From assembly GCF_006345805.1 (NCBI RefSeq), contig NC_043010.1:29078001-29142000 (forward strand): a stretch of 64,000 nt of DNA, written 5' to 3'. Numbering within the stretch: the first letter of the stretch is position 1; each line of letters begins with the position of its first letter. Position numbers and translations under genes: made by a program. This document shows, piece after piece, positions 1 through 64,000 of this stretch. The stretch comes from Octopus sinensis (lineage: Eukaryota). The notes below the pieces were generated by a model. The model made no database searches. It was not told the DNA's origin and worked only from the letters and a program-made list of their open reading frames with translations.

Positions 1-48
1 CTACAGACGCGTTTCAGGGTATTTGCCCTTTGTCAATGTAGCGTAGGC

Positions 49-364
49 GATTAATTCCACCCTTCTATCTGAAATCTATAGATTACGTTGTTTTCAGAGA
101 TGTTGATGACTGCTGTATATGGTGAGTTACACGCACAACACGCCACAGGCTTTTTTCGAACATAAAATATATATCCGCTTGTTTAATGTTATGTTTAATG
201 TTATGTTTAATGTTATGGCCATAACATTAAACAAGCGGATATATATTTTATGTTCGATAAAAGCCTGTGGCGTGTTGTGCGTGTAACTCACCATATACAC
301 CAGTCATCAACATCTCTGAAAACAACGTAATCTATAGATTTCAGATAGAAGGGTGGAATTAATC
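49..364. repeat. Near-perfect spacerless palindrome (fold-back), probably PLE-derived
   Basis: Left arm gattaattccaccttctatc...tgttatgg is the reverse complement of ccataaca...gatagaagggtggaattaatc. Centre at 218/219. About 2 mismatches and 1 indel; the left arm carries two extra copies of tttaatgttatg. Confidence 0.9.
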
Positions 365-589
365 AAACTATAAATATTAAAGAGATATAACAAAAGTAAT
401 CACACAGAAGAAGAACAACAGCGAAGATAAATTCATTAAATTTATATTTAGAAATTGTTACCCATTGAATCGTAATTTTGAGTTTCATGTTTCGGAAAGA
501 AAAATTATAAATGCAGAAAATTTTATTTAAAAACATACAGAAACATCCCGAAACAAGAACGAAATCAAAGAAATATCTTTTATAAAGAA

Positions 590-640
590 ATGGCGTTGCA
601 TGCATCGTGTTTACTGGAGATTTTTTTGGTCTCCTGTTTG
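590..640 (+). CDS. Candidate first coding exon (signal-peptide-like MALHASCLLEIFLVSCL) of the PAN-module membrane protein
   Basis: ATG at 590, 17 mostly hydrophobic codons, then GTAAGT at 641 (phase 0, compatible with the 15575 exon). It sits at the edge of a repeat also present near 38280-38470, so it may be fortuitous. Confidence 0.3.
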
Positions 641-1199
641 GTAAGTTGGAGTATAATTTAATTGAGATATTTAGAATTTGATCGATTGATTAACTGAAAA
701 TTTGGATTAATTCTTATGCATTTTTGTGACCGTTGGCGATTTGATTTTGCTTTTTATGTTTTGCTAAACTGCAAAGAGAAGGGCATTTTTCTTCTATTCA
801 CTGGGTACTAATGTATATATTTATTCTATGTGTGTGTGTGTGTGTGTTCTGGCGTGGGGCCTGGTGATAAGAGTGCTGCACTCATGATCGTAAAATTGTG
901 GTTTCGATTACTGGAAATGGTGATATATTTTGCTCTTGAACACAATACTTCATTTCACGTTACTCCAGTCCACTCAAAGAGCAAAAATAAGTATTCCGGC
1001 GTCGGACTAGGGTCCCGCTCAGTGGGAGATTTATATACACCACACACACACTCATGTATATAATTAGGCCTGTCTGCAAAAAATTTTCTTCCCCCAAATT
1101 TTTTGTTTATGGAGAAATGTTCTCCGTGCAGGCACCAGTCTTGTGCTACCATCGATTGATAATTCTGGTTATCCTTCGAGTGATTATGTATTAATGTTT

Positions 1200-3099
1200 A
1201 TGGTTGGTTACTTTAACCATTCTTAGTACTTTCCACTTCTGAAAGTTCAGTTGTCCCTGTAAAGGCTTCATTATTTTTGCTATAGGAGAAGTAATTAATA
1301 GTTTAAAGAAAACAGAGAATACAAATAGAATATTTCCTTTTTAAATCCTTATACAGTCATATTAAGTTCTTCTTTTGCCTACGTGACGTTTCAACCATTT
1401 GTTAGTGTTCATACTTGCTCTTTAAAGTGCGTTATGATGTAATAAATAAGCAATGGTCATTTTAACTGCTATTTTTCATTTCTCCCGAATGGAGAATTAT
1501 TCTAATTGAATGGGAAAACTTTTGTTCCCTTATTCAACTGCATGGTAGATACTGTTCTAAAAATAACTCAAAACTGACTTTTTGACCCGACTGGTCAAGG
1601 GAGGAAATTGTCGCCAAAATCTAGGTCATGTTACTATTCTTCGATTTTGGTTTTTTGATAAAAAAACATTAATCATTGTTTTTTGTAAGGTAGTCAGGAC
1701 TTTCATTCGATTACTACTAATTTTATACTGTTCGTGCATCAGGCCCTTAAGGTGTTTTTCTGTGTTTTTATTATTCATAATTTAATATTTTAATACTGGT
1801 AGGTACTTGATTGTATTCGTTCTTATGCTATTGTTATTTATATAATCGCTATTGTTATTAGTATTAATATTATTTGTAATTATTAATGTGTTAATATGAA
1901 TAGATAAGTTCGTTATATTTTTTCGTATATCTAATTTATATTATGGATACCCAATTTATTGATATCATATTTTTAGTCTCATAATATTTATTTATCATAT
2001 TACTATATTAACCTTAAGTTTTCATTTCTAATATGTCCCCGAGACAGGTTTATTTATTCTTCTTATTCTTCAGTGTTTTGTATCTATCATGCATATGTTT
2101 ATTTTTATGGACATGACTCATTGCTAATTAATTTAGGTTTTGATATCATAGTCTAGTATATTTTCTTTAACGTATTTCCTTTACGTCCCCTCACATCTGC
2201 CTTTATATGTTTTGCTCGTATTAGTATTAGTGATATTAATATTAATATTTTAAAAAATTATTAATCTAGATATGTATCTCACTGTTGTTGTTCAATATTT
2301 AATTTTATATTGGAATACTTAGTTTGTTATTCTCATATTGGTATCATATTTTATGATATTATCTCTCTATAGTATTTATTATTCAATTATATTGGATAAT
2401 TAATTTTTATTATTAGATTGACTTATATTTTATATTTCTAGTATATCCCATACTCCATTCATGTTTCCAATATGCCCTATACCCGAGTTTCTTTTATTAT
2501 TACTATTATATCTTTATTTGTACCTATTGTACATATATTTAGCTTTATAAGCACAACTTTATCCTATTTCCCACGTATTGTTAATTAATTTACGTTTTGA
2601 TGTGATAATCTGGTAAATTTCTTCGACATATAGTTCCCATCTTTTTCTCCCTCTGCAGTAAGCTTTTACCTGGTCAATTATTTCCCACGTAAGTGTATAG
2701 TCCTTATTTTTATCTAATCGACCAAATTAGTTTGCTTAAGCACGTACTCTTTCCTTTGTGTATATCCTTAAAAGTTTTTTCATGATTTGCTATCCTTCTT
2801 TTTATATAATTTTTCGTAGCTCCTATATAATAATATTCTTGCTCTTCTGATGTAATATTGCATCTACATATAACTTCTTTTACCCTACATTTAGAATTGA
2901 GCAGATATTGCCATCTCTTGGCAGAATCACAAGTTTTATTTTTTGGAATACTTTCTGTTTATCTATTATCTATTATGCTTTCAGAGTTTTCTTCTACATT
3001 TCTATTTTCTGGGTTTAGAGTAGTTTTCGTTCGTCCAAGATTATGGAGTTTTATCAATCTCGTCTTTATAATAAGATATATGTATGTATATATATATAC

Positions 3100-3180
<81 letters not shown>

Positions 3181-4200
3181 ATATATATATATATTATATA
3201 TATATATATATAATATAAAATAATATATATATATAATATTATATATATGATATATATATATATAATATATGACATATATGCATGTATATAATATATGATA
3301 TTAGGCGCAGGAGTGGCTGTGTGGTAAGTAGCTTGCTTACCAACCACATGATTCTGGGTTCAGTCCCACTGCATGGCACCTTGGGCAAGTGTCTTCTACT
3401 ATAGCCTCGGGCCGACCAAAGCCTTGTGAGTGGATTTGGCAGACGGAAACTGAAAGAAGCCCGTCGTATATATGTATATGTATTTATATATATATATATA
3501 TAGATATATATATATGTATGTGTGTGTGTGTGTGTGTGTGTTTGTGTGTCTGTGTTTGTCCCTAACTCTCATTCGTTTTGTGCCTCCAATATTTATCACA
3601 ACATAACTCTTTATTCATTATGTAATCTTTATTCATATGTAATTTTATATGTATTTTTATGTTTTTATATTTCTTCTATATTTTAATGCATGTTTGGCTT
3701 TATTATTTATACCTTTGGAGAATCTTTACGCCTGTACATGCATGATTTATGGTGATGTGTATAAATATTTATGATTCAATTACATTGATTGAATATCTTC
3801 ATTTATGTGTTCGGGAATTTGTTCGACTGCCTATGACTTGCGTTTTCAATCTCCTTTACTCTGGTTCTTTTTCGCATTGGCTCTCTATATGAGTTCAGTT
3901 AGATATTAACTAAAACTAGTTTTTTTAATACCTAACCGGACGCACATATCTTTTTTCTCATAAGGATAAACATGAATCTCCTCGGCGCTATTCTGCTATT
4001 TCCTTTCTCAATGTAAAAATGTTGATTATATTTCTTGCACTGAAAAGCACAGAGATTTAATTAATTCTATTCAATCATGAATTTGCATGATTTTTATATC
4101 ACTGTACGAAACAATCAACTGCATAAATTAAAATTCTCTTATATATTTTAACATCTTCACTTCTCCACTTTATCAAAATTGTTGAGTTTTATGGAATTTC
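1200..4200 (-). mobile_element. Decayed Penelope-like element (GIY-YIG endonuclease and RT remnants), interrupted by microsatellites and a SINE
   Basis: Minus-strand translation of about 2560-3060 gives VKEVICRCNIT..YYYIGATKNYIKRRIANH..KSTCLSKLIW and YTLTWEIIDQVKAYCRG, similar to the endonuclease at 61800-62150. Boundaries approximate. Confidence 0.6.
3304..3570 (+). mobile_element. tRNA-derived SINE (family A), 3' truncated
   Basis: Head ggcgcaggagtggctgtgtggtaag...gggttcagtcccactg with A/B-box-like motifs. Reverse-complement full-length copy at 57636-58036. Confidence 0.85.
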
Positions 4201-4232
4201 TTTCTACAAATTCACAACACACCATATACAAG

Positions 4233-4327
<95 letters not shown>

Positions 4328-4382
4328 CCTGTGTATATATATATATATACATATATATACTTATATATATGTATATATATAT

Positions 4383-4421
<39 letters not shown>

Positions 4422-4469
4422 TATATATATATATTATATATTATATATATATATTATATATATATATAT

Positions 4470-4501
<32 letters not shown>

Positions 4502-4503
4502 TG

Positions 4504-4535
<32 letters not shown>

Positions 4536-4592
4536 ATATACATATATATACTTATATATATGTATATATATATATATTATATATTATATATA

Positions 4593-4673
<81 letters not shown>

Positions 4674-4692
4674 ATATTATATATATATAGTA

Positions 4693-5275
4693 TATATAAA
4701 TTTATATATGAGGATAATATCGATATTTAAGTATCCATATTATCAAGTGGCCAGCATGGGAAAAATACCGTACAAAGGTAATAATTTTTAACAATTAAAA
4801 ATGAGGGTGTCTAAGAGACACCAACATGCCGAAATAGCAGTCGAAACTCTGACTATAAAAACCACGTTAAGTGTTCGTATCGCACCATGAGATAAGACAG
4901 AGGGACAAAATATACAAGCAAAAATTATTGAATAATTCAAGATCCAGGATTTCTGGTTTTGCTTTAAATAAGCTTTACCGTCATCGGTTGAATATATCAA
5001 GAGTACATAAATACAGATATATATATGCAGAACAAACGATATAGTTACGTATACGAACGTCCATACATAAATACATATGCACGTATGCACGCGGCCAGTT
5101 AAATTACCCGCCGAAACATCCCATAAGTACGATACGGTTAAAATAAACACCGCAGTGAATATAATAACGAATTATATAAATTTATATATGAGGATAATAT
5201 CGATATTTAAGTATCCATATTATCAAGTGGCCAGCATGGGAAAAATACCGTACAAAGGTAATAATTTTTAACAAT
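4693..5275 (+). repeat. 103-bp identical direct repeat (4693-4795 and 5173-5275) flanking about 380 bp
   Basis: tatataaatttatatatgaggataatatcg...ggtaataatttttaacaat occurs twice at an offset of exactly 480 bp. Confidence 0.9.
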
Positions 5276-5454
5276 ATGTTGCTCTGTTTACGTCCCCGTA
5301 ACTTAGCAGCTCAGCAAAATATACCTATGGAATAAGTACTAAGCTTACAAAGAATAAATCCTAGGGTCGACTTCTACGACTAAAGGCGGTGCTCCGGTAT
5401 GGCCGCAATCCCTGACTGAAACAAATAAAACAATAAAAAAATTATGCCGTTTCA

Positions 5455-5484
5455 ATTCCGGGCAACGCCGGGTATCTCTGCTAG
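5455..5484 (+). mobile_element. Helitron 3' end
   Basis: GC hairpin ccgggcaacgccggg followed by CTAG then T; same end motif at 20586-20612 and 45758-45787. Confidence 0.6.
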
Positions 5485-5584
5485 TATATAATATATATAT
5501 ATATATAACTTTGGGTAGTCATTGGTTATTCTAGGTCAGTATGTCACAACAGGCTACAACTGCCCTCAGCAATATAAGCGACTT

Positions 5585-5657
<73 letters not shown>

Positions 5658-5661
5658 CACA

Positions 5662-6925
5662 TATCAAGTATTCTACCATTTTTAAAATTGAATGAAATTT
5701 AATCGTATTTTAGAATGTCTAATGGAATTAAAAATTATTTTGATGCATTTGTGTGCATTTAAACTCATTAAATATTATTTTACAGAATAATAGAATTAAA
5801 ATTTCTTTGATTAAAAACCTTTCTAACATGGAAGTACCTAAAGAGCATTTGAGGCACATAATGCTTTATGTGTACAAAAAAGGAAACTCTACAGCTGAAG
5901 CGACTCGAAACATATACCCAGTTTATGGGAAAGAATGCTTGAATGAAAGAACTTGCAGAAGATGGTTTACAAAATTCAGAAGTGGAGATTACAGCCTTGA
6001 TGAAGATCAAACAGGACGTCCAGTTGAGTTTGATGATAATCTCCTTGAGGCATTACTTGAAGAAAATCCTGTATTATCAGTTGAAGAAATGGCAATAAAG
6101 CTTATTTCAAACCATACAACTGTTCATCGTCATCTTCAACAACTTGGAAAGGTTCCTAAACTTGGAAAAAGAGTGCCTCATGAATTGTCCGAAAGCAACC
6201 GCAAATCCTGAGTTGACATCTGCTCTTCTCTTCATTCTTGCGAACTCATTTCACTCTTTTTGGATAGACTGGCGACTGGTGACGAAAAATGGATCTTCTA
6301 TCGAAATGTTAAACGTCGTAAACAGTGGCTTTGTAAAAGGGTAAAAGCTCTGAGAAGGGAACTTCATGGGAAAAAGGTTCTTCTCTCCATCTGGTGGGAT
6401 TGCAAAGGAGTAATTCACTTTGAATTGTTACCACCTAATGCAACAATCAATGCTCAAGTCTACTGTCAGCAATTAGAGCGTTTGAATCAAGCTTTGAAGA
6501 AAAAAAGACCCGCTTTAGTGAATCGAAAAGGAGTGATGTTTCATCAGGGCAATGCTTAACCCCGCACTGCAAAGATCACATCACAGAAGATCGAAGAGCT
6601 TGGTTGAGAAAAAATTCCTCATCCACCTTATTCTCCCGAGATTGCTCCTTCAGACTACCATTTGTTTCGTAGTTTAAAGAATCATTTGGGGGACATAACT
6701 TTCAGAAGCCAGGAGGAGGTCGAAACTGACATTTCAAAGTTCTTCGCTTTGAAACCAAACGAGTTTTACAGTGCAGTGATGAGATTAAAAAGCTTGTAAA
6801 AAGATGGAAGGAAGTCATAGATAATCAGGGAAATAACTTGATGATTAAATTTCAATTAAATATAACATTTGATCACTTGTTTCCTTTATTCAAAATTCGA
6901 ACAGAACTTATGGGATGACCTGATA
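5662..6925 (+). mobile_element. Mariner (DD34D, Hsmar1/SETMAR-like) transposon, pseudogenised, left TIR damaged
   Basis: MEVPKEHLRHIMLY..RRWFTKFRSG HTH, RVPHEL, DRLATGDEKWIFY and YSPEIAPSDY motifs with stops/frameshifts. Right TIR acagaacttatgggatgacctgata then TA. Same family as 47494-48729. Confidence 0.95.
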
Positions 6926-6944
6926 TATATGAAGCAACGACCTG

Positions 6945-7135
6945 GCAATCGTAAGCACGCCGGGTTAAATGCTTAGCGGTATTTCGTCCGCCTTGACGTT
7001 CTGAGTTCAAATTCCGCCGAAGTCGCCTCTGCCTTTCATCCTTTCGGGGTCGATAAATTAAGTATCAGTGAAACACTGAGGGTCGATGTAATCGACTATC
7101 CCCTTACCCCAAATTTCAGGCCTTGCTCCTATAGT
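6945..7135 (+). mobile_element. SINE (family B)
   Basis: gttctgagttcaaattccgccga..tttcatcctttcggggtcgataaattaagta core, repeated at 18425-18830, 23170-23770, 36040-36170 and 40985-41190. Confidence 0.8.
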
Positions 7136-7275
7136 ACAAAAGATATATATATATTGTTGTATTTAGGAATGGTCATTTTGCCAGTTTAGCCAATAAATCT
7201 TGCAAAACAAATATATAAACGTAAGATATATATATATATATATTATATATATTATATATATATATATTATATATA

Positions 7276-7309
<34 letters not shown>

Positions 7310-7311
<2 letters not shown>

Positions 7312-7500
7312 CCACAGCTCTTCAATATCATCCCGAAGGACCTCAGAGACCTGCATGGGGTGGATGTAGGTGTTTTCAAAATAAAACTGGACCTCTTCCT
7401 GTCAGGTGTCCCAGAGGAACCAACTTCGCGGCATGAGGTGCAGATAAGGGAAGCTGCATCAAACTCTCTCATGCACCAAATGTCAATTGCTAAAAAGCAT
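7310..7500 (+). mobile_element. CR1/L2-like LINE 3' fragment
   Basis: Translation ..DVGVFKIKLDLFLSGVPEEP..REAASNSL resembles the CR1-group ORF2 C-terminus. Confidence 0.5.
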
Positions 7501-7584
7501 TCGTGAAGTAAAATTATGTAGCAACACCAAATGGCAGTGCCCCAGCTTGGCCACAGCTCATGAGCTGAAACTATATATATATAT

Positions 7585-7615
<31 letters not shown>

Positions 7616-7654
7616 AATATATATATTATATAATATATATATATATATTATATA

Positions 7655-7785
<131 letters not shown>

Positions 7786-8346
7786 TAAAAAAATATTAAT
7801 TTATAATTAATAAATTTCACCAAGTAGTTTCGGTGTGGAAAAGAACCGTATTCGGTAAAAACTTATACAAGAAGTTTTATATATAATTATAACGATAATT
7901 AAGGGTTTAGCAATAAGTTGCTTAACCATATACCGAAAAATTTTAAAATAGCAGCCAAAAGACCGTTATTTTTTCGCTAAATATGATTCCATAGATAACA
8001 CTCTCTGTAACTCACACAGGCAAAAAAGAAGGAAATAATGAAATCAAATAGTCTTCGGTTAATTATGGACGCGTTTCTGGATTAGAATTATAAAACTTAT
8101 TTCCTTATCAACATAATATTCCGATAATTATAAATTAGAAAATGCATTTCTGACCAAGCGCCATCAGAACATCACACAAGGCAGTTAGCATATCCGAATT
8201 TATATAGACAAGTGAAATTCATATTTCCCCCCAATTTTTTACCATGTGCGTCACGAGACAGTACTGCAGAAAATAGATCCGCAGCTTTTTTTGTTATCAG
8301 GGAGTAAAATAATCAATATAGATATTGGGTAAAAAAATTTAAAAAA

Positions 8347-8492
8347 TTAATTTGTCAAAATATTTTCGTCGCTTTGAGACCGCGACCTGTTCACTGACAA
8401 AACTCCGTGCTGTATCTGCTCAGATGCAGCACGGAGTTTTGTCAGTGAACAGGTCGCGGTCTCAAAGCGACGAAAATATTTTGACAAATTAA
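8347..8492. repeat. 146-bp palindrome (72-bp arms, 2-nt loop), MITE-like
   Basis: ttaatttgtcaaaatattttcgtcg...gtatctg-ct-cagatgc...cgacgaaaatattttgacaaattaa. The single mismatch is a G-T wobble. Confidence 0.95.
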
Positions 8493-9039
8493 ATTTAAAT
8501 GTTGAAGTGAATGTAACGGTTTTTGTGTGTTTCTTAAATGGCTTATAAACACCTTCCACGCTGCATATACATATACATATACATACATACATACATACAT
8601 ACATACATACATACATACATACATACATACATACATACATACATACATACATACATGCATGCATGCATACATACATACATACATATAAAAACATATAGAA
8701 TATATCTATCGTATTTCGAGGTTTTCGGTTAATGAGAATATATTTAAGCAAAATCAAACTTATTATAACCATGCATTATTGGAAGGTTTACTTTATTCAT
8801 AATAATAATAATAATAAAGTTCCAGAAAATGATAAGTTTATTGAGATGTTGAAAATTAATAAGGATTATAAGAACACTTAAAATTTAAGTAGCAACAACA
8901 ACAATAACAACAACAACAACAACAACAACAGCAACAACAACAATAATAATAATAATAATTAATTCTTTTTATTGGCCACAAGGGCTGACAAATATGATTG
9001 GAAAACATAGAGGGACAAAACAGGACGAAAGGTTACAAA

Positions 9040-9720
9040 AGGTTTTGTCCGTTTGTGAAAAATAAACGAGTAAAAAGCAGTTTAACAATAAAAAATTTTA
9101 ACAACGAAAAACTCCTAATAGAGGGGACGCTTCTAAAAAAAAAGAAAAGGTCTCACGTGGGAGAAACCCATAAAAGCCACGGGAGCCTGGTCAAAAGCGG
9201 GGTAGAGAGCTCCTTTCTCCTTTTATAATACCTTTTTCAATTACAGGCGAAACCTCAGAATTGGTCCATTTATACTGGCCATTCTTGCACAATTCACCCA
9301 CCTTTCAGAAAACTTGCTATCAGACAGCACTCTCCTCTCTAACCACATCTTCCTTTTCAAGTGAAACTTGAAAAAGTTGATGAGGTCTTGACCAAAGAGG
9401 AAAGTGTGTGACCTTAGCCCTTTCAAACGGGTCCACCATACAACCTCTTTCGCCACAGCCACTAGGCACAGGAAAACTGCCTTGCCCTCCTTGTTAAAGG
9501 AGGTCGGCGGGGCAATCCTCACTATGGATTCAGCTGATAGCCGGATCCGTCCTATACGCGACAGTAGCTGTTCGACATAAACCCATAGTTCAGCAATACT
9601 CGGCCACTGGACGAGTGCGTGCAGAACGGTTTCGTCGTCCTGTCAACACCTCGGGCAGGCCCGGCTGACGGCACTTCTGTGCCGGTAGAGTTTATCTCGA
9701 ACAGGCAGAGCTCCTCGGTA
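9040..9720 (-). mobile_element. L1/Tx1-like LINE ORF2 C-terminal fragment
   Basis: ORF 9241-9522: LVAVAKEVVWWTR..FFKFHLKRKMWLERRVL..FSERWV, typical of the Tx1/L1 ORF2 tail. Confidence 0.55.
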
Positions 9721-9739
9721 GCAAATAATAATAATAGTA

Positions 9740-10420
9740 ACATGGAATGTATTAAAAGGTATTCTCGTAGGGAAAATATATACGTTCCTTGCGGAAAACA
9801 ACTTACTGCCAATAGAACAAAAGGGTTGTGGAAAAGTATCCAATGGCACCAAGGACAACCTTATGATAGACAAGGTCATAATGAAGAACTGTAAACAGTA
9901 CCAAAAAGAAAACAAAAAAAAAAACGAAAAGACTTATGCATGGCCTGGGTAGACTTCAAAAATGTTTACAACATGTTGCCGCACACGTGGATTTTGGAAA
10001 CACTCGACGTGTGTGGAATAGCTGAGAACGTGTGTGCACTGATTAAGAACGATATGCCTAGTTGGAAAACACGTCTCTCCTGTAACAACCAGCTCTTAGC
10101 CGAGATAATAATCAAAAGCGGTATCTTCCAAGGAGACTCTTATTCACCTCTGTTATTTGTTATAGCTTTGAAGCAAGTTCTCTTCGAACAATTCCCAACA
10201 GAAAGGTCAGTTGGAAGGCTACTCTCGCACTTCAAAAACAAACTAAAAGACAATCTGAAGCGATGCAATATTCCCTTTTCTTCCTGGTAAGATAAAGCAT
10301 CAGAATGTAGGACTTGGCGCCAGTTCTGCTTCTCCTTAGGTCAAAGATTTGGGCAAAGTCGACTCCAACATCGGGGCCAATTTCATGCAAGCATCAGGAC
10401 ATGCTGTCAAAACGCTGATC
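9740..10420 (+). mobile_element. R4/Dong-like RT fragment fused to an RTE-like LINE 3' fragment
   Basis: EQKGCGK..GTKDNLMIDKVI, MAWVDFKNVYNMLPHTW and GIFQGDSYSPLLF (RLE-type RT), then KQVLF..RSVGR..FKNKLKDNLKRC (RTE tail). Confidence 0.75.
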
Positions 10421-10703
10421 TTCTAAATAGAAGCCTTACCTGTCACTGTGGTTTTGTAGCACGAAGCAAAGCAGGCTTTGCCATCCACTCAAGAAAATAC
10501 ATAGTGAATGCCCTACAAGAACTCAAGCAAAATGAGTACTCAACTTGTTTCATTTGCCAAAATGTTTGCAAGGCACCAACAGGCCTCAAGAGAGCATGAT
10601 TAACGCTTTATTTTACTGAACCCTCATTTGCCGTTCACGACAAGAGAATCCATCTTATAATATATATACGTATATATTATTATATATTTAATATATATAT
10701 ATA

Positions 10704-10748
<45 letters not shown>

Positions 10749-10769
10749 CGGGAAGCTTTATGAAAATAA

Positions 10770-13700
10770 ACAAAAGACGAAGGCAGGTGGAAAACAAACG
10801 AACAATTGTATTAGTATGGCGCTCAGGAAATATAAATAAAACAAGTCTTTGACGTTTCGAGCCTACGCTCTTCAACAGAAAGATACACAGAGAGAGAAAA
10901 AACACAGAAAGAAGGAGAGAAAAAAAATGCGTGCAGTAGCTAACGAATCAACATGGCGATCTGATTTCGGCCAGAGGTCAAAGATCAAACATGAGACGCG
11001 AGAGCGAAATAAGGGGAGATAATAGGGTTGATAAAAGGGTTGAGGGACCAGCTAAAAGTGCGTGGGAGGGGTCTGGATGTGTGTATGTATAGGGTTGGTG
11101 TATGTATTAGTATGTATAAGGGTGTGTGTGTGTGTGTGTGTGTATGAGAGAGTATTAGTGCGTAAGATTGGTCTGGACGTGCGTATGTATGGGGTTGGTG
11201 TATGTATTAGTATGTATTAGTATGTATTAGTACGTATTGGTATGTATAGGTATGTGTGTGTGTGTGTGAGAGAGTATAAGTGCGTATGCGGGGTCTGGAC
11301 GTGTGTATGTATAGGGTTGGTGTAAGTATTAGTATGTACTAGTATGTATTAGTACGTATTAGTATGTATTTTTAGTTGGTGTGTGTATTAGTATGGCACA
11401 TCATATGTGATGTGATGTGTAAAGTCATGTGGTGTAGTGAGGAGAGAGGGGGAGAAGAGGGGGGGGGAGAAGGGGAGGGGAGGAGAAGGGGGAAGAGGAG
11501 AGGATGGGGGAGAAGGAAGGGGAGGAGGGGGATGAAGGAGGAAAAGGAGGGAGAGGGGGAGAGGGAGTGAGGGAGCAGAGGGAAGGGGAAGAGGGAGGGA
11601 GAAAGAGAAGAGGGAGGAAGGGAGTAGGGGTGAAAGGATGAAGGACTGAAGAAGTAGGGGGGTCGGGGAGAAAGGATAGGTGAGGAGGGGGGAGAGGGGG
11701 GTTAGATGAGGAGGGGGGAGAGTTGAGACCAAATGGCGTATAAGAGCGAAGAGAGAAGATTAATTCCTGTTCACGGCGCAAACGGAATCCGGATGGCCTC
11801 TGTGTAAGGACAAACCGAACACAGATAGGTGTTGCAAGGAGTGACCGGTGGAGCGGAAATGGCGTGAGACCGGTGTGTCGTTCGCAAGGTGGATGTCACG
11901 AAGGTGTTCCGCGAACCGGTCAGCCAAGCGGCGTCCCGTTTGTCCGATGTACAAGGAATTGCAGAGAGAGCAAGAGATGCAATAGATAATATTGCTGGAG
12001 GTGCAGGTGAAGGAGTGGATGATGGGATAGGGTCGATGGTGGGTGCTAGTGAGGCGTGGTGGTGTTGGAGAGGTAAGGGCAAGTGCGGCAACGTGGGCGG
12101 GAGCAGGGGAACGAGCCGGGTTGGGAGGTAGGGTCAGGGAAGGAGCTATGGACCAAAAGGTCTCGAAGGTTGTGGGCTCGTTTGAAAGAGGGGAGGGGTC
12201 GGTTAGGGAAGAGGTGTGAAGTGGACGGGTCGGACTGGAGATGACGGAAAGCTCGAAGAATGGTGCGTTGGAGACGTAGGGTCGTGGGGTGGTAAGTGAG
12301 GGGAAAAGGGAGGCGGGAGACTACAGGGCGGGTTCGGGAGAGAGAGCAGATACACGGTCCACGGACCGTGCTCTGGCAAGGGCGGTGTGGATAGTGGTGA
12401 GGGGGTATCCACGTAGGGTGAAGTGGTGAGCCATACGTTGAGACTGAGTCTCAAAGTCATGGTCGTCACTACAGAGCCTACGTAGACGGAGGAATTGGGA
12501 ATAGGGGATGGAAAGCTTGGTGTGTTCTGGGTGGGAGGAAGAGAAGTTGAGGTATGAGTGTGAGTCTGTGTGTTTGTAGTGAATGGAGGTGGTAAGAGTG
12601 GAGTGAAGAATGCTAACCGAAATGTCGAGGAAGGAGACAGAGGTGTTGGAGATAGTGGAAGTGAAGTGGAGGGCTGGATGGAAAGATTGGACGAAAGAGA
12701 GGAAGGAATCTAGATGTTCGCGGGAGAGTGAGGTGGCACCGATAATGTCGTCAATATAACGACCATATAGTTCAGGAGTGGGACCAGTGAAATTAGAGAA
12801 TATTTGGGCCTCAACATAGCCAACGAACAGGTTCGCATAGTTGGGGCCCATTCGCGTTCCCATGGCCACTCCCGAGACCTGATGGTAGAACTCGCCCGCG
12901 AACGAGAAGCAGTTCAGAGTAAGGACAAGTTCGGCCAGACGAATGAGTGTGGAGGTGTCAGGTACAGGGTTAGAGCGGAGGTCAAGAAGTGTCGAAGGGC
13001 CTGCAGTCCTTCGTGGTGAGGGATAACAGTATAGAGGCTTTGGATGTCCATAGTAAAAAGGATTTTGGAGGAGCCGGGAGGAAAGGAGAAAGAGTTGAAA
13101 AGCCGGAGAGCATGGTTGGTATCGTGGATGTGGGAGGGAAGAGATGCCACTAGGGGGGCAAGGACACGGTCGAGGTATTTAGAGATGAGCTCCGTGGGGC
13201 AGTTACAGGAGGAGACGATGGGGCGGCCAGGGTTGTGGGTTTGTGGATTTTGGGGAGGAAGTAAATGGTGGGGGTACGTGGGGTTCGCACAATTAGGTTG
13301 GATGCGGTGCGGGGGAGACGGGAGGAGGACGAGATGAGGTCTTGGACGGTAGAGGATACCGTCTGTTGGTAGCTACGTGTGGGGTTAGAGGGCAGAGGGG
13401 AATAGAAGGAGGTGTCATTGAGTTGGCGGAAAGCCTCGGCCCTATAGAGGTCCGCGCGCCACACCACTACAGCTCCACCCTTGTCAGCCGGTTTGATGAT
13501 AATGTCAGCGCGCCGTTGGAGGGAACGAAGAGCCAAGAGCTCAGCCGGGGAGATGTTGAGGCGGCGTTGGCGTCTGGAGGAGAAGTTGAACCGCTCCAAT
13601 GCACGCTGACAAGCGCCCGCGAAAAGATCCACTGCTAGGATCTGGCCAGGGGCAGGCGTCCACGGGGATGGTCGGCGGCCCAGGCCAGTGAAGCAGTCGT

Positions 13701-14490
13701 CCTCTTCGTGGGGTGTGGGTGGCGAGTCGTGGTAATGCGCACCAACCGGACACGGCGCACAAAGCTGTGGACATCAACTCGCGTCTGGAATTCCTTACAG
13801 GATGGAGTGAGGGGGATGAAACGCAGACCCCTACCAAGGACGGAGCGTTCAGCCGCAGAGAGGGGAAGATCGGGGGGAATGGTAACAACAGACGGAAGTG
13901 GAGAAGGGGTGGGTGGAATAGAAGTAGGAGGGGTGGTAGGTCTCGTGGAGGTCTGAGGGGGAGGGATTGGGGAGGGGGTGTGGGGGGGTTGGGCGGGGCA
14001 GTAGGGTTAGGTGTAGGTGGATGGAGCCTAACGGGAGGGGGGGAGAAGGGGTTGTAGGAGGGGCAGGGGGGTTAGGTGTGGGTGGATGGAGCCTATCGGG
14101 AGGGGAGAAGGGTGGTGGAGGAGTTGGGGTAGTGGCGTCGGGTAGGGTGGAATGGAAGAGTGATTGGAGTTTACGAAGAGTTTGGTATCAGAAAGAAATT
14201 GATGGAAGAGTTGATTCAAATGGATAATGAAGCGTAGCGTGTTTGGAGCATAGAGAGGCGGCAGAGAGGAGAAGAAGTGGAGAGAAAGCAGGAGGAAGAA
14301 GGCGGTTGATGGCATGTAGTTTGGAGAGATTGGAGCGAATGGTGGCCCGCATAAGGCGGTAAGATGTGGTGCGGAGTATGGGTAAGATGGAAGAATCCGA
14401 GTGGAGAGCAGGGTGGAAGTGGAGGCGGAAACCTTTAGGGATGAGTCGGTGATGTAGGCAGCGGCTTAGGAAAGAGACATGGCTAGAGAA
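10770..14490 (-). mobile_element. Near full-length Penelope-like element (Neptune-like), frameshifted
   Basis: HHRLIPKG N-terminus, IIIKPADKGGAVVVW, FTMDIQSLYTVIPH, MAMGTRMGPNYANLF, RYIDD, KHTDSHSYLNFSSSHP, Cys linker PRCRTC, and GIY-YIG NIIYCISCSLCNSLYIGQTGRRLADRFAEH. Confidence 0.93.
10846..10883 (-). ncRNA. Minimal type-I hammerhead-like motif with a variant core (CUGUUGA)
   Basis: Minus strand: TCTTT-CTGTTGA-A-GAGC-gtag-GCTC-GAAACGTC-AAAGA. Stems I and II pair; stem III is the palindrome ACGT. Located at the PLE 3' end. Confidence 0.55.
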
Positions 14491-14658
14491 GCGGGTTTTT
14501 TAAAAAAGAAGTAGAGAGAGATTAACGGACGGCTGAAGGCAATATACAGGAAACGAACGTGTGTGTGTGTGTGGTGTGTGTGTGTGTGTGTGGTGTGTGT
14601 GTGTGTGTGTGTTACGTAAATTTGTTTTTGAAGCGTTGAAATGTATTGTATACAGATA

Positions 14659-14981
14659 AAGACTCCGCCGGTTACGACGACGAGGGTCCCAGCTGATACG
14701 ATCAACGGAACAGCTTGCTCGTGAAATTAACGTGAAAATGGCTGAGCATTCCACAGACACGTGTACCCTTAACGTAGTTCTCGGGGATAATCAGCGTGAC
14801 ACAGAGAGTGACAAGGCTGACCCTTTGAAATACAAGTACAACTCATTTTTGCCAGCTGAGTGGACTGGAGCAACGTGAAATAAAGTGTCTTGCTCAAGGA
14901 CACAACGCGTCGCCGGGAATCGAACTCACAACCTTACGATCATGAGCCGAATGCCCTAACCACTAAGCCACGCGCCCTCAC
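14659..14981 (-). mobile_element. tRNA-derived SINE (family C) with 12-bp TSD
   Basis: tRNA-like head on the minus strand (gtggcttagtggttagg..gagttcgattcc). TSD tgtatacagata at 14647-14658 and 14982-14993. Related copies at 42612-42935 and about 845-915. Confidence 0.9.
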
Positions 14982-15399
14982 TGTATACAGATACACATTG
15001 ATCCGATGTCGTGTCAGTTCCTTTTAAAAGACAAGCCAAGTCAGCCATGCGCCAACAGCTTCCTGCCCAATCACGCGGTCCAAGAAATTCTCCATTCTGT
15101 TGTAGGTAGTGTCGGTGGAATTTTTATTTCATTTCTAATAACATCATGTGAGCTGCCTTTACTAGTAGCAACTCAGTTTCCGGTATCCATCTTGGGTTTT
15201 TCACCCATCTCAATTCGGTTAACTTTGCCTGACGAGCTGGTTTTCTGTAAGAACTCTGTGAAGCGTTAATTTGTATGGGGCCTAATCAAACTCTTTTAAA
15301 GGATATATGTAACTCCTGCTAAATGTGTTGAGGGCGTTTTTCTTTCGTTTGTCCAATCGCCAGTACATACATGCATAGATACATATACATACATGTATG

Positions 15400-15433
<34 letters not shown>

Positions 15434-15574
15434 TGTATGTATGTATGTATGTATGTATGCGTGTGTGTATGTATGTATGTGTGTGTGTGTGTATGTATGT
15501 ATGTGTGTCTGTGTGTGTCTGAGTGTCTGTGTACGTGGATATACATAAAATGATATATAATTCTCTTTTTACAG

Positions 15575-15605
15575 GCATGTTTATTTGGTGGATATTATAC
15601 TGTAG
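15575..15605 (+). CDS. Candidate 31-nt micro-exon (ACLFGGYYTV, phase 0 to 1)
   Basis: Acceptor ttctctttttacag, consensus donor AG|GTAAGT; phase 1 end matches the module exons. Reading frame is inferred. Confidence 0.5.
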
Positions 15606-17032
15606 GTAAGTTAAATTTTCTTCTCCTATATCTTCATAAAATAATTAGACATTCACTAAGTCCGGCACTAACGCTCTGGACGCAAGCTAATAGTGAGACT
15701 ATTTGTGTTATTTTCAACATAACTATTGTCTTTTGTACGTTGTAGGAAAGCCAGGATAGCTATTTAAGGACGTATATACAGTTCTATACAATTTAGATTT
15801 TCTAATATACCATTTTCATAATTCTTGAGAGATTCCTCTATCACCTGGTTACTGATACAGTTACATACCAAACCATAGATGTACGTATAATGGTGAAGGA
15901 TATGGATGTCGCTGATAAAGCAGAAAAAGCGGTACTTCATATTTCCCTCGAAATATTTCTTGAGGCATCGAGTTATAGATACGTATTGACATATCACTCT
16001 AAAAATAGTTTGACACTCTACAGCATGGCTGGCGAAGTCATTGCACACTAGCAAAATCTCTAAAAATCTAAACGAACTGATTCAAACGATTAGATTAATA
16101 CAGGAATTAAATTAATTTAAAAGACCAATGGACTTATAAAATATTTTTCACAGAGCGTGGCTGCAATATCCCAGACGTAAAATTAAAGCCAAACAACTGA
16201 GCATCCCATCATTTGTTTTGGAATATATCCAATACCATATTATTAAATGACTCCTTCCCTAATTTTAATGCAGTGCAGGAATAATTTGAAGTAGATTTTC
16301 GCTTTTCATAGCGCAACATTATATTAATATTTGATAGTTCGATCATGAAATTTTAGGATGGCCTAGGAAAACGACAGCTGAGCGGAAGATTATTTCCATT
16401 GTGAGGAACAGCTGCTCTGACATATAACTCACTAGATTTATACAATCTGTCCAGTGGCAAATCACGACAAATGAGTTTGTCTGAAAATGAAGGAACTTAC
16501 AAAAATGGATACAGTAATCACCATGTCCCACAATATTTTCAAACTTGATGTTTGTCCTGGCTACAAAATGTAACATCTAAGACAACATGATAGTTAAGTT
16601 ACTACTTGCATCAGTTACACACATTGACCCGCTGCCACCAAATTGGAAGATGTGGAGATGAAGATTATCATTTTTTCCTGGCATCTTTTGAATGAAATGT
16701 GAACGTGCCACTAAATATACACACCGTGCATGTGTGGCCATAGATTCCTTTGAGTTCATTCGTATTTTGACGGGTTTGGTTTTTAATCCTGTGTGGTACC
16801 CAAAATCACACTTTTAACGAAGTAAGTTTGAATTAAAATGGTCTTGTAAATTAGTCGTTGACGATTTGGCAACACAAGATGTACTAAGTTATATGTTATT
16901 GGAAACATTCCAAAGTGACTTATGATATATTTAAATACAGATAAATAGAAAAAGTAGTATTTTTGTGCTTCTTTCCCTTCATATTTTTGTCAAAGCAACT
17001 CAATATTAATACCATTTTATTTTGTTTTATAG

Positions 17033-17281
17033 GGATTGGAACCTATAAAATATTTCTAAATAAAAATATAACTGGACTAAAACACGTACAAAAAGTGAAA
17101 CGCTTATCGGAATGCGTGAACGCGTGTGGAAACACGAGAGACTGTACCTGCTTATATTACCAACAGTCTAATTCTTCATGCAGTTTTTTCGATTCATATG
17201 ACTGTAATAGAATTTTAAATTCTAAATTACCGGAAACAAATGATACCACTACCGTACTGATGGTTCATCATGATGGGAAAG
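17033..17281 (+). CDS. Exon A1: PAN/Apple-like module (phase 1-1, 249 nt)
   Basis: ttttgttttatag acceptor, G|GTAAGT donor. ECVNACGNTRDCTCLYYQQSNSSCSFFDSYDC fits C-x3-C-x5-C..Y..C; N-glycosylation sequons NIT, NSS, NDT. Confidence 0.85.
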
Positions 17282-17688
17282 GTAAGTGAATAGCTTATTT
17301 ATTCATGTGATTCTTCGTTAACTAATTAAGAAGTTCTGGGTTTACAAGTGAGAAAGATTGGCTGTTGGCAAACTATTGATAAGTCGAGACAGCACTCAAA
17401 TTTCAAGTTGTATGAAAATTATTTTCAACATCACCTTTGTCTTTTGTACGTTGGGAATCGCATGAATATCAAAAAGTTGTATAATATATTTCTTTTACTT
17501 TCTTTCTACTTCTTCCTTTCGCCCTTTCTTCTTTCTTTTTTCTGTCTTCATTTCTTTTTTCTCTTTTCCCACAGTCTTCTTTTCTAATATATTATTTGTT
17601 GTTCTTTCTTTATTTCTTCCTTTTCTTTCACCCTTTCTTTTCGTTTCTGTCTGATGACCCTTATTCTGTTTTCTAATCTTTATTGTAG

Positions 17689-17919
17689 GCAAAATAAAGA
17701 GAAGCAGTGATTACCAAAAAATCAACAGCAGTGTGAAACATCTAAATATTACCTTCCATGATTGGTTTTGTGAAAATCTATGTTCTTTGAGTCTGAACTG
17801 CTGTGGTTATTCTTATCAGTATGGCCGGTGTCAGTTACTTGCCATGAATTATTGTTACAAATCCACAAAAGTCCTCCTCTCTGATGGAAGCTTTATTGAT
17901 CTAAGTACACCCATAAAAT
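17689..17919 (+). CDS. Exon B1: PAN/Apple-like module (phase 1-1, 231 nt)
   Basis: ctttattgtag acceptor, T|GTAAGC donor. FCENLCSLSLNCCGYSYQYGRCQLLAMNYC has the same C-x3-C-x5-C spacing; sequons NSS, NIT. Confidence 0.8.
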
Positions 17920-19465
17920 GTAAGCGGTTAGTTTTATGTTAAAATGTATTTGATTTTTAAAAAAAATATTTTATAAGAAATGTTAGCGTAATACTTATGA
18001 CCCTGTTCAGTGTACTTGTGACTGTTGATAGAGAACAGAGGAAGTTATTCTCAAGCAAGAGACTTGATCACAGTGCTTGCAACTCCCACTAATGTAACCC
18101 AAGGACCAGGTAAAAGTGTAAAACTTAGTGATGGATTGTCTATCAACCATCAAGAGAATGTTCTCTTCGACAGACTTCCACACATATTTTCTTACCTAGC
18201 AGTTTCCACCTGCACGAGATTTGCGGCTAGGATATGTGTATGCGAGACTTTGTGGGTGTGTGTGTTTGTCTGCATGCATTTATATGTATATACATGTATG
18301 TGTGGGTATAATACAAGTGAGAAGACGAAGAATGAATTTATCACAAATTTATTAGTTACAATTGTTTCGGTACAACTTCGCTTCGAACGCCATTGCACGC
18401 AAACTGGATGTAACACGTGTGGTTGGTTAAGGCGGCGAGCTGGCAGAAACGTTAGCGCACCGGTCGAAATGCTTAGCAGTATTTCGTCTGTCTTTACGTT
18501 GTGAGTTCAATTCCGCCGAGGTCGACTTTGTCTTTCATCCTTTCCGGGTCGGTAAATTAAGTACCAGTTGTGTACTGGAGTCGATATAATCGACTTAATC
18601 CGTTTGTCTATCCTTGTATGTCCTCTCTGTGTTTATCCCCTTGTGAGTAGTAAAGAAATAGGTATTTCGTCTGTCGTTACGTTCTGAGTTCAAATTCCGC
18701 CGGGGTCGACTTTACCTTTAACCCTTTCGGGGTTGATAAATTAAGTACCAGTTGTATACTGGAGTCGATCTAATCGACTAGCCCCCTACCCCCACAATTT
18801 CGGGCCTTGTGCCTTGAGCAGAAAAGAATATGTGTGGTTGGTTGCATGGAGTAACACTTGATGAGACCAGCATCATGTTCTGCGTTCTTATATTGTACGA
18901 TGTACATATGTTCTATGTTCCTTATATAGTGGGGGACCTGATGATAAGTATGTAATTATGATAAAAATCATGTATAAAATGAAATAAAAACAAGACACCA
19001 ATAGTGATGATAAAAACAAGAAAATAAAGATGAGTAAACAGAACAACCCCCAAAGAATTATAAACTAGCATCGATACAAGAGTCATCTTAGTGGTACCAG
19101 TGCCACAGAATGTATATTGGCAGTATACAGTTTGGAGTGAATCGCAAATATAAATAGTGGCGGGCCACGGTGAGAAAATAATGAAACTAGCAACAATTAT
19201 TGGATGGAGGAGGGAAAGATGATGGAAGAATGGGGGAGAATGTTGTAGGGATAAAATATATAGATATACATCAAAACATTTACCAGTAACCTTCGGCGCT
19301 GGCAGCGGAATGTGACGGTGAAAACAGATTTCACAGAAATAAGTTGGTTAAAAATAAATGAATTAAACTAAAATAAATTTAAATTAGAAAATGGTAAATT
19401 AGAATAAGTTTAAATTAAAGTGAAAATTAAATATTAGTATGTATAAATATTAAACGAACAGACAT

Positions 19466-19985
19466 TAGGTTGTTTCGAAAATAATGGCCGCTTTAAGAGT
19501 TGTGTTTTAAAACGCAATTTTATCATAGTTTTTAAATTGTATTTTAGGTTAATTTCAACATAATTAATAATTGATGTATGCTCCTTAATAATTTTCTACT
19601 TATTTCGGACATAAAACTTTCTTGAAGCATAGGCGCCCATAATTATGAACATGAAAAAAAAGACCTTTGCTTACTTTTTTCTTGCATGAGTTCAAGCTTG
19701 GACACAATGCCTCCCAAACTGCTGTCACTATCAACAGAGCATGGGAAGAGGGGTCCACAAGTACGAAGGTGGTTTCAGAAATTCCGTAGTGAGGATGAGG
19801 GCCTTGAAGATCAAGAAGGTAGAGGACGGTCATGCAGTCTTGACAATGAACAAAACCCACGTCAAAGTGTCAGAGAAATGTCTCAGGCACATGATGTCGG
19901 TATTGCAACGGTCTTATGCAATCTGCAGAAGACTGGTAAGGCGAAAAACTCAATAAATGGGTACCGCATGAGCTCAGTGAAAATA
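19466..19985 (+). mobile_element. Truncated mariner (Hsmar1-like 5' half)
   Basis: TIR-like ttaggttgtttcgaaaataatggccg; FKLGHNASQTA..VRRWFQKFRSEDEGLEDQEGRGR. Confidence 0.75.
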
Positions 19986-19999
19986 AAAAAATAAGAATA

Positions 20000-20612
20000 T
20001 AAAAAATCTTTGGGTTTATGGAAGGCGTTCGTGTGGTGCTCATACGATGGCAAAGAGGTGGCGATTCGTTGCAGTTACACGATACGAATGCAAAAAAACA
20101 ATGTTGTCAGACAGCTGCTACAAACGGACCAGCGGAAAGGCAGGTTAGGTATCACATATTTGAGGACGTTTCTGCTGCCTTCGATTACCTCAAGTATTTT
20201 TATTCATAACATTAAAGTGACCAATTCAACGGAAAGGATACCAATTTACAAGACACATGGCGGCTACATCTTGCATGAACCCCCTTGACGGCAATATTCA
20301 ACTGCTGACCATTAACCTCCTTCAACTGGGAGCAATCTATCGCTCAAAATCTTCCCTCAGAGGAAACGCTGAAATTGTTCAACTCATTCTCTTCCTATAC
20401 GTTTATCTGTATGCTTCATTCTATGGCTTCATTCGCAAGTGTATGGTTCTGATCTGCACTGGGCTGAAGAGTAAGGTGTTGAAATCAGAAGAGCATTGCG
20501 TGAACGCGGTAGCCGAGGTTGGGCTCAAAATTTTCTCAAGTGTAAGGCCTCATCTTTCCGCAGTTGAATGGTAATTTATTAAGACCCATGCAACGCCGGG
20601 AACTACTGCTAG
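20000..20612 (+). mobile_element. Helitron-like fragment ending in hairpin plus CTAG
   Basis: cccatgcaacgccgggaactactgCTAGt at 20586-20613. 5' limit unknown. Confidence 0.5.
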
Positions 20613-21692
20613 TCACTCTATAAAATAGTTTGACACTCTCCAGCATGGCTGGTAAAGACATTTCAAATGAGCAAAGTTCTGAAAACCTAAATGAACTCAT
20701 TTAAACATTAAGATCAAAATACTAATTAGATATAACTGAATACCTATGATCTTCTGATATCAAAATATAAATTTTTTTCACGGCATGGATACAATATCCC
20801 AGATTCTACAGCAAACGTAAAATCAATGCCAAACAATTCTTGGACATCCCATCATATTTCTAGAATATATGAAGGACTACATTAATAAATGAGTCTTTCC
20901 CGATTTTTTCTACACTGCAGGAATAATTTGAAGTAGATATTCGCTTTTGATAGCACAATATAATACTATTATGTGGTAGTTCGATCATGAAATTTGACGA
21001 TATTGAAGGAAGATGACAGTCGAGCGGAAGATTATTTCCATCGTGAGGAACAGCTGCTCTGACATATAACTCACTAGCATTTATACAATCTGTCCAGTGG
21101 CAAATCAAAACAAATGAGTTTGTCTGAAAATGAAGGAACTTACAAAAATGGATACAGTAATCACCATGTCCCACAATATTTTCAAACTTGATGTTTGTCC
21201 TGGCTACAAAATGTAACATCTAAGACAACATGATAGTTAAGTTACTACTTGCATCAGTTACACACATTGACCCGCTGCCACCAAATTGGAAGATGTGGAA
21301 ATGAAGATTATCATTTTTCCTGGCATCTTTTGAATGAAATGTGAACGTGCCACTAAATATACACACCGTGCATGTGTATATATCATTGGATGGCCTTAGA
21401 TTCCTTTGAGTTCATTCGTATTTTGACGGGTTTGGTTCTTAACCCTGTGTGGTACCCAAAATCACACTTTTAACGAAGTAAGTTTGAATGAAAATGGTCT
21501 TGTAAATTAGTCGTTGACGATTTGGCAACACAAGATGTTGTACTAAGTTATATGTTATTGGAAACATTCACAAATGACTTATGATATATTTAAATACAGA
21601 TAAAAAGGAAAGAGTAGTATTTTTGTGCTTCTTTCCCTGCATATTTTTGTCAAAGCAACTCAATATTAATACCATTTTATTTTGTTTTATAG

Positions 21693-21941
21693 GGTTTGGA
21701 GCCTATGAAATAATTCTAAATAAAAATATAACTGGACTAAAACACGTACAAAAAGTGAAACGCTTATCGGAATGCGTGAGCGCGTGTGGAAACACGAGAG
21801 ACTGTACCTGCTTATATTACCAACAGTCTAATTCTTCATGCAGTTTTTTCGATTCATATGACTGTAATAGAATTTTAAATTCTAAATTACCGGAAACAAA
21901 TGATACCACTACCGTATTGATGGTTCGTCAAGATGGGAAAG
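21693..21941 (+). CDS. Exon A2: duplicated PAN/Apple-like module (phase 1-1)
   Basis: Same splice sites as A1, open frame, 8 substitutions relative to A1. Confidence 0.83.
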
Positions 21942-22337
21942 GTAAGTGAATAGCTTATTTATTCATGTGATTCTTCGTTAACTAATTAAGAAGTTCTGGG
22001 TTTACAAGTGAGAAAGATTGGCTGTTGGCAAAGTCGAGACAGCACTCAAATTTCAAGTTGTATGAAAATTATTTTCAACATCACCTTTGTCTTTTGTACG
22101 TTGGGAATCGCATGAATATCAAAAAGTTGTATAATATATTTCTTTTACTTTCTTTCTACTTCTTCCTTTCGCCCTTTCTTCTTTCTTTTTTCTGTCTTCT
22201 TTTCTTTTTTCTCTTTCCCACAGTCTTCTTTTCTAATATATTATTTGTTGTTCTTTCTTTATTTCTTCCTTTTCTTTCACCCTTTCTTTTCGTTTCTGTC
22301 TGATGACCCTTATTCTGTTTTCTAAACTTTATTGTAG

Positions 22338-22577
22338 GCAAAATAAAGAGAAGCAGAGATTACCAAAAAATCAACAGCAGTGTGAAACATCCAAATATTA
22401 CCTTCCGTGATTGGAATCAATGGTTTTGTGAAAATCTATGTTCTTGGAGTCTGAACTGCTGTGGTTATTCTTATCAGTATGGCCGGTGTCAGTTACTTGT
22501 CATGAATTATTGTTACAAATCCACAAAAGTCCTCCTCTCCGATGGAAGCTTTATTGATCTAAGTACACCCATAAAAT
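22338..22577 (+). CDS. Exon B2: duplicated PAN/Apple-like module (phase 1-1, 240 nt)
   Basis: Same splice sites as B1, open frame, 6 substitutions and an in-frame 9-nt indel (NQW). Confidence 0.8.
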
Positions 22578-22916
22578 GTAAGCGGTTAGTTTTACGTTAA
22601 AATGTATTTGTCTTTTTTAAAACATTTTATAAGAAATGTTAGCGTAATACTTATGACCCTGTTCAGTGTATTTGTGACTGTTGATAGAGAACAGAGGAAG
22701 TTATTCTCAAGCAAGAGACTTGATCACAGTGCTTGCAACTCCCACTAATGTAACCCAAGGATCAGGTAAAAGTGTAAAACTTAGTGTTGGATTGTCTATC
22801 AACCACCAAGAGAATGTTCTCTTCGACAGACTTCCACACATATTTTCTTACCTAGCAGTTTCCTCCTGCACGAGATTTGCGGCTAGGATATGTGTATGCG
22901 AGACTTTGTGTGCGTG

Positions 22917-22965
<49 letters not shown>

Positions 22966-22971
22966 ACGTGC

Positions 22972-23052
<81 letters not shown>

Positions 23053-23779
23053 AATAATACATGTGAGAAGAAGAATGAATTTAGCACAAATTTATTAGTT
23101 ACAGTTGTTTCGATACAACTTCGCTTCGAAAGCCATTGCACGCAAATTGGACGTAACACGTCTGGTTGGTTAAGGCGGCGAGCTGGCAGAAACGTTAGCA
23201 CGCCGGGCGAAATGCGTAGCCGTATTTCGTCTGCTGTTACGTTCTGAGTTCAAATTCCACCGTGGTCGACTTTGCCATTCATCCTTTCGGGGTCGATAAA
23301 TTAAGTACTAGTTACGCACTGGGGTCGATATAATCACCTTAATCCTTTTATCTGTCCTTGTTTGTCCTCTCTGTGTTTAGTCCCTTGTGGATAGTAAAGA
23401 AATAGATGTTTCGTCTGCCGCTACCTTCTGAGTTCAAATTCCGCCGGGGTCAACTTTGCCTTTTAATCTTTCGTGGTCGATAAATTAAGTACCAGTTACG
23501 CACTGGGGTCGATATATTCAACTTAATCCGTTTGTCTGTCCTTGTGTGTCCCCTCTGTGTTTAGCCCCTTTTGGGTAATAAAAAAATAAGAAACGTTAGC
23601 ACACCCAAAATGTTTAGCAGTATTTCCACCGTCATTACGTTCTGAGTTTAAATTCCGCCGGAGTCGACTTTGCCCTTCATCCTTGCGGGTCGATAAATTA
23701 AGTATCACTTATGTACTGGAGTCGATCTAATCGACTGGTCCCTACCTCAAAATTTCAGGCCTTGTGCCTAGGGCAGAAA

Positions 23780-25300
23780 AGACATTTTTCCTTCCAAATT
23801 TCGATGTGTTTTTGATTCTGCTGTGTGTGTTTGTGACGGCGTTGGTGATTGCGATGTTTGTAGCGTTGGTGTTGTCATCAGTGTGTCTGTGTTTGTTTTC
23901 TTTGGATTTCTCCCATTTTTCTGTCTCTTTCTTGTGTGTGTTTTTTCGCCTTTTGGGCTCCCCCACCTCATCATCACTTGGATGCGTCCGTGACTTGTAT
24001 GTTTTCTTCTGGTATTGTTTATTCTGGTTCTCTTGTAGTAGTTGTTGTTGTTGCTCCTGCTACAGTAGCTTCTGCCTCTGTTGCTGGTTCTACTGCCACC
24101 TTTACTGTAACGCCAGCCTGTTTTATCTTCTGGGTCCCATTTCTGCTTCTGTTCCCCTGCCTTTCTGTTGTTGTTTTGTTGTTGTTGTTGTTGTTGTTGC
24201 CGTTGTTCTTGTTTTTGTCGACGCATGGGTTGTGATACTTTCGTTTTGACATTTCTTTCTCTCTTTTTGTTCTGGTTCTGTGGGCAGTAAAACCTAAGTG
24301 GCCCGTTGAACCACAATCGTGACACCTCGGTCTTCTGCCTTCCACGTTCACCCTTAGTTCTGCTCCATTCGAGAGGGAAATCAGGTCTGAGACTTTCTCT
24401 AACTGCTCTGGCTTCACATGGAGATGAACCTCCAAGGTAGTCCCAACCCAATTCCCCCTCCTCGACCTTCAACATCAAGGAGATTCTCTCCGCCGTCCGT
24501 ACGAATACAGGCGAGAATCCACCATAAATCCAGCCCTGGTGAGACTCCAGGTACCGTAGTTCGTACCACCCTTCTTCCCATGTACGTTGGGAAGAAGACG
24601 ATTTCCTCGGTGCGACGCGTGGTCACCGAGCTCTGTATTGCATGCTTCCCAGTCTTAAAAAGGACCCCTACTCCGCCGTACTGCATCGCCCTCGTAATAT
24701 GGTGGATATCCTTTTATATCTCTTTCAAGGATTTTTTCACCTGGTCGCGTTTAGCATTTTCGAGTTTCGTTGTTTTTATGTTCACTCATATGTAGCCAAA
24801 TGTCCGTTTGGCTGTTGCTTCAAGCATGTCGCTTAGAGGCGTCAATTCTGCCCTCCTTCTATTCATTTTCATATATTTTTCTGCCTTATTTAGTTTTCTA
24901 CTTTTCTCTCTATTGTGGAGTTAACCAATTCTTTAGCTGTCGCGCAGAAGTTTCTTTGCCGCCGCTAACTCCTTTTTTTCTGTTTGGCTCTACGCTGTAG
25001 TTGCTTTCAATGTTATTTTGCGTGCTGCTCCAATTTCTATGTTACTCCTTCCTTTCGATTTCTTTCTGCTTTTCCCCTTCTTTCTTCTTTCCTTGACTCG
25101 TCACTTCTTTTTTTTCCTTCTTTTCTTCCTACTGTCTCCTGCCAGTCATGGGGGGGGGGGGTCCTCGGGCAATCTGCCGTATCACCTTCCTTCTTCACTC
25201 CCGCTTTTCATCACCATCTTCAATGTTTACTTTCTTCGAAGCAAATTTTCGAAGAAATTTGAAAACAAAAAAAAGGTTTGTATCACCTCAAAAGTGGGGC
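23780..25300 (-). mobile_element. L1/Tx1-like LINE 5' part (ORF1 remnant with zinc knuckle)
   Basis: VEGRRPRCHDCGSTGH knuckle, preceded by a frameshifted ORF1-like stretch (24414-24686) and followed by low-complexity basic sequence. Confidence 0.6.
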
Positions 25301-26816
25301 TTTGATTAACAAACGTCAGCCCTAAAGAAGGTCAGCTGGCTTGCAAAACAATTTAACTAACAAAATACAGTATAGAGCATTTTAAAACAAGTGAATTAAA
25401 CATAAACTTACAACGCTCCAAAAACACACATCCAGCTAGGTGATAATAATAATAATAATAATAATGATAATAATAATAATGATAATAATAATAATGATAA
25501 TAATGATCTTCTCGATGTTCTAGTTTCTCATGGATTAATATTTCCAAGATGATCCCACACCAGTCCTCCCTCCTGCTCCTTTTTATCTCTAAGAGTGGCT
25601 ATGAGTTCTGCACTGTACAGGCAACAATCCTCTAGACACTTACGCTCGGTAGCACGCCATTTACTCTAATTCTGGTCGTTCTCATTGAGAGGTAGGTAGG
25701 ATACAGGACCCACTCCTGAATCCACCGGGCTGACACTGCGTGTCTTCGCGTGAGGTCCTCACTTTTAAAGAGGACTTTAATGCTAGAAAACTGTCTCCCT
25801 CACTATATATAAGCCACACCATTAAAATTTCTCTGAGATCTTCTCCAAATGACTGATAGAGGCTATTTCAGCTCTCCTACTTTTTCGTGATATGCATCTG
25901 AAATATACTGACTTCTCTTTTGCTTCTATTATTTTGAGAGGTACGAGCCCTGCAGCCTTACCCCGCTCAAATTTAATGACGCCATTCGCTTTCAAGAGTT
26001 CACGAGTTTTGCTATTGAGTGGGATGGCAAACATTTCTCTCTCTGTGTTCGCTACATCAGCAAGCCTTTTATTTTTGTTATTGTTTTTGTTGCCGTCGAC
26101 GTTGCTGTTGTTGTTGCAGTTAGTGGTAGTGGTAGAGTTATGACCACTTCTACCGTCGCCCTTCTCACCACCACCCTCACCGCTATTTTCTTTCTCTCTG
26201 CCTTCAATGTTAGCATTATTTCTTATCCGCTAAAATCCGCTGCATTATTAACGTAAACGCTAGCTCTGCTACTACTGTCTCTGCAACCGATGCTGCTGCT
26301 GTTGCTGTTTCTCGCGTTGTTATTGTTATCACTACTACTACAGCTGCTGCCGCCGCCGTCACCGCTGTCATCGCTGCTGCTGCTGCCACTGCCACCGCTA
26401 CTGTTGTCGAGTTTGTCACTGCTGTTACTACGAAATGGACTTAGTACTTTTCACCCTTTCTTTTCTCACCCTCTCCTGTATTGTTGCCAGTAACGGAGAG
26501 AAGGGGAGAGAAATCTTCAACAGTCACTAGAGCTGTGGGAGAGGCAGATTTTCTCCTTAACTCTTTTAAAATGCAACTCCGCAATCTTGTTGAATAGTTT
26601 GTGATTAAACGTCCACCGAACTTATTTTATGGGCTGAATATGGCACAGCGAGAGGCCAAACAAACAGAAAAACCAGTGACAGGTACCTGGTGTTTCTATT
26701 AACAACTTGAAATAAAATGTAAAACGAAACAACCGCACCAAACTGGTGTAAACAAATGTTTTAAAAATGAACATACTTGGAGCGTTCGAAGACACGTCCG
26801 ATGTACCTAGCAGCAA

Positions 26817-26891
<75 letters not shown>

Positions 26892-27009
26892 CAACAACAA
26901 CATGATCTTCCAACCTCTTGTCTCTTGAGGTCTCTGGGTGAGACTTGGAGCCAACTTGTATAAATATAAAGCAAAAGTCAGACATAGAATAATAATAATA
27001 AATGCCCTG

Positions 27010-27555
27010 ATGCAGTTCCAGGCAGCGGCCCTCATGGCTTCTGATCTTAACTGATTGGAAGTGTTATCATGTACATCGTTTTGTCTTGGTATAAAAGATG
27101 GGCTACAGCAAATATTCTGCTCAATACCACAGATTTACTTGTCAGTTGTTTGACCATAACCAGTTGACCATGTCCTTTAGTGGTTGACGATATGTGCATT
27201 TCTGATCAGAAGCAGAAGTAGTGGGGGAGCATCATAGCCGTGTGTTGAAAGGAATTCTTAGAGGTTTGGATAATTCACCTTTGGAAACATGGGTGGTTAG
27301 TTTAACATCCTTAAACAATCCTTATTCAGGGACCTTTTGAGCGGGATGGGCTACTCGACTAGAAGAAAATTCTAACTGGGCCCCACCTGCAAGGTCATGT
27401 GCTGTTTATCTTGATATGAGATCACCATGTTGCGCACATATGGTTGTGATGCTTATGTCTGGTGTACCCTTATCAGACGGGTAGCCATGATGGGTATACA
27501 AAGCTTCGCATAGTTTACCCCAGTGTCACTTTGATGGCATGCACTGCTCTATCAC
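27010..27555 (+). mobile_element. Interspersed ~500-bp repeat (SINE-like); second copy at 54158-54640
   Basis: ctgatcttaactgattggaagtgttatcatg...gggccccacctgcaaggtcatg shared at high identity; both copies lie beside (AAT)n tracts. Confidence 0.85.
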
Positions 27556-27557
27556 TC

Positions 27558-27608
<51 letters not shown>

Positions 27609-27744
27609 CTTTTCTACTAAACACACAAAACCTGGTGAGAGGGGATTAGTCGATTACATCGACCCCAGTGTGTCATTGGTACGTAATTTATCGACCCCGA
27701 AAGGATGAAAGGCAAAGTCGACCTCGGCAAAGAAAAAGAAATAA

Positions 27745-29460
27745 ATAACCTTGGTGCTGAAAGAAGAATATCAGAAGAAATAAGCTCCCCGAACAGTGTA
27801 GTGTCAATACTTGACAGGAAAAGAAAAGGAGAATTCAAGAATTATCACAAATTTGAGACAGTTTAGAAGTAGTATTGTGTTGATATAAAAGGATCGAATA
27901 TCGTATTGAAGAATTAAAGCAGCACAAACTTGCCAAGAAAGCAAAGCTAAATTGGTTGAACGGATTAAACAATACCGGAAAAACCGATTGTTTAGAATCG
28001 ATCAAAAAAGATGTTATCAAGAAATTGATGGTGATACAGAATGCAAAAGTTTAATCCTTGATGCTGAAGAAAGTAAACAGTTTTGGTGTAAGATATTGAA
28101 GAAGCATGAAGAACACAATTCTGGAGCTGAATGGTTCTGTAGCCTGAAGCAAATAGCTTCTTAACCCCAGCAGGGAGGTTTTCATTTTAACTAAGAAATA
28201 TGAGCAAAAAGATGAGCAACTAGAAAGCAACAGGACCTGATGGTGTACAGGGTTGTTGTGGGTGCCATAAATTGATTGCAGAGAAATTTAATGCATTGGC
28301 CAAAAGAAGAGATCCCGAAGTGATTGACCAAAGAATGAACAGTGTTGTGCTTGAAGGATGTATTGAAAGGAAATGCTGCCGACAATTACAGTCCAATTTC
28401 TTGCCTTCTATTAATGTAGAATTTATTGTCAGGAGGGATTGCAGGAGAAATCTACACATTTATGTAATTTACATTATTTACATTTGACGGTGTTTGTTGT
28501 TAACACAACGTTTCGGCTGATACACCCTCCAGCCTTCATCATGTGTCTTGGGAGAAATTTCGAATCTGGGTTCTCATTCCTATGTAAATAATGTACATAA
28601 TTCCTAATATTTTAAAATATAGAACTGTATTATCTAATCGGTACGGAGCCAACATTAAACTTCAGTGGAGACATATAGAGAAATTCCATCAAAAACTACT
28701 TCGTCTTTCAAATCATCTAACTTTCTTGTGTAGATGTAGAGACTTAATACCTTAGGAATGAGAACCGAGGTTCGAAATTTTCCCAAGGCACTTGGTGAAG
28801 GCTGGAGGTTATATCAGCCGAAACGTTATGTTAATAACAAACAAGATGAGGACAAATATCCGTCAAATGTAAACAATGTAAATAATGTACATAATTCCTC
28901 ATCTCTTAAATATAGAACTGTAAAATCTACACATCTTTTGATGATAACATCTTAATGATGGAACAAAAGGGTTACAAGAGGAGATGCAGAGGTACCAAAG
29001 GCCAATTATTGATAGACAAAATGGTAATGCAAGATTGTAAGCGAAGGAGGACAAATTTGAGAATGGCCTGGATTGATTGCTGCAAAGCTTACAATGTAAT
29101 TATATGTTCATGCTTTGATTTGTTTGGAATTGCAAGGAATGTAACATATTTTCTGGAAAAGTATGGTGTGATGGAAAACTGAGTTGACATCTTACGGACA
29201 AAGCTTGGACACCCTGGGCATCAGGAGAGGGATTTTCCAAGGAGAGAACTTATCTCCAATGCGTTTTGCTCTTTGTATGATTCCCCTGACCTTTGGGCTG
29301 AGGAAAAGGAATTTCGGATATCAGTTAAAGGGAAAATCTCAAAGAATCAACAAGCTCCTCTTCATGGATGATTTGAAACTGTATGGCGAGGAGGAGGTAC
29401 AAGTGAGTGCTTTAGTAATCACAGCCCACTGTTTCAGTGCTGACATAAAGATGGAATTCA
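27745..29460 (+). mobile_element. R4/Dong-like non-LTR RT pseudogene, interrupted at about 28450-28925
   Basis: [73 protein letters not shown]. Confidence 0.85.
28465..28920. repeat. Inverted pair of PLE pseudo-LTR-like segments (28465-28582 vs about 28752-28880)
   Basis: taggaatgagaac..gaaggctgg..tatcagccgaaacgtt present in opposite orientations, with degenerate hammerhead cores (ATGATGA and TTGGTGA...GAAAC). Confidence 0.75.
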
Positions 29461-29913
29461 GATTCAGATTCTTTTTCGTTCCCTACCTCTACTCTAGTTG
29501 TTAAGAATACGACTCTCTCCCGTAATTCTTTCTTCCTTCTTATATTCTTATCTATTCATTTCTCTCTTTATCTACTTCCCCTTACCCGTATAATTCTCAA
29601 AATTCATTTATATTACAAGATCCTTTTGAATGAACAACACATGGAATAAATATCTGCATTTGAAATAACAACATATGAATTCTTATCGGACTTAACACAT
29701 CATGGACAAGAAGATTATTTACCCATTCTACACAACACATTTCTTGGATAACAGAACAGTATCTTTAACATCCAACATGTATTTTTATTTTCATACTTTC
29801 CTTTTATACTTTCTGTGTTATATCTAATTTCTTGTACATCTTTCCCTCTCCAGAACAACTTCTTATAAATAAATGATCTCTACTATTACCTTCTATTGAA
29901 GCTCTTTTAACTC

Positions 29914-29961
29914 GTCTCTGATGATGGAATATCATTTATTTCCCCGAAACAGCTGTAAGAC
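29914..29961 (+). ncRNA. Type-I hammerhead ribozyme motif (PLE-type minimal)
   Basis: GTCT-CTGATGA-[tggaatatcatttatttcccc]-GAAACAGCTGTA-AGAC: canonical core, stem I GTCT/AGAC, palindromic stem III ACAGCTGT. Stem II is imperfect. Confidence 0.7.
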
Positions 29962-30033
29962 AACCTTTCTATTTATAAATGTACTAGGAATATCAAATTG
30001 CCCTGGCCTTACCTTATTTAACATATTATATAT

Positions 30034-30092
<59 letters not shown>

Positions 30093-30199
30093 ATCCTCGG
30101 CGCGCGCTGGGGGCTTGGTCGGCCCCTTGGGCTTGCGTTGTATTGCTTGTGCGTTGTGTGCGTGAGCGCGCTTCGTGTGTGTGGGCTTGCTTCGGATGT

Positions 30200-31760
30200 G
30201 CGCGTGCGTATGTATGCATACATACCCACACACTCGCATGCATCCCTACCCACATACATACACGCATACCTACTCACACACACACATACACACACACACA
30301 CATACACACACACACACATACCCGCACACACACACACATACATACATACACACACATATCTACTTCAGACATACACACACACAGACATACACCCATACAC
30401 TCACACTCACACGCATACACACACACATACACACGCACACGTACACATACACACACACACACCTACATACATACATTACACTTGTACACACACACACTTA
30501 CATTCATACACACACACACCTACACAGCCATACCCTCACTCAGACACACACACCTACCTACACACACACACAAACACACACAGACACACACCCATGCATA
30601 CATACATCTACACACACACGCCTACACACATACATACACACATACATAAACACACACACATACACATACACACACATACGCACACACACATATACTTATA
30701 CACATGCACACACACACATACATACATACACCCATACACATACACACACACATACCTACATACTCCTATACGCACATGCATACACACAGACATACACACA
30801 TACACACTCACACAAACATACCCACACACATACTTACACACACACTCACCTGCACGCGCACACACATGCATGACAAACACTCATACACTCACACTCACAT
30901 ACGCACACACCAACATAAACACGCACACACACACACACACCTACACTCCCACACACATACACACGCACCTACATACACACACGCACGCATACACACGCAC
31001 ACACACGCATACACACATACATTACACACGTACACACACACCTACATACACATGCATACACACACACAAACATGCACGGACACACCCAGACATACATACA
31101 TACACCTATATACACACGCCCAGACACCTACATACACACACATATACACACGCCCACACACCTACATACACACACATACATACACACACATACACGGACA
31201 CACCCATACATACTTACATACATACACCTATACACACACGCCTACACACCTACATACACACACATGCATACACACACACATGTACGCACATACACACACA
31301 TATACGCACATACATATATACCCACACACATGCACACACACATACGCACATGCATGCATGCATGCACACGCGCACACCTACACGCATACACACACACACA
31401 CGCACGTACACATGCATACATACACACACACATACATACACCCATACACATACATGCATCCTACACACACATACATACACACTCACACATACATACATAC
31501 ACACACACTCACTCACACACCTGTATGTACGCGCACACACATGCACATACACACACTTCCACACACCCACACGTACATACATACACACTCATACACATAC
31601 ACACACACACACACACGGACATACATCTATGCACACACATATATACACACATACTCACATACATTCATCGGACACACTGACACCCAGACATACACACAGA
31701 CACACTCACACATCCACACACATACATACTTACGCGCATACTCGCAGGCGCGCGCACACA
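30200..31760. repeat. Long degenerate (CA)/(TACA) microsatellite tract
   Basis: About 1.5 kb of irregular CA/TA dinucleotides; source of the spurious HTHT ORFs. Confidence 0.9.
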
Positions 31761-32844
31761 CGCGCTTGCGCCGGTTCGCGCACGCATACGCGCTGCATGC
31801 ACCTCGCTCTTGGACCCGACGAGACCTCCCGCTCGTTCCTGGGACCGTCGTTTGTCGTTGGGTTTTCCCACGCCCGTCTCCGCGGGACCACTCTTCCATC
31901 TTCCCCTCAGCTGGAGTCCTTTTTCCTTAACCCCCCCCTTTTTTGTTACACACACGCGCACACATATACACACATTGCTTAAATATATACTTTACTCTTA
32001 CACACATTCAATCTACTCGCCATTAATACTACCACGACACTGGACACACACACACACACTACTACTCAACACACGCTGGCACGCTACATACGCCCCCACC
32101 CCTTCCCCTCCCTCCCTTCCTCCTTCCTTCTTTTTCTTACTACTGACCACTGTCTGCTATGCCTACTACTGTCTCGCCCTACCTCACACGCCTACACACA
32201 GACGCACACACTAACACATACATATATTTTTTGTTTTTTTATCTCGCCTCACACACACACATACACACACGCACACGCACACACTGACACATACACACAC
32301 ATCTGTTGCGTTACCAACCTTGTCTCCACTCTTTTGGCTTTAAAAACCTACTTTGCTCTTGTTATCGTAAACAACCGCCTTTCACCATGTGTAACTCGTA
32401 AACACCAGTCGTTTTTTTCTCTATCTCCTGTTGCCCGCTTTGGGATCTTTCTTTCCTCTCTCTTCCTTCTTTATGTTTCCAACGAAGAGCTCCGCTCGAA
32501 ACGTCATACCTTCCTGCTTCCATTTCCTGAGCGCCTATTAATAATAATACTGTAATTGTTCCATTGTTGTTGTTTTTTTGTTTTCCCGTTTGGATTAAAA
32601 TTATATATATATGTATATACATTACATATACATATATATGTGTGTGTGTATATATATATGTATACATATATATGCACATACACGCGCACACTCACATGTT
32701 TATATGTACGTATATATATATAGATATATGTATTTATGTATAAGTATGTATGTGTCTATCTTTTTCTTCTCTTTCCATATGTATATAATATACATCTCTC
32801 TCTCTATATATCTATCTATCTATCTATCTCTATATATATATAGG

Positions 32845-33240
32845 CTCAAACATGGTTGTGTGGTAAGAAACTTGCTTCTTAACCATATGGCTCCGGGTTC
32901 AGTTCTGCGTGTCACCTTGGGCAAATGCCCTCGACGATAGCCTCCGCCTCTGCAAAGTCTTCTACGTAGATTTGGGAGAAAGAAACTGAAAGAAGTCCGT
33001 TGCAAATACTTACACACACACACACACACGCACACATATATGTGTGTGTGTGTGTCTTTGTCTCCACCACAGTTTAACAACCGGTGTTCGAGTGTTTTTG
33101 TTCCCGTAACTTAGCAAAGAGACCGATAGAATAAGTACTAGGCTTAAAAAGAACTGGGATTAATCCATTCGACTAAAACTTCTTCAAGGCTGTGCCTCAG
33201 CATGGCCACAGACTAATGGATGAAACAAGTAGAAAGGTAT
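32845..33240 (+). mobile_element. SINE family A, diverged
   Basis: Head catggttgtgtggtaagaaacttgc..gggttcagttc, body gaaactgaaagaagtccg, tail ccgatagaataagtact. Confidence 0.75.
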
Positions 33241-33258
33241 AAAAACGTCAAAAGATAT

Positions 33259-33308
<50 letters not shown>

Positions 33309-33313
33309 TATAT

Positions 33314-33346
<33 letters not shown>

Positions 33347-33434
33347 TATGTCTGTTCGTTTTCCCTCCTTCAATTTTAAGCTGTTTTTAGAGTTTGTATG
33401 TCTAACTAGGTTTGCCTGTTTTCTTCATTTGAAG

Positions 33435-33928
33435 GGTTATTCGCTGTACCTGATAATGGTGTGACATCTTCTGGTGATTTACCTGGAACCAAGGAAATAA
33501 TAAGTACCAATAGCGTAACTGAAATACACACTAAACCACAAACCAGTTCTACAAGAGGAACCAGTGACAAAATTAAAACCACTGCAATAACACCAGCTTC
33601 TTTAGTGACGTCCACAGCACCCATGTGCTCTTGTGCTTGTGAACATGCGACACAACAGCCTCCCACCAAGAAGGAGTTGGAAATTCTTAAGGATAACTTA
33701 AAAAAAGAGCTTGCCGTGGATAAAAAGAAACTGTCCAAAACAATTCGAGCCAAAACTAGTGCCCCTGACGAACGACGATCGGCTCAAGGTATAGGATTTA
33801 TTGGTGTGATATTCCTATCTGCTGTACCTATCTTCATTATTATTATAGACTTCCCTCAACTCTGTGCAGGCATGAAAACTTTTTGCAGGAATGTTTCTAG
33901 CTTGTGTTCCAACAGAACACCACATTAG
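33435..33928 (+). CDS. Terminal exon: Thr/Ser-rich stalk, CSCAC, basic helix, SAPDERRSA motif, transmembrane helix, short tail
   Basis: Acceptor gttttcttcatttgaag, phase 1, open to TAG. TM segment GIGFIGVIFLSAVPIFIIIIDF. Pattern recalled from many uncharacterised molluscan membrane proteins. Confidence 0.88.
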
Positions 33929-33943
33929 ACTTGCAATGAGGAA

Positions 33944-34003
<60 letters not shown>

Positions 34004-34285
34004 AGAAACACACACACACGCACACACATGCACACACACGCACGCACATAGACACACAAACACACAATCTGTATATATATATATATATATAAAAGAGAGA
34101 TTCTGTCTGTTTGTGTGCTGTTCTTTTGTTTGTCCACCAAAATGAAAGTAAATAGTTCAAGGGAAGCTATTATGTATGTGTATCTATTTATTATTATATT
34201 ATATTATATTATTATATATATTATTTGTTCGTTCACGTCTAGGCTACGAAAGATCTTTGGTCGTAATTATTCTTAACAGTATGTA

Positions 34286-34369
34286 ATTCCTGACGAAGAA
34301 TCTAATTTCATGAAGAGTTTTTCGTTTTTGTCTTTGGAATTAATTAGACGCCGAAACAATTTGTAGAAT
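34286..34369 (+). ncRNA. Type-I hammerhead-like motif with enlarged stem II
   Basis: ATTC-CTGACGA (34290-34296); TCTAATT/AATTAGA helix; GAAAC (34353-34357)-AATTT-GTA-GAAT. Stem I ATTC/GAAT; stem III ACAA-T-TTGT. Confidence 0.6.
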
Positions 34370-34599
34370 GTATATTGGTTCTGTACCATCTTGGATTATG
34401 AATTGAATTAAAGTTCGTCTACACTTACAATTTTTCCTTTCCTTATACTTCATTTACTGTTTTTGCAAATACTGAATATATATATTTTTATATATATTCT
34501 TTACTTGGTCTGTACCGGCGGAGTTGGATGTTTGACATCCCTCTGAAGGATTTCGGTCCTCACCTCTTTTATTATATATATATATATATATATAAATAT

Positions 34600-35400
34600 A
34601 TATATATGAGAGAGAGAGAGAGAGATTCAGTCCGTTTGTGTGTTTGTTCGTTTGTTTGTCCACCAAAATGAAAGTAAATGATTCAAGGGAGCTATTATTA
34701 TTATGCTCCTTTTATATCTCTTATTATGCTATTTCCTAATTTTTCTCAACAAGAATTATGCAATTCTCCTAGGGCATACGGCCTATTCAAAAGAAACTGT
34801 GATAAATGGGTCTTTCACTTCCCCTGTGGTCTTCTCAGTGCCATCACACAGTCACCTGAATTCCGTAAAGCTATTCTTCTATATGATACACCCATTTTTC
34901 TAGCTTCTCGGCCCGAAAAACTGTAAAAGTAATGATCCGATTAACAACGGGTATTACTACTAGTATATACATATCTATTATATAAAATCCGTTCTGTCTG
35001 TCTGTGTGTGTATCTTCTAGGATCTCGGGCATTTTCCATCGGATTGCGCTCAAATTTGATATGTAGATACCGACTGTATTAGGGCGTGTATAAGTCTTGA
35101 AAAAATTACAAAAATCGATTCCAGGTGAGAATGCGATCGATAAAGCCGTGGAAACGTGCATTTGTACGCGCAAGTATATCAGTTGTTACGATCGATAGTA
35201 CGCGTACGCGAGAAAAATGCACGTGCAGTTTGCGCAAAAAAAGCCGACTGGCTTGAAAGAATGCCACATAATGCCGTATATTTAAGAGACCAAAAAAGTA
35301 AGATGGAAAAGAGATATTTTCTTCAAACTTGGCATGAAGGAAGGAAAGACTATTTGGTTTCTCGAGAATTTTTTTTTTGCTTTAACTTCGTTTAACAAGA
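34600..35400 (+). mobile_element. Tandem non-autonomous Helitron-like pieces
   Basis: Hairpin plus CTAG at 34935-34963, immediately followed by a TC-start tctattatataaaatccgttctgtctgtctg at 34974. The 5' segment is duplicated near 34090-34170. Confidence 0.5.
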
Positions 35401-35543
35401 CCAAAAATGTTATTGAAATAAAGGCGTGCTTAATTACTTTTTAATGAAAAGAAAATACTGATTTCTTTTTATTCAGCAGATATGATTCAGCACCGTCCAT
35501 TGGATGGAGGGCGGCGTTTTGCTCGTACATATATATATATAAA

Positions 35544-35795
35544 AATAGAAAAGAGTGAAACAACTACAGAAGGCTTGTTTTATAAGGTTAAAGAATATAT
35601 TTAAGTCGTTATGTTAGAAAAATGTTAGAAAATTTTGTGTATAGTAACATTTGAAAAGTTTACACGAAACCGGTTGTTTCTCCAAAAACTATGTTACTAT
35701 ACACAAAATTTTCTGAAATTTTTCTAACATAACGACTTAAATATATTCTTTAACCTTATAAAACAAGCCTTCTGTAGTTTTTTCACTCTTCTATT
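35544..35795. repeat. Inverted repeat, arms about 106 bp, 40-bp spacer
   Basis: aatagaaaagagtgaaacaactacagaaggc...gtatagtaacat (to 35650) versus atgttactatac...gccttctgtagttttttcactcttctatt (from 35691). Confidence 0.9.
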
Positions 35796-36269
35796 CTTAT
35801 ACATCCAACAACGTGCTTTCACACACCAATTTTCTCCAATATATATATATATATATATATAATATATATATATATAATATATTATTTCTTTTACTCTTTT
35901 ACTTGTTTCAGTCATTTGACTAAGGCCATGCTAGAGCACCGCCTTTAGTCGAGCAAATCGACCCCGGGACTTATTCTTTGTAAGCCCAGTACTTATTCTA
36001 TCGGTCTCTTTTGCCGAACCGCTAAGTAACGGGGAGTTCAAATTCCGCCGAGGTCGACTTTGCCTTTCATCCTCGGGGTCGATAAATTAAGTACCCGTTG
36101 CGTACTGGGGCCGATCTAATAGTCTGGTCACCTCTCAAAATCTTTTGGGCTTTGTGCCTCGAGTAGAAGAGAACATACTATCAGACGGCAGTCTTCAGTA
36201 TTATTCCCAAAGGTACCATGACCACAATATTTTATTCAATGCTGAATACGTATATATATATATATATAT

Positions 36270-36321
<52 letters not shown>

Positions 36322-36529
36322 GTGTGTGTGTGTTGTGTGTGCGTGTGTGTGTTACCTCATGAAACACGTGTCGCCAAGGAATAAAACAGTAAGTATTTAA
36401 AATAAAAAAAAAATTTTTTTTATTTGGTGAGAGAAGTGGGGTTTTATACTATCTCTAAAGTAAAATATATTCTTCATTGAGAATAATTTGAACCTCTGTT
36501 ATGCCGGAATTGTTATTCCCTAAAAAATA

Positions 36530-36562
<33 letters not shown>

Positions 36563-36590
36563 ATATATATATATTAATATACACATATAT

Positions 36591-36631
<41 letters not shown>

Positions 36632-36695
36632 AATGTATGTATATAATATATGTATATATATATGTATATATATATAATATATATATATACTATAT

Positions 36696-36729
<34 letters not shown>

Positions 36730-36929
36730 ATATTGTATATATATATCGTGCATATGTATATACAATATGCATATATATCCGTATGCATGTATAAATTTCA
36801 TAAATTCACAACACATCATATACAAGTATTATTTTCATTTACGCAAATTTACGCCTGTAAACTACCAGCAAAATAGGAAGAATCAGTATTAGAAATCTTT
36901 TTGGGAAACCTCGTTTAAAATTTAGCTGG

Positions 36930-37500
36930 GGCTAATGCAGTTTTGCACCTCTCCTTGAAAAATGCATTTCTTTTGAAAAAAATGTTTCGGGTTCCTACGT
37001 TTTAGATGTTGGAGATAACGAATATGCAAAAGAAAAAGATAGATAGATAAATAAATATATAGATGAAAAAGTTAAAAATTTTAAATTGTGGGAGGGGTGA
37101 AATTTGATCCCTTTATTAAACTTTATAACATTAATTATTAAACATTAATGTTTGTTTCTCATAGAATGGTGTATATTTAATTTACATTAAATTATTATTT
37201 ACGATTGTTTAAGGTAAGCACAAGTAAAACGCTAATTATTTTCAATGTAATGTTTTTGTCTGTATTGAATTTCGATTTGCATATGTTCGTCAATTCGCTA
37301 CGATCCCTTTAAAATAGACAAAAATCAAAAATTTAAATTATGAGGGAGGAAGGGAGGGAAGAGGTGTGTGTGTTTGGGGGGGTTATATAAAAAGTTTTTT
37401 GCATATTCATAATCTCCGATATCTAAAACGTAGGAAACCGAAAATACTTTTTTTTCAAAAAATGTATTTTTTAAGGAGAGGTACGAAACTGCATCAGGTA
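36930..37500. mobile_element. MITE-like element with ~100-bp imperfect TIRs
   Basis: atgcagttttgcacctctccttg..cctacgttttagatgttggagat..tatgcaaaa is the inverse of ttttgcatat..atctccgatatctaaaacgtagg..ggagaggtacgaaactgcat. Confidence 0.7.
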
Positions 37501-38056
37501 CAGGACATCACCAACGAGTGAAAAATACGTAAACGCATAATGAGAGACAAGTACGGGACAAAATACCAAAAAAGTCTAACCCCTCCTTAGTTGTCGACTG
37601 TTAATTACTCCCTATTTCGAGTTTTCAATGACAAGATAGGAAACTTTCATAAAACAGCATCATCCACAAATTTTAAAAATATAAAATTTGTGGAGTTTTA
37701 GTGCTTCAAACGAGCAAATTAACGACAGAGTGGACGTACAGAGTCGACGAAGACAAACATTAAGAGCCGTTAGGCCAAGACGCATTGTAATGGGTAATGC
37801 CTGGGAGAAATTTTGAAAGGATATTAGAATAAATTGAAGAGAAGAAAATAGTAGAAGAGAAAAAAATGCGAAAAATGCCGGGAGGCGAGAAAAATGAAGT
37901 CCAGCTAAATGGACGTCACGTCTAGAAAAGGTGAAGGTGGGAGAAATGCTCTGTAGTAACGAGGGAGCAAACAGGTAGGTGGCAACGGGGCACAAGAGAG
38001 AGGATGAGGGGAAAAACAAAGGGAATGAGTAGAAGGGAGAAGGAACGAAAAATATT

Positions 38057-38106
<50 letters not shown>

Positions 38107-38689
38107 GTATGTATAGTATTATGTATGTATGTATATATATATATAGTATATATATATATATAATGTTGATGAATTGTCAACAGAAACAGAGGAGAGATTC
38201 CTAACAGCTAACTAAATATGCAACCATTATTTTAATATAAGAGGTGGTTAGATTCACCAAAGTACAAAAGTTTGACAAATATAACACAGAAGCAGTCACT
38301 CGAAGAAGAACATCAAAGATAAATTCAGGTAAAATTGAATTTAAAGACTGTCGCTTTCTGAATCGTAATTTTGAGATCTGAGTTGCAGGAAGTAAAATTT
38401 TATTTTAAAAGATACAGAAATACAAAAATATCAGAGTCAAGAGCGAAGTCAGAGTGATATCATCATAGAAAATTGGTGAATATATTTTGCGCGTAAAATG
38501 AAGGCCGACACGGTTGAGTGAACATGTTTAGTTACAATAAAGGTAGTCTAAATTTAATCTGCCAGGTGGAGAGTGGACAGGAGTCATTTGTATGTAGTCC
38601 AGTGGTTAAAGTTTAGCTACTAAATTTAGGTTGTTAGCTGTGTCGGTTCCTAATGTTAAGTGGTAGAACGGGTTTTGTATGTGAATATT

Positions 38690-39420
38690 ATTTGTGTATG
38701 TACTCTGTTAAAGGTTGTTAAGTTTTGGTTTGCACTTTTGTATGAAAGTGTTTTCTTTGTTTATCCTTACTTCATCTGTGATATTCATAGGTAGAGTGGT
38801 AGGATCTGGAATTTGGGGGATTTAGTTTTTGCACATATGTCTATGTTCCCACTAAGTGGAATCTGTCTAGTACTGGGATTTTGTATTTGTTGTCGGTGAA
38901 TGGTCAGTTTATTTCTTAGAGTAAACTGTGTTTGACCTATGTAATCTTCTTAAATCTGTGACATAGCCTATATTAAATTCCTTGAAGAACATGTAAAATT
39001 ATTTTTTACGGTAAAAAGTTGTCCTGAGTTGAATCTGTATGTTGTATCTTCGATAAGGTTGATGCAAGTCCCGCAATTGAGCCAGCCACACGTTTTGACT
39101 ATTGGTGTGAGAATTGTGGAAGGTAATTTAGCGCTAGAGAGGAATTTTTGAAGGACTTTGATTGTCATTTGTGTATTTCGAATGCTTGTTTCATTCTTGG
39201 GTCTTGTCTTAGTTGTGAGGTTTTCTAGTGGATGATATTGTGAACATCTGTGTTTCTTGGGTTGAGTGTTGTAATTAAGGGTAGAGTATTGGATGTATGT
39301 GGAGTGTTTTTTCATTCATCGTAGTTCTTGGATATTTATTGCTTTGGCACATTCTATTGCGTTATTTATTAACATGAATGGATATTGTAATTTAAATAGT
39401 ATTTGTTTTAGTTCCTGGAG
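38690..39420 (-). mobile_element. PLE fragment (Cys linker plus GIY-YIG, Neptune-like)
   Basis: KTCGWLNCGTC..NNFTCSSRNLI* followed by DYIGQTQFTLRNKLTIHRQQI..IPLSGNIDIC. A ~48-bp inverted repeat flanks it (38476-38523 vs 39428-39476). Confidence 0.85.
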
Positions 39421-39953
39421 TCTTTTATTGTTCACTCAACCACGTTGGCCTTTATTTTACGCGCAAAATATACTCTCACGTGACTCTAACGCACGGACGT
39501 AGCAGGAGACATTCAACAGATTCTAAACTTACGTGTTCATTCTCTACAAACACTTGACAGAAAACATTCAGAACATTGATTGTTTGGTGCTGTCACTAGA
39601 CATGTTCAGTCAACCGACGCCAAATATTGTTACTTGATACTAAAACACGGACGTAATGGGGAAATCTACAAAAATTTCTAAGACCAGTCAAGTGGCTATC
39701 CTCAACCAATCAAGTCATGAACTCCCTATAAAAATAGGGCAAGCTTCAAACATTAGTCAGAAGCAAGGCAGCTGTGACATAAGCCATTTATTTCTATTTA
39801 AACTTTTTGAAAATCAGTGTAAACTGTGAAACTGGTTAAATCTTTAAATATTAAAATACAAAAATATTTCAATTAATCTCAGTGCATTTTCAACTTCTAT
39901 TTTTCCCATATTTCTACTCGTGTCCAATAAATTAATTTTGCTTTTTCTCTGTC

Positions 39954-40017
<64 letters not shown>

Positions 40018-40737
40018 GCATATGTAGACACACATACACACATATATATGAATGTATGTATAATGCATATATGTATATATGTATACATATATATATATAT
40101 ATAAAAGTAAATAAATGGTACAACGAAGCACCGATATTTACTGGAAAATAGCAATCGTAATAAATACGACGCTATTGTATAGCTTCACTGCGTATATACT
40201 AGCAAAGACGCGTGTGTGCAACAAACATGAAAAAAAATTGTCTTACCTCTAGGAAGAACATCTGATAAATGGAAAACCTAGAATCGGATAATGCAGGACC
40301 GGTTTCTGACTCTTCAAATACGTTTGACAACGTAGATTTGATTAGACTTAATCAGCTGCATTTACCTAGACAAAATTTCAAATGTTGCCACATCTATGCC
40401 AGTACACTCGTCTGAACGCCAAAACGTTAACAGAACGATAACAATGAAGAAGTTTCAATGAAAATAATAATGCAATACGAATGTATTACTTTCCAGTAAA
40501 AGATAGCCCGTAAGGGTAAATTATACATATAAAAGTAAATAAATGGTACAACGAGGCGCCGATATTTACTGGAAAATATGCCTGTCATAATTCCAAACAG
40601 GAATTCTCCGCATGAGAAGGAGACGTAATTTCAAAAACCAAGAATTTTTCGAAGTTCAAGTGTAATTAAAAAGACAAGCGTATAACCTTAAGATAATCGG
40701 TCGTTCGTAACTATGTGTTTCTGCATAAATAGGCGTG

Positions 40738-40778
<41 letters not shown>

Positions 40779-40809
40779 GCGTGTTTGTGTGTGTGCATGT
40801 GTGTGTGGA

Positions 40810-40851
<42 letters not shown>

Positions 40852-41698
40852 TGAGTGTGTTATGTGTTGCACTTTTCCCTTTGCTACTGGTGACAAGGTT
40901 GGATAGCGGTCATAATGATCATGTCTATTTATGCAGAAACACATGGTTACGAACAAAGATTGGTATTATTATGGTACTATAAAAGGCGATGAGCTGGCAG
41001 AATCGTTAATACGTCGGGCAAAAAGCTTTGGGGAACTTCGCCTGTCTTTATGTTCTGAATTCAAATCTGCTTAGGTCGACTTTGCCTTTCATTGCTTTCG
41101 GGGTCAATAAAATAAGTACCAGTTGAACAATGGAGTCGATGTGATCGACTTAGCCCCACCCTCGGACTTTCTGGCCTTGTGCCAAAATTTGAAACCTTTA
41201 TTATGATGCAATATATAATGAATACCTGCTGGAATTTTAATATCAGACTTTCAATTGAGCAGTAGGGTAATAAATGACATGGTCTTCATAATTTTTGCAT
41301 ATAAAGCTGTTCGATTTTACATTTTATGAATTAATTTTATTCCTAATAATGTTAATAATCTCGAAAATGCTATTGATTTTTGGTGTGTTTATGAAAACCC
41401 AGTACCTTATAAATATAACATATTGGGGAAAACAGTTGCGTATCTTCATTGAAAGTAAATGATACTAAATATGGTTTGACGTGATCATCAACTCAAATAT
41501 TAGATTAACTTCGAAATAAGGGCTCCTGCATCTTTGACCTCGTACAGTCCCTATTGACTGACTTTTCTAAACTTGAAATAAAGTTATTTCATAGGTCCTA
41601 ACAAATTAAACTGCTGCATTAATTTAAAATGAATAGTTCCCGGGAAACATACTGCAAGGGAGTAAAATAAAATGTGTTTATATATACGTTTATGTAAG

Positions 41699-41775
<77 letters not shown>

Positions 41776-42611
41776 GTGTGTATGTGTATGTGTGTGTATG
41801 TGTGTGTGTGTGTGTGTATATACATATATTTAATAATAGTATGACAACAAAAGAATGAATGAGACCTCGATATTATGTAAAATAGAGGAATTTATCTATA
41901 AATGTAATATGTGACAATTGGTTGTCATAATAAAACTCAGAGTTTCGGATGCCGGGGCTGAAGTCTGCTCCGGCATCTCATACTGGTGCTGACTAATGCC
42001 CTCAGTCACTTTAGTGACGTATGTATATATGTGTGTACGTGTGTGTGTATGTATCGTGTATGTATGCATGTATGTATGCATATATATATATATTTATATA
42101 CACATATGTATATACATATATTTATGTATGTATTTATATATATATATATATATATACATACATACATACATACATACATACATACATACATGTCTATAGA
42201 TCGTTGAGATGGTGCGTTGGCTGAACTGTTAATGCATATACGCATGTTTGTGCATCTATTCATATAAGCATTTCAGATGGACACTTTTCGAAATGTCTTA
42301 CAAATCTTCACTGTGTCACTAATTGATTGTGTTCGGAGAATCCGTATCAGTTTCTAGGCTTTTATGAGAATTTGTAGGTACATAACCTAATGCACGTATG
42401 ACGAAAGGTACAAATGAGAATAAATAATCCGGGTACAAGAGTTGTAAGTTCCACGTTAATTCACCATAAATCTTCTCTTTTTCCTGGACTTCGTATGTAT
42501 GTATGTATGTATGTATGTATGTATGTATGTATGTATGTATGTATGTATGTATGTATGTAGGTAGGTATGTATGTATGCATGTATTTATGTATGTATGTAC
42601 GTCAGTTTGAA

Positions 42612-42935
42612 GGCGCAAGCTCGGTAGTTAGAGCGTCGAGCTTACGATCGTGTGGTTGTGAGTTCGAATCCCAGACCGGGCTGCGTGTTGTGTTCTTGAG
42701 CAAGACACTTTATTTCACGTTGCTTCAGTTCACTCAGCTGTAGAAATGAGTTGCGACGTCACAGGTGCCAAGCTGTATCTGCTGTTGCCTTTCCTTTGGA
42801 TAACACTGGTGGCGTAGAGAGGGAAGGCCGGTATGCATGGGAGACTGCTGGTCTTCCATAAACAACCTTGCCCGGACTTGTGCCTAGGAGGGTAACTTTC
42901 TAGGTGCAATCCCACGGTCAGTCATGACCGAAAGG
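42612..42935 (+). mobile_element. tRNA-derived SINE family C
   Basis: tRNA-like head gctcggtagttagagcg..gagttcgaatccc followed by the ttgagcaagacactttatttcacgttg body shared with 14659-14981. Confidence 0.85.
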
Positions 42936-43354
42936 CGTCTCAGCATCTACGTATGTGAGTTATGTGGATGTATGTGATTTATTTGGATGTACTTGGTATT
43001 ACTATGCATTAAACAAGAGGAAACGTACAAGATTTGCTGAGTAAAGAATTATTATGGCAATTGTAGCGTACAATATTTTACAGTGACCAGTGGCTTTAAT
43101 CCTCGGACTAGGAAAAAGTTTTGATAAAAGCATGTTCTATTCTTGGTTGATTGATCACCTGCAGATGTTTTGGTGGCGTGCATAAAATAGTTGATGTGGT
43201 GGTGGTGGTGGTGGTGGTGGTGGTGGTGGTGGTGGTGGTGGTGGTGGAGTTGTTTTTTAATGATAGTTCTTGGTTTTTATCTGTGAATGTATGGTTGTGT
43301 AAGTAGATACTCTCACGTGATGAAGCAGTAGTAGAAGTATTATTATTATTATTA

Positions 43355-43447
<93 letters not shown>

Positions 43448-43835
43448 CTACAACAGAAAACAGAATTAAATGATATAACATAAGAATCATTCGTTTCAAG
43501 CGGCGTTATAAATTAACGAGTGAGATTATCTTTACTCTGAAAGAGTATCTTGGTTTGGAGGCTATTGTTTAGAGAAGTGAAGCAAACATATATTTATTAA
43601 GAGAGTGTTTATGTATGGAGAGAGGGAAGGGAGGGAAAGATAGATAGATAGAGAGAGAGAGAGAGAGGGAGGGGGATAAAGAGAGAAAGAAAGAGACAGA
43701 GAGAGTGCGGACATAGCTTGTTTCAAATGTACACTTTAGAAATCTAAGAACACACGCACGTAGATATATACATTATTCATTAGTTTACTGCTTACACGTG
43801 TGTGTGTGTGTATATTATATATATATAAATATATA

Positions 43836-44420
43836 TATCTCTTATTATAAAAGGCAGATTTTATCTGCCTCCCTTTGTCTCTTATAGAAATCTACAATAT
43901 AGGATTTCTTCAATTACAATTTACCTAGCATTTTTAAGAGTAGAATAAATCGGGTCGTGCCAGGTCCAGTTTTTAAAATTTCAACCCCAATTAAGCAAAA
44001 TTTAGAGAAAACTCACATTGTGGTGTGTAAGTCAAGGGCTTTTCTTAGTGTGGGCACACGCACACGCACACACACAAAAACGGAGCGATCTGCTTCACTG
44101 ATGCTATCACCCTAATTTCTCCTCCTTTCTCTTTGCAAACGTGCAACGATTAAAATGAAAGTATTTATATAAAACAAGAGAAGTGTACCTTAAACCACTA
44201 CTCCAAAAAAAAACAACACAGCAAACAGAAACAAATAAATACATAACGATTTACTAAAAACACAATTTCTTCAATTAGAGTTTACCTAAGATTTTTCAAA
44301 GTACTTCCATTCGGTCATGGCATACAAAATTTCTTTCAATTTCACCCCCATTTCAGAAAAAATTCGAGAAAACTCAATGTTTTACCATTTCACTCTGCAT
44401 ATTACTCCCACTTCCTCTTT
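43836..44420 (+). mobile_element. Helitron-like 5' portion with internal ~370-bp diverged tandem subrepeat
   Basis: tctcttattataaaaggcag start; ttcttcaatta..tttaccta..gagaaaactca block occurs near 43905 and near 44268. Confidence 0.5.
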
Positions 44421-44940
44421 ACACACATAGACACGCAAATATATAAATAAAATTGTAAGCTAACGTGTGTGTGTGTGTGTGTGTGTGCGTGTGTGAGTGT
44501 GTGGGTGTGTGTGTGCGTGTGTGTGTGTGTGAGGGTGCGTGTGTGTCTGTGTGTGTGCGTGCGTGCGTGTGTGTGAGTGTGTGACAGGGATGAGCAAGTC
44601 AAACTGGTCATCCTTTTTGCTAGATCACCTAACATCTAAAGTTATCTCTAAGTAGCAGTCGCCCAAAAGTGTATATAGACACACACATGTATGTATAATG
44701 TGTGTGTATATATTTCCATAGAGGTAACCATTCACTCCATACAAAGTTATTTAGGACGAATTGGACGAATATAAGATCTAAAGTATATCCAAGTAGCAGA
44801 AAGATCGCCCAAAAGTGTATATAGATATTTAAATGTATTTATATATTCATCTATACACACATGTATGTATAATGTGTGTGTATATATTTCCATAGAGGTA
44901 ACCATTCACTCCGCACAAAGTTTTTTAAAACGGACGAAAA

Positions 44941-45787
44941 TCTTTATATATAAAAGAAAGGTTGTGTGTCTGTCTACTCCGATTTAGATTCCTAACTACT
45001 CCTACATTTTGCGATGCAGTTTAACCAAAACCGAGTATCTTATAGTCGTGATTCATATCGAGCCCTTCTGGGTATTAGCGCGCGTCTACGATGAGTCTAC
45101 GATTTTACAAATAATTTACCATCATTTTCTCCCATTTTAATGCATATTTTTTTTAATAAAGGGAAGTAACTCTCAAACTTCACACCAATATGCGTGCTCA
45201 TATGCGACGTAATATCACATCAGCAGCATTTCCTCACACCATCCTTGCACTTGGCGAAGGCAAAATACCAGGGGATGAAAATGGTAATATTGCCATCGAT
45301 TCCATTTGTACCATTGTTAAGACGCCTTCTGATCTCAGAGATGCAGTGTTCCAAGATCTACAAGCTAATTATCAGAATATGGATTGGATTGGCCAAAAGG
45401 CTATACTGGCCCCGAGGAATAAAACTGTTCACCATATTAATGATGAAATGCTAAAACTCATTCCTGGGGAAGTCTATGTATATCAGTTTATCGATACAAC
45501 TCCTGACCCAGAGGACGTCATCAACTATCCAATAGAGGTACTCAATTCCTTTGAGCACCCCGGACTAACACCACACATTCTCAAACTTAAAGTTGGTGCC
45601 CCTATAATGCTCATCAGAAATTTGGTTCCCCCAAAACAATGCAATGGCACACGTTTGATCGTTAAGTCCTTATCTCCCACCGTAAACTTATATCAATATT
45701 TGCCTGAATAATCATCATAATTCAGTGCAATCATTAACAGTACTTTCAAGCAATTCAGCCCCGAGCAACGCCGGGCAATTCTGCTAG
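44941..45787 (+). mobile_element. Internally deleted Helitron retaining a Pif1-like helicase fragment (ORF 45190-45711)
   Basis: TC start tctttatatataaaag; KAILAPRNKTVHHIN, YPIEVLNS..PPH-like TPHILKLKVGAPIMLIRNL..QCNGTRLIV; 3' hairpin plus CTAG (45784-45787). Confidence 0.9.
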
Positions 45788-46159
45788 TATATATATAAAT
45801 GCAAATTGTATGTAGATATTAAGTAGTTCATGCGCATGAATAATTGAAAATAACAATTTTAGGTTGAGGAATACATTTCGATGCATATATATATTTATTT
45901 GATAATTTATATAATGCATATGTGTGATTATGCAAATACGTGTGAGTGTGTGTATGTGTATGTGTGTGAGTGTGTGTGTGTGTGTATGTGCATGTGAATA
46001 TACATATACATTCATATAAGTGTCTGTATAAATGCGTGTATCCATATATTTATTTATGTGTGGTTGTGTTTTTGTACCAATCGGCGATTTTCTATGTATA
46101 TGTACGCATGTGTTTTTTAGACCCCCAAAATGTACTTTTGTTTCGAACATGAACCCTTT

Positions 46160-46203
<44 letters not shown>

Positions 46204-47364
46204 AAATACACACGCACACCCTACTAAAGAACTGTCAACTATTCAACCCAAGGCATCTCTAGCAAAATAAAACAAACAAATAAATAGGTTAATGTGACAA
46301 TTAATGGCACCAATTTGAAAGAGAAATACTTGTGATAGTCCTGTTTCTCGACTAATTACTATTCTAAAAACAAACTGACTTTCATGTTCAAAAATTATAT
46401 GTGTCGTCTTAACGTAGATGTATGTAGTCAGTAGTGAGTAATGTATGTATAATATATATACATTCATATACACACATACATACATATACAACCACAAACA
46501 CACACACACACACAGATATAGGTGCGTAAGGTATTTGAGGAATATCTTTTTGATGTCATTGCTGTATTTTTTGCTAACTCTTTGTTTCAGAAAATAATAA
46601 TGCCAGACCCTCAGCTTACTCAAGAAATGAAGATCCTTGCTGTTATTGTGGTTATAAAGTCTGAGCATAATGATTTAGAAATATCTCAAGTTTTAAAAGT
46701 TTCCTGATCTTTCAACTACAAAGTTTGAAAGAAGTAGGAGACTGAAGATGGAAACGTCTCACCAGTATCAAAGCATAAAAAGTATTTTAAACGCTCTGAA
46801 ATCATTAGAACATCTGAATTTATCCAGCAAGTTCAACAGACCATTGATTACAATCCCAGAAAGACCATAAGGTCAATTGCAAAAGATCTCCATGCGTCAG
46901 AAGGAACAGTCAGAAATGTTGTGTACGAAGATATCAGATATAAGTCTTATATGATGAGGAAAGGTCAATTTGTCCGAAAGAGAAAAAGAAAATTACATCA
47001 GATCCAAAAGGCTCTTAAACAAACAGAAAAATCCAGGAGAAGAAGATTTGATTTTTTTTTTCAAACGAGAAAAACTTCGACAAAGATCAAAAAGTTAACA
47101 GAAGAAATGACAGATGGTTAAGTGAAGACCCTTCTGAAGTTCCAAGTGTTATGCATACAAAGTTTCCTGTTACTGTTATTAAGAGTTGTCAGCAATGAAG
47201 GACATATGATACCTCCTTACTTCTCTCCATAAGGCTTTAGAGTTAACTCTGCCGACTACATTGAGGTCCTGCAAGCAATTGTTAAGCCCAAGATAGACAG
47301 TGTATGCAATAGAAGGCCACATGTGTTTCAGTAAGACCCTGCTCTATCACACACGACTCTAGTA

Positions 47365-50300
47365 CAGTGGTTCCTAAACCGTGCGCCGCGGCGCACTGGT
47401 ACGCTGCAAGATGTTATTAGGTGCAAATCGAATAAGTAAGATTATATTTCAAAATATGAAATATATAAACCGAAATTCACTAGAAAGTTTATATATCAGG
47501 TCATCCCATAAGTTCTGTCCGATTTTACCTTTTCTAAAATTGAATGAAATTTAATCGTATTTTAGACTGTCTAATGGAATTAAAAATGCATTTGTGTACA
47601 TTTAAACTAATTAAATGTTATTTTACAGAATAATAGGAATAAAATTTCTAACCTGGAAGTATCCAAAGAGCATTTAAGGCACATAATGCTTTATGAGTAC
47701 AAAAAAGGAATCTCTGCAGCCGAAGCGACTCGAAACATGCACTCAGTTTATGGGAAAGAATGCTGGAATGAAAGAACTTGCAGAAGATGGTTTGCAAAAT
47801 TCAGAAGTGGAGATTTTAGACTTGAAGATGAAGATCGAGCAGGACGTCCATTTGAGTTTGATGATAAGCTCTTTGAGGCATTACTGGAAGAAAATCCTGC
47901 ATTATCAGTTGAAGAATTGGCAATAAAGCTTAGTTCAAACCATACAACTGTTCATCGTCATCTTCAACAACTTGGAATGGTTTCTAAACTTGGAAAATAG
48001 GTGCCTCATGAATTGTCCGAATCCAACCGCAAATCCCGGGTTGACATCTGCTCTTCTCCCCATTCTCGCGAACTCATTTCACCCTTTTTCGATAGACTTG
48101 TGACTGGTAATGAAAAATGGATCTTCTATCGAAATGTTAAACGTCGTAAACAGTGGCTTGGTAAAAGGGAAAAAGCTCAACCACAACAACCATGGGGAAA
48201 AGATTCTTCTCTCTATCTGGTGGGATTGCAAAGGAGTAATTCACTTTTAATTGTTACCACCTAATGAAACAATCAATGCTCAAGTCTACTATCAGCAATT
48301 AGCTTTGAAGAAAAAAGACCTGCTTTAGTGAATCGAAAAGGAGTGATGCTTCATCAGGACAATGTGTGACCCCACACTGCAAAGATCACATCACAGAAAA
48401 TCGAAGAGCTTGGTTGGGAAAAATTCCTCATCCACTTATTCTCCCGACCTTGCTCCTTCAGACTATCATTTGTTTCGTAGTTTACCGAATCATTTGGGGG
48501 ACATAACTTTGGCAAGCCAGGAGGAGGTCGAAACTGACATTTCAGAGTTCTTCGCTTTGAAATCAAAAGAGTTTTACAGTGATGGGATTAAAAAGCTTGT
48601 AAAAAGATGGAAGGAAGTCATAGATAATCAGGGAAAGTACATTGATGATTAAATTTCAATTAAATATAACATTTGATCACTTGTTTTCTTTATTGGAAAT
48701 TCGGACAGAACTTATGGGATGACCTGATATAAATGTTAACGTGGCAAAAAAACTAAATACTATGTCTAAACTAAGAATGAGAGGTGGTTGTGTCATTCAA
48801 TTCATTTAGGCTAATTATGGTATGACAGTGTTATTCGATTTTGAATGTGAAATTTCATAAGGATAAGAAGTAAATTAGCATCAATCTATCCTCGAAATTG
48901 ACGTCTTATGGACATATTCAGTACATGACTGTTTCAGTTTATTTTGGTCGTAGCCTCAGCAGTTTTCATTTCAATAATAAGTGTGGAAAATAAACCATTG
49001 AACTCAAATATACGATGTTGAACTAAATCTTTTAATACGTCATCGCGTATTGCGGCTATATTTCAATTTTTTTTCATTCATGTAGTGAAAAGAATTTTCA
49101 TCAATATCTATAAAGCTGAAATGCGAAGAAGTTCTTTGATTTCTTGGTTGTTTGTCTCATTTTGGGATGGGAACGTTTTAAGGGGGTCGGATTAACGCCA
49201 AAATTTACAGGGACATGTAAAGAGAGGCGAGGAAGCGACTGGACTAGGTTAGAAACTCCTATCTCAAAAGCTGTGGTTACTAGGGCAACAAAACCCAGAC
49301 TTTGACAAGTGTTTGTCGTTTCTCTCTTTTGGATATCACCCTGTCTTCCTCGATCTCTCTCTTTCCTTCCTTCTCTCCACTTCCTCTCTATAACGACGTT
49401 TGACACCTTCCACTCGCATTCCCTCTCCGCCTTCACCGTCTCTCTGTCACTCTTTCTTCCACCACCTATCTCACTGTACGTCTGTCTGTATCTATAGAGA
49501 GAAAGCGTTGACATCCGAAAAAGTTTAAATATTCCCGCCACAGGTCTTTTAGAACGGTGAATTATTATCGCCCCCCACCCCGCACAATCATAACAGATAT
49601 TATTAATCAAATATATTGTGTTAATTTATATATATGTGCATATAAATCAATATCTATAAAGCTGAAATGCAAAAACGTTGTTTGATTTCTTGGTTATTTG
49701 TCTCATTTTGGGATGGGAACGGTTTAAGGGGCGGCAGATGAGGTCGGATTGGCGCCAAAATTTACACTGGGGGTAAAATGGGGTGGGCAATGGTGTGAGG
49801 AAGGTTGCAAGTCGCTCGGGGCTACCATTTGATTGCCATGGTGAGGAATATGGGAAAAATTGAGTTTTATGGGATAGACAGGTTGCGCTGTTTAAATAAT
49901 GGTAGCTTTTCGTGTTGCTGCAGGGGCTAGAGGCGGTTATCTTTAATTATGGGTGTAAAAATTTGGGGGATTTTGGAATAAGGGTAAAGAAGAGGGCAAT
50001 TAAAAGAACCAGGCAAAGAAGACGAACAAAATAAGAAAGGGAAAAGGAGACAACACGCACAAAACACCACCACCAAAACCCGAGCGAAGCACGGATCAAA
50101 ATAGCTAGTCTTTCCAATTAATTTTGAAAGACTTCTCAAAAGAATCAGATAATATGTGACACGCTGCCACTTTTCGCAGCTCAATGGTCATTTGTTTCAG
50201 TTTTAATTTGACTCTGTTAATAATCTGTGCTTTTTGTGCGAGACAATTCATATTAAATCCATATTAAAATGGAAAAGTTTATTAAGAGGAAACATAACCG

Positions 50301-52153
50301 TGACGATTATGAATCTGAAAGTGAACGTTCATGAAAAGCATTTAAGCATAGTGATAATAATGCGAAAGCTCGACCCAATCGTAAATATTGCAATAGTTAA
50401 TTAAAGTTTGGGTTTCATTGGACTGACAACGAGGATCAACTAAACACTCACATCTTCAATGTATTATTTCTAAAGACTGTTAAAGGATGAATGCTTCTGA
50501 AAAGGCTCACGTCGCGTCTCTTGAGAAAGCTGAAATGATTGCACTACTTTAGCCAAGTCGATTATCTTACCCACTTGTAGAAAGATGATTAAAACCATGT
50601 TAGATGATGAAGCCGAGCAAGGAACAAGATTCCGCTCTCCATAGGAGAATTATAGACTTATCTGCTGATATAGAGGAAAATGTACAGAACAAACTTCAGA
50701 ACTCGGAGTTTGCTCTACAGGTTGATGAATCAACTGACATTAGCAACAAAGTATAATTACTTACATTTATTCGCTTTATTGATGGTAACCGAATCATAAA
50801 TTTGTTGCGAAGAAATGCCACTCACTATAAGAGGACAAAATAGTTTTGACATTTTATCTGCTTACCTCGAAAAATGGAATTTATCCTGGAATTCTTGTAT
50901 TGGAATATGTACCAACGGGGCACCATCTATGATAGGCTCTATTAAAGGTTTTGTATCGCTCATACAACAGCAAAATCCTAAAATTATACGTACTCATTGT
51001 TTCCTACGTAAGGAGGTACTAGTTTCAAAAACAATACTTGTTGAGTTAAAGCAAGTACTAAACCAAGTTGTTGAAATGGTTAATTATATTAAAAGTAGGC
51101 TGTTGAAGTGTTGTTTATTTGAACAAATTTGTGTAGATATGGATTCACAGCACAAATACTTAATTTTACACACAAAAGTCAGATGACTCTCAAGAGGTAA
51201 GGTGCTATGTCTCATACATGAACTCCAGAAGAAATTGCATGCATTTTTAAAAAGAAGTAAAGTATGAACGCTTCTTGGAATATCTACAATGTGAATTTTT
51301 AGTTTCTAAGCTGGAATATTTAGCAGAGATATGTGTACAACTTAATAGCGTCAACACAATTATGTAAGAAAGAGATGAAAACATTCTCACTTCGACAGAT
51401 AAGCTGGTTTCATTTAAAAAGAAAATTGTTATTTGGTAAAATGAAGCTGAAGGTGGTAACTTCGAAATGTTTCCCTTGATACGTAAAAGTTGCATAAAAG
51501 AAATGACTCCTATTGTATTTGAACATTCGACAAATCTGGAAGAAAGCATAAACTTTTATTTTCCGTCATTGAACACAGAAGAGTACGATTGGGTTCGAAA
51601 TCCCCTCATAAAAATTCCATTTAATATTGGTCTGAAAGTATGTGAAGAAGAGGAATTGACATCTATATGCAGTGATGGCGGACTTAAAATCAAGTATGTT
51701 GAGTTACCTATTGATATATTTTGGAGAATACCTCTCAGTAGCAAAAACAACTTTATCCGTTTTGATGCAGTTTTCCTCATCGTGTTTATGTGAGTTGGAA
51801 TTTTCAACCTTTAATAACATCAAATCCCCCCCCCCCCACCAAAAAAAGAGAGAGGCTCCGTTGCATCGAAGAAGAAATGAGGGTTTGTTTTTCTCAAATA
51901 ATCCCAATATTGAAAACCTTTCCAAAAAACATCAAGCGCATGTTTCTCATTGGTAACTTTGCTTCAAATAAAGTGTAACCTCGTGTACTTTTTCTGTATT
52001 TCTAATTACCTATATATTACTTTATAGTTTATGCTTTCGTAATATATATAAAACCCCTTTTGAATAAATTTTAGAATTTATGTACAAAGTGCGCCAAAAT
52101 ATTTTGACTACTTGTAAGGTGCGCCGTGAGTAACAAAAGTTTGGGAACCACTG
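47365..52153 (+). mobile_element. hAT transposon (Buster/Charlie, ZBED5-like transposase pseudogene about 50270-51955)
   Basis: TIRs cagtggttcctaaac / gtttgggaaccactg; 8-bp TSD ctctagta at 47357-47364 and 52154-52161; FALQVDESTD, CIGICTNGAPSM, THCFLRKEVL, LCELEFS motifs. Confidence 0.95.
47494..48729 (+). mobile_element. Full-length mariner (DD34D) pseudogene nested in the hAT element
   Basis: Perfect 29-bp TIRs tatcaggtcatcccataagttctgtccga with TA TSD; transposase has stops and frameshifts; same family as 5662-6925. Confidence 0.95.
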
Positions 52154-52532
52154 CTCTAGTAACACAGGAATGGATGGCTGAAAATTTTCCCGATAACATA
52201 ACCCCTAACTTTTGGCGTCCTAATTCCCCAGATCTCAATCCATTGGACTATTACATGTAGAACTTTGCTGAGAGAGAGGTCAATGAACATGCCCATAACA
52301 CCAAAGACTCTTTGAAAGCCGCCATAGTCAGAGTAATGTCCAAAATGAACCAGGGCCACTTGATTCAAGCATTTAGATTTCGTATAGAAGCGGTTATTAA
52401 AGCTGAAGGTGGCTTTATTAAGTAACATTATAGAAAAGGTTTATTTTAATCCTCTTAGAATTTTTTGATCAATAAAGTTATTATCTGTTATTATATAAAC
52501 ATAAACCTGTCCTCAAATATCATACGCACCCT

Positions 52533-52574
<42 letters not shown>

Positions 52575-52770
52575 GTACATACATACATACATATATATAT
52601 ACTGACGCACGCACACACATACAAATACACACATATGCACACATACATACATACATACATACATACATACATACATACACACATGTATCTGCTCATATCT
52701 TCTAGCAACAATAATACTGAATCCCTGAGCTGGCATAAATTATTTAAGGATCAAGCTCGTTCTCACTGTA

Positions 52771-53655
52771 CGTGGAATGACCAATAAGTATCCAAAATGT
52801 TGCCATAATATTGAAGCTAAGGCATGCAGAGTGAAGCTGCTTGGCACAGATTAACCTTGAACACTGCTGTGCATGCGCACTAAGTTTTAACATTCTAGCT
52901 CACTTCCGCTATTTACAGCAGTGCTTGGAAGGAAAGTGCGTAGCGTGTGATCGTCGCTTTGACCATGACAGAGAAAGTTGAGCAGAGAATTTGCACCAAA
53001 TTTTGCTAAAAGTTTGGTGATACCTGCTCAGAGGCTTACACAAAAAGTTTTCAGCAATTTCGACAAAATCAAGGAGATCCTGTGCAACTGAAACCCGAAT
53101 GTCTTTTTGGTCAGCTGAAAGCAGTTTTGGTACAAACTTGGCAGACACGCGTCTCATACCCAAATCTTCAGTGATAATGGACTGAACTGAACCGTAAGTA
53201 ATCTGCACATCCTCTGATAACTCACGGATGGTGATTCGACGATTTCCCCTCACAGCTGCACGTACATCTGCGATGTTTTTCTCAGTTCTGCTGGTAATGT
53301 AACTCCCAGAACGTTCGTCACTACCGACATTTTTCGGCCATTTTGGAAACGTCTGAACCACTTGTACACTCGTGTGCAGCTCATACACTCCTCTCCATGC
53401 ACTTTCTGCAACTTTGTATAGTCCTCTGTGCAGGTATCGCCATGACAACTTTCTCTGTTATGGTCAATGCGACGATCACATGCTATGCACCTTCCTTCCA
53501 AGCCCCGCTTTAAATAGCGATTGCGAGTTAGAGCGTTAAAACTTAGTGCGCATGCATAGCAGTGTTCAAGGTTCATCTTTGTCAAGCGGTTTCACTCTCC
53601 GTACTTTAGCTTTGTTACTATGGCAACAGTCCGGATACTTATTGATCAGACCCAG
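52771..53655. mobile_element. Mariner-derived fold-back element made of two head-to-head 5' ends
   Basis: Left 52771-~53055 and right ~53405-53655 are inverted copies including the MTEKV transposase start. The minus strand continues to VSAKFVPKLLSADQK. Confidence 0.8.
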
Positions 53656-54050
53656 TGCAACCCTTGCTTACACTGGGCGGAAACTGAAGGAGGCCCGTTG
53701 CATATGTGTGTGTGTGTGTGTGTGTGCGTTTGTTTGTGCTTCTGTTACACACACACACTGCTAACAGTTGCTGGTTTGCTTATGTCCCCGTAACTTAGCG
53801 GCTCAGCAAAAGAGACCTTTAGAATTAGTAACAGACTTTAACAAACAGATAAGTAGAAGGGTCGATTTGTTCGAAAAAGGCTGTGCCTCAGAAGTTTTGG
53901 AGTTTCCTTGCACAGACAATCAAGTTGATTATACCACGAGAAGCACGGAATCCTTGAAAAGTAGGCTTCATGTTCATCCACAGCTGAGCAAGATGAATTA
54001 CTCGACGAGCTAACGATTCTACCTGCTCGCCGCCTTACTACTACTACTAG

Positions 54051-54127
<77 letters not shown>

Positions 54128-55227
54128 ATAATAATAATAATAATAATAATAATAAGTACCAGGCAGTGGTTTTCGTGACTTCTGATCTTAACTGATTGGA
54201 AGTGTTATCATGTACATTGTTTTGTCTTGGTATAAAAGATGGGCTACAGCAAATATTCTGCTCAATACCACAGATTTGCTTGTTGGTTCTTTGACCTTAA
54301 CCAGTTGAGCATGTCCCTTAGTAGCTGACGATATGTGCATCCCTGATCACGAGCAGAAGTAGTGGGGGAGCATCATAGCCATGTGTTGAGAGGGATTCTT
54401 TGAGGTTTGAATAATTCACCTCTGGAAACATGGGTGCTTCGTTCATATCCTTAAACAATCGTTATTCAGGGACCTTTCGAGCGGGATGGGTTACTCGACC
54501 AGAAGACAATTCTAACTGGGCCCCACCTGCAAGGTCATGTGCTGTTTATCTTGATATGAGATCATCATGTCGCGCACATACAGTTGTGATGCATGTGCCT
54601 AGTGTATCCTTGTCAGACGGGTGTACTGGGCTTCGTATACGCCACTTTTCCTTCTTTATAATTCGAACTAAATATATTCATCATGTCTCACGTTTGTATT
54701 TGTTCACAATTCGGGGAAATTAGATCACCCGAAGGTTCCAGGTTCAACCCTCACTCAATTTGGAACAGCAGAACACTTAAGAGTCATGTCCTAGGTAGGA
54801 TTAACTCTCTTAGACTGTCAAAATCTAGAGGGCTAAAACGCTTGCTTGACGGGAGTTTCTCTTCTGAAGATTTGTACTATTGTGGCACGCCACGAAGAAA
54901 GTTTCCACTTACTAACAAAGCATAGCATAGTAAAAATAAATACTGTTATAAGAAACTCCAATTAAGACTGTTTTCTACATTTGGTCTTTCAAGATGCCTG
55001 TATTTTGATTTTTAGGTCATTTGAATTCAGTTTTTTAGGACTGGTTTTATGACTGGCACCGTCTACAGATAGTTCTCGCAAAAGCAATCCCTCTCTCCGT
55101 CTGCTTGTCTTCGGTATGGTGAGTAACACAGATATTAATGTTATTTCTCGAGTTGTTAATAACTAAGCTTCATTTTCTTACCAACTACCTAAATTATAGC
55201 TAATTATATTTATACATACATACGTTA

Positions 55228-55338
<111 letters not shown>

Positions 55339-55348
55339 GTATATATAC

Positions 55349-55396
<48 letters not shown>

Positions 55397-55439
55397 CGAC
55401 AGAGGTAGAGAGAGGGAGAGTCTCAGAAACACATATATT

Positions 55440-56301
55440 CAGGGTGTTCGGGTTAAATTTGACAGATTGCATAAAAGGAAAAGTAAACAACAATATCCCA
55501 TCCAAAAATAAAAATATTTTAAAATATCAAAACATATCAACTAGATTACTGGCCGGGAGATGACAGTTTACTCAAAGTAGCAGCCCTCAACTTCCACCTC
55601 GGCCTCAACATGGTACATATTTTCGCGCATATTTTCCCCACTGTGTCTCGGAAAACATTTTGAAACACTTGCTTAATCTTGGCCACTAGCTTGGTTTTAG
55701 AGTTGCAGGCAGAGCGGTTAGTGTCTTTCTCAACCGCACCTCACAAATGGTAATCAAAGGGATTACAATCGGCGAATTAGGAGGGCAGAAATTGGTGTAG
55801 ATGAAGTCTTAGAAATTTTTCCAATAATCACTTCTGAATCTTTCCGGAGGTGTGGCATAGAGCCGAATTATGTTGCCACACACATCATTCCAGCAGCAAC
55901 CCTCTTCAACAATGGATTGACCATAGTCTCTAGCAGCTTCCCATAGTCGTTTGATTGAGCTTATGACCCTTTTCAAGAGTATGGGGATGAACTTCATCGT
56001 GTGGACGCGGTCAGAACGCCTGCTGCACTGCTCACTGCTGGCCACAACTTCGTAGTCTCCGTTGCAGCTGACCACGTTACGTCTTACAGCCTTTACAGGG
56101 AATTTAGCAGCAGTCATGATGTCGGCATTTTGATATCCGGCGCAAATCATCATGACACAGATAACTTTTCTAATATTCAGATGGCTTCAAGTAGCTACAG
56201 TCTTAATCATTATTCTTTCCAGCGTCGTTCACTATTCCCCAATGCTTCAAGTTATTCCTAAAAACGGAGACGTAAAATTTAAATTTAACCCGAACACCTT
56301 G
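55440..56301 (-). mobile_element. maT-like (DD37D-type) deleted element; a related copy begins at about 63752 and runs off the window
   Basis: TIRs cagggtgttcgggttaaattt / aaatttaacccgaacaccttg-TA; minus-strand PPNSP-..NPFDYHL..AVEKDTN motif. Confidence 0.8.
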
Positions 56302-56303
56302 TA

Positions 56304-57560
56304 ATGGCAGCTACAAGAAGTTGTTCCTCTAGCGATCAAGAACACTTCTATTGTCCATCTGTACTGAGAAAGGTTAACAGGCAGTCTTGTGGCGACCACC
56401 GAGGAATTTCTTTCCTTGTCATCGCTGGCAAGATACTCGCAAGAGCTCACCTTATTCGCTTCACTCAGCATAGGGAAGAAGGGAATCTGATAGAGAGTCA
56501 GTGTGGCTACAGAGAGCAGTGGGACAGTCGACTTTATCTTTGTTGCACATCAACTTCAGGAAAATGCCAGGAACAGAACAGGGACCTATATATGTTTGCA
56601 GTCTTAATCAAGGCCTTTAACACCGTCAGACATGAGAAGTTGGGTAAGTTTGGTTGCCCGGATAAATTCATCAGCATGGTGAGACAGTTTCACGACGGCA
56701 TGCTCGCTTGAGTACTAGACATTGGAGATATTTCCGATTCATTCCCATTCCGATTCATTCCCGTCAAGCAGGGTTGTGTACTCACACCTACGCTGTTCAA
56801 CACGATAATCTCAATCATGCTGTCGGATGCCTTCTGCAACAAAAACGAATCTAACATTAGGATCAGATTCAGGACTGTAGTATGTGGAGGCTACAGGTCA
56901 AGACTAAGGGGGAACTTCCTATTTGCGCGACTTCCTTTTTGCAGATGACTGCCCACTCAATACCACCACAGAGAAACAGGTGCAACGAAGAATGAATTGC
57001 TTTTCCGTTGTCCGAAACAACTTTGGCCTCACAATCAGTACTCAGAAGATAGAGGTCATGCACCAACCCGCTCCACAGAAGCCGGATGTGGAATCAACTA
57101 TCACTATTGAATAGGAAATCCTGAAGATTGTTAATGAGTTCACGTACCTCGGCAGCACACACAGCAGATCTGTGAGGCTGGCTACCAAGTTGAAAGTGTA
57201 CCAAGCAGCTGTATCGCCTACGCTACGGTGCGCCTGCGACACGGTTTACGAACGCCACGTCACAAAGCTTCACCATGAACTACCTGAGAAAGCTGTTGAA
57301 AATCACCTGGTAAAACAAAATCCTTGACACAAAGGCCCTCTCTCGAACTGATCTGTCAAGTGTTTACACACTGCTGAGAAGAGATGAAAGTAAGGTGGGC
57401 AGGTCACCTTGTTCGAAAACCTGACAAGCGACTCCCCAAGAGACTGTTTTACAGAGAAAAACGGAAGGCTAGTCCACGCAAGGTGGACAGAAGAAGCGCT
57501 CTAGGGACACACACAAAAGCTCACTGAAGAGCTTTGAGATCAACCTTGACACCTCTGCTC
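56304..57560 (+). pseudogene. RTE/BovB-like LINE RT, 5' truncated and decayed
   Basis: CGDHRGISFLVIAGKILAR, ESQCGYR, KFGCPDKFISMVRQFHDGM, DFLFADDCPL, FTYLGST motifs. Confidence 0.9.
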
Positions 57561-57635
57561 CAAGATTCATTGTTCCAAAAATTAACTGTTTCACATTCTT
57601 CTGAAAATTTACAAATTATTTTATATAAACATACA

Positions 57636-58036
57636 TACTCTTTACTCTTTACTTGTTTCAGGCATTTGACTGCGGCCATGCTGGAGCACCGCCTTTAGTC
57701 GAGCAAATCGACCCCGGGACTTATTCTTGTAAGCCCAGTACTTATTCTATCAGTCTCTTTTGCCGAACCGCTAAGTAACGGGGACGTAAACACACCAGCA
57801 TCGGTTGTCAGGCAATGCTAGGGGGACAAACACAGACACACAAACATATACACACACATATATATTTATATACGACAGGCTTCTTTCAGTTTCCGTCTAC
57901 CAAATCCACTCACAAAGCATTGGTCGGCCCGGGGCTATAGCAGAAGACACTTGCCCAAGGTGCCACGCAGTGGGACTGAACCCGGGACCATGTGGTTGGT
58001 TAGCAAGCTACTTACCACACAGCCACTCCTGCGCCT
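57636..58036 (-). mobile_element. Full-length tRNA-derived SINE family A
   Basis: Head is the reverse complement of 3304-3570; (tactctt)-type tail at 57636-57655. Confidence 0.9.
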
Positions 58037-58064
58037 AATACATACACATATATATACATGCTGG

Positions 58065-58660
58065 GGTAAACGGCAGTCGAAACAGCTGTCAAGCTTCTAA
58101 CAGCTTACAAGGACGCTGCCATAAACAAATCACAAATTTACGAGTGGCTTTCACGCTTTAGGAAGAATAACTTGTCACTTGAAGATCAACCTCGTTCAGA
58201 GCGTTCGTCGACCTCTTAAACGAATGAAAACATGAACTGAAGCGAACGAAAATTCATGAACTGAACTTGTAGGACCATCACCGAACAATTGACAAACTTG
58301 TTGATATGGCTAGTGTGTCCCGGAGCTCCTGCCAACGAATTTTGAGCCAGGAATTGAGAATGAAAAGAGCTGAGACAAAATTTGTGCCTCGCTTGCTCAC
58401 GGAAGATCAAAAGCAGTTACGACTGAATGTGTGTCGTGAACTGAAAGAGTCGTTGGAATTTGAACAGGGCCTCTTTTCGAAGGTCATCACTGGCGTCGAA
58501 AGCTGGTACTACGGAATTTGCAGGTGTCAAAGAGATGAAGAAAAAACGACGGAGGCGTTAAAAAGCATCACTTTGCAAAAATTCCAGCACTGTTTCAAAT
58601 AGTGGGAAACGCATCTGGACCCATACATTACTCCAAATGGAGAATACTTTGAAGGCGATA
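58065..58660 (+). mobile_element. Mariner remnant
   Basis: LGKTAVET..KSQIYEWLSRFRK HTH, KFVPRLLTEDQKQ, KVITGVESW. Confidence 0.8.
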
Positions 58661-58881
58661 AGAGTGTAAATTTGTCATCCCAGTTACTTATTACAGCCTT
58701 GTACTCGACTGACACTAAAGTATATGTATATGGAGTCCAACACCAGATTATCAGCCTCGCAATATCTAAGCGAAATAGGGATGTGTGTGTGTTTGTGTGT
58801 GTGCATATACACATGATATACAAATGTATATACATGCATATCTGTATTCTCTATATTCATATAGATATACCTCCATGTTTA

Positions 58882-60170
58882 CGAGGGGTGTATGAAAAGT
58901 TTTGAGCCTAACCTAGAAACAGGGCTGCTAGGTAGCTGAAACAATTTTTGCTGGTAAGCACAGTCTTTTCGGAGTATTGTTGCTCATTTTCATGATTTTG
59001 ATATTTTAATTTTTTATGTTACAGATTTTTGAATAAACAAGTGTCGAGGTTACAAGGAAAATGAAGAAAACTGAGTATCGTGCTGTCAAATGAGTATCTT
59101 CATTTGAAAGGCAAGACTCCATCAGAAATACATGAAGATACAGTGAGAACCTTAACAGACAATGCTCCTTCATATGCAACAGTCAATCGCTGGGTAAATG
59201 AATTCCAGCATCGCAGGGAGAGTGTGGAAGATGATCACACACGAGGGAGGTCTCCAGCTGCAACCACCGAGGACAACATTGACCTTGCTCTTGGTATGAT
59301 ATTGCAAGATCATCGAATATCAATCATGTCGCCAGACAGCTGAGAGACTGGGAATATCAAATGAAAGAGCAGACAACATTATGACAAAAGAACTTGGGTT
59401 CTCAAAGGTTTCTGCAAGGTGGATCCCTCGCCTTTTGATCCTGAACAGAAACGCACAAGGTGCACTTTGTTCACAAGCAAACTGGAACTGTTTGAAGCCG
59501 ATGAAGAGAATTTACTTGCTCGTTTTATTACTATGGACGAAAGTGGGGTTCATCACTACCAGTCTGAAACCAAAGAACAATCAAAGCAGTGGAAGCACGC
59601 ATTTCTCCTACCCCAAAGAAGGCCAGGTCATTCCTTCAGATGACAAGGTCATGGCGTCAGTTTTTGGGATTCTCAAGGTATCTTACTGATCGATAACCTT
59701 GAAAAGGGTCACACCGTGACAGAAATATTATTCTCAGCTACTGTAATGTCTCCAGGAAGCAATCAAAGAAAAAAGGCCAGGAATGCTCACCAGAGGAGTC
59801 CTTTTTCATCACGACAATGCTCCAGCCCACACATCAGTGGTTGCCATGGCAACAATTCGTGATTGTGGATACGAACTTATTCTCCATCTGCTTTATTCGC
59901 CAGACTTAGCCCTCTCTGACTTTCAGCTATTCCCAAATATGAAAAAAGCTTGGTTGCCATTTTGCCACTAACAATGACGTCATAGACACTGTAGGAAATT
60001 CCTTAGAGTCTCAAACAAAAGAGTTCCTCTATGCCGCGATAATGGCACTTCAGCACCGCTGGAGAAAGTGTTCAGCCATCAAAGGGGACTATGTTGAAAA
60101 ATAAATCATCAGATGTCTTGTACTATGTTTTTAAGTTTTTTGAGGCTCAAGATTTTTCAGATACCCCTCA
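58882..60170 (+). mobile_element. Full-length mariner pseudogene (DD34D, irritans/Hsmar2-like)
   Basis: TA-cgaggggtgtatgaaaagttttgagcct / aggctcaagatttttcagatacccctca-TA TIRs; WIPRLL, FITMDES, HHDNAPAH...YSPDLALSD with 34 residues between the two Asp. Confidence 0.92.
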
Positions 60171-60924
60171 TATTTATCTGTACGTATAAATGTGTATGTT
60201 TATGCGAGTGCGTATGTCTCAATGTATATTCATGAGAATCACATGTTTGAGAATCACGTGTTTGAGAATTTGAGACTGACCGAGATAATAAAAGTACATG
60301 TTATGCGCGCGCACGCACGCACACACACACATACGCAAATACGCTTGCGCGCGCGCACACACACACACACGCACACATATATAACTGCATGTCTTCTCTC
60401 GACTTTTCAAACGTGTATAAGTAGTCAATAACTCAAAACTCTAAACACTTGTTAAGAATCCGTAAGTCTTGTTTTCTTTTACCTCTTTATACATACATAC
60501 ATACATACATACATACATACATACATACATACATACATGCATGCATACATACATACATACATACATACATACATACATACATACATACATGCATACATAC
60601 ATACATGCATGTATGCATACATACATATATACACACATACATACATAATTTCATTACATACATCACAGGATTTAGACAAAGTTCTGGTTTAAGCATCCCA
60701 TATAACACTTACATAATTTTTTTAATTTTTGGAATATTTTTTGTTTTGGTTTTTGTATAATCATATGAATTTCCATGTGTAGAATACAAACTGGTAAAAG
60801 TTTTAAGAAAATAAAAAAATAAAAAAAAAAAGGTACGAGGGTTATATGAGGTGCTGAAATTAGAATTCCTCCAGGATTTAATTTCGAGCTACTATTAATT
60901 TCAGCCTCTGATAATATTATCAGA

Positions 60925-62436
60925 GAAATTGATATCATTATGCATGCGAGGAAATCACTTCTTTTTTTCGAGGATTCCACCTGGATTAAGAAGAGTGAGG
61001 ATTCTCTTTTCGATGTACCGATGGGGGCATACGACGGGGCTGAGTTATGTATGCTCATAGGAGCCTGTATTCTTCATAATCTAAAAATAGAATTCCCATT
61101 TATAGATGCAGGTTTATATAGGGATGACGGCCTTATAGCCACGCATAATCTAAACGGCCATGAATCAGATAGACTTAGGAAGGACCTTATTGCTTTCTTT
61201 CAAAGGATGGGCTTACGGGTTACAATAGATGCTAACCTGAATAGTGTAAATTTTTTAGACGTAAATTTTAATGTGAGGTCGGATAGATTTAAACCTTTGC
61301 GTAAGCCCAATGAAAAGCTATCGTACATTAGCAAAGATTCGAACCATCCACCAGTTATCCTTAGGAACTTAGTCAGCAATGTAGGTAGAAGAATATCTTC
61401 AATTTCTTCGGACGAGGCAGCATTCCATAATGCTGCACCTTATTACGATAGCGCATTAAAGAATAGTGGATTCTCTGAGAAGATCCAATACAGCCAGCTT
61501 AATGCTGATAATAATGCTGCACGAAGAACTAGGACCAGGAAAGTTTTGTGGTTCAACCCGGCTTTCAATTTGGCCGTAAAGACTAATATAGGTAAGGAAT
61601 TTTTGAGATTAGTCTCTAAGCATTTTAAGCAGGGCCATAAATTCTATAGGATATTTAATAGAAGAACCCTGAAGGTTAGCTATTCTTGTTGCAGAAATTT
61701 CGCCTCTTACATTAGCCAGCATAATAGGAATCTGATTGAGATTAAACATGGTGCCGAGCCCATTAAGAAATGCAATTGCAAAAATGAAAACTCCTGTCCG
61801 TTAGAAGGGAAATGTCTAGTAAAAGGAGTAGTTTATAGAGCCAAGGTACAAATAGAAGGCTCATCGGAATACAAGACATATACAGGGGCTTCAGAAAATT
61901 CGTTAAAAACACGATTTTATTCGCATAAAAATTCATTTAGATACCCAGAGAATAGGAAGAGGACCAGCCTAGCAAAATATGTCTGGGAACTAAAAGAAAA
62001 GGAAACCCCACCTTTCAACGTGACATGGAGCATTCTGGACAGAGCGGCACCATACAGGCATTGAGCACACAGGAATAATTTTAAATGCAATCTTTGCCTA
62101 TTAGAGAAACTGTATATTTTATTCAAAGACAATAATTCTTTGAATCAAAGAAGTGAGCTGATGAACTTATGTAGACACGCAACCAAATTTAAAATGTCAA
62201 ATATAAATATACCATATGGATATGGTATATATTTTGTATTTTTGATTTTTGAAATTTTGATTTTGACTCTTGGACTAGTATGTAAACGCGACGATGGATT
62301 TGTTTCGCGCTATGCAGATTTCATTCCGTATAGCAAAGTCTCATGCATATATTTTGTTTATATTTCTACATATACCTTAGGAAAAACCTTCGGCTTTGTT
62401 TATTTCATGTTATTGTACTGTATAGGATTACTTTGA
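60925..62436 (+). mobile_element. 5'-truncated Penelope-like element, RT plus C-terminal GIY-YIG (resembles the Hydra clade); one in-frame TGA at 62062-62064
   Basis: FDVPMGAYDGAELC, GLYRDDGL, KDSNHPP, CNCKNENSCPLEGKC, VVYRAKV..YTGAS..RFYSH, then after the TGA KCNLCLLEK..LNQRSEL..CRH in the same frame. Confidence 0.92.
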
Positions 62437-63343
62437 TTTTTAATTTATAGATGATCCAAAATAGGGTGTTATATTTTATATGTCTTTCGTATATTTTTCA
62501 TTATTGCACTCACCATTTTTTTAAAAAAGCAATGTTGTCAAAAATTAGAATTTTGATGTAAATATGTGTATAGCCATGGATATGTATTTGTAAGCATGCG
62601 TCTCTGTGTATGTGTAAGTGAGCGTATGCTTGTGCTTAAGCACACACATACACGTCTGTATGTGTATGTATCCATTTGAACTTGTGTGTTTGTATACTTG
62701 TCTCTCTATATATGTCAATAACGTGGTTACACAGCTTGTATACATAATTTTTCCTATTTCGTTTTTCCCCACCCCTCCTTTTTTCTTTTTTCCTTCCCCC
62801 TTCTTCGTTCCTTTTTCTCTCTCTTCCTTTCTTTGGTTTTTTTTTCTTACGTCCCCCTCACTTACTTGTCTTAAGCTTTGCTCCGTAAATAAGGAACGCT
62901 ACATTAGCATCGATGATTTTAACTTGTGTGCGAGATAGATTGCGTATATATATGCATGCATGCATTTGTGTGTATATTTTAGATTTATATTTATACGTCT
63001 GTATATGTATGGCGTTTGCACGCATCCTTCTGTGTATGTTGATATATATATATGTACACTTTAATATGAATATTATGCATTTTAATTTCTATGTATTAAT
63101 TATATTTCCTTCATTAACGTCAATATGTATTTTATTCAATGTAAGGTTTTTCCTCGAATTTTATAATTTTTATAATTTTTTAAAAAATATATATACATAT
63201 ATATTTTTGAGCTCATTTTTTGTTTATCGCTCGAAGATTGACCGTTATTTCTAAAGGGCCAATCAAACAAGTCCATTTTTTAAAGGTGTAGCGTTTGTAA
63301 GAGTCTGGATTGAATTGATATATCGGTTCCATTCTAACAAAAA

Positions 63344-63381
63344 CTGTCTGATGAACGGCAACGAGAAACTCAGAGTAACAG
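63344..63381 (+). ncRNA. Minimal type-I hammerhead ribozyme motif
   Basis: CTGT-CTGATGA-ACG-GCAA-CGA-GAAAC-TCAGA-GTA-ACAG: canonical core, stem I CTGT/ACAG, near-palindromic stem III ACTC-A-GAGT. Stem II is very short with an A-A closing mismatch. Confidence 0.65.
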
Positions 63382-63484
63382 ATTTTGTTGAATTTTCTGC
63401 TGCTTTAAATAAAGCATATTACTCTACCACTGGTATTTGAGTACTCTTTTTTTCCACCTTGTTTCACATTTATGTGTTTACTCC

Positions 63485-63539
<55 letters not shown>

Positions 63540-64000
63540 GTATGTATATATAGATTTCTCTCCCCGTTTTTTCGTTCTCTCTCCATTTTTTCCCTCTCGT
63601 CCCTTCCTGTCGAAGAGCATTGGCTCGAAACATCAAAGACTTTTCCAGTCTTCCCAAGCGTCAAACTAATACACCTACTTGTTGTTCCCTCGTCCGTCTT
63701 CGTCTTTTGTTTTCTGCAAATTTGAACTATATATATTCGATGTGTGTGTGTGGTGTTCGGGTTAAATTTGACAGTTTGCATAAAAGGAAAAGAAAACATC
63801 TTATTCAAAAGTAAAAGTATTTTAATTTATCAAAAAATACCAACTAGATTATGGCTGGGAGATAACAGCTTTCCCCATGCCTCAACACGGCTCCAGAACT
63901 TGGTACATCCATTCTTCATTGTGTTCCTGGGAAAATCTTCGAACATCTCTTTGATCTTGGCCACCTGTTCCAACATGTATTAATGTTTTTTTATATTTTT

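Follow-up and report, generated by a model that had tools for sequence, protein, structure and literature searches.

A tandemly duplicated PAN/Apple exon pair in LOC118765931, an Octopus gene likely encoding a surface glycoprotein

The window analysed here, a stretch of 64,000 nucleotides of Octopus sinensis DNA (43,928 nucleotides aligned with CM016872.1, 0 mismatches), contains the gene LOC118765931. A preceding sequence-only reading had recognised no named gene, but the locus does carry this database identity, with the annotated name 'uncharacterized protein'. The gene model is composed of two candidate 5' exons (590–640 and 15575–15605), four module exons (A1, B1, A2 and B2) and a terminal exon (T), listed in Table 1; they sum up to 1542 coding nucleotides and thereby reproduce exactly the length of 514 amino acids given before. 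Model residues 104–514 are 100% identical to RefSeq XP_036364682.1 (LOC118765931 isoform X2), which begins with the last 8 codons of A1, contains B1 as its residues 8–84 (100% identical) and uses the junctions A1(end)-B1, B1-A2, A2-B2 and B2-T. The RefSeq models of this gene, generated by Gnomon, are 5'-incomplete, lacking a signal peptide, and isoform X1 appears chimeric. Both isoforms contain B1-A2-B2-T together.

Table 1. Features at the LOC118765931 locus in window coordinates; a slash marks a splice junction.
Feature	Position	Strand	Details
Candidate first coding exon (tentative)	590..640	+	ATG at 590; MALHASCLLEIFLVSCL; 51 nt; donor G/gtaagt; phase 0
Candidate micro-exon (tentative)	15575..15605	+	31 nt; ACLFGGYYTV plus 1 nt; phase 0 to phase 1
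Duplication copy 1	15994..18827	+	upstream intron, A1, intron, B1, downstream intron
Exon A1, predicted PAN/Apple module	17033..17281	+	249 nt; phase 1-1; 6 Cys; 3 N-glycosylation sequons
Exon B1, cysteine-rich, probably PAN-like	17689..17919	+	231 nt; phase 1-1
SINE-like interspersed repeat, two units	18482..18775	+	184 nt; right edge of copy 1
Spacer between copies	18828..20612	+	first ~210 nt and further ~76 nt homologous to paralogue intron downstream of B0
Mariner-type HTH fragment in spacer	19686-19994		HTH_32 and HTH_48 matches, weak
Duplication copy 2	20613..23782	+	with A2 and B2
Exon A2, duplicate of A1	21693..21941	+	249 nt; phase 1-1
Exon B2, duplicate of B1	22338..22577	+	240 nt; phase 1-1
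SINE-like 184-nt repeat, three units	23225-23732		in copy 2
Terminal exon (T)	33435..33928	+	phase 1 start; stalk, CxCxC, helix, transmembrane segment, tail
Ser/Thr-rich stalk	33437-33619	+	within T
CxCxC	33626-33640	+	within T
Conserved juxtamembrane helix and motif ...ELAVDKKKLSKTIRAKTSAPDERRSAQ	up to 33787	+	within T
Internal GT (CAAG/GTATAG)	33788..33794	+	phase 1; ectodomain/transmembrane boundary; potential alternative donor (GT at 33789)
Transmembrane segment GIGFIGVIFLSAVPIFIIIID	33788-33850	+	within T
Cytoplasmic tail	33851-33925	+	25 aa; within T
Stop codon	33926-33928	+	ends T

The two 5' exons, neither of which is present in any RefSeq model, are assigned tentatively. The first may encode the start of a signal peptide: a hydrophobic window spans model residues 1–30, and the peptide is 53–56% identical to the N-terminus of an O. 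vulgaris paralogue model, MALHRLCLMAILLITVL (tblastn E = 0.002–0.004). The micro-exon is flanked by the acceptor tctctttttacag/G and the donor TAG/gtaagt and is the only one among 15 frame-compatible AG...GTRAGT candidates in 641–17032 that has a strong polypyrimidine tract, defined as at least 11/15 pyrimidines upstream of the acceptor. At the equivalent place the O. vulgaris paralogue has 8 residues without sequence similarity to those of the micro-exon. The hydrophobic N-terminal stretch and the one transmembrane segment in the terminal exon indicate a type I membrane protein, in line with the surface receptor proposed earlier.

For the module exons and the terminal exon, all coordinates, splice sites and phases read from the sequence before were confirmed. 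The lengths of the four module exons are multiples of three, each opens with two bases completing a codon, and all have acceptors of the type ...ag/G and donors /gtaagt or /gtaagc; the terminal exon begins with GG. Phase 1-1 exons are the usual design of extracellular module exons (Patthy's exon-shuffling rule).

A1-B1 and A2-B2 lie in two tandem copies of one segment with a period of approximately 4.64–4.66 kb, and the duplication is limited to the A-B pair, as had been claimed, since the micro-exon and the terminal exon lie outside it. The high-identity core (16394–18193 in copy 1) is 96–99.5% identical between the copies, the A-B intron 99.5%. A2 differs from A1 by 8 substitutions, 7 of them non-synonymous, and B2 from B1 by 6 (5 non-synonymous) plus the NQW codons, which correspond to a 9-nt deletion in B1 relative to B2, to B0 of the upstream paralogue and to other Octopus B modules. 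The copy-specific differences, an Ile/Phe exchange at position 2 of module A and the gain or loss of the three NQW codons in module B, recur in the O. vulgaris A1/A2 and B1/B2-3 protein models, thus the duplication predates the split of O. sinensis and O. vulgaris. An A-B intron that is still 99.5% identical after such an old duplication points to gene conversion, which has probably homogenised the core of the two copies later on. The cassette number is apparently three in O. vulgaris, unlike in O. sinensis, as counted from protein models with odd truncated junctions.

The near identity of the core, and flanks with SINE-like repeats and a (TG)n tract that are able to mislead assemblers, would fit an assembly artefact, in which both haplotypes, or a repeat that was collapsed or expanded, were joined in series. 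We consider this highly improbable, since the 9-nt in-frame indel and the Ile/Phe difference are found again, with their order kept, in models from the independently assembled O. vulgaris genome. Furthermore, the spacer after copy 1 retains homology to the B-T intron of the paralogue (83% identity to paralogue sequence L001 13302-13611), and Gnomon splices through both copies. Nine copies of the 184-nt SINE-like repeat are present in the window, including those at 6982, 27643 (minus strand), 36034 and 41037.

Both modules had been proposed to be PAN/Apple domains, which stands for A and is only probable for B. Pfam PAN_3 matches A1 just over threshold (22.2 bits, cut-off 21.1) and PAN_1 with 19.9 bits (cut-off 21.4); 5/6 A-type sequences are matched by PAN_1. 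In a profile search of the PDB, module A matched 6ryv in its PAN domain (E = 5.6e-4) and MIC4 in an apple domain (E = 0.011). The AlphaFold model of A2 (pLDDT 72, pTM 0.63, from an alignment of six sequences) has the order strands, helix 25–33, hairpin 40–53, helix 55–63 and strand 74–79. Among the best 50 Foldseek matches listed for this model in the PDB, 50/50 are PAN/apple-type folds, including the HGF N domain, plasminogen, FXI, prekallikrein, SML-2, MIC4, MANEC and SRK, with probabilities of 0.54–1.00 (mostly at least 0.9), query-normalised TM-scores of 0.43–0.64 and E-values of 4e-3 and weaker. Judged by this model and the profile matches, module A is a PAN/Apple domain. Module B found no Pfam model and no PDB sequence match in the profile searches, and the model of the A2-B2 pair is of low confidence (pLDDT 45). 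Its cysteine register is like that of A (C-x3-C-x5-C...C-x7-C, with the first Cys at position 28 of either exon product), hhalign gave P = 0.003 for A versus B and P = 7e-4 for B versus a PAN profile built from mollusc CTLD-PAN-anchor proteins, and an O. bimaculoides protein with only a B module and T has the UniRef name 'Apple domain-containing protein'. Module B is therefore probably PAN-like, on weaker evidence than A.

The PAN/Apple superfamily comprises Pfam PAN_1, PAN_3, PAN_4 and MANEC, the HGF N domain, the plasminogen N-terminal domain, the apple domains of factor XI and prekallikrein, and apicomplexan MIC4 and SML-2. Module A resembles them in the PAN_3/PAN_1 match, in the superposition of its model and in a core of a C-x3-C helix and a beta hairpin with disulfides. 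Like the apples of FXI (four) or SML-2 (two), the modules would be extracellular, glycosylated and arranged in tandem. The modules differ from the superfamily in a borderline sequence match (about 20 bits), in the spacing of the six Cys that A and B each have, in that the N-/C-terminal closing disulfide of the 'apple' is not evident and in that B is matched by no Pfam model; moreover, LOC118765931 has no catalytic or kringle partner domain.

At E <= 1e-3, matches were obtained to 746 representative proteins, and almost all of these matches fall on the part encoded by the terminal exon. The anchor has the consensus C.C.C ... ELtVdKk.LSStiRKKTSApD.RpSAqgIGyvG ... D, in which G and D are present in 149/149 sequences without exception, and the combination of stalk and transmembrane anchor is covered by no Pfam model. 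Anchor-bearing proteins carry CTLD+PAN, IgGFc_binding, EGF, Ephrin_rec_like or PLAT ectodomains, and the named carriers are all molluscs. That hundreds of mollusc proteins share a strongly conserved anchor although their ectodomains are unrelated adds interest to the locus; the anchor may have a role in oligomerisation or in the control of shedding. Mollusc CTLD-PAN-stalk-anchor proteins (e.g. Mytilus edulis XP_071119850.1; clusters P0019, P0022, P0025, P0026 and P0036) share with LOC118765931 a PAN domain, the Ser/Thr-rich stalk, CxCxC, the helix, the RKKTSAxDxRxSA motif and the transmembrane segment, but combine a C-type lectin domain with just one PAN domain, which is distant from A and B (hhalign P about 7e-4).

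A paralogue, LOC118765932, with a single A0-B0-T0 set, is located 25–35 kb upstream of A1. This gene and its O. bimaculoides orthologue LOC106880439 have the same exon types, phases and splice-site sequences as LOC118765931 and a nearly identical anchor, but only one A-B pair instead of two. A0 is 56–60% identical to A1/A2 and B0 60–64% to B1/B2, and the paralogue stalk is unrelated in sequence. The single set of LOC118765932 and the RefSeq path B1-A2-B2-T support the earlier view that the internal A-B duplication lengthened one gene and created no new paralogue. LOC118765931 is likely a member of a small, Octopus-specific tandem family of genes for type I single-pass membrane glycoproteins, and growth by tandem duplication of an apple-domain exon pair is an ordinary route for such genes.

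The neighbourhood of the two genes raises the question of a larger transcription unit, in which read-through of LOC118765932 is spliced into LOC118765931, generating fused proteins with additional modules and making the array one exon pool. RefSeq X1 begins within A0 and proceeds to B1 over about 35 kb, and in the O. vulgaris models CAI9732728.1 and CAI9732729.1 a phase-1 GT in the paralogue terminal exon (…ERQSAQ/G) serves as the donor for A1; the same GT is found in LOC118765931 at 33789. However, tandem paralogues are often fused by automated pipelines, LOC118765932 is annotated as a separate gene within the X1 span, and exon 590–640 offers LOC118765931 a plausible signal-peptide exon of its own. 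We regard read-through as rather unlikely. Use of the GT at 33789 as a donor would remove the membrane anchor, and CAI9732728.1 ends with ...ERRSAQ/EPDKPRK..., so that in this model the own-gene equivalent of this site is used as well.

The modules evolve fast (dN/dS about 0.7–1.3). The A exons of the two genes (A0 versus A1/A2) give a dN/dS of 1.07–1.31, the B exons (B0 versus B1/B2) 0.66–0.68. For the terminal exon the value is 0.50, and in its anchor helix the 3 changes are all synonymous (0 non-synonymous). Of the changes between copy 1 and copy 2 of the module exons, 12 are non-synonymous and 2 synonymous (pN/pS 1.5, not different from 1), and the exon copies have diverged more than the A-B intron (14/480 versus 2/396, Fisher p = 0.009). 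An A-type dN/dS near or above 1 and a 12:2 ratio would also fit relaxed constraint or a decaying gene, and the gene, or its extra cassette, might drift without function, the duplication being a neutral recent accident. The signal peptide is absent from the RefSeq models, and the protein collections searched contained no homologues of A or B outside Octopus. Still, drift is quite unlikely, because the cysteines, the NKNITG sequon, the splice sites and the reading frames are all intact in the four exon copies, in those of the paralogue and across three Octopus species, because B exons, terminal exon and anchor helix have the lower values given above, and because the duplication has been retained since before the O. 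sinensis/O. vulgaris split.

It had also been suggested that alternative splicing combines the four module exons in different ways (A1B1, A2B2, A1B2...), so that one gene would supply a variable ectodomain. That every subset joins in frame is correct: 16/16 ordered subsets of the module exons leave the frame open. This follows automatically from exons that are phase 1-1 and 3n long, and it is generic to phase 1-1 exons. The predominance of amino-acid changes between the copies, exceeding intron divergence, suggests functional differences between the copies. In RefSeq X1, A0 is followed directly by B1, with A1 skipped, and the O. vulgaris models likewise join paralogue exons, so that unusual joins are at least modelled. 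In contrast, B1, A2 and B2 stay together in both RefSeq isoforms, and products with a skipped cassette were absent from the protein collections searched. No mechanism for exclusive exon use was found at the locus among splice sites, inverted repeats, steric constraint and frame: the splice-site sequences of A1/A2 and of B1/B2 are identical within each pair, inverted repeats of at least 24 nt that might serve as docking or selector elements are absent from 15600–23800, the introns (396–407 nt, 3.8 kb and 10.9 kb) are too long for steric exclusion, and transcripts with both copies stay in frame, so that exclusive use would not be imposed by nonsense-mediated decay. Mutually exclusive splicing of tandemly duplicated exons is known from the exon clusters of Dscam1 and from many cases in vertebrates and insects. 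LOC118765931 shares with them adjacent homologous same-phase exons that arose by tandem duplication, but its unit is an exon pair, the annotated mRNAs include both copies, and neither selector/docking complementarity nor steric constraint nor enforcement by the reading frame was found. Combinatorial splicing into variable-ectodomain isoforms is thus unsupported, though not refuted, at this locus, and we judge it unlikely.

The Gnomon models suggest constitutive inclusion of all four modules, and it is likely that LOC118765931 encodes a constitutively spliced A1-B1-A2-B2 surface glycoprotein that arose by tandem A-B duplication and acts as a binding protein. The ancestral design, retained by LOC118765932, would have been a signal peptide, a PAN/Apple exon A, a divergent PAN-like exon B and a terminal exon for a mucin-like stalk, CxCxC, a conserved amphipathic helix, a juxtamembrane motif, a transmembrane helix and a short tail. 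A segment of approximately 4.6 kb with A and B would then have been duplicated in tandem before O. sinensis and O. vulgaris separated, and the phase 1-1 exons would have allowed the extra pair to be accepted in frame and spliced constitutively. The resulting four modules, heavily N-glycosylated, would be kept off the membrane by the O-glycosylated stalk. Most likely the protein binds glycans or proteins at the cell surface, the usual function of PAN/apple domains. A possible analogy is offered by the GRC and PTC2 clusters of Biomphalaria, in which fast-evolving, lineage-restricted type I single-pass transmembrane genes with highly divergent ectodomains and no known domains reported have been proposed to act in recognition (PMC7494358); like the LOC118765931 family, they would be tandem, lineage-restricted type I membrane genes of a mollusc.

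The window is identical to CM016872.1 (GCA_006345805.1) over 43,928 nt without a single mismatch, compared via L001, a genomic locus covering part of the window and the upstream paralogue. The protein translated from the exons of the sequence-only reading is 100% identical to XP_036364682.1 (isoform X2, 'uncharacterized protein LOC118765931 isoform X2'), and the gene is thus annotated, without a name or a described function. The coordinates, splice sites and phases proposed for the four module exons A1, B1, A2 and B2 and the terminal exon T were reproduced by sequence reading and script. The module exons are each preceded by a pyrimidine-rich ...ag acceptor and followed by a gtaagt or gtaagc donor, and their first two bases complete a codon. 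Across the junctions the codon is GGC for A to B and TGG for B to A and B to T, and the RefSeq residues there (slashes) agree: …DGKG/KIKR…, …PIKW/FGAY… and …PIKW/LFAV…. The original observation is correct and was carefully made.

With two candidate 5' exons included, the coding length is 1542 nt, confirming the 514 aa calculated earlier, of which X2 comprises residues 104-514. Both candidates are absent from RefSeq. The one at 590 (MALHASCLLEIFLVSCL, phase 0 donor) is similar to the N-terminal start of an O. vulgaris paralogue (E = 0.004). The 31-nt micro-exon at 15575 is required because phase 1 must be reached before A1, and none of the other 14 among the 15 frame-compatible candidates has a strong polypyrimidine tract, as it does. 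That both belong to the gene is plausible but unproven. In the upstream paralogue on L001, positions 2261-2287 were considered as a possible micro-exon and rejected for unsuitable splice sites and phase.

Features of LOC118765931 and its surroundings (window positions)
Feature	Position	Strand	Remark
Candidate 5' exon	590-640
Candidate micro-exon	15575-15605
Exon A1	17033-17281	+	249 nt (sequence reading and script)
Exon B1	17689-17919	+	231 nt (sequence reading and script)
Exon A2	21693-21941	+	249 nt (sequence reading and script)
Exon B2	22338-22577	+	240 nt (sequence reading and script)
Terminal exon T	33435-33928	+	494 nt (sequence reading and script)
A1-B1 intron	17282-17688
A2-B2 intron	21942-22337
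Copy 1 (unit with A1-B1)	15994-18827		aligns to copy 2
Copy 2 (unit with A2-B2)	20613-23782		aligns to copy 1
Stalk-to-TM anchor	33620-33850		anchor elements 33626-33850
SINE-like interspersed repeat, 184 nt (…GAGTTCAAATTCCACCGGGGTCAAC…)	6982, 18482-18775, 23225-23732, 27643-27727(-), 36034, 41037		two units at right edge of copy 1 (18482-18775), three at copy 2 (23225-23732)
Transposon-derived ORFs, part 1	12321-13632(-), 60940-62064(+), 56304-56711(+), 29184-29504(+), 24019-24435(-)
Transposon-derived ORFs, part 2	5753-6211(+), 19686-19994(+), 52909-53448(-), 45190-45711(+)
Degenerate (CA)n/(CACA)n-type array	30256-31726		1.4 kb, within the 10.9-kb B2-T intron

The modules had been proposed to be PAN/Apple domains, and for module A we accept this assignment on the basis of a profile score above threshold by a narrow margin, the core cysteines and the predicted fold, in which the helix bearing the C-x3-C pair packs against an antiparallel sheet. 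A1 reached 22.2 bits with the Pfam model PAN_3, just over the cut-off of 21.1, and 19.9 bits with PAN_1, just under the cut-off of 21.4; among six A-type sequences PAN_1 matched five (best E = 1.7e-4) and PAN_3 three. An A-type profile retrieved the PAN domain of 6ryv and the MIC4 apple domains from the PDB. The AlphaFold2 model of A2, based on the six A-type sequences, had a pLDDT of 72 and a pTM of 0.63, and in the Foldseek search of the PDB all 50 of the 50 matches listed were PAN/apple/MANEC-type structures, with query-normalised TM-scores of 0.43-0.64 among the matches listed and a best E of 4e-3. They include the HGF N domain, plasminogen, FXI, prekallikrein, SML-2 and MIC4 as well as an Eimeria PAN module, MANEC, SRK and leech anti-platelet proteins. 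The cysteine pattern C-x3-C-x5-C-x-C-x9-C-x7-C is unchanged across the six A-type sequences and lines up with the PAN cysteines in HMMER and hhalign alignments.

For module B the assignment did not hold at the level of curated profiles, since Pfam gave no match in six B-type sequences, in P0158 (an O. bimaculoides protein consisting of B and T) or in the protein P0008. A PDB sequence search with a B-type module returned nothing meaningful. P0158 carries the UniRef name 'Apple domain-containing protein', which presumably derives from a PROSITE profile. B shares the cysteine register of A, the first cysteine being residue 28 in both. Comparison with hhalign yielded P = 0.003 (probability 10%) for B versus A and P = 7e-4 (probability 27%) for B versus the PAN profile of mollusc CTLD-PAN proteins, the same score that A obtained with this profile. 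The AlphaFold model of the A2-B2 pair had a pLDDT of 45 overall (27-49 in the B part), and its best Foldseek match, the two-apple lectin SML-2, is a hint that is not significant (E = 0.08). Taken together, B would probably be a divergent module of the PAN-like type. Protein searches found no homologues of A or B outside Octopus, and literature searches turned up no specific work on PAN/apple genes of octopus or cephalopods.

The two copies of the tandemly duplicated A-B pair follow each other with a period of ~4.64-4.66 kb, and the identity between them is uneven, with 96-99.5% in the core (16394-18193) and 78-88% in the flanks. The right flank consists largely of the SINE-like repeat and (TG)n, and for this reason the similarity at 18261-18830 (~82-88%) was not accepted as belonging to the actual duplication. 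The repeat may have served as substrate for an unequal exchange that created or resized the duplication. Since the spacer after copy 1 retains likeness to the intron that follows B0 in the neighbouring paralogue, the original unit probably spanned the full ~4.6 kb, the distal portion of copy 2 being replaced afterwards. A gag-like CCHC ORF lies on the minus strand in this distal part. The micro-exon and the terminal exon are both located outside the boundaries of the two copies, as had been noticed before. The paralogue, LOC118765932, is located ~25-35 kb upstream of A1, beyond the window, and has one exon of each type (A0, B0 and T0), with splice-site sequences and phases identical to those of LOC118765931. 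A single pair is thus ancestral and LOC118765931 was extended internally, which bears out the earlier view that the duplication enlarged one gene and did not generate a new paralogue.

In the O. vulgaris models CAI9732728.1 and CAI9732729.1 the first A module starts with GIG… and the next one with WFG…, and the first B lacks an NQW triplet that the later B contains, in the same order as in the window. Because the copy differences recur in this order, the duplication is older than the split of O. sinensis and O. vulgaris and is no haplotype artefact. NQW is also found in B0, in both B modules of O. bimaculoides and in P0008, showing that B1 carries a deletion. Judging from protein models with truncated junctions, O. 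vulgaris apparently has a third A-B cassette, versus two in O. sinensis. Despite this age, the A-B introns of the two copies differ by only 2 mismatches in 396 nt (99.5% identity), which suggests gene conversion after the duplication. The flanking exons are 96.8-97.4% identical and have thus diverged more than the intron they enclose (14/480 versus 2/396, p = 0.009). This difference is suggestive of gene conversion, of selection favouring exon change, or of a combination of the two.

Between the exons of copy 1 and copy 2, 12 changes are non-synonymous and 2 synonymous (pN/pS 1.5, not significantly different from 1). In comparison with the paralogue, A shows a dN/dS of 1.07-1.31, B one of 0.66-0.68 and the terminal exon one of 0.50; within the terminal exon the helix and the adjacent motif have no non-synonymous and three synonymous changes. 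Throughout, cysteines and sequons are preserved, and all frames and splice sites remain intact. The pattern would be that of a conserved anchor bearing a fast-changing binding part, and the fast change of the modules fits diversifying selection as well as weak constraint. Modules changing at or above the neutral rate on a strongly conserved anchor, with a cassette number that apparently varies between sister species, form a pattern known from recognition molecules in immunity, gametes or settlement.

The sequence-only reading also stated that any subset of the modules can be spliced in frame, and in our script all 16 ordered subsets of A1, B1, A2 and B2 were indeed open. A1/A2 and B1/B2 are homologous tandem exons of equal phase. 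By Patthy's rule, extracellular modules that are shuffled are normally encoded by phase 1-1 exons; the frame compatibility of the subsets follows from this phase and says nothing about splicing. RefSeq isoforms X1 (XP_036364681.1) and X2 each carry B1, A2 and B2 jointly, the splice sites within A1/A2 and B1/B2 are identical, no docking/selector inverted repeats of at least 24 nt were found in 15600-23800, the introns are long (at least 396 nt), and all module exons are multiples of three, so that joint inclusion stays in frame. Constitutive inclusion is therefore the default expectation. No mechanism enforcing a choice, be it competing RNA pairing, steric hindrance or frame/NMD, was found at the module exons. 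Constitutive inclusion, giving a predicted four-module ectodomain, is the best-supported reading and not a demonstration; the alternative isoforms proposed earlier are unsupported, while that interpretation was right about the architecture and the domain type.

Some models join exons across the two paralogues. X1 begins within A0 (L001 9918-10163) and continues ~35 kb further on with B1 at 17689 (L001 45535), thereby omitting B0, T0 and A1. The O. vulgaris models likewise merge both paralogues, using a phase-1 GT in the terminal exon just before the TM segment and thereby skipping the membrane anchor. The equivalent GT is present in LOC118765931 (CAAG/GTATAG, 33788-33794, GT at 33789), exactly at the boundary of ectodomain and TM, and its use in O. 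sinensis would result in a secreted or fused form. The joins across paralogues may have been made by the annotation pipelines, yielding chimeric models, or they may reflect real read-through transcripts. A search of the window for the alternative C-terminal exon of CAI9732728.1 (EPDKPRKILSCICLPEK) gave no match.

Exon T codes for a stalk of 61 aa, 36% of which are Ser+Thr, followed by CxCxC, an amphipathic helix, the motif …LSKTIRAKTSAPDERRSAQ, a TM segment and a 25-aa tail. It carries every element of an anchor signature comprising CxCxC, ELxVxKxxLSxxxRxKTSAxDxRxSA and a TM segment bounded by a conserved initial Gly and a conserved final Asp, located C-terminally, and it shares the invariant positions with its homologues. 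With phmmer at least 746 representatives were found at E <= 1e-3, nearly all via the anchor and not the modules. All source-named carriers are molluscs (oysters, mussels, scallop, clam, periwinkle, sea slug, cuttlefish and octopus), and their ectodomains are unrelated (CTLD+PAN, IgGFc_binding, EGF, Ephrin_rec_like and PLAT). In Pfam searches the anchor was covered by no model. Among 149 anchor sequences the three cysteines are 89-92% conserved, D, R and S of SAxDxRxS 96-99%, and the Gly opening and the Asp closing the TM segment are invariant (149/149). In LOC118767087, a PLAT gene on another chromosome, stalk and anchor are again encoded by one terminal exon starting in phase 1, as in T and T0. 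The arrangement in these three O. sinensis genes fits a spread of the anchor cassette by exon shuffling. The genomic terminal exon of LOC118767087 (12010-12951 of its locus, L002) contains, in frame, one more 47-aa copy of a stalk repeat than the RefSeq protein; the additional copy represents a short intron or, alternatively, a stalk repeat that varies.

The product of LOC118765931 would be a type I membrane glycoprotein with four PAN-type binding modules, containing 10 N-glycosylation sequons, on a mucin-like stalk. For FXI, HGF, MIC4 and SML-2 it is established that PAN/apple domains bind proteins or carbohydrates, and a surface binding or recognition role would thus be the natural guess. 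CxCxC and the membrane-adjacent amphipathic helix may form disulfide-linked oligomers, and, speculatively, the resulting multivalent display could help weak glycan binding. The likeness of the Biomphalaria TM1 cluster to this family is an analogy only.

LOC118765931 is another lineage-specific PAN/apple surface protein with a clean, datable tandem duplication of a two-exon cassette, and growth by A-B duplication is textbook exon shuffling without a new mechanism. A modest extra interest lies in the fast-evolving, copy-variable cassette and in the uncatalogued mollusc anchor, whose function (oligomerisation, shedding or sorting), once known, would annotate hundreds of mollusc surface proteins together. 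A broader proposal, which we consider unlikely, would be that the Octopus A-B genes are young, fast-evolving recognition receptors, diversified by amino-acid change in the module exons, by cassette gain and loss between close species, and by splicing between paralogues or from the pre-anchor GT to longer or secreted forms, all on an anchor exon shuffled mollusc-wide onto many unrelated ectodomains.

Downstream of T no further cellular genes were seen in the window. The transposon-derived ORFs comprise reverse-transcriptase-like ORFs, a gag-like CCHC ORF, mariner-type HTH fragments and a helicase-like fragment; the one RT-like ORF tested (29184-29504) matched RVT_1 (E = 3e-5), and the one HTH fragment tested (19686-19994) gave a weak match. 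A GC-rich, GC-skewed block at 10-15 kb overlaps an RT-like element. The (CA)n-type array in the B2-T intron has a strong negative GC skew and yields long spurious His/Thr-rich ORFs.
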